Source: Gammaproteobacteria bacterium
Lineage (GTDB): Bacteria; Pseudomonadota; Gammaproteobacteria; Steroidobacterales; Steroidobacteraceae
DNA: 64,000 bases
Assembly (NCBI GenBank): GCA_043769085.1
Contig: JAYVJR010000047.1
Location: forward strand, 10,389-74,388
Direction: 5' to 3'
Under the pieces are notes generated by a model. The model made no database searches and was not told the origin of the DNA. It saw nothing but the letters and a program-made list of their open reading frames with translations. Positions within the stretch are counted from its first letter, which is position 1; every line of letters starts with the position of its first letter. Below are positions 1-64,000 of this stretch, one piece after another. Position numbers and translations under genes: made by a program.

Positions 1-1
1 G

Positions 2-193
2 ACACGCCCAGGCCGCAGTTGGGGACGCGCGTTCGGCCGCAAATTGCAGAACCTAGCGCAAATCCCGGCGGCGGCGCTCAAGGGACTCGAACAAAAAACA
101 CCGATGCTGTTCGATCTTGCGAATTGGCCCAAGGATCGCGACGATGCCGTCGAATACAAAAAAATTCTCAGGCAAAAACGCGGTAAAATCTGA
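2..193 (+). CDS. C-terminal fragment of an unidentified protein (5' end outside window)
   Basis: Frame 2 is open from the window edge to TGA at 191-193 (...LFDLANWPKDRDDAVEYKKILRQKRGKI*). No recognisable motif. Confidence 0.3.
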   Translation, partial: TRPGRSWGRAFGRKLQNLAQIPAAALKGLEQKTPMLFDLANWPKDRDDAVEYKKILRQKRGKI

Positions 194-226
194 CCGCAGC
201 AGCAACGCCGCAGGAATACACGCAAA

Positions 227-1030
227 CTACTTCGAAGGCATATTCTTGAAACGCCGGTGCCAGTCGGTCTCCGCCGGCCCACTGCCGTTTGCCACTGAGA
301 ATATTCTATTTGCCGCATCCGGCAGCCCAGCGGCTGCAATCACGACCGTGGCCACATCATCACGGGTGATCTTCATACCGCTTTGATACTTGTCTCGAGA
401 AAAAATACGAATCGGGTGCATCCCACCCGGATCGTCAGTCATAGCGGTCGGACCCACAACGACAAACTCAAGACCCGATTGCATCAGCGCTTCTTCAGCG
501 CGCCCTTTCCAAATCAGTACGTCGCCGCCGATGTAATTTAGAAAATGGTCTTTTTTGCCCGATACCGACGACGTAATAATGACGAATCGCGTAGCGCCCG
601 CCGCCTTGGCTGCGCGCGCAAGATTGACAGTGCCTTCATAGTCGACGCGCTCCGGCCTGTTAGCGCCTAACGGCATTGCGGTGGCAACGGCCGAGATCAC
701 AACACTGACGCCTTGCAGCGCCGCTGGCAGGGTTTCAGGTCGAGTAACATCGGCTTCCACCCACTCGTATTGAGAGCCGATTTCATCGCGTGCGTCAGCC
801 ACATTGCGAGTCATACCCCGAACACGTACACCCACTGCCGCTAGCTGGCGCAGTACGACTCGTCCGTTCTTGCCGGTCGCACCCGCTAGCAATACCGTCT
901 TGCCGCGCAAATTCGCCAATGATTCAGCGCCGACCAGAGCCTGGGGATCTAGACCCGCGGCACTGCCGTGTGACACTGCAACGAGCCCGAGCAACACGGC
1001 GGCTGACCGAAAGCCGTTAGGTATTTTCAT
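227..1030 (-). CDS. NAD(P)-binding NmrA-like/atypical SDR protein with N-terminal signal peptide
   Basis: Internal ATG at 1030 gives MKIPNGFRSAAVLLGLVAVSHGSAAG, then the Rossmann motif VLLAGATGKNG. ATGA overlap with the upstream MFS gene. Paralog of 7042-7821. Confidence 0.8.
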   Translation of the reverse strand: MKIPNGFRSAAVLLGLVAVSHGSAAGLDPQALVGAESLANLRGKTVLLAGATGKNGRVVLRQLAAVGVRVRGMTRNVADARDEIGSQYEWVEADVTRPETLPAALQGVSVVISAVATAMPLGANRPERVDYEGTVNLARAAKAAGATRFVIITSSVSGKKDHFLNYIGGDVLIWKGRAEEALMQSGLEFVVVGPTAMTDDPGGMHPIRIFSRDKYQSGMKITRDDVATVVIAAAGLPDAANRIFSVANGSGPAETDWHRRFKNMPSK

Positions 1031-2322
1031 TGACTTTGACCTTTTACTGAAAAGTATGGACGCAAAAATTGTATCAGCACCCAAACAATTGCCACCGTGC
1101 CTGCAATGCCAATGGCTCGTTCCACGGACAATACAGTCGCCACTGCGCCCCAGACGACACTGCCCGCAGCCAAGGCCACCATCAATGCCACCATGGACAA
1201 TGACAACCCGCGAGCCAACAAGTCTCGCGGCAACAGCAATTGTGCCGAGATATTGATGCAAGTCAGCGCCACCGACCAACTAAAGCCGGCTCCGACCATG
1301 GCAATTCCAAGCATTACGGAATTATTTGCCGCCACCAACAACAGCATGCAAACGCCGCACAGCGCGGTCGCCGCCCACACCAGGCGCATGCGATTGAATC
1401 GGCGGGTGAACGGCGCCACTGCCAGCGCCCCCAGCACCGAGCCAATCCCGTAGCAACTCATCAGGACGCCCAAGTGCTGGGCCGCCGCGGACTGGCGGTC
1501 GCCATAGTGGGACACAACGAACGATGGCAGCAATCCCAGTACAGCGCTGACCCCAAAAAAACCGGCCAATACCTGAAGAAGCAAACTACGGAACTGCCGA
1601 TCTCGCCATGCAAATTGCAGGCCAGCGCTCAATGCCTCAACAATCCGCACATTGCCCACCGGCGCAACTCTTTTATGGTCACGCCAGCGCGCAACGATGA
1701 TCCAGAGTCCGACAAACGCGAGCGCATTCAACATCAGCGTGGCACCCGCGCCGATGGTGCCGATGAGCGCACCGGCAAATGCGGGGCCCACTGAGCGCGC
1801 CGCACTCGAGGACATTCCGTTGAGCGTCACCGCGCTTGGCAAGTCATCGAGTGGCACGAGATCTGGCAGTGTTGACTGCATTGCCGGTGTCATACCGGAA
1901 GATGCCAGACCAAAAAGAAACGTAATTGACAGCAGGTTGAGCGGCGACAACCCGCCAGAAAAAGCCAGCAAACCAATCGTACCGGTGGCCGCCATGAGCC
2001 CGGTCAACGCCACCAGCATGATCAGGCGCCGGTCGTACAGATCGGCCAGCACGCCCGACAGCAATCCGACCAGCATCACCGACAGGCTCATCACGCCCTG
2101 GATCAGACTGACCTGAAACGGGCTGCCACCGAGACTGACCATCAGCCAGCCTGCCCCTACAGTCTGCATCGAAGCGCCGATGAAGGCGATGAAAGAGAAA
2201 ACCCAGAAGCTCAGAAACATGTTGTTGCGCAAGGCGACCCAGGTTCCTGCAACAACTGCGCCGCGCCCGTCGTGCACAGGCCGGAGCGGGGCTTTCGGCG
2301 GATCGACTGGACCATCGTTCAT
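1027..2322 (-). CDS. MFS transporter
   Basis: About 430 aa and highly hydrophobic, with many predicted TM helices. The start at MNDGPVDPP (ATG 2322) lies 15 bp from an operator. Confidence 0.85.
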   Translation of the reverse strand: MNDGPVDPPKAPLRPVHDGRGAVVAGTWVALRNNMFLSFWVFSFIAFIGASMQTVGAGWLMVSLGGSPFQVSLIQGVMSLSVMLVGLLSGVLADLYDRRLIMLVALTGLMAATGTIGLLAFSGGLSPLNLLSITFLFGLASSGMTPAMQSTLPDLVPLDDLPSAVTLNGMSSSAARSVGPAFAGALIGTIGAGATLMLNALAFVGLWIIVARWRDHKRVAPVGNVRIVEALSAGLQFAWRDRQFRSLLLQVLAGFFGVSAVLGLLPSFVVSHYGDRQSAAAQHLGVLMSCYGIGSVLGALAVAPFTRRFNRMRLVWAATALCGVCMLLLVAANNSVMLGIAMVGAGFSWSVALTCINISAQLLLPRDLLARGLSLSMVALMVALAAGSVVWGAVATVLSVERAIGIAGTVAIVWVLIQFLRPYFSVKGQSQ

Positions 2323-2336
2323 GAGAGTCAAAATTA

Positions 2337-2352
2337 TTGCACACGTATGCAA
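2337..2352. promoter_or_regulatory. LacI-family-type palindromic operator (copy 1), TTGCACACGTATGCAA
   Basis: 16-bp near-perfect palindrome, 15 bp upstream of the MFS start. One of five copies of TTGCA[AC]ACGT[AG]TGCA. Confidence 0.7.
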
Positions 2353-2416
2353 CGTTGACCAGCGATTACCCGGCAGCGCCGCTCGCCGATGTTGACAACA
2401 AACAACACTGACGTTG

Positions 2417-2432
2417 TTGCAAACGTGTGCAG
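2417..2432. promoter_or_regulatory. LacI-family-type operator (copy 2), TTGCAAACGTGTGCAG
   Basis: Same motif, 53 bp upstream of the TonB-dependent receptor start at 2485. Confidence 0.7.
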
Positions 2433-2484
2433 CCTGCGGCAAACTCCCGCCTGTCTGATTTCTAAATTCGGGGGGGGTTCACAA

Positions 2485-5070
2485 ATGAAAATTCGCGCGG
2501 TATTTGCCGGCCTGTTGGTGTTCGTGGCGGGTGCTTGGGCGAGCGCCCAGGAAGCCGCTGTCCTGGATGAAATTCAGGTAACGGCGCGCCGCGTTACGGA
2601 AAACCTGCAGGTTGTTCCGGTTGCGATCACCGCGTTCACCACCGCAGACCTCGAAAAGCAGGGCATCAAGGACATCCGCGACATCGCGAACTTCACCCCG
2701 AACCTGACCTTCACGACCGAGAATTCGGGTCGCTCCAATGTTCCGACCATTCGCGGCATCGGGCTCGTGGACGGCCGCGGCTTCGACAACCCGGTCGGCG
2801 TCTTTATCGACGGCATCTTTGTGTCTGGCCGCGCGTCCAACAATGTCAGCATGCTCGATCTCGAACGCGTCGAGGTCATCAAGGGGCCGCAGAGCGCACT
2901 GTATGGGCGCAACACGTTTTCTGGCGCCATTAACTACGTTACACGAGCGACGCCCACGGAGTTTGCGGCCAAAGCCGAAGCGACCATCGGTACGGATCGG
3001 CTTTGGCGTTTCAGCAGCAATTTCGGCGGCCCGATCACTGACACGGTCGCCGCGCGCCTGGCACTGTCCTACGAAAACGACGATGGCACCTATCGCAATT
3101 CCGGCCCGCTGGGACTCGGCAATGGCATCGGTGGTGGCCAGAAAAAAGCGGCGTTGTTGTCGCTGCGCTTCAAGCCGCGTGACGATCTGACGATCGACGC
3201 CAGTGGCTATTGGTCCAAGGAACGCGTCGACAATCTGCCGAACACTCGGCTGGCTAACAACTGTGGCCGACTCGATCCAATGAATCCGGCCAATACGCAG
3301 GCCATCAGCAGCGACCTGAATAATTTCATCTATTACTGCGGCGAAGCGCCACCCAATGGTTCCGGATTCCTGTCGATGTCCCCGCAAGCGTTTTCGTATG
3401 ATGGTGAGTCCAAGCGCGGCACCGTGGCGGTCAACTGGGAGTTGCCGGGCGTCACCATTCAATCTCTGACTGCGTACACCACGATCAACAACTACGGACA
3501 GAATGACCTGGATCGTACCCAGACTGGTGACGGCGGCTACGGCTACATGTCGCGCGCGGCCTATGTGGCCGCGGGATCACCTCGCTTTATCTGCTCGGGA
3601 TTTGTCCCGGCGGGGCCCTGTTCGGCGGTCGCCGGAGGCGCCACCGCCCCGGTCTTCAACCAGATACGCGCAGCGAGTTTCAACACCTACTTCGGTGCCA
3701 GCGTTTTGGACAGCGACTACTGGTCGTCCGAACTGCGATTCACCACCTCCCGAGAGAAGCGCCTGCGCTGGCTCGGCGGCCTGTTTTACTTCCGCAGCAA
3801 GAACGATGATCAGACCCTGGTTGGTATCGATGCCAGCGAAGCCGTGCGCACGCTCGGCCTGCAGCCCTCGCAGATCCAGTTTCTGCTGCTTGATCCGGGC
3901 GCGATCATCCCGGGCTTGGCACCCAGGGGCGTCGCACTGAATCTGCCGCCGCCGGCGTTCCCGCCCAATGCGATTTTCTTGAACGGCGCGGGCGTCATGA
4001 GTGCGACTTACACACCGCTGGTCGACGTGCAGAAATCCATTTTCGGTTCAGTAGAGTTCGATTTCACAGACCGGTTCACTGGCACTTTGGAATTGCGACA
4101 TACGAGTGAAAAGCAGCAACTCAAAAACTTGGTCGACATCTACTTCGGTGGCCGCGGCACCTTTGACAGCTCATCCAGCTTCAATGATCCGCGCGTCACC
4201 TTGCGCTTCAAGCAGTCCGAGACCCTGATGTTGTACGCCTCTGCCGCACGTGGCACGCGCTCCGGCGGCATTAACGCCTTGATCACTGACCCGGCCTACA
4301 TCACCTATGATCCCGAAACTAACAACACCTATGAACTCGGAGTCAAATCGACGCTGGCTGGCGGTCGCGTACGCTTGAATGCGTCAGTGTTCCAGATCGA
4401 CTGGTCGAATGCGCAATTCCGCCAGGCGGCACCTGGCTCCCAGACCACAGGTACTCTGGTCAACGCGACACTCAACGTCGGCAGCATCACCAGCAAGGGA
4501 CTTGAAGTATCGCTGGCAGCAAATCTGACAGAAAACTGGTCCGTGGATGCCAACGTCGGCTACGCAGATCCTAAATTCGATAGCCAGACCTACGCGCAGT
4601 CGCTCGAACGGCTGTGTACCCAGACGACCAACACGCCAGTACCTATCACCTGCGTCGGTCGCGACATAGACGGCAACGGCAGCATCGATCGCTTCCAGCC
4701 GGATATCAGCGGCAAGCAGTTGACTCGCACGTCCAAGCTCACCGCGAGCCTGGGGCTGGAGTACTCACGTCCCATACTCAGCGATGCGAAACTTGTCGCG
4801 CGGCTGGATGCAGCCCACCGCGGCAAGCAGTTCGGCGACTTCATCAATTCAACCTGGGTTCCGGGCCGCACGCGCGCCAACCTGCGGGTCGGTCTTGAGC
4901 GCGAACATTACGACTTGGTGCTCTGGGTCGAGAATCTCACCGACGACGACACGCCGGATCAGGTCAGCGAGAACGCCTCTAACAACCTAGCGGCATCGTT
5001 TGCCTGGCAGTCAACCAGCATCAATCTGCCACAGCGGCGCTACGGTGTAACCGCACGATACCGGTTCTGA
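2485..5070 (+). CDS. TonB-dependent receptor
   Basis: Signal peptide MKIRAVFAGLLVFVAGAWASAQE. Plug motifs (IQVTARR, VEVIKGPQSALYGRNTFSGAINYV). C-terminal ...RYGVTARYRF. Confidence 0.93.
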   Translation: MKIRAVFAGLLVFVAGAWASAQEAAVLDEIQVTARRVTENLQVVPVAITAFTTADLEKQGIKDIRDIANFTPNLTFTTENSGRSNVPTIRGIGLVDGRGFDNPVGVFIDGIFVSGRASNNVSMLDLERVEVIKGPQSALYGRNTFSGAINYVTRATPTEFAAKAEATIGTDRLWRFSSNFGGPITDTVAARLALSYENDDGTYRNSGPLGLGNGIGGGQKKAALLSLRFKPRDDLTIDASGYWSKERVDNLPNTRLANNCGRLDPMNPANTQAISSDLNNFIYYCGEAPPNGSGFLSMSPQAFSYDGESKRGTVAVNWELPGVTIQSLTAYTTINNYGQNDLDRTQTGDGGYGYMSRAAYVAAGSPRFICSGFVPAGPCSAVAGGATAPVFNQIRAASFNTYFGASVLDSDYWSSELRFTTSREKRLRWLGGLFYFRSKNDDQTLVGIDASEAVRTLGLQPSQIQFLLLDPGAIIPGLAPRGVALNLPPPAFPPNAIFLNGAGVMSATYTPLVDVQKSIFGSVEFDFTDRFTGTLELRHTSEKQQLKNLVDIYFGGRGTFDSSSSFNDPRVTLRFKQSETLMLYASAARGTRSGGINALITDPAYITYDPETNNTYELGVKSTLAGGRVRLNASVFQIDWSNAQFRQAAPGSQTTGTLVNATLNVGSITSKGLEVSLAANLTENWSVDANVGYADPKFDSQTYAQSLERLCTQTTNTPVPITCVGRDIDGNGSIDRFQPDISGKQLTRTSKLTASLGLEYSRPILSDAKLVARLDAAHRGKQFGDFINSTWVPGRTRANLRVGLEREHYDLVLWVENLTDDDTPDQVSENASNNLAASFAWQSTSINLPQRRYGVTARYRF

Positions 5071-5078
5071 TGGCATGA

Positions 5079-5112
5079 GCCGCAGCCGGATCGTTCTAGA
5101 TCCGGCTGCGGC
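5079..5112. terminator. Bidirectional hairpin terminator between convergent genes
   Basis: Perfect 14-bp stem GCCGCAGCCGGATC / GATCCGGCTGCGGC with a 6-nt loop. It lies between the receptor stop (5070) and the YcnI-like stop (5158). No clear U-tract. Confidence 0.6.
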
Positions 5113-5157
5113 CTCCTTAACTTCAAAGGGCCGAGGCCAATAACGCTTCCCTGGGGC

Positions 5158-5778
5158 TCAGGGCTTCTTGCCTTCCATCGGCTTAGCCGCCATCATTTTC
5201 TTGCGCTCCGCGGCGATCACTTCAAACGGCGCAAAAAGCTGTGGTTGTGCCGGGGCGCTGAGGACCACAAACGGCGATGGCTTGGGGCTCAACCAGATGC
5301 GCCAAATCTCTTCCTCTTCTTTGACGGTGTCGATCCACTTGTCATCTGTGGCGCCGCATTTCTGAATGGTTTTGAAATAAACACGTTCGCCTGGCTTGTT
5401 GGGGAAGTTAGTTACGAAGGTGAACAGCCCCGCCTGGTTGCTTGCCAGTGATCCACCGGTCCAAACAACCTCATCCTGCACCTCAGTGATCTCGCGATTG
5501 CCAACTTTCTTGGGCACCGCCAGTTTCCGATTCGTCATTTGCAGCGTCCAGCCTGCCTTGGGTTCTGGCAGCAGCACGTTGACGTTGTCCGGTACCTTGA
5601 TACGAATCTCGGTCGTGGGGGCCGCCCCGCAGCCATGCGGTATGAGTAGCGTCAGCACCGCGCCTTCCCAACCCGCACTTTGATTCATTTGGGTGATTAC
5701 GATGTGGGCGTTGGCAGCCATCGGCACCCCACTGGTTATGGCCGCCACAGCCAAAGCGGTCCATCGGCAATTAGTCAT
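5158..5778 (-). CDS. YcnI/DUF1775-like periplasmic protein (possible copper-binding)
   Basis: Start MTNCRWTALAVAAITSGVPMAANA, then His as the first mature residue (HIVITQ), as in YcnI-type proteins. GGAG RBS upstream. Confidence 0.7.
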   Translation of the reverse strand: MTNCRWTALAVAAITSGVPMAANAHIVITQMNQSAGWEGAVLTLLIPHGCGAAPTTEIRIKVPDNVNVLLPEPKAGWTLQMTNRKLAVPKKVGNREITEVQDEVVWTGGSLASNQAGLFTFVTNFPNKPGERVYFKTIQKCGATDDKWIDTVKEEEEIWRIWLSPKPSPFVVLSAPAQPQLFAPFEVIAAERKKMMAAKPMEGKKP

Positions 5779-5820
5779 AGGATTCTCCTGAGTAAAATTC
5801 TGAAACCGGCACACTCATTG

Positions 5821-5836
5821 TTGCACACGTATGCAT
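5821..5836. promoter_or_regulatory. LacI-family-type operator (copy 3), TTGCACACGTATGCAT
   Basis: In the divergent intergenic region between the YcnI-like gene (start 5778) and the LacI-family gene (start 5902). Implies autoregulation. Confidence 0.7.
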
Positions 5837-5901
5837 AAATCTCGCCCCCTCCCTGTAGAGGATGGGCAGCATGCACTCCTATTGGGTATTATGGCTGCGC
5901 T

Positions 5902-6960
5902 ATGGCAATCAAAGGGAAAACCAAGTCGCGGCGCAAGCGCACCGTAAGCGCGAATGAATCCATTTGCACGTCTCGCGAAGTTGCGTTGCTGGCGGGTGTG
6001 TCGCGCTCCGCCGTGTCGCGCGTGTTTACTCCCAGCGCCAGCGTGTCCGAGAGCACTCGCAACAAGGTCCTCAAGGCCGCGAAAAAGCTTGGTTATCAAC
6101 CGAATGTGATGGCGCGCAGCCTCATTACGCGGCGCTCCGGCCTCATCGGCTTGATCATGGGCGAGTGGGAAAACCCGTTTTATACGACGATGCTCCGCAA
6201 CTTCACCGAGAAGCTGCACGCGCGCGATCATCGTCTGATGTTGCTGGCATGCGATCCGGAGCGCGACGTGGATGCTGCAGCCAGGATTCTCATGCAGTAT
6301 CGAGCGGACGGCATTGTGTTCGTCTCAGCCTCGCCGAGTGAGACTGTAGCGCGCGAGTTCACGCGCAGCGGCGGACGCATGGTGCTGGTTAATCGCGAAT
6401 CCAACCAACTGCCTGTCACCAGTATTGTCTGCGACAATGCGCGCGTCGGACGTGACCTGGCGCAGACGTTGCTGGCCGCGGGCTATCAGAGATTCGCTTT
6501 GTTGCGCGGCAACCCCGCGCTCAGGACCAGCATTTTGCGCAATAACGCGTTTTGCAAAACACTGCAGGCTGCGGGTGCTGGCAAGATCGTCCTGGAGAGA
6601 TCCAACCTGGTGGGGTATGACGCAGGCCGTGCGTTCGCGCGCGAGGCCATGAGCATGGACATGCCGCCCGACGCCATCTTGTGTCCAACCGATGCGACCG
6701 CGATAGGGGTTATCGACGGCGCACGACTCGACAGAAAAATAGATATCCCCGAGGTCCTCGGCGTCGTCGGTTTTGGGGATATTCCTATCGCCAGCTGGGG
6801 CAGCCATGACCTGACAACTGTCCGCTTGCCGATTGAACGCATGGTCGACGCTTCGATCGATGCATTGTTCGCCACCGGCAACCTGCCCATGACTCGCAAA
6901 GTGAATGTGGCCGCGGACATCGTAACGCGTGGCAGCACGCGCCTGATCCGTGTTGATTGA
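5902..6960 (+). CDS. LacI-family transcriptional regulator
   Basis: N-terminal HTH (TSREVALLAGVSRSAVSRVFT...TRNKVLKAAKKLGYQPN) followed by a periplasmic-binding-protein-like sugar-binding fold. 352 aa. Confidence 0.93.
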   Translation: MAIKGKTKSRRKRTVSANESICTSREVALLAGVSRSAVSRVFTPSASVSESTRNKVLKAAKKLGYQPNVMARSLITRRSGLIGLIMGEWENPFYTTMLRNFTEKLHARDHRLMLLACDPERDVDAAARILMQYRADGIVFVSASPSETVAREFTRSGGRMVLVNRESNQLPVTSIVCDNARVGRDLAQTLLAAGYQRFALLRGNPALRTSILRNNAFCKTLQAAGAGKIVLERSNLVGYDAGRAFAREAMSMDMPPDAILCPTDATAIGVIDGARLDRKIDIPEVLGVVGFGDIPIASWGSHDLTTVRLPIERMVDASIDALFATGNLPMTRKVNVAADIVTRGSTRLIRVD

Positions 6961-6977
6961 GGCAGCTATAGACTCTG

Positions 6978-6993
6978 TTGCAAACGTATGCAA
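6978..6993. promoter_or_regulatory. LacI-family-type operator (copy 4), TTGCAAACGTATGCAA
   Basis: 49 bp upstream of the start at 7042. Confidence 0.7.
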
Positions 6994-7041
6994 GCATTGT
7001 CCTTTGTGGCGTTTTTTTGATTTCATGGAAAGAGACTATCT

Positions 7042-7821
7042 ATGGCAAGCATGAGCAAACGGTCGGTGTTTTTGGCGTTGGCAATTCTGGCAACCGTGGC
7101 TCTGTCGCCGGTGCGCGTTGAGGCGGCCAAGCCGTCTGGCAAAGTGCTCATTGTGGGTGCTACTGGACGCAGCGGACCGGGGATGATTGACGCGTTGAAA
7201 GCGGCGGGATACACAGATTTATATGCTTTGGTGCGCGATGCCTCGAGCGCGAAAACCAAACTCAGCAGCGACATCAAACTCCTGCAGGGCGATGTCCGCG
7301 ATCCGGCAAGCCTCAAGGCCGCCATGCAAGGCGTCACCTACGTCGTGTCAGCCTTGGGATCCAATACCTTTAACGACCCTGCTAACAGCCCGGAGATTGT
7401 GGATTACCAAGGCGTGCGCAATCTGGCCGAGGCCGCCAAAGCGGCCGGTGTCAAACAGTACGTGCAAGTTTCGTCGATGGGCGTCACCAATCCAAATCAT
7501 CCTTTGAATCGTTTCGGCAAAGTAATGGACTGGAAACTCAAAGGCGAAATGGCGTTGCGCGCCAGCGGCGTTCGCTACACCATTGTTCGCGCCGGTGGTC
7601 TGGGAGATGAACCTGGTGGCAAGGTCGGCATTCGCGCACTCCAGGGCGACAAGCTCGACGGCGGACGCATTACACGCGCCGACGTCGGCACGGTGTGCGC
7701 GAAGGCTCTGGGCAATCGCCACGCGATCAACAAGACGTTCGAGATCGTCGGCGGCGACCCGGGCGCGACCGTAAACTGGTCAAGATTTTTCAGGGACCTT
7801 GCTGCAGACCCGACGCCGTAA
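7042..7821 (+). CDS. NAD(P)-binding NmrA-like/atypical SDR protein with signal peptide
   Basis: MASMSKRSVFLALAILATVALSPVRVEA, then VLIVGATGRSG. Collinear similarity to 227-1030 (YQGVRNLAEAAKAAG vs YEGTVNLARAAKAAG). Confidence 0.8.
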   Translation: MASMSKRSVFLALAILATVALSPVRVEAAKPSGKVLIVGATGRSGPGMIDALKAAGYTDLYALVRDASSAKTKLSSDIKLLQGDVRDPASLKAAMQGVTYVVSALGSNTFNDPANSPEIVDYQGVRNLAEAAKAAGVKQYVQVSSMGVTNPNHPLNRFGKVMDWKLKGEMALRASGVRYTIVRAGGLGDEPGGKVGIRALQGDKLDGGRITRADVGTVCAKALGNRHAINKTFEIVGGDPGATVNWSRFFRDLAADPTP

Positions 7822-7845
7822 GAGCGTTAAGAACAAGCGGCATCG

Positions 7846-8199
7846 CTACATCGGCGCTGTCGCTTGTTCCACCTTGTCGCCGCCATAACGTGAATACAAG
7901 CGACCGTAGATTCGCTTGATCATCGCCTCACGCTCGATCTTGAGCAGCACTTCTGTTGCCGCTGCTGGCCGACCTTTTTCAAGCGCGGCACGCAGGTCCA
8001 CACCCTTGTCCGCCAATAACTCTTCCAGGTGCACTTGGCGATCGCGCAGCACCCAAATTTCCGCGCCCAATTCCAACACGATTCCGATCAGATGGTCCAC
8101 GACTTCATTGTCAAAATAGACCGGGTTGTTAGGTTGAAACCCAGGCAGATCGCGCACGTAGTCCAGCGAATCGGCGGGATTTTTTGCTTTCTCACTCAT
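7846..8199 (-). CDS. Hypothetical protein, 117 aa
   Basis: ATGA overlap with the upstream methyltransferase gene and coding-like composition. No motif recognised. Confidence 0.6.
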   Translation of the reverse strand: MSEKAKNPADSLDYVRDLPGFQPNNPVYFDNEVVDHLIGIVLELGAEIWVLRDRQVHLEELLADKGVDLRAALEKGRPAAATEVLLKIEREAMIKRIYGRLYSRYGGDKVEQATAPM

Positions 8200-9290
8200 G
8201 GCTTGACTCCGACACGGCCAGTTCGCAGCGCCGCACCCTGGTCCATGGGATTGTAGGCACGCATTACGAAGCCGGCAGCACTCATCAGGTCTTCGATATT
8301 TGATCGGATGAACCCTGGCAGGAATGGCTCGCCATTGTCCGCGGCATCCATCTCTGCAAAGAACATGCTGTACACATCGCGCCCACGGTCGCCGGAGAAA
8401 TCCAGCACGGTGAACGTGCCACCCGGCCTTAAAACGCGAAAAGCCTCGGCGATCACACGACGCGCGATCGGCACCGGCACTTCATGGAAAAACAACAGTG
8501 CAAAAACGACATCGAAATGCCCGTCGGGATAGCGCATGTCTTCGGCGAGCATCTGCTTGAAATGCACATCGATGTTCTGCTCGACAGCACGCAGATGCGC
8601 GTAGCGCACCATGGCGGCACTGACATCAATACCGTGCACTTCAGCGTCCGGATAGGCGCGCTTGAATGCTGTCGTGGTAGCCCCTGCGCTCGCGCCCAAA
8701 TCCAGCACGCGACTCACCCGCCCATCCTCAGGCTTGGCCGCAGCGCGCACCGACATCGTCGACACCATGTCGTTATCCGCAGCGCCGCCCAGGAATACCT
8801 TTAAGCCGAAGTCATACAGCAGACCTGCCAAGGGCTCGGCACTGTAGCCCCGAGGCTGCAAGTGAATTTGTGTCTGCGCATAGTCGGGAATCGGTGTTTT
8901 GGGATCGTATTCGACGCTGCCCGGGCCCTGCTTGTCGGCCTCGTCGAGCGCCGCCATCAGCTGCTCACGCCGTCCGCCGAAAGCGCTCTGCAGCCGGTTC
9001 CAGAATGCCTCTTGCAGACTGCGCTTGACTCGGTAATAGGTTTTGAGCGCGGGGTCGGCCATCAGCACATTGATGGACTGACGCGTCGCAGCCGGATCGG
9101 CAGTTTGCGGCACACCGGCTTTCAACATGATTTCGCGGCTGTACTGCCCAATGGGACGCTGCTGGGCATGCAACAGGAAATTGCGCGCGTCCGCAATGAA
9201 ATCCACGTAGGCCTCATCGCGACGAGTCGGCAGCGCCGGATAGGGCCCGGCCACTTTGCCGCGCGGATAAACCAGTTCAGTGATCGACAT
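8196..9290 (-). CDS. Class I SAM-dependent methyltransferase
   Basis: Motif I VLDLGASAGATT and the downstream DVVFALLFFHEVP. Start taken at MSITELV (ATG 9290). Confidence 0.85.
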   Translation of the reverse strand: MSITELVYPRGKVAGPYPALPTRRDEAYVDFIADARNFLLHAQQRPIGQYSREIMLKAGVPQTADPAATRQSINVLMADPALKTYYRVKRSLQEAFWNRLQSAFGGRREQLMAALDEADKQGPGSVEYDPKTPIPDYAQTQIHLQPRGYSAEPLAGLLYDFGLKVFLGGAADNDMVSTMSVRAAAKPEDGRVSRVLDLGASAGATTTAFKRAYPDAEVHGIDVSAAMVRYAHLRAVEQNIDVHFKQMLAEDMRYPDGHFDVVFALLFFHEVPVPIARRVIAEAFRVLRPGGTFTVLDFSGDRGRDVYSMFFAEMDAADNGEPFLPGFIRSNIEDLMSAAGFVMRAYNPMDQGAALRTGRVGVKP

Positions 9291-9325
9291 ACAGCACCTC
9301 CAGAACATTGATTATCGCCAATTTC

Positions 9326-9341
9326 TTGCACACGTGTGCGT
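9326..9341. promoter_or_regulatory. LacI-family-type operator (copy 5), TTGCACACGTGTGCGT
   Basis: 36 bp upstream of the methyltransferase start. Confidence 0.7.
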
Positions 9342-9837
9342 AGTTTGTCGATTTGCCCTACAGGTGGCGTCGGATCCACAGCGCGGGCAACTCCCAGTGC
9401 CTGCCTACGGTATGCCACTCACAAATACGTTAGGCTAACGCAGTGAAAAGACGCCCAAGTAAAGATCAATGCGTGCTAAGGAGATTGTCACGTGCCTGGT
9501 CGTGATCTGGCTCCCAGCGGCTTAATGTTGTGAGATCTTGCGCGGAAGATTCTGCTCGAGAATCCCGCGGACTCGCGCGGCCAATTGACCGGTTACTCAG
9601 GACCTATCCGAGTTGAGCGATTGCTGTCAGATAGTCGGCTTCGGATAATAGTTTCGCCAAAACAATTGATGGCTAAACATACACTCGACTAGTGCAATAT
9701 TTCGAAATGTCACCAGGTGACTTTATCTATACTCGAACTCCCCCGGGAATCGGACCGGTCGTCGCAGGTGACGTCATGCGTGGTCGCATCGATGGAATCG
9801 CGAACATCGAAATCCGCGTAATCTGAGGACTCTCCTT

Positions 9838-10755
9838 ATGATGATTTCTAGACGAACTTTTGGTCGAACCGGTCTCGCGACCGGAGCAGCACTAGCGCTG
9901 GGCGGCGGCGCGTTGGCAGCATCGCCTGCCCCGTTGCTGCGCCGAGCCATCCCATCGACTGGCGAGACCATTCCGGTCATTGGTCTGGGCACTAACCGCT
10001 ATGGCGTTGACCAATCCGAGGCCGTGCGAGCGCCTCTACGAGCCGCACTCGGCCAATTTCACCAGCTCGGCGGCACTTTGGTGGATACGGCACCCGCCTA
10101 CAAAAACTCAGAGGAAGTCATCGGCGAACTCGTGGCGACTCTTGGAATCCACAAGAGCCTGTTCATGGCGACCAAGGTCGACACACCTAACAGGACTGAA
10201 ACAACCGACCAGTTCAATGCATCGGCGGCGAAACTCAAAATGCCGAAGGTCGATCTGCTACAGGTCCACAACCTTCGTAGCTGGCAATCATCCTTGCCAC
10301 TGCTGCGGGAGCTTAAGGCAGCAGGTCGCATTCGCTATGTGGGCATCACCACATCACGAGAGAATCAATACGAAGAACTAGAGCGCATTCTGCAGGCTGA
10401 AAAACTCGATTTCGTCCAGTTGAACTATTCGCTCGAGAGCCGCGACGCGGCCATGCGCCTGCTGCCTCTCGCGAAAGACAAAGGCATCGCAGTCATCGTC
10501 AATAGAGCGTTGGGTGGCGGCAAAATTCTCTCGGCGGTCGGCGATGCGAAACTGCCGGACTGGGCAGCGGAATTTGATTGCCAAAGCTGGAGTCAGTTCA
10601 TGCTCAAGTATGTGTTGTCGAATACTGCAGTGACTACTGTGATAGCTGGTATGACAAAAGTGAAGCATGTTGAGGACAACATGGCGGCAGGTCTAGGCCG
10701 TTTGCCTAGTGCGAAGCTACGTGCGCGGCAGGAAGCTTACTTCAGTTCACTTTAG
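9838..10755 (+). CDS. Aldo/keto reductase with Tat-type signal
   Basis: MMISRRTFGRTGLATGAALALGGGALAA, then AKR-like blocks (GLGTNRYG, DTAPAYKNSEEVIG, VGITTS). Confidence 0.88.
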   Translation: MMISRRTFGRTGLATGAALALGGGALAASPAPLLRRAIPSTGETIPVIGLGTNRYGVDQSEAVRAPLRAALGQFHQLGGTLVDTAPAYKNSEEVIGELVATLGIHKSLFMATKVDTPNRTETTDQFNASAAKLKMPKVDLLQVHNLRSWQSSLPLLRELKAAGRIRYVGITTSRENQYEELERILQAEKLDFVQLNYSLESRDAAMRLLPLAKDKGIAVIVNRALGGGKILSAVGDAKLPDWAAEFDCQSWSQFMLKYVLSNTAVTTVIAGMTKVKHVEDNMAAGLGRLPSAKLRARQEAYFSSL

Positions 10756-10795
10756 CAAATAGTATTGATAGATAGGCAATTTTCGTCCTACAGAC

Positions 10796-12109
10796 TCACT
10801 TCGCCAGCACCTTGCCGGCGTATGGAACCTCCACACCGCCATACCGTCTGACGCGAATGTTAGCCTGTTCGCCATGCCCGGCAAAACCTTCGAGGGCGCA
10901 GAGTCGCGAGCAGTAAGCACCAATCATTGCACTCGCCTCGTCTGTTAGTACGCGTTGATAAGTGCAGGTCTTCAGGAATTTTCCAACCCAAAGGCCGCCC
11001 GTGTAGCGCGCGGCCTTGCGGGTTGGCAACGTGTGATTGGTGCCAATCACCTTGTCGCCGTAGCTCACATTGGTGCGTGGGCCCAGAAACAAAGCTCCGT
11101 AGTTAGTCATACGGCGCAGAAAATAGTCCGGATCTCGCGTCATTACCTGCACGTGCTCGGATGCATATTGATCCGCGATACTCACCATTTCATCCTCGTT
11201 GTCGGCGACGATCACCTCGCCGTAAGCCTCCCAGGCTTTGCGGGCCACTTCCGCTGTTGGCAGGATGGACAACAATCGTTCCACCTGCTTAATCGTGTCA
11301 ATCGCCAACGCCTGAGAATTGGTCAGTAAAACTGCTGGCGAATCGGGGCCGTGCTCCGCCTGCCCCAGCAAGTCAGTGGCACACAGTTCGCCATCGACAC
11401 TGTCATCGGCGATTACCAGCGTCTCGGTCGGTCCCGCGAAGAGATCGATACCAACACGCCCAAACAATTGCCGCTTGGCCTCGGCCACGTAGGCATTGCC
11501 CGGCCCGATCAGTATGTCGACTGGCGCGATCGAGGCAGTGCCAAGTCCCATGGCCGCCACTGCTTGAATCCCGCCGAGACAATAGATTTCGTCTGCACCC
11601 GCCATCGCCTGCGCAGCCACTACTGCCGCGGCGGGCTTGCCCTGGTATGGCGGCGCACAGGTGAGCACTCGCGACACGCCCGCCACTTTCGCCGTGATGA
11701 TCGACATATGCGCAGATGCTAACAAAGGATATTTGCCGCCGGGCACGTAACAGCCCGCGGCGTTGATCGGAATGTGCTTATGGCCGAGCACAACACCCGG
11801 TAGGGTCTCCACTTCGACATCGCGCAAGGATTCACGTTGTACCCGGGCGAAATTGCGCACTTGCGTTTGTGCAAATTCGATGTCCTTGAGGTCCTGACCC
11901 GATAGCTGGTCAAGGCAGTGCTGAATTTCGCCCGGCGTCAGCCGATAGCTGTCTCTATTCCATTTGTCGAAGCGGATTGATAATTCGCGCACCGCCGTGT
12001 CGCCGCGGGCCTCGACGTCCGCTAAAATGGTTTCGACCGTGTCGCGCACGACGCGCTGGTCTTGCTCACGAGCTGCGGCCGCCCGGCCGCGCTTGATCCA
12101 GAATGCCAT
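10796..12109 (-). CDS. Histidinol dehydrogenase family protein
   Basis: 437 aa with HisD-type blocks ([40 protein letters not shown]). Not in a his operon, so it may be a paralog. Confidence 0.88.
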
Positions 12110-12650
12110 GAAAATTTGTCTCCGCGTGTTATCAGGTACTAGCCAAGTTCAAATAGACCGAGGGCAACTGCTCGATATTCAACTGCTTGATCTCACAGCA
12201 ATCACGGTCAAGAGCTGATGCATTTTGCCTGTTCCCCTGCCAAGGATTGCGTTAAGTCTTTCCATCATGCCATTTTTATTATTACTTGCCTGCCTTCGGG
12301 TCCGGCATCCAGAGCATGCGCGACCGCCGACACCGAGTGCGAGCAGCCCCTGATACGCCAAATCAACCCAAGATGCCGCGCCTCCAGCGAAGTGATCAGC
12401 CCTTGAATGATCCATTGCCTACCGCTCGACAGCGACGGAAACCCACACTGGTGAAGGTCACTGGACATAACGCGCAAAGATTCTTGCGATCCTGTGAGGT
12501 TGACTCCAAATCAGTGCACGAAGAGGCAAGTCGGCAATGCGTGGCTTTGCTGTCGCTGGCATTTACGCGCATATTATGCAACGCCTTTGGCGTAGCCGAC
12601 AGCGCCAATCAGGCCAATCAGGTTGCGTCGATCGAATTCCAGGAGCTCAT

Positions 12651-13244
12651 ATGCGTTATTTGTTAGTCGCCGTGATTGCTGTCATCTCGCTGTCATTCGC
12701 AACCGATGCGCTGGCGGATCCACCACCGTGGGCACCGGCCCATGGCTATCGTGACAAGGGCAAGAACAAAGGCAAGCGTCATCGAGAAGCTTATTACGTC
12801 GGCTATTCGGGTCACGAATACGATCGTGACTACGACATCGTTCGCAGCAACCGCTGCAATCGCGAGAAAGTAGGCGCGGTAATCGGGGGCGTTGTGGGCG
12901 GTGTGATTGGTTACGAGGTCGGCAGCCGAGACAACCGCGTCGTTGCGACAATTCTAGGCGCGGCTGCAGGCGCGTTGATAGGCGCCAAGATTGGGCGGGA
13001 CATGGACGATCGCGACCGGGCCTGCTGGGGCCACGCGCTTGAGCTTGGCACCACGGGCAGACGCGTAACGTGGATCAACGAAGACAACGGCGTACGTTAC
13101 GACATCACACCGGGTCATGGTGCGCGCCGCGGCGACCGTATTTGCCGCGACTACACGCTGGTGGAGTGGCGCGATCGCAACAGTGTCCGATCCTCCGGCA
13201 CGGCCTGTCAGATTCGTTCGGGCGAGTGGCAATTGGATCGCTAG
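12651..13244 (+). CDS. Glycine-zipper / 17-kDa-surface-antigen-like outer-membrane protein
   Basis: AGGAG RBS, then ATG 12651. Signal peptide MRYLLVAVIAVISLSFATDALA. Glycine zipper GAVIGGVVGGVIGYEVG...GAAAGALIGAKIG. Confidence 0.75.
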   Translation: MRYLLVAVIAVISLSFATDALADPPPWAPAHGYRDKGKNKGKRHREAYYVGYSGHEYDRDYDIVRSNRCNREKVGAVIGGVVGGVIGYEVGSRDNRVVATILGAAAGALIGAKIGRDMDDRDRACWGHALELGTTGRRVTWINEDNGVRYDITPGHGARRGDRICRDYTLVEWRDRNSVRSSGTACQIRSGEWQLDR

Positions 13245-13688
13245 CCGCAACCGAGATTTACCAGGCTATTTGCCGCGCTGGCTTATAGTTTCAAGAAACC
13301 AGCGACCAAACGTTGTCTACGCGTAACGCTGTTGGTGCTGGCTATTCCGTCCACAACTGTCCACAGGGCACGAGACTTACTTCGGTTTTCCTCAGAGCCA
13401 GCCGCGTCCAGGGACACGACGTGCTGCACCAGGTTGCCACCTACATCTGAAGCATTTTCGATTTCCAGGACGACTCCTGTGCTGACATCGTCTGCACCGA
13501 GGAAATCATCAATGAAAATATCATTGCAGGGCTCACCAACTTGAGCGCCGTCTTTGACGGCGTGCCCTTCAATGACTGGGCGTCGCATCCGGTATGGGCG
13601 GACACCTACTGCGGATTGCAACCCGCGATGCAGGGTGGCTACTGTCTGATGCTGGAGCTGTTGTGCCTCGGCCTGGCGGCAGTTTTTG

Positions 13689-14468
13689 TTAGAACACCAA
13701 GCCGCGTATGTCCCGAATCAGACGAATGGCGCTGAGAATAATGACCAACAACCCAACTGCGATCATCAGCGGCTTGCGCGGCAGGTCACGTGTGATCCGC
13801 GCCGCAATCGGCGTGGCTAACAAAGCGCCGGCGACCAGAGCCAAAGTGGCCAACGACAACTGCTCAAATCCCAGGTGCCGCACCAGAATGGCAAACACGG
13901 CGCAGGCGACAAAGGTTTCCGCGATGCTGCCCGTGCCGACGACATAACGAGGATTTGCTCCGGCCGCAACCAGATTGCTGGTCACCAAGGGCCCCCAGAC
14001 GCCGGACATTGCCTCCAAAAAACCACCAATCAGCCCCACGGTTCCAATCTTGGCGTGAGGCACGGTTGGCGGTGGTGTGCCGCGGGCCCGCAAAATGATA
14101 ATCACTCCGATCACGATCAGGTAGGCGCTAACAAAGGCGCCCAACATGGGTCCTGCATGCCGCGTCAGCACAACCGATCCCAATGCACCACCCAGCACGC
14201 CGCTCCCACCTAACACAGCCAGCATTCGCCAATCGACATTGCGCAGGGCGATGTGGCCAATACTGGAGGCGGCTCCAGTAAGAATCTTGGCGCCGTTGAC
14301 GGAGGCACTGGCAATTTCGCGTGGCAATCCGATGGCTGCCAGCACCGTCGAGCTTATAGCACCGAAACCCATGCCAATCGCTCCATCGAAAAGCTGCGCG
14401 ACGAATCCGATCGCCAGGAAAACCCAGGTCTGTGGTTGTTGCAGCAAGGTTAGTAAAGTTTCGATCAT
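13689..14468 (-). CDS. TauE/SafE family sulfite exporter
   Basis: 259-aa polytopic membrane protein with a duplicated Gly-rich TM pattern. Divergent from cysJ. Confidence 0.88.
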   Translation of the reverse strand: MIETLLTLLQQPQTWVFLAIGFVAQLFDGAIGMGFGAISSTVLAAIGLPREIASASVNGAKILTGAASSIGHIALRNVDWRMLAVLGGSGVLGGALGSVVLTRHAGPMLGAFVSAYLIVIGVIIILRARGTPPPTVPHAKIGTVGLIGGFLEAMSGVWGPLVTSNLVAAGANPRYVVGTGSIAETFVACAVFAILVRHLGFEQLSLATLALVAGALLATPIAARITRDLPRKPLMIAVGLLVIILSAIRLIRDIRGLVF

Positions 14469-14575
14469 AGGGCGCTAGGCTCGCATCTACTGGCCGTGCT
14501 TCTCATACGTTTTTGGTATCTGCTGATGCCATTTTTAGACCTTTTTCATATATACACCCTGCGCATAATGGTCGC

Positions 14576-16393
14576 ATGAACGCGCCCCCGGCTGCCTTGC
14601 TGCCGCCACCCCCGCTTGACCCGCAGTTGGCAAACAGCCTGCTCGCACTCAGCAGCCATGTCGATGCCGAAACGATTCGCTATATGTCAGGGTTCCTCGC
14701 GGGTGTGGCGGCGGAACGCCAACGGGCGGCAGGCACTGACAACAGCGACACAAAACCAGTATCTGACGCCTCCAGCATCACCCGCGCAACTATTCTCTAC
14801 GCGAGCCAGACCGGCAATGGTCGACGCGTCGCTGAAAAGCTACATCGCCAACTTGAGTCACATGGCCTGGCGGCACGCTTGATCAATGTGGCGGATTTCA
14901 AGCCTCGCGACATTGCCAACGAGAAGCTCCTGTACCTTGTTGTTAGCACCCATGGCGACGGCGATCCACCCGATGATGCACGTGCTTTCGTCGACTATTT
15001 GACAAGTCGCAAAGCACCGCGCCTCGAACAATTGAGCTATACCGTTTTGGCGTTAGGCGATTCGAGTTATCCCAAGTACTGCGCGACGGGACGGACGCTC
15101 TCCGAACGGCTCGCGGCCTTAGGTGCTAAACAGCTGACTGAGCGCGCCGATTGCGACGTCGACTATCAGACTGCTGCGGAAACCTGGTCGAACCACGCGC
15201 TGGAAATCGCGCGCGACCGACTGCAAAGCCCGCATATCGCAATGGTGTCAGCGCCACCGTCGCAACATGCAGCTGCGGACCGTGATGCGCCAGTCACCAC
15301 CGAGGTACTGGCACGCGTGCTTATAACGGCCCGCAGTTCAGATCACCCGGTTACGCATCTCGAGCTCGCCGCCCCTGCCGGGCTGCGAACCTACGAACCC
15401 GGCGACGCGGTCGGCATCTGGCATCGCAATCCCGCCCAAGTTGTCGACCGCCTGGTTGAAATTGTCGGCGCTGACCCCGGCAGTCCAATCGAGATCGACA
15501 GCAAAGAACGTTCTTTGCGCGACTGGCTCACCGACCATCGAGAAATCACCCGCCTCTCCCGTCCGTTTCTCGATGCCCACACCAAGAGAACTAACAACAG
15601 CGCATTGCATCAGCTGCGAGCGACCGAAACGCCGGACACATTGCGGACCTTGCTGCGCGACTGGCAGCCCCTGGACTTGCTGGAACGTTTTCCAGCACCC
15701 TGGTCGGCCGAGGACCTGGTGCGGGCTCTGCGCCCACTGACACCACGTTTGTATTCCATTGCATCCAGCCGCGCCAGCGTAGGCAATGAGCTGCACCTGA
15801 CGGTGGCGGCGGTCGACTACCGCCGCGATGGCCACCAACGTCTTGGCGCGGCGTCCCATTTCCTGGCCACACGGGGCAGCACCGAGACTGTTTCACTACG
15901 CGCCTATGTCGAGCCGAATCCCCGTTTTCGCCTTCCAGCCGACGACACGCGCGACATCATCATGATCGGGCCTGGCACAGGCGTCGCACCGTTTCGTGCT
16001 TTCTTGCAACACCGCGTTGAGAGTGGTGCACGCGGCCGTCACTGGCTGTTCTTTGGTGCGCGGCACCGATTCAGCGATTTTCTTTACCAGACTGAATGGC
16101 TCGAGGCGCGTCGCAACGGGACGCTGCATCGGCTCGATGTCGCATTCTCGCGTGATCAGTCTGCGAAAGTGTATGTGCAGCACCGCATTCGTGAACAAGG
16201 CGCCGAACTCGCACGCTGGCTCGAAAACGGCGCGCACATTTATGTCTGTGGCGACTCTCAGCGTATGGCTCCGGATGTCCACAATGCACTGCTGGATGTG
16301 CTGACACAGCACACAGGTCGTTCAGGGGACGCTGCTAACGAATTTCTTAATGAACTGTCGAGTCAACGACGATATGCACGCGACGTCTACTAG
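14576..16393 (+). CDS. cysJ: Assimilatory sulfite reductase (NADPH) flavoprotein alpha subunit
   Basis: Flavodoxin motif [10 protein letters not shown], then FAD/NADPH blocks ([25 protein letters not shown]), ending ...RYARDVY. N-terminus parallels E. coli CysJ. Confidence 0.92.
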
Positions 16394-16398
16394 GCCGA

Positions 16399-18072
16399 AT
16401 GAACACTAACAACAGCAAGGCTCCGCCCAGTGCGATCGAAAAGGTGAAAGCGGACAGTCGGTTCCTGCGTGGCAGTATTGTCAAAAGCCTACTGGACCCG
16501 ACCACTGGTGGACTCGCAGAGGCTGATGGCCATTTGATCAAACTGCACGGCAGCTACCAGCAGGATGACCGCGACATCCGCGAAGAACGCCGTTTACAGA
16601 AATTGGAACCGGCCTACAGCTTCATGATACGCACGCGCCTGCCGGGTGGCGTATGCACGCCGCAGCAGTGGTTGGCACTGGACGAGCTCGCGACCCGCTT
16701 TGCCAACGGCAGCCTGCGGCTCACTACGCGACAGGCCTTTCAGTTGCACGGTGTCATCAAGCACGACTTAAAACCGACCATTGCCGCGATGAATGCAGTG
16801 CTGATCGACACGATTGCAGCCTGCGGTGATGTCAATCGCAATGTGTTAGCCAGCGCGAATCCTCTGGCCTCACAAATGCATGCGATTGTCCACGACTGGG
16901 CTGTCAGACTCTCGGAACACCTGCTACCGCGCACACGCGCGTATCACGAAATCTGGCTGGATGGGGCGACGGTGGCAGGCGGCGAGCAGGAACCGATTTA
17001 CGGACCCACCTATCTGCCGCGCAAGTTCAAAGCCGCATTTGTGGTCCCGCCGATCAACGACGTAGACGTATTCGCTCAGGATCTTGGGTTCATTGCGATA
17101 GCGGCTAGCGATAGCAGCGCTGCTCTTGACGGTTTCAACGTCACGGCGGGCGGCGGACTGGGTGCTACCCATGGCGATTCGGCGACCTACCCTCGTCTGG
17201 CGGATACGCTGGGCTTCATCACGCAAGATCAACTGTTAGCTGTAGCGGAAGCTATCGTCACGACGCAACGCGACTTTGGCGATCGCAGCAATCGCAAACA
17301 CGCGCGACTGAAGTACACCATCGAGACCCTGGGGCTTGGCGCGTTTCGCACTGAGATCGAAACCCGCGCAGACATTAAATTTCAGCCGGCGCGGCCAGTC
17401 AGCTTCACAAGCAATGGCGATCGCTTCGGTTGGACGCAAAGTATTGATGGCAGCTGGGCTGTGACGCTTCGCATTCCCTCCGGCCGCATTGCTGATCTCA
17501 CCGACGCACCCTGGCGATCGGGGCTGCGCGCGATCGCATCGGTCCATACTGGCACGTTCCGTCTGACGCCTAACCAGAACCTGATCGTAGCGGGCATCTC
17601 CGCAGGTGCACGGCCCGTCATTGAATCGCTGATCCAGCGGCATGCTCTTTCTTTGCATGAGACTGCATCACCTGTACGCCTCGACGCCCTGGCTTGCGTG
17701 GCCCTGCCTACCTGCCCGCTCGCAATGGCCGAAGCCGAGCGTTACCTGCCGGCACTGGTCGGCGAAATCGAAATACGACTTCACAAGCATGGCCTCGACG
17801 GCCTGCCGTTAGGCCTGCGTATTACAGGCTGCCCGAATGGATGCGCCCGTCCCTACCTCGCCGAGATTGCTCTGGTAGGCAAGGCGCCAGGTCGCTACAA
17901 CCTGCATCTAGGCGGTGACGCAGCCGGTCAGAGACTCAACAAACTGTATCGTGAGAATCTGGACGAGGCGGCCATCTTTGCGGCTCTCGAGCCATTATTC
18001 GCGCGTTTTGCGACTGAGAAACAGCCTCAGGAAAGATTTGGAGATTTCTTATGGCGATCGCAGCTCATCTGA
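16399..18072 (+). CDS. cysI: Sulfite reductase hemoprotein beta subunit
   Basis: SNYLRG-type N-terminus (DSRFLRGSI). Siroheme/4Fe-4S cysteine cluster ([14 protein letters not shown]...[11 protein letters not shown]). Confidence 0.95.
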
Positions 18073-18785
18073 TACCGGCTGCCGGCCGCGGCGAAAAATC
18101 GGCCCTGTTGGCTATCGATGTCGCTATGGCAGATCACAGCGCTGAGCAGCGTGTCGAATTCGCATTGCAGAACTTGCCCGGTGCACACGTGCTGTCGTCA
18201 AGCTTTGGTGTGCAGGCCGCGGTGTCGCTGCACCTGGTCACGCGACTGGCGCCGAAAATCCCTGTCATTTTGGTTGACACCGGCTACCTGTTCCCCGAGA
18301 CCTATCAGTTTATCGACACCCTGTCCGAACGCCTCGGACTCAATCTTCAGGTAGTCAGACCGGCGGTGTCACCCACTTGGCTTGAAGCCCGGCACGGTAA
18401 ACTCTGGGAGCAGGGTATCGAAGGCCTCGAGCTCTATGCGCAAATCGCCAAAGCAGAACCGATACAACGCGCACTTCGAGAGCAAAATGCAGCAACCTGG
18501 ATCTCGGGTTTGCGCCGCTCCCAATCTAACAGCCGGTCCGCCATTCCATTCATTGATCTGGTGGACGGACGCTTCAAAGTTCAACCAATTGCTGACTGGT
18601 CTGATCGCGATGTCGGACGCTATCTCAAACAGCACCGTCTTCCCTACCACCCGTTGTGGGACAAAGGTTACGTGTCGATTGGCGACTGGCACACGACACG
18701 CTCGCTGCTGGAAGCCGGCAGTATTGAAGGTACGCGCTTTTTCGGGCTCAAGCGCGAGTGCGGTCTGCATGGCCTCGTCGGTTAG
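18051..18785 (+). CDS. cysH: Phosphoadenosine phosphosulfate reductase
   Basis: Collinear with E. coli CysH ([39 protein letters not shown]). The start could instead be ATG 18126. Confidence 0.92.
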
Positions 18786-18808
18786 CACACAGTCATAGAG
18801 AATTAATT

Positions 18809-20209
18809 GTGGACAGACTGCCACTCTTTCTCGACCTCCGAGATGTATGCGTCCTAATCGTTGGCGGCGGGCCCATTGCGGCGCGCAAATATCGCTTATT
18901 GCGCAGCGCAGGTGCTGCCGTAACCATGGTCGCGCCGCGACTGACAGACGTTAGCCTGCAGATCGCCGTTGGCCATGGCCAATTGCAGCATGTAGCCGCT
19001 TCCTTTCTTCCGGATCACCTAACGAACGCGAGGCTGGTGATAGCGGCTACAGGCTTGCATACGGTCAACGCAAATGTGGCCGCAGCGGCCAGAGCGCGCG
19101 GCATCTGGGTGAATGTCGTCGACGATGCAGAGCTGTCGAGCGCCATCGTACCCAGCATCGTCGACCGATCACCGGTAATCGTGGCGATCTCCACCGGCGG
19201 GGCTTCACCGGTGTTAGCAAGGAGACTGCGGGCCCGTTTGGAGGCCGCACTGGAGCCATCACTGGGGACGCTCGCGAGTCTACTAGCAACCTGGCGTCAG
19301 CGGTTGCGAGCACGCTGGCCACAGCCCGATGAGCGGCGCAAAGCTATCGATCAACTCCTGGATGGCGAATTGCCGCGGCATGTGGCCAAGGGTCAGCACG
19401 AGTTGGCCGAGAGCGTTTTGCGGAACGCGCTGGTTGCTGCGGCATCGGTTGCTCGTCCAACACTGGGGCATGTAACGCTGGTCGGCGCGGGTCCCGGCGA
19501 CCCAGGACTCCTGACACTTAAGGCTTTGCAGGCGCTGCAACGCGCTGACGTGATTCTGCACGACCGTTTGGTCCCGCCGGCCATCCTCGCACTGGCGCGA
19601 CGCGATGCCGACCTGATCGATGTTGGCAAGATGGGCGGCGGTCCCAGCACCTCACAGAGCCACATCCATGATCTTTTGTTAGCCAACGCGACAGCAGGAC
19701 GTTACGTCGTAAGACTCAAAGGTGGCGATTCTTTTATTTTTGGCCGGGGCAGTGAAGAAATGGCCATCCTGCGCGAGGCTGGCATCGAAGTTGACGCTAT
19801 CCCTGGAATAACGGCTGCTCTGGCGCTGAGCCTGGCAGGAATTCCACTCACGAGTCGTGGCGGCGCCGCCGGAGTACGCCTCCTGACCGCGCAACGCGCC
19901 GCGCTCTCGCCAGCACCAGATTGGCAGTCGTGGGCGGCGTCCGAGGAAACGCTCGTCATCTATATGGCCACTGCCTCTTTGCCCCTGATTCGCGAACGAC
20001 TGCTGCACTTCGGCATGCGCCCCACCATGCCAGTGGCTGTGGTTGAAAATCTATCGCTACCTGGACAACGAGTTATTGGCGGCACGTTAAATACATTGGC
20101 TGACATCGTACAGACCGGGCGTATCGGCTCGCCGAGCATTCTGGTCATTGGCGAGGTCGCTGCTAACGCCAAACTGACAGCCACTGGCGCAACGGACATT
20201 GCCGCATGA
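18809..20209 (+). CDS. cysG: Siroheme synthase (uroporphyrinogen-III methyltransferase / dehydrogenase / ferrochelatase)
   Basis: GTG start gives (M)DRLPLFLDLRDVCVLIVGGGPIAARK, matching the E. coli CysG N-terminus. C-terminal SUMT block VTLVGAGPGDPGLLTLKA. Confidence 0.9.
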   Translation: MDRLPLFLDLRDVCVLIVGGGPIAARKYRLLRSAGAAVTMVAPRLTDVSLQIAVGHGQLQHVAASFLPDHLTNARLVIAATGLHTVNANVAAAARARGIWVNVVDDAELSSAIVPSIVDRSPVIVAISTGGASPVLARRLRARLEAALEPSLGTLASLLATWRQRLRARWPQPDERRKAIDQLLDGELPRHVAKGQHELAESVLRNALVAAASVARPTLGHVTLVGAGPGDPGLLTLKALQALQRADVILHDRLVPPAILALARRDADLIDVGKMGGGPSTSQSHIHDLLLANATAGRYVVRLKGGDSFIFGRGSEEMAILREAGIEVDAIPGITAALALSLAGIPLTSRGGAAGVRLLTAQRAALSPAPDWQSWAASEETLVIYMATASLPLIRERLLHFGMRPTMPVAVVENLSLPGQRVIGGTLNTLADIVQTGRIGSPSILVIGEVAANAKLTATGATDIAA

Positions 20210-21738
20210 GCCGTGTGCTGCGACTGGGTTCACGGCGCAGTGCGCTGGCGCGGGTGCAGGCGCATCAGGTAGGCGCTGAAATTCAACGCCTGGATCCCGC
20301 TGTCAGGCTCGAATACCGCTTTATTGAAGCGAGTGGTGATCGGAGCACTGAACCTAACGCAGGGCTCATCACGGCACGGGGCGGGTTCAGCGAAGACCTG
20401 GGCGTCATGCTGGAACAGGGAGAGATCGATCTCGCGGTCCATTCTTGGAAAGACCTGCCGTATCGAGAACGCGATCGCACGGTTGTCATTGCCACTCTGC
20501 CGCGCGCTGATGCACGCGATGTCCTGTTAGTAAGGCGTGGCTCGCTTTTGTCTGCGAGCCACGTAGGCTTAAAGATACTGAGCTCTTCCGCACGACGGCG
20601 TCACCATCTGGAGGAATTTCTGAACTGGGCACTGCCTGTAAAGCCGGCCAGTATTTCTTTCTCAGCGGTGCGTGGTGACATCGAAACGCGGCTCCGTAAA
20701 CTGTTGCGCGGCGATGGTGACGCCCTGGTGATCGCAAAAGCCGCACTTGATCGACTCATCGAGACACCGGCACTTGCGATTGCGGATACCGCGTTGGATT
20801 CACAGAACCTCCTGCTCACGACTCAGTCCATCGTCAGGCAGGCCATGAGCGAGTGCCGCGCCATGGTATTGCCGCTGCTCTATTGCCCCGCAGCACCAGC
20901 ACAGGGTGCGTTAGCCATTGAAGCCCCTGTTAGTACACAACATCTGGATTTGTGGCGCGAGCTCAACCACCCAGACACGTTCGACTTGGTCGACACGGAG
21001 AGATCCATTGCGCGTCGTTACGGGGACGACGAACCCCTGGGACTGACGCGCTTACGATTCGACTTCGGTGATGTGGAGTTTATGCGCGGCAGCTGGACTG
21101 ACCAACCAGCACAACGCGCCAAGCTGTACCGCTTCGGCACTACGCTGCCTCGCCCGCTGGATCCAGGCGCAGTCTGGTGCGGCGAACCACCGGAATCCGC
21201 GACTCGCACGCGACTCTCGACCGTTAGCACAAACACGCACTTTGGTGCCGATACCGGCCTACTCATTGCCAGAGCCGAGGCGCTGTCGGACGACAGCATT
21301 GTGGATGAACGGGCCATTGTCTGGACGCCGGGTCTGACGACCTGGCGCAAACTGGCCGAGCGCGGAATCTGGGTCACGGGCAGCGATGAGTCGCTGGGCG
21401 AAACCGGCGCGAGCGCCATCCGCGCCTGGTACCCCCGCACATTCCGTTGGTTAAAGCTTACCCATGAAAACGGATTCTTGACGGACCACGCACAGCTGCT
21501 GCCAACCTATCGCAGCTTGCGGCGCCATCCGATCGCGGACGTCAGTCGTTACTCGCATTTTTTCTGGCAAAGCGGCACGCAATTGCGCGAGTACCTGCGA
21601 GCATTTCCGTCATTAGCAAGCGCCTGGCATGGCTGCGGGCCCGGCAACACCTACCGTATCGCACGTGACTTGTTAGGATCTGAGCACGTCCGGCCGTTTC
21701 TGAGTGCCGAGCAGTTCCGCGCAGAATTACGCACATGA
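20206..21738 (+). CDS. Hydroxymethylbilane synthase-like protein with about 200-aa C-terminal extension (possible HemD-like domain)
   Basis: The N-terminal 300 aa align with HemC (LRLGSRRSALARVQA, DLAVHSWKDLP, RGDIETRLRKL). 510 aa against about 310 for HemC. ATGA overlaps at both ends. Confidence 0.65.
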   Translation: MSRVLRLGSRRSALARVQAHQVGAEIQRLDPAVRLEYRFIEASGDRSTEPNAGLITARGGFSEDLGVMLEQGEIDLAVHSWKDLPYRERDRTVVIATLPRADARDVLLVRRGSLLSASHVGLKILSSSARRRHHLEEFLNWALPVKPASISFSAVRGDIETRLRKLLRGDGDALVIAKAALDRLIETPALAIADTALDSQNLLLTTQSIVRQAMSECRAMVLPLLYCPAAPAQGALAIEAPVSTQHLDLWRELNHPDTFDLVDTERSIARRYGDDEPLGLTRLRFDFGDVEFMRGSWTDQPAQRAKLYRFGTTLPRPLDPGAVWCGEPPESATRTRLSTVSTNTHFGADTGLLIARAEALSDDSIVDERAIVWTPGLTTWRKLAERGIWVTGSDESLGETGASAIRAWYPRTFRWLKLTHENGFLTDHAQLLPTYRSLRRHPIADVSRYSHFFWQSGTQLREYLRAFPSLASAWHGCGPGNTYRIARDLLGSEHVRPFLSAEQFRAELRT

Positions 21739-22691
21739 AACGCTTGCAACGGCTACGTCGTACCACGGCGTTACGCGACCTGGTGGCGGAGACCGGATTC
21801 GGTGCCGCACAGTTGATACAGCCGTTGTTTCTAAACGCCACCGCCGACCCACCTAGCGCTATCCCGGGACTGTTAGACAATCAGACACACAATGAAACCT
21901 CAATACTGCAGCAGGTGGACGCGGACCTGGCCGCAGGTGTGCGGCACTTTCTCCTGTTCCCCGTTCCCGCCACCAAGGCGACGAAAACGTTTAGTGCCGA
22001 ATTCGCCGTCAACAGCATTGCTCGAATACGCGAACGATGTGGTGATAGTGCCAGTCTGTGGGTCGACACCTGCCTCTGCAGTTTCACGGACACGGGGCAT
22101 TGCTGTGTATTCGATGGCGCCGGCAGACAGGATCTGGCGGCAACTCTGCGCGAACTGGGCGATTTGGCGCTCACCTATGCCAACGCAGGCGCCGATGGCG
22201 TCAGCCCGAGTGACATGAATGACGGTCGCGTTGCCTGGCTTCGCGAGGTGCTGGATGCTCAGGGACATGAACTCATGCCCATCATGAGTTACAGCAGCAA
22301 ATTTGCCAGCCATTTCTACGGTCCCTTTCGGGCTGCCGCCCAGTCGAGCCCGCAGTATGGCAATCGACGCTCCTACCAGCTGGACGTTCGCTCTCGCCGC
22401 GATGCATTGGCCGCGAGCCAGCGCTGCGCCGACGAAGGCGCGGACTTGCTGATGGTCAAACCTGGCATGAGCTCCATCGACCTGTTAGCGCCCATCGCGA
22501 CAGCAACACAAAAGCCTGTGGGCGCTTATCAGGTCAGCGGCGAGTACGCCGCACTCACGTTGCTCGCTCGCGAAGGTCTGGGGGATTTTGATGCGATGCT
22601 GCTGGAATCCTGGCAGGTTTTCCGCCGCGCAGGCGCGAGTTACATCATCAGCTATGGCGCACGACACGCACGCCGCCTGGGATTTCCCTGA
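21735..22691 (+). CDS. hemB: Porphobilinogen synthase (ALA dehydratase)
   Basis: DTCLCSFTDTGHCC metal site, SYSSKFASHFYGPFR, LMVKPG and YQVSGEY blocks. Confidence 0.92.
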   Translation: MKRLQRLRRTTALRDLVAETGFGAAQLIQPLFLNATADPPSAIPGLLDNQTHNETSILQQVDADLAAGVRHFLLFPVPATKATKTFSAEFAVNSIARIRERCGDSASLWVDTCLCSFTDTGHCCVFDGAGRQDLAATLRELGDLALTYANAGADGVSPSDMNDGRVAWLREVLDAQGHELMPIMSYSSKFASHFYGPFRAAAQSSPQYGNRRSYQLDVRSRRDALAASQRCADEGADLLMVKPGMSSIDLLAPIATATQKPVGAYQVSGEYAALTLLAREGLGDFDAMLLESWQVFRRAGASYIISYGARHARRLGFP

Positions 22692-22692
22692 C

Positions 22693-23910
22693 ATGTTCGA
22701 CTACGATGGATTTTTCGACGACCAGTTACAGCAGTTGCACCGCGAGCAGCGATACCGGCGCTTTCGCATCCTGAAACGAGGTGACCGTCAATTTCCACAT
22801 GCGCTGTATCTGGGACCGGGCCGCGCCCCTCAGGACGTTGTCGTGTGGTGCAGCAATGACTATCTCGGTATGAGTCAGAGCCCGGTTCTGAACGATGCCG
22901 CTCGAGCAGCACTGAGCCGCTATGGAACAGGGGCTGGCGGCACCCGCAATATTTCCGGTAGCCACGATCTGATCGTCGAGCTCGAGTCCGAACTGGCGCA
23001 CCTGCACCGAAAATCGGCAGCGCTGGTTTTTTCCTCCGGCTATGTGGCCAACGACACTACGCTGGCCACACTGGGTCGCGCGCTACCAGGCTGCGTTTTC
23101 TATTCAGATGCCAACAACCACGCGTCAATGATCGAAGGCATACGCCGCAGCGGCGCCCGCTGCGAAGTTTTCACCCACAACGATTCGGACTCGCTGCAAC
23201 GTCTGTTAGCACGCGGCGACCCGACGAAGCCAAAAATTGTTGCATTCGAATCACTCTATTCCATGGATGGCGATATCGCACCAATCGCAGCCCTGGTTGC
23301 AGTGGCACGCCTGCACGGCGCGATGACCTATGTCGACGAAACACACGCCGTGGGGGTGCATGGTCCCGAGGGTGCTGGCCTGGTTGCAAAAGCAGGACTC
23401 CTGAGCCAGGTCGACATACTGCAAGGCGGCTTGGGCAAAGCCTATGGCGGAGTCGGCGGATTCATAACTGGGAACGCTGTGACCGTCGACTTCCTGCGCA
23501 GCGATGCACCCGGATTTATTTTTACAACTGCACTGCCACCGGCCGTAGTCGCAGCCGCTCTCGCCAGCGTTCGTCACCTCAGGCACAGCGATCGGGAACG
23601 TATACGCCTGTTCACTCTGACTGCCGAACTAAAGACCGCTCTCACTGGTGCCGGACTCCCGCTGCTCGACAACCCGTCGCAGATCTTGCCACTCATCATC
23701 GGCGACGCCGCGCTCTGCGAAAAACTGGCCGAGCGGTTGATAGACCGGCATGGCATCTACCTACAGCCTATTAATTATCCGACGGTTGCCAAGGGGTCCG
23801 AGCGTTTCCGCATCACGCCCACCGCCCTGCACACTGATCGGATGGCAGAACAGTTGCTGTCGGCCCTCGCGAGTGAAGTCCAGCGACGGCACGACGTCCG
23901 CGCTGCTTAG
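22693..23910 (+). CDS. hemA: 5-aminolevulinate synthase (PLP-dependent)
   Basis: Collinear with Rhodobacter-type ALAS: VVWCSNDYLGM, GTRNISG, NHASMIEGIRRSG, ESLYSMDGD, LGKAYG (PLP Lys), YLQPINYPTV. Confidence 0.9.
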   Translation: MFDYDGFFDDQLQQLHREQRYRRFRILKRGDRQFPHALYLGPGRAPQDVVVWCSNDYLGMSQSPVLNDAARAALSRYGTGAGGTRNISGSHDLIVELESELAHLHRKSAALVFSSGYVANDTTLATLGRALPGCVFYSDANNHASMIEGIRRSGARCEVFTHNDSDSLQRLLARGDPTKPKIVAFESLYSMDGDIAPIAALVAVARLHGAMTYVDETHAVGVHGPEGAGLVAKAGLLSQVDILQGGLGKAYGGVGGFITGNAVTVDFLRSDAPGFIFTTALPPAVVAAALASVRHLRHSDRERIRLFTLTAELKTALTGAGLPLLDNPSQILPLIIGDAALCEKLAERLIDRHGIYLQPINYPTVAKGSERFRITPTALHTDRMAEQLLSALASEVQRRHDVRAA

Positions 23911-24180
23911 CGGACTCCATGCGGCCGGTATATCGGCGGGCAACAGATCGTTCGCCTGCAAGAAGCGCGATTTTCCACGAGGTTTTTCGTTGAGCCCGAG
24001 CCCTCTCCCTGGCACCCGCTGTTGATAGCCGGTCAACACGCTCTGGCAACTTCGACCTAACAACGCGCTGGCGGATTGCAGACCTCCATGACTACTTCCT
24101 ATGCCGCAAGAAACACAGAACATAACGTCCCTTGATCGTAACGTTAGGTTCCTTAGTTAGTGCTACTCGCCCGACTCTCG

Positions 24181-26523
24181 CTATCGAACCACCGGTGCCG
24201 GATCAGGAATCAAGGCAACGACTTTGCCGAATTCCTGCCAGCCATTGCCGATGTCGACAGGTCCCTCACCGAACACTATTGTCGGATTGGTTGCTTGGCC
24301 TAAGTGAAAGTACACCGCAGCATTGAACCCTCTTTGCCCGGCAGCACCTAACGCGTCGCGAATCTTGAAAGCACCTGGTCCTGTGGACGTGTACCCGAGC
24401 GCACCCAAGTCCGCCTTGCCGTAAAGGCCGGTCGCGATATCAAATCCGAGCCAATAGAAAATATCGGCGTCGTCGGTGCGAGTTTCGGCCACCAGTGTAT
24501 CCGCCGCCGCAACCGCGGCTCCGCGTGCCGCCAGATCCATGTTGCGGTTTCGCTCCAATGAAAACGCCACCGCAAACTCATATCCTGACCGTTGCTCCGG
24601 TGCTAACGAGTCATGGATGCGCTGTTTGCCAGGCCCAGGCGCCGTTTGACCCTCTGCGGCAGCTAAGCCAATGTCAAATCCGTCTCGACTAGCAGCCGTC
24701 GATTGCCGGTTACGCAATGCCGTAAATAGCGGATCCGCAGCGGCGATCGAGGGTCCTTTAGCAGCGAGTGTGGCTAACGTCTGAGCGTCAATCGGCACAA
24801 AACTCGCCAGGAACACGCGGCAACGATCCTCAAGACTCGGCGCCGCTGGGCTGTTTCGAGCACGCGCGTTTCGTGCGACATCGCAAATTGACTGCATTGC
24901 CTCCGCGGGACTGGGCGGCGGTTTCGGACCATTCATTACCACCCGCCCGATGCCTCTCGGCGCAGAACTGTTGCCGTCTCTAAACCAGTATAATTTTCCG
25001 TTAGGCACAATGCCTAGAATCACACCGTCACTGTTCGGAACGATTTTGGCGAACGAGTTCCAACCCGAACCGACAAAACGAGGTTCTTGCCATTTGAATT
25101 CGCCCGTGGCGTAACCGTCGTGGCGATAGAACAATAAACTGCCATCTCGGCGAACCGCATAGATGGCGCCCAGACCGGTCGAGAAAACCTCTCTGAAACT
25201 ACCCCAACCGGATCCCACAACCTTGGCAGGTTGCCAACTGCGCATGCCGTGATCTGCGCCGTTATTTCTATACCAGACCAACTTACCGTCATTGGTGATG
25301 CCGTAGACGATGCCCTGGCCGCCCGAAAAGATACGCGAAAATGACCAACCGCTACCCACCTCTACGGGCGCAGTCCAAGCACTGCTGCCGTCGTTAAAAC
25401 CATCATGTCGATACCAGACCAGCTTCCCTTCAGCTGTTAGGGCATAGAGTGTGTTGCCACCCGCGGCAATAATGTCTCGAAAGCTGCCCCATCCGTTACC
25501 CACTTTTCTGGGGCCTTGCCACGCCGTCGAATTGGACTCTTTGCGATACCAGAGCAAATCGCCATTCGGACGAACCGCGTAAATCCAAAGTGGCTGATAG
25601 TTCGGCGGAGTCTGAGCAAATGTGCCAATGAACTGCGAGGGAGGCACGAAAGCACCCAGATAACGATTGATTTCATCCCGCAACGGGGCGACTGGCGCGT
25701 CCGCAAATTGCGTAGTAGATGCAGCCCACGTCCATGAGTCTGACTGAGGACACTCCTTGCCTGGCAAACAAGGACTGAAGGACCTGGCGTGAACACCGAA
25801 AAAAATGTCGCCCGCCACTGTCTTGATCAGAGACGCGCCGCCGCTGTCGCCACCCGCGATGGTCGGACCGCTGGCGGTGGGAAACCATACCAAATGATCG
25901 CCGCCCCGACCGGTCTCCCGGCTTGTATTGAAATTGGCTTCGCGGTAGAGATCGTCGCCGGACGTAGGCATTGCTGTCGCCCCGGCGCCTTGCGCAAACT
26001 GATTGATGCCGCGCCCGTAAGAGGTGACAGACAAAGGCACCATGGTGTTACCACCATAGAGATCCACGTTGTACCCGCCTTCGCGCCCGTTGAAGGGCTC
26101 TGGAACGCGAACAATGGCCATATCCATCGGTCGAAACGAAATGACACGCACTGACTTGCGTACCTGCACACTGGTGGTCCATGTCGCTGTTAGGGTGACA
26201 CTGTCTTCGGCAGTATTAATGAACTGCCCGGGTTTATCCGGGTCTGGGCTATCAATACAGTGAGCCGCAGTGATCACCCAGTTGTTTCGCAGCAGCGTGC
26301 CACTGCAGGAACTTCCGGGTATGCTGACCTTGACTAACCCATATTTCTCTTGATCCGCAGGACTGACCAAGTTTCCCGCCACGAGAGCCTGCGATGTGGA
26401 CCCGGTACGACCTTCCGGGCTTACCTGCGCCTGGCTCAGAGCGCCGAACACCAATGTGGTTGTCGCTATGACGCCGAAAGTCCGCCCGCCAAGTCGCAGC
26501 CGTTTGTTCAAGACCATGTTCAT
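24181..26523 (-). CDS. Secreted S1 (trypsin-like) serine protease fused to a tachylectin-like beta-propeller and an unassigned C-terminal domain
   Basis: Signal peptide. S1 triad (TAAHC, DMAIVRV, GDSGG). Four or five repeats of ...GKLVWYR..G....W.....VGSGW..F. The C-terminal 200 aa are shared with 41928-43922. Confidence 0.85.
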   Translation of the reverse strand: MNMVLNKRLRLGGRTFGVIATTTLVFGALSQAQVSPEGRTGSTSQALVAGNLVSPADQEKYGLVKVSIPGSSCSGTLLRNNWVITAAHCIDSPDPDKPGQFINTAEDSVTLTATWTTSVQVRKSVRVISFRPMDMAIVRVPEPFNGREGGYNVDLYGGNTMVPLSVTSYGRGINQFAQGAGATAMPTSGDDLYREANFNTSRETGRGGDHLVWFPTASGPTIAGGDSGGASLIKTVAGDIFFGVHARSFSPCLPGKECPQSDSWTWAASTTQFADAPVAPLRDEINRYLGAFVPPSQFIGTFAQTPPNYQPLWIYAVRPNGDLLWYRKESNSTAWQGPRKVGNGWGSFRDIIAAGGNTLYALTAEGKLVWYRHDGFNDGSSAWTAPVEVGSGWSFSRIFSGGQGIVYGITNDGKLVWYRNNGADHGMRSWQPAKVVGSGWGSFREVFSTGLGAIYAVRRDGSLLFYRHDGYATGEFKWQEPRFVGSGWNSFAKIVPNSDGVILGIVPNGKLYWFRDGNSSAPRGIGRVVMNGPKPPPSPAEAMQSICDVARNARARNSPAAPSLEDRCRVFLASFVPIDAQTLATLAAKGPSIAAADPLFTALRNRQSTAASRDGFDIGLAAAEGQTAPGPGKQRIHDSLAPEQRSGYEFAVAFSLERNRNMDLAARGAAVAAADTLVAETRTDDADIFYWLGFDIATGLYGKADLGALGYTSTGPGAFKIRDALGAAGQRGFNAAVYFHLGQATNPTIVFGEGPVDIGNGWQEFGKVVALIPDPAPVVR

Positions 26524-26558
26524 AGATGTGCCTCAAATTGAGTGTGTGCACGCTAATA

Positions 26559-26584
26559 AACAGTAAATGCGCGCAAATCCGGTC
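26559..26584 (-). promoter_or_regulatory. Candidate shared (ECF-type?) promoter, copy C: GACCG-N16-CTGTT
   Basis: On the gene strand: GACCGGATTTGCGCGCATTTACTGTT, ending 35 nt before ATG 26523. Same spacing as the three other copies. Confidence 0.5.
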
Positions 26585-26690
26585 ATGGTGGTAGCCGTCG
26601 TGCTGATACGACAGCTGAGTGACATCGGGTTTCAACGCACAAATAATGCGTCGCGGTCCAGAGGTCGCAGAACCGGACCGCAACTGGCGC

Positions 26691-29531
26691 TCACGGTGCC
26701 GACTCCAATAATGGCAACGCGGCCAACGATTCCGGTGCCTCAAACTGCGGTGTCTGTGGCCCGATACTTCGATCCCGCAAGCGTTCCACCGTGCTGGCCG
26801 CGGCCTCAAACCACTCGCGCACGTTGACGCGGCCGTCCCGATTGCGATCATTGGCCGGCTGCAGGCCTTGCAGCAAGCCGAGCGTAAATAGCCCGTGCCT
26901 GCTGCGCGCATATTCCTGGGACTCCTCGTCGCCGCGCGACGCTAACATGAACCCGATCCGCGATGAGGCGGAGCGTTTCACCAGCGAACGGGGATCAAAA
27001 CGACCTACGACGTTACGTGCCTGGCAGGTATCAACGATCAAAAATCGTCGGCCTGCCGTTTGTCGCAACCGCTCGAAAATTACTGCCCAACCGAGCAGCG
27101 ACGCAGAATCATCCACAACCTTCCCTGCTAACACGGCATCCACGTCCACACTGCGGGCATCGCGCGGTACAAAATAGTAGTTGCCTGCGTCGTCACTGAT
27201 GCCATGTGATGCTAGAAAGACCATCACCGTATCATTGCCACGCACATCGGCGAGGCGTGCAAGTATGCTGCGGATCGCGGCCTGCGTCGGTAGCGTCCCA
27301 AGATCCGACAGTGTCTGCACATGAACCTGGCGAAATCGCCTCGCGCCCCAGCGACGCAGCATCGCGGCCACCTCCTCCGCATCACGAGCTGCGTAGGACA
27401 GCGCCACGCCCGGATCCAACTGGGTAAAATGATTGACGCCCACCGCAAACACGTACAAGTCTCCGGGTTCAATATTGTCGGCTGCAGCAGCAGGCTCGGT
27501 GATCAGTCGCTCCACCAGTCCGAGTGACCGCCCGTTGGAGATCTCGACGCGTATCGTCCGATCGCTGCGCCCTAACGGCAACGGCAATTCGCGCACCAGA
27601 GTCTGCTGATCGCGGCCCGACAATGCGCGCTCCACCGTTCGCGTTTGCGGGATGTCATTGATGTAGACGGTCATGGCCAGCATTGGCAGGCCGCTACTAC
27701 TCGCCGTGAGCAACAGCTTGGCATTGCCACTTGCCACTAGAGTAAGTCGTGGCGGAAGCGGCAGTGTTGCTAACAACCCCGGTAGAGATCGTGACTTAGC
27801 AGCGGCAGAATCCGCTCGCAAGGCGCGCGTGACATCAGCCGGTTGATAAAGATCGTTTTCAAATTGAACCGCGCGGAAATAGTCCGGCCAGGTGTCGAAT
27901 CCATGCGCCCACTGCCAGCCGACGAGTTCATCGCCCAAGGGCGATGACGCATAGCGTCCGGATGGTGTCCAGGCCACCCATTGAGTTAGGCGTCTGCTAA
28001 CAAACAGTGACAGCACTTCCGCACCTGACGAGGCTGCGAACCAACGCACGGTTCCATCCGCCAGTAACGCCACCACCCAGCGACCGTCCGCACTCACGTT
28101 AACCTGCCGGACCGTGGTGCTGGTACGCACCGCCCAGCGTTTTTGGCCCTCGACGGACAGCGCATGCAGCGCCCATTCCGTGCCTGCCACAACCTGCCGG
28201 CCTGCCACATCGATGGCATACGAGTGCACACGCTCCAGTGGTTCCAGCGCTAGCGCACGACCATTGACGCTGAGCGACTCAGCCGAGAATGTCACCGTCA
28301 AATTGGACTGACGTGTCACGGCAGCGCGCAGCGCTGGCTCTTGAGCGCTCTGCGTTGTAAGCAGCAAATGGGCCACATCAAATCTCCATCCTGAGTTGTT
28401 GCCCGGTCGGCGCACGCCGACACCTGTTCCGTCCGCCGTCAAACGCAGTTCCGTGCGGGCATCGAAGTTGTCGACAGCGCCCTCCAGACGCCATCGCGGC
28501 TGCCCGTCATCGGACAGAATGGCTAACACGCCTTGTTCGGATCCGAGCAGCAGTTGCTGCGCCGAGATACTGACCAAGGCGCCAATCCGGCCGGTGGCCG
28601 TAACTAGCGACGGCAATGACCGGCCATCCGCCATGCGCCAGCGAGCAATTACGCTCTCTGAGCCGACGCTCGATTCGCCGGTGGCAAAAAAGGTACGACC
28701 GTCGCCAGACCATGCAACACGGGTCAGCTGGCGAAACCGATCCACCGCAGGCGGGATCAGCTGCCGTTGAACCGCCAGCGTATCGGCTCGCAATATGGTC
28801 ACGCGCGGTGCATCATTGAATCCGATCGCAACCTCCGCGCCGCTGGGTGAAATTGAGAGACCGAATGGCTCGCGACCTGCCAGTCCTGCGACGCTACGCC
28901 CTAACAGCGTGAAATCCGCACCATAGAGACGCACAAACCCGTCCAACGACGCTGTCAGCAACTGTCCTTGCGGCGTGAAATCCAGTTCCAGCAATTTGTC
29001 GCGATAGTCCCGGTCGCTGAATACTAGTCGCCGGTCCTGCAGACGAAACACGCGCAACCCTTCACGGCCCATCAGCCCAACGGCGAGGAAACGGCCATCG
29101 GGCGAGAATTTCAGACTGGCAACGACTTCTTCCAGATCCGGCAGCCGCCCTAACAGCGCGCCGGTCGCGCGATCAACCAGGTAAATGCAGGCGCGATGCT
29201 CGATGTCCCAGCATGTCCAACCGCCGGTCGCAAGCGTGTGCCCGTCCGGGGACAATGCCAATGCATACAGCTGCCCTTGGGCACCGGCCCTCGCCGGTAC
29301 TCTCAGAGTGTCAAGCAAGCGGCCATCGCTCAGCCGCCAACGGCGCAGCGTCTTGTCTTCCGACGCTGACCAAAACTCGCCGTGTGCAGGGTCGGCAACC
29401 AGCGCATGAACAAACGCCGCGTGTCGACCCGCTTCAATTTGTAACAAAGGATCGGACGCCGCCAGCGCCAGCCTCGCCAACAGGCAAAAGAACACCAGCC
29501 AGCAGCGCGACGCGCACACTGCAACGCTCAC
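26691..29531 (-). CDS. Signal-peptide WD40 beta-propeller protein with C-terminal caspase-like (peptidase C14) domain
   Basis: WD40-like repeats (SASEDKTLRRWRL, LALSPDGHTLATGG, LKFSPDGRFLAVG...). The C14 dyad context is VMVFLASHG and FLIVDTCQA. Its GTG start overlaps the TpsB stop (GTGA). Confidence 0.88.
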   Translation of the reverse strand: MSVAVCASRCWLVFFCLLARLALAASDPLLQIEAGRHAAFVHALVADPAHGEFWSASEDKTLRRWRLSDGRLLDTLRVPARAGAQGQLYALALSPDGHTLATGGWTCWDIEHRACIYLVDRATGALLGRLPDLEEVVASLKFSPDGRFLAVGLMGREGLRVFRLQDRRLVFSDRDYRDKLLELDFTPQGQLLTASLDGFVRLYGADFTLLGRSVAGLAGREPFGLSISPSGAEVAIGFNDAPRVTILRADTLAVQRQLIPPAVDRFRQLTRVAWSGDGRTFFATGESSVGSESVIARWRMADGRSLPSLVTATGRIGALVSISAQQLLLGSEQGVLAILSDDGQPRWRLEGAVDNFDARTELRLTADGTGVGVRRPGNNSGWRFDVAHLLLTTQSAQEPALRAAVTRQSNLTVTFSAESLSVNGRALALEPLERVHSYAIDVAGRQVVAGTEWALHALSVEGQKRWAVRTSTTVRQVNVSADGRWVVALLADGTVRWFAASSGAEVLSLFVSRRLTQWVAWTPSGRYASSPLGDELVGWQWAHGFDTWPDYFRAVQFENDLYQPADVTRALRADSAAAKSRSLPGLLATLPLPPRLTLVASGNAKLLLTASSSGLPMLAMTVYINDIPQTRTVERALSGRDQQTLVRELPLPLGRSDRTIRVEISNGRSLGLVERLITEPAAAADNIEPGDLYVFAVGVNHFTQLDPGVALSYAARDAEEVAAMLRRWGARRFRQVHVQTLSDLGTLPTQAAIRSILARLADVRGNDTVMVFLASHGISDDAGNYYFVPRDARSVDVDAVLAGKVVDDSASLLGWAVIFERLRQTAGRRFLIVDTCQARNVVGRFDPRSLVKRSASSRIGFMLASRGDEESQEYARSRHGLFTLGLLQGLQPANDRNRDGRVNVREWFEAAASTVERLRDRSIGPQTPQFEAPESLAALPLLESAP

Positions 29532-31207
29532 AAATTGAATTGCAAACCGACAAAGATCCGCGGCTTGCGATTGCCTTCCGACGCCACCAACTGATCGAGT
29601 GGATCGGCAAATTCAACGAACCCCTGCCAACGTCCGTCGGCGGACGTGAGTCGCATGCCGAGACCCCAGGAGGCCGCTCGATCAAGGGCCGCTTCGTTGA
29701 TGGGATCGTGACGACGGGCCTCGCCCCAATCACCAAATGCATAGGCCGAATACGCGGGACCATTGCGCAGCGGCACAACACTGGCGTAGCGCAGCTCTAT
29801 TTTTACGGCTTTGCCCTGATCTCCGGTCAATTCGGATGCATCATAGCCACGACCAAAGGGCTCGCCGCCGAAAGAAAACAGCTCGGGCGACAGCAGACTA
29901 TCGGAAGTTTTCTGCCATTGTGCCGCCGCTAACACCGACCAACCACCACCTAACGATTGTAATCGGGCGGCGTACAGTGTCATCTTGCTGAATGTGGCAT
30001 TGCCATTGAGCCGCGACAACGGCAATGCCGCGGTACCTGACATACGCGCGCTTAGTATGTCGAGTCCCCGCGTTCCTTCAAGGTCAAGCAGATTGACGCC
30101 ACGTGCCGCGTCGGTCCAGTCGACAGTCAGCCCGATGCTAACCGTGCGTACGCGATCCTGAGAGAGCTCCTCGCCTATCAACTCCGTACGGCCATCAAAC
30201 CCTCTTAGCGCCATGCGCAGAGCGACGTTGCGTGTGCGCGAACGCAGCAGTGGCAGGTTCGCTCCGAGCGTCAGTGCCTGGGCTTCGGTCTTGAGGTCAG
30301 GGCTCGCGAGGTTGGCCGCAATCCCGGGACGCGACTTGAGTGCCAGATATGACACCGAGCCGCTCGCGCCGCGCCCACCCACAGGTAGGCTGTACTGGGC
30401 GCTGCCATACTGCAATTCCCCATGCGGACTGAACCCGCCGCTGAGTTGCAATTGATCCCAATGCCCTAACACGCCGGCCAGAGAGACGTCGGCCAACACG
30501 CGCTGCGGGCCTAACGAGCGACTGTTACGACTGTTATATGCCGCTGTGGTGCGTAGCGCATTGCGTTGAACGTCGATCACGAGCTGCGCCGCCCCCGGCA
30601 TGGACGGCGATGGCAGCAGCGTACCGTGCGCCGTGGATCCGGCGAGATCATTAATCAGCAGCAACTGGCGTTCCAGCACCGCCGCTGTCAATGGTCGTGC
30701 AGCGCGCAGGGCATCGGCGTAACGCTCCAACCGTGAATTGTCCACAGGCATATCGCCGCGAAAAATCACACGATCGATAAATCCTTCAACGGCCAGCAGT
30801 CGCACGTGTCCGGACACTATCTCCTGTGCAGGCACTAATACCTGCGACAACAGATAGCCGTCACGGCGATAACGCGTCGTGAGTGCGTTGGCGAATCTGA
30901 ACAACTCCGCCACGGACATCTCGCGATTCAACAGATCGTGCGCCGCTGCCTGCAATTCTGCCGATGAATACACAGTCGCGCCGTCGAAGGCTATTGACTG
31001 CAACACGAAGCGCAGATTTTGCGCCTCCGGTGGCGCAACTTGCTCAGGAATGGCAGGCAATTGGCTGCGTTGCACCTCGGTCGGCGCGCGCAGTAGCTGC
31101 AATTCTCGTTGTATTTGCCCCGGCTCCAGACCTGCCGGAATGGTTACCTGCGCCACGACCGCGCCAATACTGGCAAAGTATCCCAACCCTAACAACAGAC
31201 ATTTCAC
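29528..31207 (-). CDS. ShlB/FhaC/HecB-family two-partner-secretion transporter (TpsB)
   Basis: Signal peptide, POTRA region (TTRYRRDGYLLSQVLVPAQEI..G.VRLLAVEGFIDRV) and a 16-strand-type barrel ending ...FVGLQFNL. Confidence 0.9.
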   Translation of the reverse strand: MKCLLLGLGYFASIGAVVAQVTIPAGLEPGQIQRELQLLRAPTEVQRSQLPAIPEQVAPPEAQNLRFVLQSIAFDGATVYSSAELQAAAHDLLNREMSVAELFRFANALTTRYRRDGYLLSQVLVPAQEIVSGHVRLLAVEGFIDRVIFRGDMPVDNSRLERYADALRAARPLTAAVLERQLLLINDLAGSTAHGTLLPSPSMPGAAQLVIDVQRNALRTTAAYNSRNSRSLGPQRVLADVSLAGVLGHWDQLQLSGGFSPHGELQYGSAQYSLPVGGRGASGSVSYLALKSRPGIAANLASPDLKTEAQALTLGANLPLLRSRTRNVALRMALRGFDGRTELIGEELSQDRVRTVSIGLTVDWTDAARGVNLLDLEGTRGLDILSARMSGTAALPLSRLNGNATFSKMTLYAARLQSLGGGWSVLAAAQWQKTSDSLLSPELFSFGGEPFGRGYDASELTGDQGKAVKIELRYASVVPLRNGPAYSAYAFGDWGEARRHDPINEAALDRAASWGLGMRLTSADGRWQGFVEFADPLDQLVASEGNRKPRIFVGLQFNL

Positions 31208-31749
31208 GGTGAATTCTCCGCTTGTCGCAATACTTCGACACGACGATTCTGCGATGCCTCGGGCGCGAGACCTGCCGCAGGTTGGCGGCTGCCTAAGCCA
31301 TTAATGATCATCAACCGGCCAGGAACGCCAAGCTCCACCAGTCGATCACGGACCGCTGCGGCGCGGCGCCTGGATAGCTCATCGTTGTAGGCCGGTTGCC
31401 CAAGGGCATCGGTATGACCGACGACTTGAATTTTGGCGGCCGGGTCCAGCGCGAGTATGCCGAGCGCCAGCGCCTGCAGTTGGGCCGTGGATTGTGCAGG
31501 CAACTCAGCCGAGTCGTAGGCAAAACCAACCTGCAGACTCAGCCCGTTCGAATTGCTCGTCGCGACATCAGCTACCCGCCGAATGGATCGTGTCTTCGTC
31601 GCTGGCTTCGGCGGTTGCAATTGTCGCACCACCTCATCGACTTCGAGTCGCTCGTCGGCGCGTACCACCTTGGGCTCCGCCGCGGACGCACCTATCGTGC
31701 GTGCCAGCAACACGATCAAGGACGTGAGGCTAACGACCGCGCGTGTCAT
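31204..31749 (-). CDS. OmpA-family peptidoglycan-binding protein
   Basis: OmpA_C block: VGFAYDSAEL...VVGHTDALGQPAYNDELSRRRAAAVRDRLV...NRRVEV. Start taken at MTRAVVSL; the ORF also allows 31773. Confidence 0.85.
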   Translation of the reverse strand: MTRAVVSLTSLIVLLARTIGASAAEPKVVRADERLEVDEVVRQLQPPKPATKTRSIRRVADVATSNSNGLSLQVGFAYDSAELPAQSTAQLQALALGILALDPAAKIQVVGHTDALGQPAYNDELSRRRAAAVRDRLVELGVPGRLMIINGLGSRQPAAGLAPEASQNRRVEVLRQAENSP

Positions 31750-33784
31750 CGCTGGAGCAACCGTTATCGGCATACGGTGTAGTGCATAGGTAGTCGCTCA
31801 CTCGACCATCGGTTGCATCGCCGTTGGTCGCGGGAGCGATTACGTGCTGGTTATTGGTAAAGACATCCGGACTGGCCCCGGCGACGCTACCGCTGCGTCC
31901 CAGATCCGCTGTGCGTCCGACACCCGGTCCGCCGGCTAACACGGTTGCGGCTGGCCCATTGTCGGTTCTATCACCTGCGGTTGGACGGGTCGACTCCGCG
32001 ACGTTCGGCGACTCGGCTCCGAGCGGCGGATCTCCCGGTGTGGGTGTGGGTGTCGGTGTGGGTGTGGGTGTGGGTGTGGGTGTGGGCGGTGCCGGCGGTG
32101 GTGGTGGTGTCAATACCACCGCGATCGATGTCAAGGGATCGCTCGCACTGCCCGCGAGATTGGTCGGCACCCCGCCACTGGGTCGCACGGTACCGACCGG
32201 AGTTTCAGTCAAAAACGCAAAGACGTTAGGCCCCGGCAGGGAGTTTTCATAGCCGTTGTTCGCATACGCGTGAAATAGCAGCGGCGCCTCCGTACGTCGT
32301 TGCGATAATCCGTCTTCGGTTACATAACTGCGCACCGTTGATCCAGGTGTCGAGTCTGAAATCAGACGTTGTTGTCCTTCGGTCAGTTGATTTTGCGAAT
32401 TGCGCAAATCGATAGACACAGCGGACGCGAGTGACAAAGTCCGTCCGACTATAGCGATGAATCCCGCCGGTTGACTATTCGCGCTGCGTGCAATCAAGTT
32501 GGCGGTGGCTGCCAGCGTTACCTGGCCCGCATCCGATAGCACTTCGATGATGCCAGCCTGCCTGCCAGTGCCCGCGGACACATTGAGCTCACCGCCAACC
32601 GCAGTGCCTTGAGTCGACACGACGCTGACGAAACCGCCCTGACCGCTACCACCACTGGCATCAGCGGCGCACGCCACTGTGCCGCAGGCGCGCACCTGAG
32701 CCCCCGCATCGATCTGCACCAGATCCGTATTGAGCGGTGAGCTACCTAACGGCCAACGGCCGCCGACGCTGATATTGCCGCCGCCACCGCCACCATTGGC
32801 CAACAATTGGGCCGTCGAAGTCAGAGTGACGTTATTACCGACGAGCGCGAGGTCGCCGGCACGATCAGCCGTAGTGACGCCACTCGCATTGAGCGTACCG
32901 CTTACGCGAATACCGCCGGACGCTAGCAATCGGATACTGCCGCGCTGGCCGTTCGATGCGGTCTGCGCGCGCACCACGCCCGTCAGATTAATCGCCTGAT
33001 CCATGACCGCGCTTGCTGCGGGAACAGAGAGCAGCAGAATCCGACCACCATCTGCTAACAACTGACCGCCAACGTCGAGCTGGATTCGGCTCGGGGCGCC
33101 CGTCGTATCAAGAACTGTAGCACTCAGGGAGTCGGGTGTGGCCAGTCGGATCAGACCATCGCCAAACAGATCCAGCGTAAAATAGCGGGCCGATCCCAAA
33201 GTGATTTTTCCCAGCCGCGCGGTGATCGTGCCTGAATTGCGCACCGACGGCGCAACCAGTGCGACCAGCCCGCCGTCTGCGACCGTGATCGTACCAGCAT
33301 TGCTGATCGTGGCCGTGTTAGCCGCTGTTGTTAGTTCGTTAAATGCGTAACGACCCAACGCCGACGCCGGATCCGCCATGAATGCGTCATTACCAATATT
33401 GGCCGTGCTCGCCACAAAACTTGCTGCATCGATTCGTGCGCTATTGCCGATGACGATGCCGTTCGGGTTGACGAGGTAAACCTGGCCATTGGCGCTGAGC
33501 GTGCCTTGCAGCGAAGAAAACTGGCTACCGGTCACTCGATTAAGCAGCGCGGCCTGGGCATTCGGTTGAACAAACAGCACACGCTCAGTCGGCCCGATGT
33601 CAAAGGAGCGCCAGTCGATGACGGCACGCGCACTGGTTTGTGTGACCGTGGTGCTGCCCGGAGTGCCTTGTATGGTTGCGCTCCCAGCGCGGACGACTCC
33701 GTTGACCGGGTCAGCGAACGCCGTTGTCCCGACAACGCCGCTGGCGAGCACCGCCGGAATCAGCGAGCTCCAGCGTCTCGTCAT
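31730..33784 (-). CDS. Short TpsA exoprotein with filamentous-haemagglutinin N-terminal (TPS) domain and a Thr-Pro linker
   Basis: TPS domain motifs (IDWRSFDIG, LNRVTG, LSANGQVYLVNPNGIVIG), Gly-rich beta-helix repeats, then PPPPPAPPTPTPTPTPTPTPTPTPG. No toxin-like C-terminus recognised. Confidence 0.88.
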   Translation of the reverse strand: MTRRWSSLIPAVLASGVVGTTAFADPVNGVVRAGSATIQGTPGSTTVTQTSARAVIDWRSFDIGPTERVLFVQPNAQAALLNRVTGSQFSSLQGTLSANGQVYLVNPNGIVIGNSARIDAASFVASTANIGNDAFMADPASALGRYAFNELTTAANTATISNAGTITVADGGLVALVAPSVRNSGTITARLGKITLGSARYFTLDLFGDGLIRLATPDSLSATVLDTTGAPSRIQLDVGGQLLADGGRILLLSVPAASAVMDQAINLTGVVRAQTASNGQRGSIRLLASGGIRVSGTLNASGVTTADRAGDLALVGNNVTLTSTAQLLANGGGGGGNISVGGRWPLGSSPLNTDLVQIDAGAQVRACGTVACAADASGGSGQGGFVSVVSTQGTAVGGELNVSAGTGRQAGIIEVLSDAGQVTLAATANLIARSANSQPAGFIAIVGRTLSLASAVSIDLRNSQNQLTEGQQRLISDSTPGSTVRSYVTEDGLSQRRTEAPLLFHAYANNGYENSLPGPNVFAFLTETPVGTVRPSGGVPTNLAGSASDPLTSIAVVLTPPPPPAPPTPTPTPTPTPTPTPTPGDPPLGAESPNVAESTRPTAGDRTDNGPAATVLAGGPGVGRTADLGRSGSVAGASPDVFTNNQHVIAPATNGDATDGRVSDYLCTTPYADNGCSSDDTRGR
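32037..32096. repeat. (GGTGTG)n hexanucleotide microsatellite, about 9 units, coding the (Thr-Pro)n linker of TpsA
   Basis: Read directly: gtgtgggtgtgggtgtcggtgtgggtgtgggtgtgggtgtgggtgtggg. In frame, so unit gain or loss keeps the reading frame. Confidence 0.9.
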
Positions 33785-33804
33785 GCCGCGGGTCGCGACA
33801 GCCT

Positions 33805-34923
33805 TCACCGATGTACCAAAGTAATCGTGACCTGACGCGCGGCCAGACTGCCGCTCGCCATTTCAGCGGGCGCAACCGCATCCAGCGCGAAGCTCGTGCC
33901 ATCTTCAACGTCGACTTTGCGTATCGACCGCGTTTTGGTTTTGAGACCGCGCGTTGCCGGGCGACCGCAATTACCGAGATTGAGCGACGCAGGGGTCGGC
34001 ACCGCATTAGGAGCGTTAGGATATTCCGCGTTAGGCATACCAGCGCTACCGACCTTGACGATACTGCGCGTCGCCGTCATCAGGGCCGAGTTTGCACAAG
34101 GCTGCAGCTCCAAAATCAGCACTTCATTGCCCGGTTCGTCTGCAAATTCGTAGGGTCCCAATGATTCAAGACCGCCGCCACCTGACTGCGTGCTATCGAT
34201 TTGTGTCGTCCGACCACGCCCATCGGTATTAAATACGCGGATGAGGCCCGGCAGACTCGGTCGGTAATGCACCATGAAACGCTCGCCGCCGCGAAATGTA
34301 TGATTCTGCGGATCGATCCGTTGACTCACGCCTCCCGGTGACAGCGTATGGATTTCGTAGGCAATCCCCGCATAGACATCGCCATTGTTAGGAAAGCCGA
34401 TGTCTGCTGCGCCGCCGGCAGCGCCCGGCATCGGGTAAGAATCGGTACCGGGATACGAGTCCTGGCCCGGGTAGCCATTGGCGCCAGGGTAGGTGTCCGG
34501 TGCGCCCCCAGGCATGCCCGGTTGGGGTGCTGCCGACGAATCAGGCGCTGATTCGTAGTTGGGATAGGGGGCAGGCATCGGTGCAGTCGCACCAGTCGCA
34601 CTGGGATACGCGAACTCAGCCGAACGTGTTGTTGACTTGCGACCCAGCCATTGGGTAATTGCGCCATTCATACCTTGTGACAAAGAGCTCGCAAGCGCAA
34701 CTCCTGAACTCTGAACAACCGTCGCCAAAGTCGCAGCAAACAGGTCACGCATGCGAAAACGCTGCGGTGAATTTTGGGCGGGCGCCGGAGAATTCGTAGC
34801 GTAGCCAGGGTGTGCGGCGGGATACGCCGGGGTTCCGGGCGACTGTGCACCAGCGATGGTTGTCCCACCAATGCTCAGCATCAGGAGTCCCCAACTTTTC
34901 CAACGGTGATTTCGGCGCGCCAT
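33805..34923 (-). CDS. Secreted Pro/Tyr/Gly-rich protein with DUF4384-like C-terminal domain (tentative)
   Basis: Start MARRNHRWKSWGLLMLSIGG, 7 nt after GAAGGAGA. Low-complexity YPG repeats. The C-terminal beta-rich domain is called DUF4384-like from memory only. Confidence 0.7.
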   Translation of the reverse strand: MARRNHRWKSWGLLMLSIGGTTIAGAQSPGTPAYPAAHPGYATNSPAPAQNSPQRFRMRDLFAATLATVVQSSGVALASSLSQGMNGAITQWLGRKSTTRSAEFAYPSATGATAPMPAPYPNYESAPDSSAAPQPGMPGGAPDTYPGANGYPGQDSYPGTDSYPMPGAAGGAADIGFPNNGDVYAGIAYEIHTLSPGGVSQRIDPQNHTFRGGERFMVHYRPSLPGLIRVFNTDGRGRTTQIDSTQSGGGGLESLGPYEFADEPGNEVLILELQPCANSALMTATRSIVKVGSAGMPNAEYPNAPNAVPTPASLNLGNCGRPATRGLKTKTRSIRKVDVEDGTSFALDAVAPAEMASGSLAARQVTITLVHR

Positions 34924-34974
34924 GAACATTCTCCTTCGCAGCCCGCTGGCAATAACGGGCTTTCTAACCAGACA

Positions 34975-35000
34975 AACAGTAAAACTTAGCCGTAACGGCC
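34975..35000 (-). promoter_or_regulatory. Candidate shared promoter, copy D: GGCCG-N16-CTGTT
   Basis: On the gene strand: GGCCGTTACGGCTAAGTTTTACTGTT, about 50 nt upstream of the first gene of the TPS/caspase operon. Confidence 0.45.
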
Positions 35001-35079
35001 AAGAGCTTCCAAAATTTTGAACTTGCCCATCGGCTGCGCAACGCGCAAATTCGCAGGCGTCGCCCACTAAGGTCGTGCC

Positions 35080-38019
35080 ATGCCGCCTGCTCCTTGGGAT
35101 CGGATTCAGTCCCTGTTCGATGAATTGACCGCACTGCCCGCGGCGGAACGGGCGGTCCGACTGCACGCCCTGCGCAGCGAAGACCCGTCGCTCTGTGCCG
35201 AACTGGAATCTCTGCTGCGCGCCCACGAGGAACCTGGCGGTCCGCTCGATGCGCCGCCCGTTTTCAATATCATTGGTGGCACCGAGGCAACGACCGACGA
35301 CAGGTTAGCGGCCGGCCTGCGAATAGGACCCTATCAGCTGGTGCGGCTGTTAGGAGAAGGCGGGATGGGTTCCGTGTGGCTCGCTGAGCGAGTCGACGGC
35401 CGGTTGAAACGCAGTGTCGCGCTCAAACTGCCCAAGTGGACCTGGACGCTGCGCGATGTGAACACTCGACTGGCGCGCGAGCGCGATATTTTGGCACGCC
35501 TGGAACACGCCGGTATCGCGCGGCTATACGACGCGGGCGTCGATGAGCTGGGCCGTCCGTATCTTGCAATGGAGTACGTACAGGGCGAGCCCATCGATCA
35601 ATACTGCAACTCGCGCGCGCTGACGGTTGTCGAACGCCTGCAACTCGTTCTGCAGGTCGCGCGAGCAGTGGCCTATGCTCATTCCCGCCTGATCGTGCAT
35701 CGCGACTTGAAGCCCAGCAACATCCTGGTGTCGGACGATGGCACAATTCGGTTGCTGGATTTCGGCATTGCCACATTATTGCAGGCGGATGACGATCTGG
35801 CCTCGCGCATCACCCAAGCAGGCAGTCGTGTCTTTACTCTCGACTACGCGGCCCCGGAACAAATTAAAGGCGAGTCGATCGGCACACCGACCGATGTATA
35901 CGCCTTGGGTTGTGTGTTGTATGCACTAGTCGCAGTTGCATCACCCTATCCAATCCCGCGCCGTAGTCCTGCTGCACTGGAGGACGCGATCGTCACGGGC
36001 AATACGCTGTTAGCCAGTGATGCTTGTCAAAACCCGGCGATCGCACGTCAGTTGCGTGGCGACCTGGATGCAATACTTAATAAGGCGATCAAGAAAAACC
36101 CCGAAGATCGGTACGCGTCCATTGATGCGTTCGCCGCTGACCTTACGCGTTTTTTACGCCATGAAACTATTGTCGCCCGGCCCGACAGCCGCTGGTACCG
36201 ATTTAGAAAGTTCGCCCGACGCAATCGTGTGGGCCTTGGTGCGGCTGGAGTTGCAGCCATAGCAGTTTTAGGTGGCGCTGGCGTTTCGTTGTGGCAAGCG
36301 CGCATTGCAACCGCCGAGGCCACACGGGCGAATGCGACCAATGCCTTTGTACTTTCACTGTTCCGTGACGCCAGTCCTTCCAGTGGTGGTGGCGCGGAAC
36401 TACGCGTCGTTGATCTGCTACAGCAGGCACTGCCACGCATCGAGCGCGAGTTTCGCAACGAGCCTGAGCAACAATTAGAGCTGTACCTCACTGTCGGGCT
36501 TAGTCTCAATGAACTGAATTCTTATGCGTCCAGCTTGGCGACGTTTGATCGGACTGCGAAACTGGCGCAGCGTCAACAGCTAACAGGAACAGATGCCGCG
36601 TTGCGCGCGCGCATTGGCGAGGCGAACGCCTTAGTCGCGACCGACAAACTTGATGCAGCCGCCCAGATTTTGGACAGCACTGAGCAGACTCTGCGACAGC
36701 GGCCACCATCGCTGTTGCTCGCCCATCTCTGGTCGACACGGGCTTATTTACATTTGAATCGCAACGATCCCCAAGCGGCCGTTAAATCGGACTCAGCAGC
36801 GACGGACTTAATTAAAAAACTGCTCGGTCCGCAGAATTTGGAATACTGGTTTCAACGTCGCGAGCTGGCTCGTGCGCAATGGCATGCCGATCAATGCGAC
36901 GCTGCCATTGCCAATGCCGACGAAATCCTGACGCAACTGCCTGCCTTACTGGGGTCAGACAGACACCCAGAAATCGCGGTCGTGCGCAGTGTCCGAGCGC
37001 GCTGTCTGTCGGAAACGCAGCGTGTTCAGGAGGCGCGTGCCGAGTTTGAACGCAATGAGCCCTTGATCCGCGCCGCTTTTGGCGCAGGGTCGAAAGACTA
37101 TGCCATTGAGATATTGTCCCACGCAGAGACCGAACGCCGAGCCGGCGCATCGGCGGCGGCCGTCAATCGATTCATACGCGGCAACGCCATTTTGGACGCC
37201 AACCACGTTACCGGCTATACGCGCATGGGGGCCGAAGCTGGACTGACGTTAACATTGTTGCAGAACCGGCAACTCGCGGCGGCGGCCTTGTCGGCCGACA
37301 GGTGGCGTCAATTTGCTATCGACAATTCAGGCCCGAAGGATCGCCAAGTTCGTATTGCGTCTTTTTTTGCCTTGTTTGCCCGAGCCCTCAGCGGCGAGCA
37401 ACCCGGCGCTCGGACACAATTAGAACGCATGCTGCAAATCATGCATGAGCAGCAAGACGGTTTTGTGATGCGCCCCCAAACGTTGTTAGGCTGGTATCAC
37501 GTGTTGCAACGAGCGCCCGATCTGGCTGAACAGGAACTAACGGCAGCGTTACCAGTTCTCGAGGCCCGCGGCGTCAATGATCAAACTTACATCCCGCTGG
37601 CTCATCTCTGGGCCGGTGTCGCCAGTCTCGACAGAGGTGATCTGACTCGAGCGCGAAAATCGTTAGATAGAGCGCTCGCCGAAAACATGAAGATGTATTT
37701 CGAAGTGACGCCGGAACGCGCCGACCTCTGGGTTGCACTGGCGCGCTTGAACTTGCTATCCGGGGACAACGCGGCTGCACTGACATGGTCGTTGCAAGCA
37801 ATTGCTTTTTGGCAGCAGCAAGATCCCAAAAGCCGCTGGTCGGGCGAAGCCGCCTACTGGCACGCCATGGCGCTGGATGCCAACGGTCGCCACAAAGACG
37901 CAGCGCTCAAGCTAAATGATGCGCTGATCTTGTTGCGGCAGTCATCCTTCCCGATAGATCGCAAGTGGACGGCCGAAGCGCAATCGCTCCTGAAGTCCGG
38001 GAAAATGTACAAGCGCTAG
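35080..38019 (+). CDS. Receptor Ser/Thr protein kinase with a single TM helix and extracytoplasmic TPR domain
   Basis: Hanks kinase motifs (GEGGMGSVW, VALK, HRDLKPSNIL, DFGIA, APEQ). TM helix GLGAAGVAAIAVLGGAGVSLW. About 550 aa of TPR-like helices. Confidence 0.92.
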   Translation: MPPAPWDRIQSLFDELTALPAAERAVRLHALRSEDPSLCAELESLLRAHEEPGGPLDAPPVFNIIGGTEATTDDRLAAGLRIGPYQLVRLLGEGGMGSVWLAERVDGRLKRSVALKLPKWTWTLRDVNTRLARERDILARLEHAGIARLYDAGVDELGRPYLAMEYVQGEPIDQYCNSRALTVVERLQLVLQVARAVAYAHSRLIVHRDLKPSNILVSDDGTIRLLDFGIATLLQADDDLASRITQAGSRVFTLDYAAPEQIKGESIGTPTDVYALGCVLYALVAVASPYPIPRRSPAALEDAIVTGNTLLASDACQNPAIARQLRGDLDAILNKAIKKNPEDRYASIDAFAADLTRFLRHETIVARPDSRWYRFRKFARRNRVGLGAAGVAAIAVLGGAGVSLWQARIATAEATRANATNAFVLSLFRDASPSSGGGAELRVVDLLQQALPRIEREFRNEPEQQLELYLTVGLSLNELNSYASSLATFDRTAKLAQRQQLTGTDAALRARIGEANALVATDKLDAAAQILDSTEQTLRQRPPSLLLAHLWSTRAYLHLNRNDPQAAVKSDSAATDLIKKLLGPQNLEYWFQRRELARAQWHADQCDAAIANADEILTQLPALLGSDRHPEIAVVRSVRARCLSETQRVQEARAEFERNEPLIRAAFGAGSKDYAIEILSHAETERRAGASAAAVNRFIRGNAILDANHVTGYTRMGAEAGLTLTLLQNRQLAAAALSADRWRQFAIDNSGPKDRQVRIASFFALFARALSGEQPGARTQLERMLQIMHEQQDGFVMRPQTLLGWYHVLQRAPDLAEQELTAALPVLEARGVNDQTYIPLAHLWAGVASLDRGDLTRARKSLDRALAENMKMYFEVTPERADLWVALARLNLLSGDNAAALTWSLQAIAFWQQQDPKSRWSGEAAYWHAMALDANGRHKDAALKLNDALILLRQSSFPIDRKWTAEAQSLLKSGKMYKR

Positions 38020-38116
38020 CAGGCTATTGAACCGCAATGATTGCGTGTGCAGATAGCGGTTTCTGGATCGTGAGCGCCTTGGCCATTGATATCAGGAGCT
38101 GCCGTTCGCTACCGGA

Positions 38117-41100
38117 TCAATCCAGTTGTTCAGGGATCTGGCGCATTTTCGTCAAGTCCGCGTTAGGCAACATCGCTTGTTTCTGCGCCCGCCGCAGCGG
38201 CTCGAGGTACTGCCTGCCGAGCTGTGAGTGTTGGCGTGCAATTGCATTGGCATCAATAACCAGTCGTCTCGCGTCCTCGATCCGCCCGGCTTCTGCAAGT
38301 GCTTCTGCAAGCGCCACGCTGGCCTGCAGAACAAGGGGACTTTTTCGGGACAAGTGGGCCCGCCGCCAATCGAGCGCTGTTCGCAGAATGGGCACTGCTA
38401 GATCGGCGCGACGTTGATGCGTGTAGAGCCGACCAAGGAGAACCATACGCTCATACTCGAGCATCTGGAAAAAAGCGGCTTCATTCGCGCCTATTATCGC
38501 CAGCGAGGGTGTTTGGAGCAGCGGCGCGGCAGCGAAGAAGTCAGTATTTTCTATCATAGCTCGAGCGCGTTGTATGCGAAGACTTTGCGCTAGATGCTTG
38601 TCCCGCCATGCCGTAGGCTCCCTGACTGCAGCTTCCTGGGCGGCTTTTTCTGCTGTGTCAATCGTGGCAATCGATTCCTCGATAGCCCCTTGAGCCAATA
38701 GGTTTTCGGCTCGAAAAAGCAGTAGATGCGATGTCAATACTGGTTGCCCTACTTTGTTGGAAATCTCTTCGGCTTGAGCCAGCGCCGAATCGGCTTCTTT
38801 GAAGCGACCCAGCATAGTGAGTTGGGGCGCCATAGCTAACAACATGTTAGCATGTTGTTTGGTATTTGGTCTTGTCTTTTCGCGCACAGAGATCGCACGC
38901 CTGCTGAGTTTTAGTGCCGCGTCTGGTTCACCCCAGAGAAACAAGGCTCTGCCCAGGTCCGTTCTGATTGTTGGCAAATGGAATGACTCATTGTCGCCGC
39001 TCTTGGCCACTGCGAGCGCCTCAGCACTGCGCAACATGTCGATAGCTTGACGGAACTTGGATACGACCCGCAGGAACCCGCCGTAACGAAGTTGTGTTTG
39101 TAGCGTATCGACATGGTCGGGGCCGTTGATCCTCCGTGCAATCTCAAGCCCTCTGCGGTAATTCTGTTCAGCAGGCACCTCCATCCACAGGGAGCGCTGT
39201 GCGTCAGCCAGCATCACAATGTTTTGAACGCGAAAAGCTTCCGGCGTACCAAGTCTTTCCTGCGTTTTTACCGCCAAGCGATACATTTGTTCCGACAAAT
39301 TGTGGTGCAAAGCGTCGCTTTCGGCGAGGCCGGCTCCAAGCAGGGCGTTGGCATAGTCCGGATCGTTAGGATAGCGATCCCGGAACAGCGCCACTGCCCG
39401 GTGCACGAGGAATAGCGCCTGCTTGAGATCCGTGCTGCGCCAGTACTCGCCAAGCCGGATATCCAGTCGTGCTCGATCCAGACTAACAAGATCATTCCGT
39501 GACTTCAGTAACGCGTCCGCCTCAGACAGTGGACCCATCGCGTTCTTCCAGCCTTCGGCGTCATAAAGCGCACCACCATATTTTTGAAGTGCGTCGATCA
39601 CGCGCGGATCATCGCGAGCAAAACTGCGCTTAGCCAGATCCAGACGACTCTTAAACAGGATGACGCTGGTATCGATAGCACCCATTTCCGAATAGAGAGA
39701 TCCGACCGTATTTAGAAGATCGTCATGGGTGACTGGATCGGATGTCTTCATGGATATCAGACGCTGAGCCGCGCGATCAAGTAGTTGCAGCGCCGTGGTG
39801 TTCTGTGCTTTCAGAGGGTCAACTTGCTGGCGGCTGTTCGAATTAAAAATGTCGAGCAGAAAATCTTTCACAAACGCCGCTTTCGTGGCCTCTGCGTTAG
39901 CAATGCGCGTTTGCGCCTCCGCGCGGCGTGATTGCTGCCCGGCCTGATCTGCCTGCCAAATAGCAGTGGCCAGACCCACTGCCAGAGACACAAAAACCAG
40001 ACAAGCGGCGACCACGGCCCAACGATAGCGCCGCAAAAAAGTGCCGAGGACGTACATTCCCACCCGTTCGCGCGCTGCGACCGGCATATGCTGTTGGTGA
40101 CTAACGAGGTCCTGTCGCAATTCATCGACCGTTGCATAGCGATGCGCCGGCTCTTTGCGCAGGCACTTCGCAACGATCGCATCCAGATCTCCTTGCAGCA
40201 GGCGCGCTGCAACCGGCGGCGCATCCCTGTCACGCGCAACTCGGCTGGGTGCCGGTGGTACGTCGTGAACAATTAGACGCACCATGCGTGATAGCGCCAT
40301 GCCCGCACTCGCCCAGGGACGGCGATCTGTTAGCAACTCGAACAGCAGCACACCAAGTGCGTAGACGTCTGTCGCTGTAGTTACCAACTCGCCGGTCAAC
40401 TGCTCTGGCGCTGCATAATCAGGCGTGAAGGGTGCTCGGGTTAGATCACCCTGATGCCAATTCTCCGGATCCAGTTGTTTGGCAATACCGAAATCAAGCA
40501 GTTTTACGCGGCCCTCAGGCGTCACAAGGATGTTCCCAGACTTCAGGTCACGATGAACAATCAGATTGCGGTGCGCATAGGCAACGACTTCGCAGACCTG
40601 AGAGAAAAGTGTCAGGCGTTCTTCCAAGTTTGAGCTGCGTGCGCGACAATGCTCGATTAACGGCACGCCAGCCACATATTCAACAACGGCGTACGGGCGT
40701 CCATCCGTCGCGAGCCCGCCGTCGAGCAGCCGTGCGATGCCCGCATGATCGAGTCGCGCAAGAATTTGCCGCTCAACATTAAAACGCGCCACCTGGCTCG
40801 CCGCCTCTGGTCGCAGCAACTTGATGGCCACCTGCTGTTCGAACGCGCCATCGGCTCGATGAGCCAGGTACACATCACCGGACCCGCCATGACCGATCAA
40901 TTCGCCGATTGCCCAAGTACCAATGCGAGTACCTGCGGCAAGCCGCGGCGTGCCATCCGTGGAATCGACTCCGAACTCGGGTGGCGAATCGAGCGGGCCT
41001 GTTGTTGTACCATGCGCCGTTAGCAGCGAGCGCAACTCCGCATGCAGTGGTGCATCGGCACCGCAAGCGCGAGCCAGGAAGACACTGCGCTGCGACTCGG

Positions 41101-41158
41101 GCAACTCAATGGCGCCGGCGAACAATGCTTCAATTCGCTGCCAACGATCCTGTTCCAT
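38117..41158 (-). CDS. Receptor Ser/Thr protein kinase with TM helix and TPR domain (paralog of 35080-38019)
   Basis: GHGGSGDVY, VAIK, HRDLKSGNIL, DFGIA, APEQ. TM helix AVVAACLVFVSLAVGLATAIW. Start at MEQDRWQRIEALF parallels the paralog N-terminus. 73 nt downstream of the sigma gene. Confidence 0.92.
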   Translation of the reverse strand: MEQDRWQRIEALFAGAIELPESQRSVFLARACGADAPLHAELRSLLTAHGTTTGPLDSPPEFGVDSTDGTPRLAAGTRIGTWAIGELIGHGGSGDVYLAHRADGAFEQQVAIKLLRPEAASQVARFNVERQILARLDHAGIARLLDGGLATDGRPYAVVEYVAGVPLIEHCRARSSNLEERLTLFSQVCEVVAYAHRNLIVHRDLKSGNILVTPEGRVKLLDFGIAKQLDPENWHQGDLTRAPFTPDYAAPEQLTGELVTTATDVYALGVLLFELLTDRRPWASAGMALSRMVRLIVHDVPPAPSRVARDRDAPPVAARLLQGDLDAIVAKCLRKEPAHRYATVDELRQDLVSHQQHMPVAARERVGMYVLGTFLRRYRWAVVAACLVFVSLAVGLATAIWQADQAGQQSRRAEAQTRIANAEATKAAFVKDFLLDIFNSNSRQQVDPLKAQNTTALQLLDRAAQRLISMKTSDPVTHDDLLNTVGSLYSEMGAIDTSVILFKSRLDLAKRSFARDDPRVIDALQKYGGALYDAEGWKNAMGPLSEADALLKSRNDLVSLDRARLDIRLGEYWRSTDLKQALFLVHRAVALFRDRYPNDPDYANALLGAGLAESDALHHNLSEQMYRLAVKTQERLGTPEAFRVQNIVMLADAQRSLWMEVPAEQNYRRGLEIARRINGPDHVDTLQTQLRYGGFLRVVSKFRQAIDMLRSAEALAVAKSGDNESFHLPTIRTDLGRALFLWGEPDAALKLSRRAISVREKTRPNTKQHANMLLAMAPQLTMLGRFKEADSALAQAEEISNKVGQPVLTSHLLLFRAENLLAQGAIEESIATIDTAEKAAQEAAVREPTAWRDKHLAQSLRIQRARAMIENTDFFAAAPLLQTPSLAIIGANEAAFFQMLEYERMVLLGRLYTHQRRADLAVPILRTALDWRRAHLSRKSPLVLQASVALAEALAEAGRIEDARRLVIDANAIARQHSQLGRQYLEPLRRAQKQAMLPNADLTKMRQIPEQLD

Positions 41159-41231
41159 TTTTGATCCTCTGCGGGGCATGTCATCGGGACTGCGAAAATC
41201 CTGGCGCACCATACCTGCAACGGTCGGATAT

Positions 41232-41822
41232 TCAGGTGCCTATTGCCGGATCGAGCGCTCGATTGAGCCAGGCGCGAGCTAACACCCAGTCGCGGCGAAC
41301 GGTGCGCTCCGAGAGATTGAGCGCCTTGGCGGTTGCCGCGTCATCGAAGCCACCAAAATAGCGGCATTCCACCACTTGGGCGAGTCGTGGCGCCTCGATC
41401 GACAAAACTTCCAAAGCATCATGCAGGTTCACGATCGTCGCGTCGGAGTCATCGCTACTGATGTCCGGCGCCGCCGTCAGTGGCACGTGCGCCGCACCTG
41501 CGCCGCGCTTGGACGTGAGCCGCGCCTGTGCATGGTTGACCAGCACGTGGCGCATCGCCAGTGCCGCGGCGCGCAGAAAGTGCTGATCGTCGTTCCAACC
41601 GGCCGCACTGCGGAGCTTAAGATAGGCCTCATTCACGAGCACAGTGGTTTGCAGCGTGTGGCCAGCACCGACTCGCTTACGCTCACGATGCGCCAAACGC
41701 TTGAGTTCATCGAAGAAGAGCGGAACCAGGCGATCAGCCAGCGCCCTGACCGGCGCGGCCGTTGCCGGATCAACCCACTGGGACAGGGAATCGGACTCAC
41801 TTTCGTCGGCCAATGGATTCAT
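41232..41822 (-). CDS. ECF-type RNA polymerase sigma factor (kinase-associated, TIGR02999-like)
   Basis: 196 aa. Region 2 (LVNEAYLKL) and region 4 HTH (AKALNLSERTVRRDWVLARAWL). Directly upstream of a Ser/Thr kinase, and no anti-sigma gene is present. Confidence 0.9.
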   Translation of the reverse strand: MNPLADESESDSLSQWVDPATAAPVRALADRLVPLFFDELKRLAHRERKRVGAGHTLQTTVLVNEAYLKLRSAAGWNDDQHFLRAAALAMRHVLVNHAQARLTSKRGAGAAHVPLTAAPDISSDDSDATIVNLHDALEVLSIEAPRLAQVVECRYFGGFDDAATAKALNLSERTVRRDWVLARAWLNRALDPAIGT

Positions 41823-41826
41823 GAAT

Positions 41827-42014
41827 CTAGTTTAGGCACAAAGGCCTGGAATTTCGAGATGGCGTGACCGGATCGGACGCGATTTGCTGTTCTGAAGTGT
41901 GTACTCAAAATTCAGAGCAGCGCCGCCATGAACAATGCCCGACGACGATCTATCTGCCTGTTTATTGGTGAAGCGATTATGACACTCTGCATCGGTAGTC
42001 GCGCGCTCGCGCAG
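41827..42014 (+). repeat. Duplicated 5' module (about 100 bp upstream region plus the first 29 codons), copy 1
   Basis: About 70-80% identical by eye to the reverse complement of 46041-46220. MNNARRRSICLFIGEAIMTLCIGSRALAQ vs MNHARRRSSYRFAGILFMTLCVESRALAQ. Confidence 0.7.
41866..41891 (+). promoter_or_regulatory. Candidate shared promoter, copy A: GACCG-N16-CTGTT
   Basis: GACCGGATCGGACGCGATTTGCTGTT, ending 36 nt before ATG 41928, in the divergent region next to the sigma gene. Confidence 0.5.
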
Positions 42015-43922
42015 GCCGACCAGATTTTGCCGCCGCTTGGCGGCCCAGGGGGTGGCCAGTTCGTGGCTCGCTGCCAACTGGGCGAAATTCTCAACGGTCT
42101 GGAATTACGCACTGGCGATGATGTGGACGGTATCCGCCCCATCTGCCTCGCCGCAAATTCGGCCAATGTCGCCGCGTCACGCCGCGCCTTTGCCACCGGT
42201 TTCGGTGGACCCGGTGCCGGCGTAGTCGCGCTCCTGTGTCAGGACACAGCACCTGCGGTGATCGGTCTTTTTGTCGCTTCGGAAGGCGCTGATTCCCAAA
42301 TCGTAAACAACATCCATCTATATTGCGGTCAGGTTGCGCCGGGACTAAAGCCGACTGGCTACCCTGCCGCTGTATTTGATGGGCCCGGCTATACCGCACC
42401 ACCACACCCTTTCTTTTTGATTGGCCAATCGGTTCAACGACAATCTGGAGACCAAAGTTGTCCCGACAATCTCGTCGCCGTCGGTATCAACGGCCGATCA
42501 GGTATTTGGTTGGACGCACTCGGCCTGATCTGTGGCGCAGCGCCTGCCAATCCTCGGCCGGTCATCTCATCAATCGGGCGGGTGGGCAGGCCGTCCACAC
42601 CCGGCCCGGCGCGTCCCATCTGCGAGGTCGCACGCGAGTCACGAGCGCGTAACTCACCTAACGCCCCTCGGTTGGAAGCCATGTGTGAGGCTAGTAAACC
42701 GACGGTTAGCTCAATCGGGCGGGTGGGCGGGCCGTCCACACCCGGCCCGGCGCGTCCCATCTGTGAGGTCGCACGCGAGTCACGAGAGCGTAACTCACCA
42801 AATGCCGCCCGACTCGAAGCCATGTGCCGCTCAGCAGACTTGCAGGCCCAGCCAGATCTGGCGACAAGCGGCCTGTTGATCGCACAGCAGGATCCGTTAG
42901 CCATGGCGCTTCGCGGTCAGCAAACGGAAGGCCCCGGCCAGCGAGGATTCGATATCGGCATGGCGGCGGCGGAAGGACAAACGGCACCCGGACCTGGCAA
43001 GCAGCGCATCCATGACGCTCTACCTCCGGCAGAACAACGCGGTTTTGAGGCGGCCGTAGCGTTTTCCCTGGAGCGCAACAGAAACGCCCAGTTCGCCGCC
43101 GCCGGAGCAATCATTGCGCGCGCGGACCCGGCAGTTGCGGCCGCGCATAACGTTGAATCAGACGTCTTCTACTGGTTGGGATTCGATATCGCGAGCGCCA
43201 TTTTTGGTGATTTGGCGTTAGGCGCGTTAGGTGATACCGAAATGAACGACGAACATACAAGGATTCTCAATGGCTTGAGCCCAGCCGGACAGCGCGGCTT
43301 CACCGCATCGATGCAGTATCACTTAAGCCGCGATTACGCCCGATCCCTGAGCATTGCTGTAAATCCTGCGATCGCGGATACCGATGTGGTAATCAGTCAG
43401 GTCTACGGCGGCGGCGGCAGCGCTGATTCTTCTTTTGTTAGCGATTTCATCGAATTGCTGAACCGAGGAACCTCCGCAGTCAATCTGAGCGGCTGGTCGA
43501 TTCAATATGCATCCAGCGGCGGACCTGGTTGGCAGGTTGCCCCACTGACGGGCACGATCGCACCCGGCGGGTACTTCCTGATCCACAATTCCAATGGCGC
43601 TGGAGCCGGGAACCCACTACCTAACGCCAATGTCCGCAGTCTCCCTTCGCTGGCAGCCAAAGCGGGGAAAATTGCGCTCGTTAGAAACAACGCCACGCTC
43701 ATTGGCTTCTGCCCGGCAAGCGCCTACATGGTCGATTTTGTCGGCTATGGCGCAGCGAATTGTTCCGAGGGAGGCGCACCGGTAGCGCAGTTAGGCAACC
43801 AAACCGCTGCAGTTCGCAACGCGGCAGGCTGCAGCGATACGAACGCGAACGCAACGGACTTTGAAGTGGCTGCGCCGCAACCACGCAATCAAGCCGCGGG
43901 CGCGGCGAATTGCGAACGCTAG
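41928..43922 (+). CDS. Secreted multidomain protein: Gly-rich lectin-like N-domain (tentative), duplicated Cys module, unassigned shared domain, C-terminal lamin-tail domain (LTD)
   Basis: Signal peptide. GGPGGGQF...VDGIRPIC repeats (jacalin-like, weak call). Shared domain GFDIGMAAAEGQTAPGPGKQRIHD...AVAFSLERNRN. LTD block VISQVYGGGG..FIELLNRGTSAVNLSGWSIQY. Confidence 0.8.
   Translation: MNNARRRSICLFIGEAIMTLCIGSRALAQADQILPPLGGPGGGQFVARCQLGEILNGLELRTGDDVDGIRPICLAANSANVAASRRAFATGFGGPGAGVVALLCQDTAPAVIGLFVASEGADSQIVNNIHLYCGQVAPGLKPTGYPAAVFDGPGYTAPPHPFFLIGQSVQRQSGDQSCPDNLVAVGINGRSGIWLDALGLICGAAPANPRPVISSIGRVGRPSTPGPARPICEVARESRARNSPNAPRLEAMCEASKPTVSSIGRVGGPSTPGPARPICEVARESRERNSPNAARLEAMCRSADLQAQPDLATSGLLIAQQDPLAMALRGQQTEGPGQRGFDIGMAAAEGQTAPGPGKQRIHDALPPAEQRGFEAAVAFSLERNRNAQFAAAGAIIARADPAVAAAHNVESDVFYWLGFDIASAIFGDLALGALGDTEMNDEHTRILNGLSPAGQRGFTASMQYHLSRDYARSLSIAVNPAIADTDVVISQVYGGGGSADSSFVSDFIELLNRGTSAVNLSGWSIQYASSGGPGWQVAPLTGTIAPGGYFLIHNSNGAGAGNPLPNANVRSLPSLAAKAGKIALVRNNATLIGFCPASAYMVDFVGYGAANCSEGGAPVAQLGNQTAAVRNAAGCSDTNANATDFEVAAPQPRNQAAGAANCER
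42558..42839 (+). repeat. Tandem 141-bp (47-codon) in-frame duplication
   Basis: P(V/T)(I/V)SSIGRVG(R/G)PSTPGPARPICEVARESR(A/E)RNSPNA(P/A)RLEAMC occurs twice. The two DNA copies are near-identical. Confidence 0.9.
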
Positions 43923-44039
43923 AAAGCCTCAGCCGCGAGATCACGCCGCTCGAGCTGACACTCGAGTCCCAGGGCAGCGAGGTCTCTGAAGACCAACGAG
44001 GCGGTCGAGACCGATCCGGCATTTGTTAGGGAATCACTG

Positions 44040-44600
44040 ACAGGATTGTCGCTGAGATCATTGCGGCGGTCAGTTGCGCATCTTCGACCAAAAGACCTCT
44101 AAAGATCTTGCGGCACATGCGACCCAAATTCATATGCAGGCGCTGCAAAGCCATGACCCTGCCGCTGGGCATGAGCCGCCCGATTGATCCTGGACTACCG
44201 GGTCCTGGACTCCTGGCGCATGTGCTGAGCTCGAACGCTCGATCCTCTCTGGCTGGGTCGGCGTGGCGTTTTTTATTGCCGTTAGTGAAAGAACTCTCGA
44301 ATCTTGTATTGAGCGCTAACAAGCTGCGTGCCGATGACACGTTGGTACCCGTGTTGGCGCCAGGCTTAGCGCGCGCGGCGCGCGGCGCGCGGCGGAGAAA
44401 TCGGCATTGACTCTGGCCATCCGCTACGCGCTGGTGCGGTGGGAAGCCCTCACTCGCTTTATTGATGATGGCAACATCGAGGTCGACAACAACATTTGTG
44501 AGCGAGATATGCGAGCCGTCGCTTTGGTAAGAAAAAATTGCATGTTCATGCGATCCGATCGCGGCGGCCAACGCGCCGCTGCTGGCGCCAGCGACTCAAG
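44040..44600 (+). pseudogene. IS66-family transposase remnant (internally deleted, frameshifted)
   Basis: RPKFICRRC...GPGLLAHVL...LRADDTLVPVLAPG, then in the next frame IRYALVRWEALTRFIDDGNIEVDNNICERDMRAVALVRKNCMF. These match conserved IS66 Tnp blocks, but large parts are missing. Confidence 0.75.
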
Positions 44601-44681
44601 AAACTGCTCAATCGAAAATGTTAGGAAAGATCTATTTGTCTTGTACCAACGGTTACGTTGCAACAGCGGTAAAGGCAGTTG

Positions 44682-46127
44682 CTATTGCGGCACCCGAATG
44701 GCGGTGGGGAGGTTTTCCTTGAACGCGTCTCGCGCACTCGGATTCCCCAGCAGCGGAATGAGATAGCTCATCGCCGTGTTGAGGTTCTGCTGTTCGCAGG
44801 CCGATTGCGCGAGCCGCACCTGCAGGTCGTCTGCGTAGCGCTGCGTGTTCGCACGCAGGTCAGCGATGAAATTCATCGTGAACTCGACATAGACGTCACA
44901 GTCCTGCGCGCTCGCCTGGCACTGCATATGGCGCGCCGGCTGCTGATAGGACGGATCGGGCGCGACCTGGCTGCAGTCGCGTTCTGCGGGGCGCGGTGGC
45001 ACGACGGGAGGTGTCGAAACGGCGGCCGGCTGCGCCTCCCCCTGCGACAGCGCGGCGCCCTGCACGGCACGGGCCAACGGAGAGCCCGCGTCGACGATCT
45101 GAGTGTCGGGGTGAACCACACTCTCCACGCCCACGCGCGGCGCCATCCTCTGCTTCGCACGGGACTTCACGCCGCCGTTCGCTCCGAAGCGAACCGCGTC
45201 ATTCGCCGCGATGGCCGTTGTACTCGTCAGCTGCTGCGCGAGCACTAGGCTGCGCACACGCGCGGCAATGATGGCGTTAATCTGAGCCTTCGCGTTTCGC
45301 TGCTGACAGCGAGTCTGCTCGATGCGAGTCTGCAAATCATCGAGCCACCCTTCAAACTGCTCCTGCGTGTACGCGAAGGTGTTGTTCGCCATCTTGTAGT
45401 CCATGATGCCGCTCGCGTAGTAGCGGATGTATTTGTTCACGTAGGACGGCGACGGAGCGGGCCGGCGACACGGCTGCTGTGCCGCCTGCGCCTGCGCGGC
45501 CTGATCTGTCGTGACGTTGCGCGAGAGCAGGCGCGCACTCATCTGCGCAAGCTTGGATTGCTCGCAATGCAGGCGCTGTACGCGCACCTGGATGTCGCCG
45601 AGGATGTCGATTTCCCTGCGCCGCAGAAAACCTGTGCCGGCGATGACAGCGGTGACGTCCGGAAAGCCGGTGCCCACGCGGCCGCTCGGATAGGGAGCGT
45701 ACTGCACCGGCGGCTCGAATGCGCATTCGCTCGCCATCTGTAACTCAAACTTGAACAGCAGGCGCGTGTTGGCGGTCTGGCATCGGACCTGCTCTGTGAG
45801 CGCCTGCAGGTCGCCCATCACCTGCTCCAGGTTCCGGATTGTCGAAGTCTGGGAATCGATCACCATGCGCGTGTCAAGAAAGCCGCTGGAGTTAGTGCGC
45901 CGGTAGCTACCGTCGTACGGGCGGGGAGCTGGTCCCTTTGGGCACGGCGTCAGGTCCGGCGCCACCACCTGAGATGCGAGCGCCGCATAGCTGAGAGTGG
46001 GCTCGCGGACGGCGGACGTGGAGATCTGAGGGCTGCCCTGCTGCGCCAGCGCGCGACTTTCGACGCAGAGCGTCATAAACAGAATGCCGGCAAATCGATA
46101 GCTAGATCGTCGACGAGCGTGGTTCAT
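44682..46127 (-). CDS. Secreted hypothetical protein with four internal Cys-containing helical repeats
   Basis: Signal peptide homologous to that of 41928. Repeats: LQALTEQVRCQTANTRLL, IQVRVQRLHCEQSKLAQM, LQTRIEQTRCQQRNAKAQ, LQVRLAQSACEQQNLNTA. No family recognised. Confidence 0.7.
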   Translation of the reverse strand: MNHARRRSSYRFAGILFMTLCVESRALAQQGSPQISTSAVREPTLSYAALASQVVAPDLTPCPKGPAPRPYDGSYRRTNSSGFLDTRMVIDSQTSTIRNLEQVMGDLQALTEQVRCQTANTRLLFKFELQMASECAFEPPVQYAPYPSGRVGTGFPDVTAVIAGTGFLRRREIDILGDIQVRVQRLHCEQSKLAQMSARLLSRNVTTDQAAQAQAAQQPCRRPAPSPSYVNKYIRYYASGIMDYKMANNTFAYTQEQFEGWLDDLQTRIEQTRCQQRNAKAQINAIIAARVRSLVLAQQLTSTTAIAANDAVRFGANGGVKSRAKQRMAPRVGVESVVHPDTQIVDAGSPLARAVQGAALSQGEAQPAAVSTPPVVPPRPAERDCSQVAPDPSYQQPARHMQCQASAQDCDVYVEFTMNFIADLRANTQRYADDLQVRLAQSACEQQNLNTAMSYLIPLLGNPSARDAFKENLPTAIRVPQ

Positions 46128-46220
46128 GGCGATGCTTCTTTAAAATTTGAATACACAGTTCAAAACAGCAATTCGCGCCCGATCCGGCCACTTCATCTCG
46201 AAACAGGTGTTTTGTCCTAG
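46041..46220 (-). repeat. Duplicated 5' module (upstream region plus signal peptide), copy 2
   Basis: Its reverse complement aligns with 41827-42014. Confidence 0.7.
46164..46189 (-). promoter_or_regulatory. Candidate shared promoter, copy B: GGCCG-N16-CTGTT
   Basis: On the gene strand: GGCCGGATCGGGCGCGAATTGCTGTT, ending 36 nt before ATG 46127. Confidence 0.5.
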
Positions 46221-46566
46221 ATTTTTACCCTAGATATATGTCCAAAAATTGTTGGACGTCGAAAGTGCGCCCGATACCCTGCCGCACTTACAGTTGGTCG
46301 GCGAAGACATGCTCACTGATCCGCCTGTAGGCGTTCACAACTTGTCCTTTCTGTAGATCGTTTGGCACCTGTCACGGACTAGGTCCGCGTCGCCCCAGAG
46401 GCAGCCGCCACACCGGATCAAACTTGCGAATCATTCGCGGCAACGTCGCAGCGCTGGGCTTGGACTGGGAACTTGGCATCACGCACCTCCTGATCTCGGG
46501 TGCGCGCGACCATGCCTTCAGAAAATCTGCTGTTCCATGTGTGTTGGCCGTACTCGTACAGCAAAC

Positions 46567-46583
46567 GGGGTGAACCTCACCCC
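46567..46583 (-). terminator. Possible hairpin terminator downstream of 46663-47622
   Basis: GGGGTGA-ACC-TCACCCC, a 7-bp stem. On the minus strand it is followed by GTTTGCTG. Weak U-tract. Confidence 0.35.
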
Positions 46584-46662
46584 CTCACCGCTCTCGTCCC
46601 TCAATTGCGTCAAATTTTTCCCAATCTTTTTGGCGAACACAATGACGCTTTCGATGGAATTG

Positions 46663-47622
46663 TTAGCTCACTGCCGCACGCAAGGCATCCGGTATGGGTT
46701 TCTCGAACTCCTCCCAGCGCGCCTCGAGCAGATCAGGCCGGTCGCGCTCAGCACGGGCGCGGAACTCGGGCGGTAATTCATGCGGCCCGCGCAACTTGCG
46801 GCCGCTCCATGCGCCGAGCATATGCCCAGGCCTATCGCCCATCAGCATCCACTTTGGAAACGGGGAAATGTAAAACCCCGCGGTCTGGTAGAGCAATGAC
46901 GTAATGCGCGGGTTGTCAAACTCGCGCCGCGGCACGAAACTGCAGGAACTCTCGACAAACATCTTCGGCCAGCTCTCAGGCACGGGCCGAATCTGCTCCA
47001 TCTTGATCAGCTCGCCTTCGCGGCGAAACATCAGATTCGGAGTCACCCATTGCGGCTGTGGCTGGTCAAGAGTCAGGAATCCTCGCGGCGAATGCAACAT
47101 GCCCGGATCGCCTGTCAGGAACATGGGCTCAACTTTAAGCGTCTCCCCGGTCACTGGATTGTTAGCAGCATCCGACCATTGCCCGGTACGCAAATCCCGC
47201 GGAAACGACATGTTATGGCCGTGAACGCGCCAAGTCTCGCGGCCGATCCGCCGTAGGTAGGAATACTCCAGTCCTTCGAAGCGCACTATCGGCGTCGGCC
47301 TAAAGCCTGGCGTCACCAGGTACTGCGTAAAGTGGTACCAGGAGGTCACTTGCGCCTCATCGCGCATATCGCGCTCGAAACGCATGTGGGCGCGAAACCG
47401 GCCCATCTCGTCCGGGAACTCGACGAACGATGACTCGATTGGATTCAAGCCACCGGACTTCAGGCTGGCGGCTTCAGCGGGCGAAGCCGCCGTCAAAGCG
47501 CCGCTACCTAACAAAATTGCCGCAGTACCGCCGCCCAGCAGGTCGCGCCGGCCAACATCAAGCGTCCCGGTGTCGGTGGCAAGATCTGCCATCCAGGCGC
47601 GCAACCACCGCTCCGGATTCAT
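46663..47622 (-). CDS. Tat-signal periplasmic protein, DUF1838-like (tentative), paralog 1
   Basis: Twin-arginine motif GRRDLLGGGTAAILLGSGAL. Strong similarity to 52374-53270 (WYHF, RFEGLEYS, HGHNMSFPRDLRTG) and weaker similarity to 50200-51054. Confidence 0.75.
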   Translation of the reverse strand: MNPERWLRAWMADLATDTGTLDVGRRDLLGGGTAAILLGSGALTAASPAEAASLKSGGLNPIESSFVEFPDEMGRFRAHMRFERDMRDEAQVTSWYHFTQYLVTPGFRPTPIVRFEGLEYSYLRRIGRETWRVHGHNMSFPRDLRTGQWSDAANNPVTGETLKVEPMFLTGDPGMLHSPRGFLTLDQPQPQWVTPNLMFRREGELIKMEQIRPVPESWPKMFVESSCSFVPRREFDNPRITSLLYQTAGFYISPFPKWMLMGDRPGHMLGAWSGRKLRGPHELPPEFRARAERDRPDLLEARWEEFEKPIPDALRAAVS

Positions 47623-47647
47623 AACGAGCCCTGCCTGTCATGACCTG

Positions 47648-50074
47648 TTACTTGGCGCCGAACGAGTAGCTTGCTGTCAGACCGTAAGTGGCTCTTTCGC
47701 CCTGGGTCACGTTCGGCACGAACGCGGCGCTGGTCGCGTTGAGCGGCGGCTGGAAAATTACCGCCGACACGAACTTCTCGTCCAGCACATTGCGACCCCA
47801 GAGCGCCACATCGAGCGGACCCTTGCGCACGCCGATACGCGCATTGACGATGGTTCGCGAAGGAATGGTGGTCAACCCGATCGTCAGGGCGTTGGTCGAC
47901 GAGGTGTAGCTGCCATCGGCGCGCGTGTACATCGTCCAATCGCCCGACACGGGCGTTTCGAAAGCCGCGTAGACGCTTGCCAGCCTGTTAGGTGACCGCG
48001 GCAAAGGCTTGCCGGAAATATCGGGCAGGGTCGCGCCGCGGAACACCAGCGACGGACAGAACCCGAGCGCCGCGGCCGGGATTGTTGTCCCAGTGCCACC
48101 GCAATAGCGCAACACGCCTGCATCGACCGTGCCGCTCTTGAAATGCGTGGGCGAATACGAGTAGGTCGCGCCCACCTGCAGCTTATCGGTGGCAGCGAAA
48201 TTGACACTCAGTTCAAAGCCTTTCGAGGTCGCATCGCCGACGTTCTGCACCAGATTGGTAATGAGCGGCGTAGGCGGTGTCGCCGGAATCTGGATGCCCG
48301 TGTAGTCGATGTAAAACACCGCCAGTTCAGTGCCAAGCCGGCGATTTAACCACTGCGCTTTCCAGCCGATTTCGTAGGTTTTATTCTCTGCAGGATTGTA
48401 GACCTGCAAGTCGGCGGGCACCGGCAGGTTGCCCGCTACCGGATCGGTCTTGCCGTTGAAATAGCCCGAAATCACGCCCTTGGCAGCGGACGCATAAAAG
48501 TGCTGCGACTCGGACAGCGTGAAATCCGCGTGCGTGCGCCAAGTTGTGTAATCGAAAGTACGCTGTTGATAGGTTGCAGGCCCTGCCACAACATTCACGC
48601 GCTCGCGGTTTTCTCGGTCGCGGCGCAGTTCCGCCCCAAAGGTCCACCCGTCAATGGGCTTGAATTCGACCGAGCCAAAGTACGCACCCTGGTAATCCTG
48701 GGCGACAAACCGGGAGAGTTCCAACATGGTCCGGGTCGGATCTTTGGAAACTGCGGCCGGGTTGGCGGCCACGAAGAAAATATCCGCCTGCGGCCGCTCG
48801 CCGGCCGCCAGGTTGCGGCCGTCATAGACCAGACGACCTTTGCTAACGTAATCGTTCTTGCTCAGAAATCCACCAATACCCCAATTGAACTTCTCGCCGA
48901 CACTGCCTTCCAAACGCAGCTCCTGGGTTTTGGTTTGTGTTTCGCCCTGACCAGAGCCGACGAACACTGGCAGCGCTTGCTGCCGCAACACCACGGTGGG
49001 CGCAGCGTTATTAACAATGTTGAACGTGTAACCGCGGCCATTGTTGAAGCCAAGCGCATTGTCGGATGCGTTGTCGGTATCTGCGTCGTAAACGGAGGTT
49101 TGGCTCTTGAGTGTGACTGGGCCGAAGTCATAACTCAGATCCAGTGATGCCAGCGTGACTTTGCGCGAAAATGCCAGCGAATCCGGATTCGCGGCGAGTG
49201 TTGGTGAGACCGGAACGTCACCACAGAAAGCGCTAAGAGGTCGCGCCGTCGGTCCGCAGTTGAAAGCCGGAACAATGTACGCAGGCGACGAGTCGCGCAC
49301 GTCGTCGGTGTGATAGGCGAACACTTTGGCAAGAAATTTTTCGTTAGGTGCGAATTCGAGAGCGATCGACACGTTCTTAGTGTCAAAACCACCCAGGCCG
49401 CCGCTGCGCTCGGCCTGATTGTCCCAGCTGCCATCAAAAGTGTTATAGCTGGCGGCGATTCGCGCTCGGAAGGTATCGCTCAGCGGACCGGATGCCATCA
49501 GACGAAATTCACGTCGGTTGTCGGTTCCGAGAGTTGCAGCCACCTTGCTGGTAAACGATTTGGTGGGTGCCGCTGGCACGTAGTTGATGGCGCCGTTGAA
49601 AGCGTTGCGGCCGTAGAGTGCCGACTGCGGACCCTTGACGACTTCGATGCGATCGACATCGAGTATTTCAAGATTTGTGGCACTCAGATTGGTCAGATAC
49701 ACGCCGCCGTAGAACACGGCAACATTTCGATCCGGACTGCCCAGGTTGGTCTGCGAGATGCCGCGGATGACGGGGGTACCGAGCTGGCTCTGGATGGCAT
49801 CGAAATAGGTCAACCCTGGCGTGAACAGCGCGACGTCATACAGGTTTTGGACGCCTTTGGCCTCGATGTCCTTGCTTGTCAGCACCGATACAGCAACCGG
49901 CACATCGATCAGCGTTTCCTCGCGCTTTCTGGCCGTGACGATAATTTCCTCGAGGCCGATGGACGCTGCCGGTTTGTCCTGCGCCAGACCGATCCCGACC
50001 GAAGTAATCGGCAACATCGCAGCAATGGCCACCAGTTTGAAGCCGCGAATGCGCAGCCAGTCTTGATTACTCAT
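47648..50074 (-). CDS. TonB-dependent receptor
   Basis: Signal peptide, plug motifs (EEIIVTARKREE, IEVVKGPQSALYGRNAFNGAINYV), ends ...YGLTASYSFGAK. Confidence 0.93.
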   Translation of the reverse strand: MSNQDWLRIRGFKLVAIAAMLPITSVGIGLAQDKPAASIGLEEIIVTARKREETLIDVPVAVSVLTSKDIEAKGVQNLYDVALFTPGLTYFDAIQSQLGTPVIRGISQTNLGSPDRNVAVFYGGVYLTNLSATNLEILDVDRIEVVKGPQSALYGRNAFNGAINYVPAAPTKSFTSKVAATLGTDNRREFRLMASGPLSDTFRARIAASYNTFDGSWDNQAERSGGLGGFDTKNVSIALEFAPNEKFLAKVFAYHTDDVRDSSPAYIVPAFNCGPTARPLSAFCGDVPVSPTLAANPDSLAFSRKVTLASLDLSYDFGPVTLKSQTSVYDADTDNASDNALGFNNGRGYTFNIVNNAAPTVVLRQQALPVFVGSGQGETQTKTQELRLEGSVGEKFNWGIGGFLSKNDYVSKGRLVYDGRNLAAGERPQADIFFVAANPAAVSKDPTRTMLELSRFVAQDYQGAYFGSVEFKPIDGWTFGAELRRDRENRERVNVVAGPATYQQRTFDYTTWRTHADFTLSESQHFYASAAKGVISGYFNGKTDPVAGNLPVPADLQVYNPAENKTYEIGWKAQWLNRRLGTELAVFYIDYTGIQIPATPPTPLITNLVQNVGDATSKGFELSVNFAATDKLQVGATYSYSPTHFKSGTVDAGVLRYCGGTGTTIPAAALGFCPSLVFRGATLPDISGKPLPRSPNRLASVYAAFETPVSGDWTMYTRADGSYTSSTNALTIGLTTIPSRTIVNARIGVRKGPLDVALWGRNVLDEKFVSAVIFQPPLNATSAAFVPNVTQGERATYGLTASYSFGAK

Positions 50075-50144
50075 GATCGTTAGCCCCCCAGGAAATCAAT
50101 TGGCGATCGAAACCGAACCGACGTTTACCAGCGCTGCAGCTACT

Positions 50145-50162
50145 TTGCTAATTATTTAGCAA
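50145..50162. promoter_or_regulatory. Candidate operator palindrome TTGCTAA-TTAT-TTAGCAA
   Basis: Perfect 7-bp inverted arms, 71 nt upstream of the receptor start (50074). No cognate regulator gene in the window. Confidence 0.4.
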
Positions 50163-50199
50163 GCGGAACCATACGATGGTTGCTTGGCGGCGCTGCCAC

Positions 50200-51054
50200 T
50201 CAACCCTTGAGCAACGCGCCCGGATCTGTGGCTATCTCTGGAAACTTCCGCTCAAACAAATTGCGCCACGTCGCTGGCATCGACGCGTAGCTGTAAACTT
50301 TGCGGCCGTAGCAGCGCGACACGTAGGCACCCTGGTAGTCGCCCATCTGCAGCCAGGCCGGAAAATCGAGGATGTCGTTGAACATCTGCGCCGCCGGGGG
50401 ATTCTTCATGCGCGGGTTCCACACATCGGCGACGGAGCCGATGTAGGTCGACCAGTCGTTAACCGTGAAGCTGCGCTTGCCGGCCTCGAGCGGTTCGGTG
50501 CGGAACATGATGTCGCCCTGTACGTGCACGCTGTCGCCCTCGACCCAGGCCGGCCCGATGTCGGTCTGGCGCGTCGTCTTCATGCCCGGTGCATCACCGC
50601 CCGTGAAGGCGCTGCCGCCGCGCTTCTCCATGACGGTGGTCGTCACCCGCGGCTTGCCGTAGGGCACGTCGACGGTCTTGCCGGTGAACGGGTTGTCGAA
50701 CTTCTCCAGCAACGTAGTGCCACCCGGCGCGGTGTAGAAGTTGCTGCCGGTCATCTTGACCTCGTACTTGCCGTCGGGCAGATCACGCGTCGTAAACCAG
50801 GCGGCGACGTACATGTCCCAGAACGGCGTCGCGACTTTGCCGGTGACCCCATAGCGCGTGCCCCTCATCCACCAGAACGTTAGCTTGTCGTCCAAGGAAT
50901 AGGCGAGCTTGCGGAACGCCAGCGCCAAGTGCTCCGGATTGGCCGGATCGAAGACCGCACCGCCCTTGCCGGCGGCAAGTGCGAGCGTGGGCAGCGTGGA
51001 GGCGCCGACGGTGGCGCCGGCGAGGAGTCCGAGCGCAGTGCGACGTTGAATCAT
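50200..51054 (-). CDS. Tat-signal periplasmic protein, DUF1838-like (tentative), divergent paralog 2
   Basis: MIQRRTALGLLAGATVGAS. Shares NPFTGKTV and FPAWLQMGD...GRKV blocks with the other two paralogs. Confidence 0.75.
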   Translation of the reverse strand: MIQRRTALGLLAGATVGASTLPTLALAAGKGGAVFDPANPEHLALAFRKLAYSLDDKLTFWWMRGTRYGVTGKVATPFWDMYVAAWFTTRDLPDGKYEVKMTGSNFYTAPGGTTLLEKFDNPFTGKTVDVPYGKPRVTTTVMEKRGGSAFTGGDAPGMKTTRQTDIGPAWVEGDSVHVQGDIMFRTEPLEAGKRSFTVNDWSTYIGSVADVWNPRMKNPPAAQMFNDILDFPAWLQMGDYQGAYVSRCYGRKVYSYASMPATWRNLFERKFPEIATDPGALLKG

Positions 51055-51069
51055 GTGGTTTACCTTTTG

Positions 51070-52224
51070 TTACCAGTTGCGCTTGCTGATGAAGTGCTTC
51101 GACGCCTCTTCAGCGGTTTTCGGCACGTAGCTCGCCTGCGCGTTAGGTCCGTTGCGCGGCACGAACTTGGCAAACACGGGCATCAGCATTTCGATCGGCA
51201 GGTCCGCGATGACACGCGTGCGGCGGAACTCCGCCAGCGGGATCACCGTGGAAACGAACTCTTCGTTGAACGAGCGGGCGCGTGCAGCGATGCGGCCGTT
51301 AGCTCCGAAGATCGCGGTGTCGCCCGAGCCGGAGAATTCCGGGAACCCGGGCTGCTCCGGCGAGATCGAGTTATTGCAGACCACGGTCCAGATTCGGTTG
51401 TGTAGAGAGATCATCTGCGTGTCTTCGAGGCTGTAACCACCGGAGGACGAACTCAAGCGAATTTCCAAGCCCTTCATCGCATGCGCGCGCATCACGTCCG
51501 GCTGCCCGGGTGTGATCGAACAGGATATGTTGCCGATGTCGGTACGCGCGATCGGCAGCACCGCATCCTCGCCGTACATCTCGCGGTACCGATCGAGCAC
51601 GTCATAGATCGAGGTCGTGAAGATATCCCAACCGGGCTTGAAACCGCGGGAATTGTTAGTTTTCCAATGGTTCGCGACCACCTTGCCATCGGGAGCGATC
51701 AAAATGCCATTGAGCAACAGGTGACCAGGCCAGTCCTTGTCCTTCGCATAGGTGCCGAAGCTGAGGTAGCAGCCGTACTGCCTAGCCTTTTTGCCGAGCG
51801 CTTCCGTCTCCGGGCCCGGAACCTCGATCGCGACCCGCAGCACCTCATCGAGAGTCCACGGATTCCATCCCATGATCGGCTGTTCGTGGAAACAGATCAG
51901 GTCCTGGGGACCCGGGAAGCCGTTCGCGGCATCGATCAGCTCGATCATGTGATCGACGTTAGCTTTCATTTCGCGCGCCGGGTTCTTGGTATCGCGGACC
52001 GCGCGGATGATCGACTGAACCGCCGTGACACGCAGCACCTCCTTGCGCAGTGCCACCATCTCGTACTTGCCCTTGTCGTGCACGCTGACTTTCGAGTCGC
52101 CTTGCGCGGCGTTCGCCGCACCGGCACCGGCGCTCAGCGCAGCGGCGGCCGCCCCGAGCGCAGCGCCGCCCAGCAGGTCGCGACGATTGACAGGTCGATT
52201 GGAACCAGATCTTGGATCGGACAC
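51070..52224 (-). CDS. Carbon-nitrogen hydrolase (nitrilase superfamily) with Tat signal
   Basis: GTG start, NRRDLLGGAALGAAAAAL. E-K-C contexts are LICFHE, ANHWKTN and GNISCSI. VVCNN block. Confidence 0.8.
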   Translation of the reverse strand: MSDPRSGSNRPVNRRDLLGGAALGAAAAALSAGAGAANAAQGDSKVSVHDKGKYEMVALRKEVLRVTAVQSIIRAVRDTKNPAREMKANVDHMIELIDAANGFPGPQDLICFHEQPIMGWNPWTLDEVLRVAIEVPGPETEALGKKARQYGCYLSFGTYAKDKDWPGHLLLNGILIAPDGKVVANHWKTNNSRGFKPGWDIFTTSIYDVLDRYREMYGEDAVLPIARTDIGNISCSITPGQPDVMRAHAMKGLEIRLSSSSGGYSLEDTQMISLHNRIWTVVCNNSISPEQPGFPEFSGSGDTAIFGANGRIAARARSFNEEFVSTVIPLAEFRRTRVIADLPIEMLMPVFAKFVPRNGPNAQASYVPKTAEEASKHFISKRNW

Positions 52225-52373
52225 GTTAGCTCCCTGAGTTCGTGGATGAGTGACTGCGATAGGCTGGCAGTCCGCGCGGAATCGAGCTGACCAAAATACC
52301 TCGAAACAAAATCATAAATATCTTGTAATTATTTGAAATTATTCAGATAAACTAGAGATATTGCATGCGCTGA

Positions 52374-53270
52374 TCACGCCAATGGCTTCAAGAACGGTCG
52401 GCGGTCGACGCTCAGCAACTGGGGATGATCCCGTTCAGCGCGGCGGCGAAACTCATCGGGAAGTTCGCCGATATCGCGCAATTTGTAGCCGCTCCACGAC
52501 GCAAACATGTGTCCCGACGCATCGCCCATACCCATCCATGCAGGCCACGGAAATACGTAGGCACCCGACACTTCAGAAGGCAACCATAACTGCGACGAAT
52601 CATCGAAGTTCGCAGCGGGCGTCGACTCGTAGCCCATTTCCAAAAATGTGACTGGCCATGACTCGGGCGGCACTCGGATCGCATCCACTTTGACGAAATC
52701 GCCCTCGCGCCTCAGTACACGGTAGTCGGGACGCGGCGCCACTGTCGGTTTGTCGAGCGTAACGACACCATGCGGCGAACGCACCAGACCCGGGTCACCG
52801 GTTAGCGCCATCGGGGGCACCGGCACGCGCTGCTTGGTGACCGGGTTCAGAACCTCGTCGACAAATGCACCGGTCCGCAAGTCACGTGGATAGGAAAGAT
52901 TGTGGCCGTGAATGCGAAATCGATGCTCGTCGAGCCGCTGGTGTCGTGAAAACTCGATACCCTCCCAGCGCACCACTGGCCTGGGCGCCATGCCGACTGG
53001 GACGGCAACCATGATGAAGTGATACCAATGCAGAATGTCGGCTTCGGCCTCGAGGCTGCGTTGAATACGCATCGTCTGCAGAAAGGTTTCGACCGGATCC
53101 AGCGTGACAAAAGAAGACGTCCATTGACGGTGCTGACCCACTCGCGGTTTGCTAACGCGCTTTGCGTGGGATGCTGCTACCGCAGCGCCAGCTCCCGAAC
53201 CCACCAGCGCGGCCATCACGGCACGACGCGGCCACAGATTCTTTTTTTCGGTGCTATGACCTGAATTCAC
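52374..53270 (-). CDS. Tat-signal periplasmic protein, DUF1838-like (tentative), paralog 3
   Basis: GTG start. WYHF, RWEGIEFS, HGHNLSYPRDLRTG, FPWPAWMGMGD. Collinear with 46663-47622. Confidence 0.75.
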   Translation of the reverse strand: MNSGHSTEKKNLWPRRAVMAALVGSGAGAAVAASHAKRVSKPRVGQHRQWTSSFVTLDPVETFLQTMRIQRSLEAEADILHWYHFIMVAVPVGMAPRPVVRWEGIEFSRHQRLDEHRFRIHGHNLSYPRDLRTGAFVDEVLNPVTKQRVPVPPMALTGDPGLVRSPHGVVTLDKPTVAPRPDYRVLRREGDFVKVDAIRVPPESWPVTFLEMGYESTPAANFDDSSQLWLPSEVSGAYVFPWPAWMGMGDASGHMFASWSGYKLRDIGELPDEFRRRAERDHPQLLSVDRRPFLKPLA

Positions 53271-53360
53271 ACGGTCGCCCTCTTGAACTGAACTGCGATA
53301 GCCTAGAAGCGCTGCACTGGGATATCAATCAAGTGTCCGCCGCACAGCGCAGGTTATTTG

Positions 53361-55775
53361 TCAGCTTCGCAGGCGCGCGCCCTGTGGATCGTAGAGCGGC
53401 TCTGTGCGCACTGTTGCGCGGCACATGTCGCCGAGAATATCAATCTCCAGCGTCTCGCCATCGCGCGCGAGTGCGGTAGGCACGTAGCCGGCCGCAAGGC
53501 TTTTGCCGACGCAGTGGCCATAGGCACCCGAAGTCACATAGCCTACGGGTTTGCCGTCCTGCAGGATGGACTCGTAACCAACAACGTCCACGTCCAGCGC
53601 AGCCACGTCGAGGATAACGAAACGGCGCGACGGGCCGCGGGCGCGCTCGGCAACAGCGGCGTCGCGACCCATGAAATCGTCTTTGCCGAAATCGACAAAA
53701 CGATCCAGCCCGGTTTCCGCCGCGGTGTAATCGGGGCGGAAATCCTTGTTGAACGATCCGTAGCCCTTTTCGAGCCGCAGCGATGACAACGCTCGACCGC
53801 CAAATCTTGTTAGCCCAAGATCGCGCCCTGCTTCCCACAGGTCATCGTAGAGCGTCGCGAAATAGTCCGGTGTGGTCCAGATCTCGTAGCCGAGCTCACC
53901 GGTAAAGCCCGCGCGCGTCACGATCGCGGGCGCGAAGCCAACTGCTGTCTCAGTGACCTGGAACAACTTGAACGCTTGTGCCGACAGATCGGCGCGCACC
54001 AAGCGCTGCAGCAATACCCTGGCGTTAGGTCCGGCAATCGAAACGCCCGCAAGCATGCTCGCGGCTGAGCGCACGAATACATCAGCAGGCGGATCTGATT
54101 GCCAGAACCAACGCAGGTGAAACTCTTCCGCGAACCCGGAACCCACAATGAGGTATCGATCCTGCGCGAGACAGGCAATGGAGAGATCACCGACGATGCG
54201 ACCCGCCGCATTCAACATCGGCGCCAGTCCCAGCCGTCCGGGCTTTGGAATGCGCGACGCGAACACGCGGTCGAGCCATGCACGCGCGCCGCGACCCGTG
54301 ACTTCGTATTTGCCGTAGTTGGTTGTTTCATAAATACCAACTTTCTCGCGCACCGCCCGACACTCGGCGGCTACGATTGGAAATGCCTCGGAGCGCCGAT
54401 AGGTCGGCGTTTCGCGCGGCGGCGCTCCATCGGTGGCGAACCACAGGGCCTGTTCGAGGCCGAAGTTGGTGCCCATGACCGCGCCGGCAGCTAACAACTT
54501 GTCATAAATGGGCGAGCGCCGTACCGGTCGCGCGGCTGGCAACTCTTCATTGGGATAGGCGAGGCGAAATCGTCGCGAGTAATTCTCCGGCACCTTGATC
54601 GAGGTGTATTTTGGCGTGGCAAAACTGCCGAAACGAGCCACGTCCATCGAAATAATGTCCTGGCCCGGATCGTTGTGCGCCATCCAGCGCGACAGCACCA
54701 GCCCAATGCCACCGCCCTGGCTGAATCCAGCCATCACACCACAGGCCACCCAGAAATTTCTCAGTCCGCGAACCGGACCGACCAGCGGATTGCCGTCCGG
54801 CGCGAAGGTGAACGGACCGTTGATTGCCTTGCGAATACCGACGCGGCCTAACGCCGGGAAATGTTTGAAACCGACTTCGAAGTAAGGCGCCAGCCGCGCA
54901 AAATCATCGGGTAGCAGTTGCATCGAAAAATCATCCGGGGTCCTGATGGGCGCCCATGGGATACCGTTAGGTTCATAGGTGCCGATCAACACGCCGCCGC
55001 CCTCCTGGCGCAAGTAGATCTCGCCCGCATAATCGGTCGTGTTGACGATTTCGCGATCGCGCTCCTTCAGCTCCGGGACGTCCTCGGTCAGCAGGTAGTG
55101 ATGTTCCATCGCGAGCACCGGCAATTCGATGCCGACCATATGGCCGACCTCGCGCGCCCACAGGCCGGCGCAATTGACGACATGCTCGGCGTGCACCGCG
55201 CCCTTGTCTGTTAGCACATCCCAGGAGTGATCGGGTCTTTGCGTCAGCGACAGCACGCGCGTAAAGCGTTCGACCGATGCGCCCAGCTGGCGCGCTGCTT
55301 TGGCATAGGCGTGCGTGGTGCCCGACGGATCGCAATGTCCGCCATCGGCGCGCCACAGCGCGCCGCAGAAGTAACTCGGGTCGATCAGCGGATTGAGTTG
55401 CTGCGCCTCCGCCATGGAGATCATCTGCGTTTCCATGCCAAGATAGCGCGCCCGCGAGCAGATGAGTTTCAGGCTGTCGAGTTCGCCCTGGGTAGCCGCC
55501 AACATCAGGCCGCCGTTCGGATGCAGCCCACAGGACTGGCCCGACAGCGCCTCAATCTCGCGGTATAGGTCGATGGTGTATTTCTGCAGGCGCGAGATGT
55601 TAGCTTCGCCATTGAACGTGTGCATGCCACCGGCCGCATGCCAGGTCGAGCCTGCGGTCAGCTCGCTTTTTTCGATCAGCATGACGTCGGTCCAGCCGAT
55701 CTTGGCGAGGTGGAAGAGCACGCTGGCGCCGACCACACCGCCGCCGATGACAACGGCTCGTGCGGAACTTTTCAT
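53361..55775 (-). CDS. FAD-dependent dimethylglycine/sarcosine dehydrogenase-like oxidoreductase with GcvT folate-binding domain
   Basis: MKSSARAVVIGGGVVGAS (FAD fold). About 800 aa with a C-terminal aminomethyltransferase-type domain (GFTGELGYEI). AAGGA RBS before ATG 55775. Confidence 0.9.
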   Translation of the reverse strand: MKSSARAVVIGGGVVGASVLFHLAKIGWTDVMLIEKSELTAGSTWHAAGGMHTFNGEANISRLQKYTIDLYREIEALSGQSCGLHPNGGLMLAATQGELDSLKLICSRARYLGMETQMISMAEAQQLNPLIDPSYFCGALWRADGGHCDPSGTTHAYAKAARQLGASVERFTRVLSLTQRPDHSWDVLTDKGAVHAEHVVNCAGLWAREVGHMVGIELPVLAMEHHYLLTEDVPELKERDREIVNTTDYAGEIYLRQEGGGVLIGTYEPNGIPWAPIRTPDDFSMQLLPDDFARLAPYFEVGFKHFPALGRVGIRKAINGPFTFAPDGNPLVGPVRGLRNFWVACGVMAGFSQGGGIGLVLSRWMAHNDPGQDIISMDVARFGSFATPKYTSIKVPENYSRRFRLAYPNEELPAARPVRRSPIYDKLLAAGAVMGTNFGLEQALWFATDGAPPRETPTYRRSEAFPIVAAECRAVREKVGIYETTNYGKYEVTGRGARAWLDRVFASRIPKPGRLGLAPMLNAAGRIVGDLSIACLAQDRYLIVGSGFAEEFHLRWFWQSDPPADVFVRSAASMLAGVSIAGPNARVLLQRLVRADLSAQAFKLFQVTETAVGFAPAIVTRAGFTGELGYEIWTTPDYFATLYDDLWEAGRDLGLTRFGGRALSSLRLEKGYGSFNKDFRPDYTAAETGLDRFVDFGKDDFMGRDAAVAERARGPSRRFVILDVAALDVDVVGYESILQDGKPVGYVTSGAYGHCVGKSLAAGYVPTALARDGETLEIDILGDMCRATVRTEPLYDPQGARLRS

Positions 55776-55877
55776 GGGCAATCCTTAATTCTTGCGTTGA
55801 ATCATATCGTTTCGTTCCGAACGGCACTGTGGCCCAGCTTGACGCCCGCACCCTCACGCGCGAACCTAGTGTGCGCA

Positions 55878-56813
55878 ATGACAGCCAAGGCCTCAAGAAC
55901 TGTGACCAATGCTGTAAAGCCACTGTGGCTGAGCGTGGCACTCGCGCTGATCGTCGCAGCTCCGCTCCAAGCCGCCGTCGTTGTCTCTTCCAAGCTGTCG
56001 TCCGAATCGGCCATGCTCGGCCAGATGATCCGCCTGGTGCTGAATGCACACGGCATTCCTACGGTTGACCGCACCACACTCGGCGCCACGCCGGTAGTCC
56101 GCAAAGCGCTGATTGCCGGCGAAATCGACATTTACGTTGAATACACCGGCAATGCCGGGTTCTTTTTCAATCGGGCGGCGGACCCCGTCTGGAAGGACCT
56201 GCGCCGGGGCTACGAGCTCGGCGCCAGACTGGATTTCGCGGCCCATCGCATCGTCTGGCTGACACCCGCAAACGCCAGTAATTCCTGGGCACTGGCGGTA
56301 CGGCGTGATGTCGCCACCGTCCAGCGCCTGAAAACCATGAGCGACTTTGCACGCTGGGTCGCAGGCGGCGGCGCGGTGGTGCTGGCGTGTTCGGCGGAGT
56401 TTGCCAATGCCGGCACGCTGCGTTCGCTTGAGAAGACCTACGGATTCCAGCTGCGATCCGACCAGAAGATCGTGCTCGCCGGCGGTGAGACCACTGCCAC
56501 CATCGCGGCGGCGGCCGCGGGCACCAATGACGTCAACACGGCGATGGTCTATGGCACGGACGGCGGCATCGCCGCCGCCGGACTGGTGATTCTCGAAGAC
56601 AACCGGCACGATCAGCCGATCTATGCGCCGGTGCCGATCATTCGGGAAGCGGCGCTCATAGCGAACCCGCAGATCCGCACGTTAGTTGCGCCACTGATGC
56701 AGAGTTTCGATGGCGACACGCTGCGCCAACTCAATGCACGAGTACAGATCGATGGCGAATCGACCCAAGCGGTCGCCGCGGACTATCTCAAGCGACGCGG
56801 CCTGTTGAAATAA
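55878..56813 (+). CDS. Glycine-betaine/quaternary-amine ABC transporter substrate-binding protein (OsmF/YehZ-like)
   Basis: Signal peptide. KLSSESAMLGQMIRLVL...IDIYVEYTGN block. First gene of a four-gene set with the same order and sizes as E. coli yehZYXW. Confidence 0.88.
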   Translation: MTAKASRTVTNAVKPLWLSVALALIVAAPLQAAVVVSSKLSSESAMLGQMIRLVLNAHGIPTVDRTTLGATPVVRKALIAGEIDIYVEYTGNAGFFFNRAADPVWKDLRRGYELGARLDFAAHRIVWLTPANASNSWALAVRRDVATVQRLKTMSDFARWVAGGGAVVLACSAEFANAGTLRSLEKTYGFQLRSDQKIVLAGGETTATIAAAAAGTNDVNTAMVYGTDGGIAAAGLVILEDNRHDQPIYAPVPIIREAALIANPQIRTLVAPLMQSFDGDTLRQLNARVQIDGESTQAVAADYLKRRGLLK

Positions 56814-57971
56814 GTGTTGCAGCGCCTTAGACCGCACAGATTGGGCCTGCTGCTGAGCGCCAGCGGATTGGTAGCGCTGCTGTGGCTGCCGTTCGTGGTC
56901 TTTAAGACCAATCGAATCCTGCCAGGTGTGCCGCATGCGCTGCTCGAGGTGCTAACAACCCCGGTTGCGCTGGCCTGCGTCGCAGCATGGATGCTGGTCG
57001 CAATCACGGCAATGTGGGGCACACATGCGGGCATCAGACTGGGCGCCGCGCTGCTGGGAATCGCCGCTGCCGCGTTAGCCATCGCAGCCGCCTGCAACGC
57101 CTTGACGCCGGCGGGCAACCAGGTCGTGCGGGTCGCGCCAGGATCAGGCTTCTGGCTGTTGCTGATCAGCCTGGCATTGGTGGCAACCGATGCCGTGACC
57201 CGACTACAACTGCGGCCCGCGCGGCGGGTGCTTTTGTTAGCACTGGTGCTTGCGGCACTTAGCGCCGCATTTGCGTTCGGACTATTCGACCAACTGTCGA
57301 TGATGCGCGAGTACGCCGTCAACGCCGAACGCTTCGGCCGCGAATTGCGCACACATCTGTTGCTGGCGCTCGGATCGCTGGCCGCCGCGCTGCTCATCGC
57401 CGCGCCGATCGGCATTCTGTGCCATCGCGTACCCTGGCTGCGCGCGGGTGTCCTCAGCGCTTTGAATTTCATTCAGACAATTCCCGCCATCGCGCTGTTC
57501 GGCATCCTGATGGTGCCGCTCGCGGCGCTGGCGGCTGCCTCGCCGGTCGCCGCTGCGTTAGGCATCCGCGGCATTGGCGCGGCGCCTGCGGTCGTGGCGC
57601 TGTTCCTGTACTCGTTGTTACCAATCGTGGCTAACATCGTCACCGGACTTGGCCGTGTTTCGCCCAGTGCGGTGCAGGCAGCGCGCGGCATGGGCATGAC
57701 CGAAGGCCAGATTCTCATGCGCGTCGAGCTGCCGTTGGCGCTGCCGGTGATCCTCACCGGCATTCGCATCGTGCTGGTGCAGAACATGGGTCTCGTGGCC
57801 ATTGCCGCACTGATCGGCGCCGGCGGTCTGGGTGCCTTCATTTTCCAGGGTATTGGCCAGGCCGCCATCGACCTGGTTCTGCTCGGTACCATTCCCATCA
57901 TCGCGCTGTCTTTTGCGGTCGCGGTGATGTTCGATGCCCTCATAGAATCCATCGACAAGGCACCGCGATGA
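56814..57971 (+). CDS. ABC transporter permease (YehY-like, 385 aa)
   Basis: GTG start abutting the upstream stop. Polytopic, with a BPD-transport EAA-type loop (AARGMGMTEGQILMRVELPLA). Confidence 0.88.
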   Translation: MLQRLRPHRLGLLLSASGLVALLWLPFVVFKTNRILPGVPHALLEVLTTPVALACVAAWMLVAITAMWGTHAGIRLGAALLGIAAAALAIAAACNALTPAGNQVVRVAPGSGFWLLLISLALVATDAVTRLQLRPARRVLLLALVLAALSAAFAFGLFDQLSMMREYAVNAERFGRELRTHLLLALGSLAAALLIAAPIGILCHRVPWLRAGVLSALNFIQTIPAIALFGILMVPLAALAAASPVAAALGIRGIGAAPAVVALFLYSLLPIVANIVTGLGRVSPSAVQAARGMGMTEGQILMRVELPLALPVILTGIRIVLVQNMGLVAIAALIGAGGLGAFIFQGIGQAAIDLVLLGTIPIIALSFAVAVMFDALIESIDKAPR

Positions 57972-58903
57972 TCACTGTCAAAAATGTCAGCAAGCAATAT
58001 GGTGCCACGACCGTCGTCGACGACGTATCGATGCACATCGAGCGCAATTCCATCTGCGCGATTGTCGGCAGCTCCGGCTCCGGCAAGACCACGCTGCTGC
58101 GCATGATCAACCGACTGGTCGAACCGAGCCGTGGCCAGATACTGATCGACGGCAACGATGCGGCGCTCGAGGCGCCGCATCTGCTGCGCCGGCGCATCGG
58201 CTATGTCATTCAGGGCCACGGGTTGTTTCCGCATCGCAATGTGGCTGACAACATCGCCACGGTGCCGCGATTGTTAGGCTGGGAGGCGGCGCGCATCGCG
58301 GCGCGCGTCGCCGCGCTGCTGCAGGTGTTTGAGCTTGATCCCGCGAGCTTTGCTCACAAGTTTCCGCATCAGCTGTCGGGCGGACAGCAACAGCGTGTCG
58401 GCGTGGCGCGGGCACTCGCCGCCGAACCGGCGCTGCTGCTGATGGATGAGCCCTTCGGTGCGCTCGATCCCATCATTCGCGACAAGGCGCAGGATGACCT
58501 GCTCGCCGTGCAACGCAAATTCGGTACGACCATCGTGCTCGTGACGCATGACATCGACGAAGCTTTTCGACTCGGCCATCGAGTCGCAGTGATGAGCGCC
58601 GGCCGCGTGCTGCAGTTCGACCGTCCGGCCGAGTTGCTGCGCCAACCCGCGGATGAGATGGTGGCGCGCATGATTGGCACCGCGGATCGCGCGCTGCGGC
58701 TGCTGTCGTTGACCAGTGCGGGCGAAGCGGCAGTCGCGGGCAGTGCCGCGGGACCCGCGGTCAATGCGTCGGCCAGCCTGCGCGACGTGTTGTCGGAACT
58801 CCTGTGGCGCGGCGCCGATGGCGCCACAGTGTTAGACGCCGCCGGTAAACCGGTCGGCCAGTTGAGCCTGGCAGGCATACTCGCGCGCGGGCGGTCTGCC
58901 TGA
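57968..58903 (+). CDS. ABC transporter ATP-binding protein (YehX-like)
   Basis: Walker A GSSGSGKTT, signature LSGGQQQRV, Walker B LLLMDEPF. ATGA overlap upstream. Confidence 0.93.
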   Translation: MITVKNVSKQYGATTVVDDVSMHIERNSICAIVGSSGSGKTTLLRMINRLVEPSRGQILIDGNDAALEAPHLLRRRIGYVIQGHGLFPHRNVADNIATVPRLLGWEAARIAARVAALLQVFELDPASFAHKFPHQLSGGQQQRVGVARALAAEPALLLMDEPFGALDPIIRDKAQDDLLAVQRKFGTTIVLVTHDIDEAFRLGHRVAVMSAGRVLQFDRPAELLRQPADEMVARMIGTADRALRLLSLTSAGEAAVAGSAAGPAVNASASLRDVLSELLWRGADGATVLDAAGKPVGQLSLAGILARGRSA

Positions 58904-59643
58904 TGCGCTGGATCACAGCGGTGGTGCGCTTCGCAGCGCTAGCGCTGCTGGTGGCGTTTCTGGGGACACCGCAGACGTTTGCGCCCTGGCTTGCGCCGCT
59001 GACAGAATTCGGCGCGCCGCCGATCTACGACCAGGGCAACCTGCTGACGCTGGCGTTAGCACATCTCGGCACAGTCTGCGTCGCGGCGCTCGCGAGCAGC
59101 ATCGTGGCCGTAGGCCTCGGAATCTGGGTGACGCGACCGAGCGGCGCGGAATTTCTGCCCTTGTCGCGCAGTCTGGTGAACATCGGTCAGACGTTTCCGC
59201 CCGTCGCGGTGCTGGCGGTCGCCGTACCGCTGGTAGGTTTTGGATTCAAGCCGACGTTGATCGCGCTGTTTGCCTACGGCTTGCTGCCGATCTTCGAGAA
59301 CACCCTGGTTGGGCTGCGAACCTGCCCGCCCGCGGTCCTGGAAGCCGCGAGCGCCATGGGCATGAATGCCCGTCAGCGATTGTGGTCGGTGGAATTGCCC
59401 TTGGCTCTGCCGCTTATCCTGGTAGGCGTGCGTCTGTCGCTGGTAATCAGCGTCGGCACGGCAACCATCGGCTCCACGGTCGCGGCCAAGGGACTGGGCG
59501 AAGTGATCATTGCCGGCCTGCTGTCGAACAACACAGCCTTCATCCTGCAGGGCGCACTGGTGACGGGTTTGATGGCTATCTTGCTTTACGATGGAATGAC
59601 AATTCTGGAGCAGCGCCTATGCCGCCACAGCCGCGTCGATTGA
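58903..59643 (+). CDS. ABC transporter permease (YehW-like)
   Basis: 246-aa polytopic protein with EAA loop AASAMGMNARQRLWSVELPLA. Its start overlaps the upstream stop. Confidence 0.9.
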   Translation: MRWITAVVRFAALALLVAFLGTPQTFAPWLAPLTEFGAPPIYDQGNLLTLALAHLGTVCVAALASSIVAVGLGIWVTRPSGAEFLPLSRSLVNIGQTFPPVAVLAVAVPLVGFGFKPTLIALFAYGLLPIFENTLVGLRTCPPAVLEAASAMGMNARQRLWSVELPLALPLILVGVRLSLVISVGTATIGSTVAAKGLGEVIIAGLLSNNTAFILQGALVTGLMAILLYDGMTILEQRLCRHSRVD

Positions 59644-59700
59644 ATCACGGCGCGTTTGCAAGCTAACAAATCCGGCAGACAATTCGTTACTATAGCGCGC

Positions 59701-60663
59701 ATGACAGACACCCCCGATCAGGACCTGACGGCCGTCCTCGCCGCCGCGAGCCAGCGCGCGCCAGGGGTCGAATGGCCGACGCTGCTGCTGATCCTCGGAA
59801 CCTACTGCGCCTGGCTGGCGCTTACGGCCGCTTACATCCAACTGCCATTCATGATCGTCGCGCCGTTGCTCGTGCTGCTTCTCGCGCTGTATGGTTCCCT
59901 ACAGCATGAAACCATTCACTCCCATCCGACGAGCAACACCTCGATCAACCGCGCCGTGACCGCGGTGCCGCTGCTGCTGTGGCTGCCCTATGAACGCTAT
60001 CGCGCCAATCATCTGAAACACCACCATGACGAGCGGCTCACCGATCCACTCGATGACCCGGAATCCTTTTACTGGACGCCGCAGGAGTGGCGGCAGCTGA
60101 ACCCGGTGACGCGCGCGATCTTCTACGCGCAGCAGACTCTCGCCGGCCGCATTTTCCTCGGCTCGTGGTGGGTCATCGGCCAGTTCTGGCGCAGCGAAAT
60201 CCGCGGCTTGATTCGCAACGAACAAAACCTGCGCCGCGACTGGTGCGTGCACCTGCTGCTGTGCGTGCCTGTGGTGCTGTGGGTGACTCAGGTCTGCGAC
60301 ATGCCTTTCTGGCTGTACGTGCTCGCACTGGTCATTCCCAGCAATGGCATCCTGTTGATTCGCTCCTTTGCGGAACACCGCGCGCGGCCCACAGTGCGGC
60401 AACGCATCGCCATTGTCGAAGGATCGAGATTGCTGGGTCCGTTATTCCTGTTCAACAGTTTGCACGCGCTGCATCACGCGGCTCCGGGCGTAGCCTGGTA
60501 CCGCCTCAACGCATTGTACCGCCGCACGCGCGCACAACTGCTCGCGGACAATGGCGGGCTCGTCTATCAGAGCTATATTGACGTGGCGCGGCGCTTCCTG
60601 TTCCGCGCCCATGATCTGCCGGTGCATCCGCAAGGACGGGTACCGTCGACTCAGGCAGGTTGA
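59701..60663 (+). CDS. Membrane fatty-acid desaturase family protein
   Basis: Three His boxes: HETIHSH, HLKHHH, HALHH. Hydrophobic N-terminal segments. Confidence 0.88.
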   Translation: MTDTPDQDLTAVLAAASQRAPGVEWPTLLLILGTYCAWLALTAAYIQLPFMIVAPLLVLLLALYGSLQHETIHSHPTSNTSINRAVTAVPLLLWLPYERYRANHLKHHHDERLTDPLDDPESFYWTPQEWRQLNPVTRAIFYAQQTLAGRIFLGSWWVIGQFWRSEIRGLIRNEQNLRRDWCVHLLLCVPVVLWVTQVCDMPFWLYVLALVIPSNGILLIRSFAEHRARPTVRQRIAIVEGSRLLGPLFLFNSLHALHHAAPGVAWYRLNALYRRTRAQLLADNGGLVYQSYIDVARRFLFRAHDLPVHPQGRVPSTQAG

Positions 60664-61466
60664 GCGTATCCGGCCTGCACGGCCTCTCGATCCCAAGCGA
60701 GCAGTTCTGCATACGATGCGACATCCACGCTCGCAAAACCGTCGAGCAATAAACTATCGGCCAGACTCTCGAACCAGGGGCGCGTCCTGGCATTCAGGAA
60801 CGCGGCACGCAGCGCCTGGACCATCGTAGCCGGCGCAGTGCCAGATGCGACGAACGCCGGCAACGGTGCCGGTTCAGTCGCATCGAGCACGCGAATGTCC
60901 TGCGTCAAGCTCGGTGCGTGTTTCGCGATCAATGTATGCCAATAGGAATCTAACGGGCCGATATCGATGTGCCCCTCACGAACGCTGTCGAGCACCTTGC
61001 GAGCGGTGATGAGGTCTCCCTGCATCTGGCCGTAGAGCCTGGGCCGTGCGTGCGTCCGGTAGCGCAGCAGATGATGTCGAAACGCATTGAACCCGGAATG
61101 CGAGTGCGCAACGGTGAAACCCGCGCGGCCGCCGAAACTGTCTTCCAGGGTCTGGAAAGCGGCGTCGCGATGTACGATCAGGTCACTGCGATACAGCGCG
61201 CGGCCCGCCGCCCAGGCAGCGCGCGGAATTGGCGCCGCAATCGGTGTCACCGGCGCGAGTTGCGTCGCGATTGGCAAGCCGCACATAAACACCGCGCCGA
61301 GGTCCGGCCGAGCCCAGAGTTGCTCAAGCGGCTGCGGCGCTGGGTAGGAAACATAGCTCATGCGCACACCGGCATCGTCCGCGACATGCTGCAGCAATTC
61401 GCGCCAGGCGGCCTCAACGTCCGGCGTCACCGCATACATGCGGGCGTTCATCAACCAGGCTGTCAT
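60651..61466 (-). CDS. PhnD/transferrin-type substrate-binding-fold protein without obvious signal peptide (tentative)
   Basis: Start MTAWLMNARMYAVTP overlaps the MttB-family stop (ATGA). The family call rests on overall pattern only. Confidence 0.6.
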   Translation of the reverse strand: MTAWLMNARMYAVTPDVEAAWRELLQHVADDAGVRMSYVSYPAPQPLEQLWARPDLGAVFMCGLPIATQLAPVTPIAAPIPRAAWAAGRALYRSDLIVHRDAAFQTLEDSFGGRAGFTVAHSHSGFNAFRHHLLRYRTHARPRLYGQMQGDLITARKVLDSVREGHIDIGPLDSYWHTLIAKHAPSLTQDIRVLDATEPAPLPAFVASGTAPATMVQALRAAFLNARTRPWFESLADSLLLDGFASVDVASYAELLAWDREAVQAGYAQPA

Positions 61467-62998
61467 GTCGCGCCAAGTTCGCGCGTGCGACGTGCGACAT
61501 ACTCGTCCAGCGCTTCTTTGATCGCAGGATCGAGCGGCGGCGCAACGTACTCCGCTAACAATTTTTTCCAGATGCCGGTGGCGCGTTGCGTGGCATTGAG
61601 TGCACCAGCGTCCTGCCATTTCTCGAAATTGCTCCAGTCGGACAGCAGTGGTCGATAAAAAGCCGCTTCATAGCGCGCCAGCGTATGTGGGGCGCCGAAA
61701 AAATGCCCGCCTGCCGGAACCTGGGCAATGGCATCGACCGCCAGATCGTCGTCGCTGAAGCTAACAGGTTTAAGGATCTCCGCCCAATTGCGCAGCAGCT
61801 CGGCATCGACGACAATTTTTTCCAGTGACGCGGATAGGCCACCTTCCAGCCAACCAGCAGCGTGATTAATCAAGTGACTGTGACTCAGGATGGCTGCCTG
61901 CAATGAAAACGCCGTCTCGTAGGTCGACTGCGCGTCAACTGCGGGCGATGCGTTGACGGCGCTGGTGCGCACCGGAATCTTGAGATGCCGGCCAATTTGC
62001 GCGCTGGCGATGACCGCCTGCACATACTCCGGTGTGCCAAACGCAGGCGATCCCGTGCGCATATCGACGTTCGATGTGAAACTGCCGAGCACGCACGGTG
62101 CACCGGGCCGCAGCATCTGGCACAAAACAATCACCGCCAGGGCTTCTGCGGTCTGCTGGACCAAGGCGCCAGCTAACGTGATAGGCGCCATTGCGCCCAT
62201 CAGCGTAAAAGGCGTAATGACGACGCACTGACCATGGCGCGCCATCACCATGATGTTATCGAGAATCTCCTCGTCCACCCGGCGTGGCGAATTGACGTTC
62301 GTCACAGTCATCAGCGTCGGCCGTGCTGCGAGATCCTGGATACTGCAGCCATGCTCGATGGCCGACATCGCAATGGCATCCTCTGCCTGCACGCCACCGA
62401 CGCCGCGCGCTGCCCAGACGATGTCGGAGCATTCGACATGCGCCTGATAGGCGGCAAGGTGCCTAATCGGAACCGGCACATCGACCGGCTCGACCACGAT
62501 GCCGCCTTGCCAGTGCAGAATACCGAGCGCATGCGTGAGACGCAGAATATCGCGGAAACCCTGCAGATTGCCGTAACGACGACCCTCTACTGCATCGCTG
62601 ATGTTAGGTGCGCCGTTGACGGGTCCGAAATTCACGACGTTGCCGCCGACCTGCAAATGCCGCTGCGCATTGCGCGCGTGAAGGGTAAATTGCTCCGGCG
62701 CATGGGCGAGGCAGGCTTGGACCACCTCACGTTCCAGGCGCACGATCTGGGTTTCCGGATCGACGCGCGCACCACCTCGACGGAATACATCGAGCGCCGC
62801 GACGCTGCGAATCTCAATCCCGGTCTCTTCCAGCACACGATAGGCCGCCCGCATGATTCGCTCAAGCTGCTCACCACTGAGTACCTCGAGTGGCGGCCAA
62901 GGATTGCTCAGACGTGGCAGTGGCGCCAGCGCCGCGCCGGTTGCGCGGGGCACGCGATTGCGGTCGCGCCGGCGAGATCCTGACGAGGCCTCAGTCAT
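61463..62998 (-). CDS. MttB-superfamily (trimethylamine methyltransferase-like) protein, non-pyrrolysine type
   Basis: 511 aa and uninterrupted, with no in-frame TAG. MttB-like TIM-barrel pattern along the full length. Confidence 0.9.
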   Translation of the reverse strand: MTEASSGSRRRDRNRVPRATGAALAPLPRLSNPWPPLEVLSGEQLERIMRAAYRVLEETGIEIRSVAALDVFRRGGARVDPETQIVRLEREVVQACLAHAPEQFTLHARNAQRHLQVGGNVVNFGPVNGAPNISDAVEGRRYGNLQGFRDILRLTHALGILHWQGGIVVEPVDVPVPIRHLAAYQAHVECSDIVWAARGVGGVQAEDAIAMSAIEHGCSIQDLAARPTLMTVTNVNSPRRVDEEILDNIMVMARHGQCVVITPFTLMGAMAPITLAGALVQQTAEALAVIVLCQMLRPGAPCVLGSFTSNVDMRTGSPAFGTPEYVQAVIASAQIGRHLKIPVRTSAVNASPAVDAQSTYETAFSLQAAILSHSHLINHAAGWLEGGLSASLEKIVVDAELLRNWAEILKPVSFSDDDLAVDAIAQVPAGGHFFGAPHTLARYEAAFYRPLLSDWSNFEKWQDAGALNATQRATGIWKKLLAEYVAPPLDPAIKEALDEYVARRTRELGAT

Positions 62999-63202
62999 CG
63001 TTAGTACACAAGCATCATGCAGTGAAAATACCCTTAAGCGATACCGGTGCGCCAGCGGCCATGGAAAAAAGCTGACGAGAACGTGATCATTGGCGGCAGT
63101 TGGGTCGGCTGCTCCGCCCGCGCGTGCGCAGCGTGACCGGAACGCCGGGTTACAATGGCGCCTGTGCCATTCTGACGCAGCGTTGCTCCGGAGTTTTTAA
63201 GC

Positions 63203-64000
63203 GTGAGTGAGTCTTCCGAACCGACAGGCACCGTTGCGACGGCCATCGCCCATGCGGCGCGCCTGCTTGAGGTAGATCCGGCACTCGCCGCCGAGCAGGC
63301 GACGGAAATTCTGCGCATGGTCCCGAACCACCCGCCCGCGATGTTATTGCTGGCCACCGCGCATCGGCGTTCGGGCAATCCGAGCGGGGGACTGCAGGTG
63401 TTAGAGCCTCTGATTCACGCGCAACCCAATTGGGCAGCCGCGCACTTCGAGCATAGTCTTGCATTGGCCAGCATCGGGCGCGGCGACTTTGCAATGCAGG
63501 CGCTCCGCAAAGCGCTGCACTTGAAACCCCGGCATCCCGACGCCTGGCGGGTACTGGCAGATCACTTGCTGGCGACGGGCGATTCAACGGGTGCCGATGC
63601 GGCCTACGCGCGTCATATTCAATGCTCGACGCAAAATCCGCAGCTGCAACAGGCTGCCGCGGCGATGCTCAAGAATGACATTCCGACCGCCGAGGCACTG
63701 CTGAAGAAGCACCTGAAGCAGGCGCCCACCGATGTGCCCGCGATACGCATGCTGGCGGAGGTCGCCGTACGCTGCGGCCAGGACGAAGACGCTGAGCGCT
63801 TGCTGGTGCGCTGCCTGGAGCTGGCGCCAACTTTCTCCGCCGCGCGTTACAACTATGCGACGCTCTTGCATCGGCGCAATAAGGCCGCAGCAGCACTTGT
63901 TGAAGTCGAGCGCCTGCTGGCCATCGATGCTAACAACCCGAGTTATCGCAATCTGTGCGCCGTCATACTAAGCCGGGTCGGCGAGGTCCAGCGTTCGAGC
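63203..64000 (+). CDS. TPR-repeat protein, N-terminal part (3' end outside window)
   Basis: Open from GTG 63203 to the window end, so it is absent from the ORF track (no stop). TPR-like helices (LKPRHPDAWRVLADHLLATGD, ELAPTFSAARYNYATLLHR). Confidence 0.6.
   Translation, partial: MSESSEPTGTVATAIAHAARLLEVDPALAAEQATEILRMVPNHPPAMLLLATAHRRSGNPSGGLQVLEPLIHAQPNWAAAHFEHSLALASIGRGDFAMQALRKALHLKPRHPDAWRVLADHLLATGDSTGADAAYARHIQCSTQNPQLQQAAAAMLKNDIPTAEALLKKHLKQAPTDVPAIRMLAEVAVRCGQDEDAERLLVRCLELAPTFSAARYNYATLLHRRNKAAAALVEVERLLAIDANNPSYRNLCAVILSRVGEVQRSS

Follow-up and report, generated by a model that had tools for sequence, protein, structure and literature searches.

The window analyzed here, a 64,000-nucleotide stretch of gammaproteobacterial DNA, carries on its minus strand five genes that form one operon. 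The first encodes hyp372 (33805..34923), an exported 372-aa protein that combines a signal peptide, an amphipathic helix, a YP-rich low-complexity region, and a conserved C-terminal domain; DUF4384 (PF14326), a caspase-associated domain, gave no match in hyp372 itself and weak matches in four of nine orthologs (best E=0.018). It is followed by a short, 692-aa TpsA (31730..33808) made up of a signal peptide, a TPS domain with an NPNGI motif (TPS 96.1 bits, TIGR01901 80.7 bits), a beta-helix, a PT-rich linker, and a conserved C-terminal tail, and Pfam detected no toxin domain in this protein. An exported OmpA-like peptidoglycan-binding protein (31204..31773, public start 31749), optional among relatives, separates TpsA from the TpsB transporter (29528..31207), which has POTRA_2 (69.5 bits) and ShlB barrel (74.2 bits) domains and an L6-type GRGY motif. 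The last gene (26691..29531) encodes an exported protein in which WD40-type propellers precede a caspase-like protease domain, referred to here as the WD40-caspase. The first-pass annotation had named TpsB, the OmpA-like protein, and TpsA as its neighbors, and all three are confirmed by Pfam. It had also placed GTGA overlaps at 31204-31207 (OmpA stop and TpsB start) and at 29528-29531 (TpsB stop and caspase start); both are present, the latter depending on a caspase start at 29531, and by coordinates a third GTGA at 33805-33808 joins hyp372 and TpsA. The fixed stoichiometry that it read from these overlaps was an overstatement, as translational coupling is no proof of it. Promoter and terminator scans at the operon returned nothing above shuffled expectation.

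Genes for signaling proteins lie upstream. A Ser/Thr kinase that spans the membrane once and has a large TPR domain in the periplasm (35080..38019, plus strand) diverges from the operon and is conserved in relatives with the same gene order (type A, below). A second, paralogous Ser/Thr kinase with a TPR domain (38117..41212) and an ECF sigma factor (PF07638; 41232..41822) follow on the minus strand, and an ECF sigma gene adjoins a kinase gene in L003, L005, L006, L046, and L105 as well. On the other side, 167 nt downstream of the WD40-caspase gene, is a gene for an exported trypsin and tachylectin protein (24181..26523, minus strand). Similar neighbors occur in L005, L006, and L092, and it is uncertain whether this gene is part of the caspase/TPS module.

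The WD40-caspase gene was found as first annotated, a 946-aa open reading frame starting with GTG at 29531 and encoding a signal peptide, a WD40 region, and a C14 peptidase. Public gene calls instead use a second GTG at 29519, giving a 942-aa protein (P0001) separated from TpsB by an 8-nt gap with no overlap. Because the public calls begin at this second GTG, an exact-sequence look-up of the 946-aa product among public proteins found no match. The GTG that overlaps the TpsB TGA is retained in five relatives of about 50% identity (L003, L005, L006, L007, and L046), and in the three of these for which alternative in-frame starts were listed (L003, L005, and L007) only the overlapping GTG yields a full signal peptide; in L008, TpsB and the caspase overlap by 1 nt with an ATG. 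The conserved overlapping GTG and the full signal peptide read from it favor 29531 as the start.

From this start, the N terminus (aa 1-24; 29460..29531, minus strand) is hydrophobic and reads as a Sec-type signal peptide, MSVAVCASRCWLVFFCLLARLALA, ending in ARLALA before a predicted cleavage ahead of AS; its n-, h-, and c-regions can be recognized by sequence, as can a cleavage site of AxA type. In the AlphaFold2 (AF2) model it is a lone helix (aa 2-24). Comparable n-h-AxA signal peptides are found in nearly all of 54 WD40-caspase homologs, so that export appears to be a family-wide trait, and signal sequences are also present at the N termini of the remaining operon products. The WD40-caspase is thus predicted to be exported by Sec and is most likely periplasmic, with a surface or secreted location as the alternatives.

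Behind the signal peptide are two tandem WD40-type beta-propellers (aa about 28-553; 27873..29450), an Ig-like domain, and the C-terminal Peptidase_C14 domain. Pfam matched WD40 (PF00400) at 51.3 bits (cut-off 27) along with several other propeller families over aa 33-520, and the full-length AF2 model (pLDDT 92.4) has about 14 four-stranded blades over aa 28-553. A Foldseek search with this model returned propeller proteins only, led by tandem-propeller proteins (best E=6e-28). The linker domain (aa 595-678; 27498..27749) is probably an Ig-like beta-sandwich, judging from the secondary-structure pattern of the model.

The protease domain (aa 690-946; 26694..27464) was identified as a caspase/metacaspase-type Peptidase_C14 by Pfam, profile, and structure searches. 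Pfam placed PF00656 at aa 697-932 (E=1.6e-10; 41.5 bits, cut-off 21.4; profile positions 7-225 of 233). The AF2 model of the domain alone (pLDDT 92.9) was closest in the PDB to MALT1 (Foldseek E=7.8e-13, TM 0.65-0.72), then to GSU0716, AtMC9, and Yca1, and after these to caspases-3/7/9. A profile search against PDB sequences recovered Yca1 (3.5e-8), AtMC4 (1.9e-7), and also MALT1; the sole match of a single-sequence PDB search was a weak one to GPI transamidase (E=0.48). Both dyad contexts noted at first pass, LASHG with His776 (codon 27204..27206) and DTCQA with Cys836 (codon 27024..27026), were found in the translation, and Asp834 at position -2 gives the metacaspase-type D-x-C. The dyad is intact: H776, D834, and C836 do not vary in either of two homolog alignments (54 and 98 sequences, 25-51% identity). 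When D717, D767, H776, D834, C836, and E873 are considered together, 45 of 46 domains read DDHDCE and the remaining one has D in place of the last E. In the alignment with Yca1 and AtMC4, DTC corresponds to the metacaspase DSC (DSCHSG) and RDA to NDA. Of the two outcomes that the first-pass annotation gave as refuting its view, a lack of HMM or structural support for the C14 fold or dyad and an N terminus that is no export signal, neither was borne out.

Three of these residues, D717, D834, and E873, occupy positions that we take to line the S1 pocket in the MALT1 and TbMCA2 structures. By sequence, the S1 pocket of the WD40-caspase is acidic, and we therefore predict cleavage after Arg or Lys. 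Orthocaspases are reported to cut after basic residues (PMC6426788). The invariance of the dyad and the S1 residues across 46-98 sequences, down to about 25% identity, indicates selection for catalysis, and the WD40-caspase is presumably an active protease. Assignment to the cytoplasmic conflict or defense caspases (EACC1-associated, Craspase-type, or in PADLOC systems) was rejected, as scores against such models were well under the cut-offs (NCBIfam caspase_w_EACC1, 42.6 bits against a cut-off of 140). PADLOC gave the WD40-caspase only a marginal HEAT-ARM_XIII match (E=1.3e-4) with no passing stretch, and among its operon neighbors it gave a generic MotB/ZorB match for the OmpA-like protein and none for TpsB, TpsA, or hyp372. 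Beyond these, PADLOC reported generic kinase similarity only.

To collect the loci of relatives, we searched genomes with a narrow alignment of a conserved stretch. In the genome_contigs collection, where each species is represented by one genome, at least 459 places encode relatives of the WD40-caspase, and the Ig-like plus caspase module falls into about 140 clusters (50% identity, E<=1e-30). By phmmer, 30 of the 85 loci retrieved have TpsB and/or TpsA next to the caspase gene. Virtually every relative at or above 37% identity whose flanking sequence suffices is among these TPS-linked loci, as are some at 32-35%, and the hosts belong to the Gamma-, Beta-, and Deltaproteobacteria, the Planctomycetes, and the Acidobacteriota. 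The genes occur in two orders, hyp-TpsA-[OmpA]-TpsB-caspase (type A) and TpsB-TpsA-caspase (type B), the latter in Beta- and Deltaproteobacteria, Acidobacteriota, and Planctomycetes. The first-pass question of whether such proteins are generally adjacent to ShlB-family genes thus has a divided answer: adjacency holds throughout the clade at or above about 37% identity and does not extend to relatives further removed. WD40-caspases of the same architecture in that distant group have no TPS neighbors and are sometimes arranged in tandem arrays, and a Pfam scan of their neighbors found no recurrent partner besides caspase paralogs. Their existence indicates that the ancestral protease role was independent of TPS.

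Two sequence traits accompany the linkage to TPS, one in the protease and one in the cargo. Shortly after the catalytic Cys, the WD40-caspase has the sequence KRSASS (26961..26978, minus strand) within a low-confidence loop (aa 841-860, AF2 pLDDT 53-66), a candidate site of autoprocessing or regulation. Every one of the 18 TPS-linked rows of the caspase-domain alignment has the pattern (S/A)L.KRSA(S/A)S. Outside these rows the KRSA loop is seen only in L041, with a KKSLTS variant in L022, so it is essentially confined to the TPS-linked caspase clade.

In the cargo, the corresponding trait is a C-terminal motif, VLAGGPGVGRTADLGRSGSVAGASPDVF (aa 623-650 of 692; 31859..31942, minus strand). Linked TpsAs share GG[PR]GxAxxxD[LF]G[RN] behind a proline-rich linker, 0-53 residues from the C terminus and in both gene orders, while being otherwise divergent beyond about residue 400. 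A metagenome scan with a hand-built degenerate DNA pattern of the motif recovered 13 true TpsA tails, all 13 in the same gene context, and a WD40-caspase was encoded on 4/4 contigs of sufficient length; L105 agrees with this picture. The control of the motif's specificity is weak: TPS-domain homologs retrieved for it had the motif in no case, but they are mostly truncated proteins and do not make a valid control set. The motif is not uniform: its Arg is replaced by Asn, Gln, or Leu in some TpsAs, and a few linked TpsAs (L017 and L024) have no clear motif. In L012 and L015, the TpsA ends in DLGRR, and since a cut at that point would take off next to nothing, the motif may serve as a tag for binding and not as the place of cleavage.

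The conserved adjacency to TPS genes, together with a tagged TpsA cargo, leads us to propose that the WD40-caspase is probably an undescribed third partner, a protease, of this secretion system, and that its target is probably the C-terminal tail of TpsA. In our judgment there is an even chance that an exported metacaspase/paracaspase-type protease is a dedicated third component of one type Vb subfamily with the TpsA tail as its putative substrate. The suggestion made at first pass that the protease processes TpsA gains support from the conserved C-terminal motif, with the substrate remaining putative; another of its suggestions, that the protease acts on envelope targets, may also be right. 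Under this model, TpsA would be threaded through TpsB with its N terminus first, leaving the proline-rich linker and conserved tail as the last portion on the periplasmic side. The propellers might bind this tail or, in a docking arrangement that we infer by likeness to BamB, the POTRA domains of TpsB, and the protease domain would then cut the tail. Such a cut could control how the surface beta-helix matures and whether it is retained or released. In the lineage of the window, the TPR Ser/Thr kinase and ECF sigma pair would probably regulate the operon or listen to it. A more specific version, which we consider doubtful, is a "three-partner" type Vb system in which a TpsB-docked periplasmic metacaspase reads a C-terminal sorting tag on TpsA as a dedicated switch for maturation or anchoring, much like PorU in type IX secretion or a sortase; cleavage might then be triggered at the surface beta-helix and relayed to the kinase/ECF sigma pair. 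If this is true, an exported bacterial C14 caspase homolog would for the first time have a defined physiological substrate and role.

The same neighborhood may be read with the kinases at its center. The WD40-caspase could be an envelope-sensing signaling protease that cleaves a periplasmic target such as the kinase TPR domain, hyp372, or the OmpA-like protein and so switches the kinase and ECF sigma factor, with TPS as only an output or sensor. Two single-pass kinases (periplasmic TPR about 560-600 aa) and an ECF sigma factor flank the operon here, the kinase/ECF pairing recurs in the five relatives listed above (L003, L005, L006, L046, and L105), and in variants from Polaromonas and L019 the WD40-caspase itself adjoins an ECF sigma gene. 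Metacaspase operons with sigma-70 factors are on record (PMC3501461), as are kinase-regulated ECF groups (PMC7826278). However, apart from L032, from the cultured Parahaliea maris HSLHS9, type-B loci have no kinase or ECF gene within 10 kb by phmmer, and it is TpsB and TpsA that are the invariant partners. The upstream regions of four operons, moreover, share no k-mer or promoter motif. We regard this explanation as unlikely.

To a similar degree, we think it improbable that the WD40-caspase has a general degradative or effector role as an exported protease, serving nutrient acquisition, envelope quality control, or attack on other cells, with the TPS adhesin co-expressed and no specific molecular link between them. 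The many distant relatives of the same architecture without TPS neighbors would fit such a role, as would the trypsin-tachylectin gene just downstream. Bacterial metacaspases have been proposed to degrade extracellular protein (PMC4933709), and gingipains and clostripain are examples of secreted clan-CD proteases (PMC3482391). Against this, the TPS linkage survives gene-order rearrangement and spans phyla. The coupling to TpsB by a 4-nt overlap is conserved as well, and the caspase loop and the TpsA tail each show clade-specific traits.

The first-pass annotation had also offered the WD40-caspase as a second TpsB-dependent substrate. On this reading it would be exported to the cell surface, and in its favor, the gene in type-A loci lies directly 3' of tpsB and is translationally coupled to it. 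This proposal is unsupported and very unlikely to hold: the protein has no TPS or hemagglutinin-activity match, and we rejected it as a TpsB cargo since no TPS domain was detected. In the AF2 model, the first propeller begins at about residue 28, right behind the signal peptide, and two compact propellers would need to pass the pore unfolded without a targeting domain. In type-B loci, moreover, the caspase gene follows tpsA rather than tpsB. A mainly structural, BamB-like accessory role at TpsB, an Omp85-family protein, with catalysis irrelevant, would accord with the binding of POTRA domains by periplasmic propellers in the BAM complex and with the BamB label given to one homolog by JGI, but it is highly improbable given that the dyad and all S1 residues are invariant in 46-98 sequences to about 25% identity.

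To our knowledge, the functions of prokaryotic caspase homologs are largely unknown, and they are usually framed in terms of cell death or anti-phage conflict. Here, an entire caspase clade is exported and firmly tied, by its genes, to a secretion system. A candidate substrate (the TpsA tail) and a predicted chemistry (Arg or Lys at P1) make the proposed role of the protease directly testable. For the secretion field, the proposal, if true, would add an operon-encoded dedicated protease and a C-terminal cargo signal to the two-partner pathway. We found no description of a WD40-caspase and TPS module in the literature. The first-pass view of how unusual an envelope caspase is was overstated, since exported prokaryotic caspase homologs were noted already in 2012 (PMC3501461; PMC3482391). 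Exported clan-CD proteases and TpsA-processing proteases are each already known.

Several known systems resemble parts of this one. The WD40-caspase is like metacaspases, orthocaspases, and MALT1 (MEROPS C14B, clan CD) in its fold, His/Cys dyad, D-x-C, and acidic S1 residues, but it differs from them in having a signal peptide, in placing its caspase domain C-terminal to two propellers and an Ig-like domain, and in being tied to a type Vb pair. Characterized members of those families reside in the cytoplasm and are associated with stress or cell-death pathways. In Bordetella FhaB/FhaC, DegP, CtpA, and SphB1 are reported to remove the C-terminal part of the TpsA in trans during secretion (PMC4542190, PMC8263021). 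Those enzymes are serine proteases encoded apart from the TPS pair, and the FhaB prodomain is about 1,200 aa long. The candidate signal described here, by contrast, is a tail of some 30-70 aa, and the caspase-fold enzyme has its gene within the operon.

GPI transamidase and PorU, which acts as C-terminal signal peptidase/sortase in type IX secretion, both belong to clan CD. Like PorU, the WD40-caspase is a clan-CD cysteine protease paired with an outer-membrane translocon and with a cargo that bears a conserved C-terminal motif, its candidate signal. Enzymes of the PorU or GPI-transamidase type remove such a signal and transfer the cargo to an anchor; of these traits, the conserved motif is the one observed in the linked TpsAs. 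PorU serves a different secretion system, and its cargo signal, the T9SS CTD, folds into an Ig-like domain of about 80 aa; the structural neighbors of the WD40-caspase are C14 enzymes rather than C25 or C13. BamB is a lipoprotein with a single 8-bladed propeller and no enzyme domain, and it partners BamA, an Omp85-family protein with POTRA domains. The likeness lies in a periplasmic beta-propeller partner of a POTRA-bearing Omp85-family protein, a partnership that for TpsB is proposed here. For polymorphic toxins, exported caspase-fold "releasing peptidases" have been suggested as processing enzymes of secreted or surface proteins (Zhang et al. 2012, PMC3482391). They act in cis as internal toxin domains and are listed for T2SS, T7SS, PVC, and TcdB routes (PMC3482391), whereas the WD40-caspase is a polypeptide of its own, and no toxin domain was detected in the TpsA. 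A counterpart in genetic context comes from Oleomonas cavernae (L106), in which TpsB-TpsA is directly followed by a lipoprotein (with a lipobox) of TPR-CHAT architecture, likewise an exported caspase-fold protease on a repeat scaffold. Its scaffold is TPR and its protease CHAT, and the tail of its TpsA differs, having no ADLGR motif. This parallel version suggests that a caspase-fold protease beside a TPS pair is a recurrent design.

The WD40-caspase is encoded by a 946-codon ORF that begins with GTG (26691-29531, minus strand; residues are numbered from this GTG at 29531). Upstream on the same strand lie genes for TpsB, with POTRA_2 and ShlB domains (29528-31207), an OmpA-like protein (31204-31773), a 692-aa TpsA carrying the TPS (two-partner secretion) domain TIGR01901 (31730-33808), and hyp372, a predicted exported 372-aa protein without a family match (33805-34923). 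The first-pass annotation had described GTGA overlaps between TpsB and the caspase gene (29528-29531) and between the OmpA-like gene and TpsB (31204-31207), and both were confirmed. A third GTGA joins hyp372 to TpsA (33805-33808), and the public OmpA-like gene call overlaps the 3' end of tpsA by 20 nt. Because of these overlaps, the five genes are read as a single compact operon. In public annotation the caspase begins at a second GTG, at 29519 (P0001, 942 aa). However, five relatives of about 50% identity keep the GTG that overlaps the TpsB TGA (L003, L005, L006, L007, and L046), and in those loci with alternative in-frame starts listed (L003, L005, and L007) a complete signal peptide is obtained only from that GTG. 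Consequently, the start at 29531, together with the translational coupling to TpsB originally proposed, is the better reading.

Pfam places WD40 and propeller families at aa 33-520 and Peptidase_C14 at aa 697-932 (E=1.6e-10; 41.5 bits, above the 21.4-bit cut-off). The full-length AF2 model (mean pLDDT 92.4, built on 98 homologues) comprises a signal peptide helix (aa 2-24), two tandem propellers (aa ~28-553), a short helical linker, an Ig-like sandwich (aa 595-678), and an alpha/beta domain (aa 690-946). Foldseek matched the whole model to tandem-propeller proteins only, while a separate model of aa 686-946 (pLDDT 92.9) matched MALT1 paracaspase (E=7.8e-13, TM 0.65-0.72), with further matches to the caspase-like Geobacter GSU0716 and plant and yeast metacaspases, then caspases-3/7/9. 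A profile of 46 caspase domains retrieved Yca1 (3.5e-8), AtMC4, GSU0716, and MALT1 from PDB sequences, and the alignments set DTC opposite metacaspase DSC and RDA opposite NDA. H776 and C836 are invariant in all alignments made. These results bear out the signal peptide, propeller region, and C14 fold with a His/Cys dyad reported at first reading, and the protein belongs to Peptidase C14 of the metacaspase/paracaspase type. Nearly all homologues carry a typical n-h-AxA signal peptide at the N terminus, so predicted export is a family trait.

Of the 46 domains, 45 carry DDHDCE at the positions of D717, D767, H776, D834, C836, and E873, and the remaining one carries DDHDCD. From homology to metacaspases and MALT1 and their S1 pockets, cleavage is predicted to occur after Arg or Lys, not Asp. 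Orthocaspases likewise cut after basic residues (PMC6426788).

Scanning a single genome for each species gave no fewer than 459 loci that encode relatives, and six-frame ORFs from the best 80 were searched with the window proteins by phmmer. TpsB and/or TpsA adjoins the caspase gene in 30 of the fetched loci, in addition to which L014 and L033 have TpsA C-terminal fragments at a contig edge. The adjacency of WD40-C14 and ShlB-family genes, raised in the first-pass annotation, holds in essentially all fetched relatives of at least 37% identity with enough flank and in some at 32 to 35% (L020, L032, L064, and L081); in fetched loci below about 33%, the architecture is kept and paralogues are the only recurrent neighbors. 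In type A, the order among gammaproteobacterial relatives of the window, ECF sigma and TPR kinase genes are divergent from hyp-TpsA(~690 aa)-[OmpA]-TpsB-caspase or, alternatively, TpsA-hyp-TpsB-caspase. Type B, TpsB-TpsA(1,200-2,400 aa)-caspase, occurs in Beta- and Deltaproteobacteria, Planctomycetes, and Acidobacteriota. Because the linkage outlasts gene rearrangement and spans phyla, it indicates a functional tie between the caspase and the TPS pair. TpsB, a TpsA with a C-terminal tag, and a predicted exported WD40-caspase constitute a conserved and previously undescribed three-gene core. The family is of modest size, with 140 clusters at 50% identity for the Ig-like plus caspase module at E<=1e-30 (2,595 at E<=1e-10).

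At three loci (L068 6548-18695; L042 9038-15761; L031 9710-14337), WD40-caspase paralogues stand in tandem with no TPS genes nearby; a Planctomycetaceae MAG has four of them, and the other loci have two each. In Polaromonas MAGs (L010 3212-6169; L011 8038-10979; L021 10376-13333) and in L019 (966-4304), the WD40-caspase adjoins an ECF sigma (regions 2 and 4), a putative anti-sigma, an OmpA-like protein, and a small free-standing caspase-like protein. The Polaromonas loci have, after a divergent TpsB, a tandem pair of proteins of ~400-470 aa in place of a recognizable TpsA. On a long-read metagenome contig (L105 9001-17914), orthologous TpsA, TpsB, and WD40-caspase are each split into several called genes, probably by assembly frameshifts rather than as pseudogenes, and such splits account for many of the protein collection's short TpsA entries.

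Caspase-linked TpsAs diverge completely from a point about 100 residues past the TPS domain. About 22 of 26, in both gene orders, nevertheless share the motif h-h-h-x-G-G-[RP]-G-x-A-x-x-x-D-[LFM]-G-[RNQ], 0 to 53 residues from the C terminus; it is absent from those of L017 and L024. In the window TpsA it reads VLAGGPGVGRTADLGRSG, the first part of a conserved tail (aa 623-650; 31859-31942), and upstream of it lies a low-complexity linker that is first proline-rich and then acidic. A degenerate DNA pattern of the motif occurs at 19 places in the metagenome collection, 13 of which are TpsA C termini that all adjoin hyp372, OmpA, or TpsB, and the WD40-caspase is present in 4 of 4 contigs of sufficient length. 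The TpsAs of L012 and L015 terminate at DLGRR, which suggests that the motif may serve for docking and not itself be the site of cleavage; a candidate site offered by the motif is GR|S. In the caspase, a disordered loop after the catalytic Cys contains (S/A)L.KRSA(S/A)S in all 18 TPS-linked proteins examined (26961-26978, minus strand, in the window). Among the other loci of A9, our alignment of caspase domains, it recurs at the equivalent loop in L041 alone, L022 having a variant, and most other clades share an unrelated loop of the ...NELASAENG... type. The loop suggests clade-specific regulation or autoprocessing, and an Arg-specific enzyme could plausibly process itself at the KR|S within it.

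We propose that the WD40-caspase would be exported by Sec and kept in the periplasm. TpsA would pass through TpsB N terminus first, its proline-rich linker and C-terminal tail being left in the periplasm last, on the precedent of FhaB (PMC4542190, PMC8263021). The propellers could bind this tail or the TpsB POTRA domains, by analogy with BamB, and the protease would then cut after a basic residue, thereby controlling whether the surface beta-helix matures, is retained, or is released.

Alternatively, the WD40-caspase could be a signaling protease of a kinase/ECF pathway. In each of two paralogous Ser/Thr kinases (35080-38019, plus strand; 38117-41212, minus strand), a single transmembrane helix follows the kinase domain, and the C-terminal TPR region of ~560-600 aa would be periplasmic; with the ECF sigma (PF07638; 41232-41822, minus strand) the arrangement fits kinase-regulated ECF classes. 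Type-A relatives have this kinase and sigma pair at their flank (L003, L005, L006, L046, and L105), but most type-B loci lack it, and it is therefore lineage-specific regulation rather than core. A general exported protease is a further alternative. A purely structural accessory role is at odds with the invariant catalytic residues. The option of a second TpsB-dependent substrate, also entertained at first, was rejected, as the caspase fails the TPS-domain test; otherwise that initial interpretation was largely right, and the finding is real.

In hyp372, an amphipathic helix and a YP-rich low-complexity region accompany a conserved ~190-aa C-terminal domain with two conserved Cys, which gave weak DUF4384 matches in 4 of 9 orthologues; DUF4384 is often fused to caspases. 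The gene 167 nt downstream of the caspase (24181-26523, minus strand) encodes an exported protein of 780 aa that combines a trypsin domain with tachylectin repeats, and it may be a further, optional module member; L005, L006, and L092 have similar genes after the caspase, and L003 has an Exo_endo_phos plus tachylectin gene nearby. Divergent from the ECF sigma gene is one for a protein of 664 aa bearing a lamin-tail domain (PF00932; 41928-43922, plus strand). PADLOC defense-system models gave no meaningful match to the caspase or TPS genes.

A 2012 survey already noted that prokaryotic caspase homologues can be exported, that WD40 is the domain most often joined to them, and that OmpA and sigma-factor genes occur beside them (PMC3501461). 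Within the full-text literature searched, we found no paper that connects TPS systems with C14 or CHAT proteases. Caspase-like releasing peptidases of secreted toxins differ in acting in cis (PMC3482391), and TpsA processing is established for FhaB, where the proteases are unrelated to the WD40-caspase. Context look-up of TPS-domain relatives yielded two further cases. In Robbsia sp. (JAPMXC010000001.1; L107 7086-17263), a single TpsB precedes a tandem run of five short TpsA-like genes (429-673 aa) adjoining a flagellar export operon, and neither protease nor motif is present at this locus. In Oleomonas cavernae (QYUK01000011.1; L106), TpsB-TpsA is followed by a 987-aa TPR plus CHAT protein (16257-19220) with the lipoprotein signal MTGRHLLVLAALLLAGC. 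Although its scaffold is different and its TpsA lacks the ADLGR tail, the Oleomonas locus is a parallel module of TPS genes and a predicted exported caspase-fold protease.
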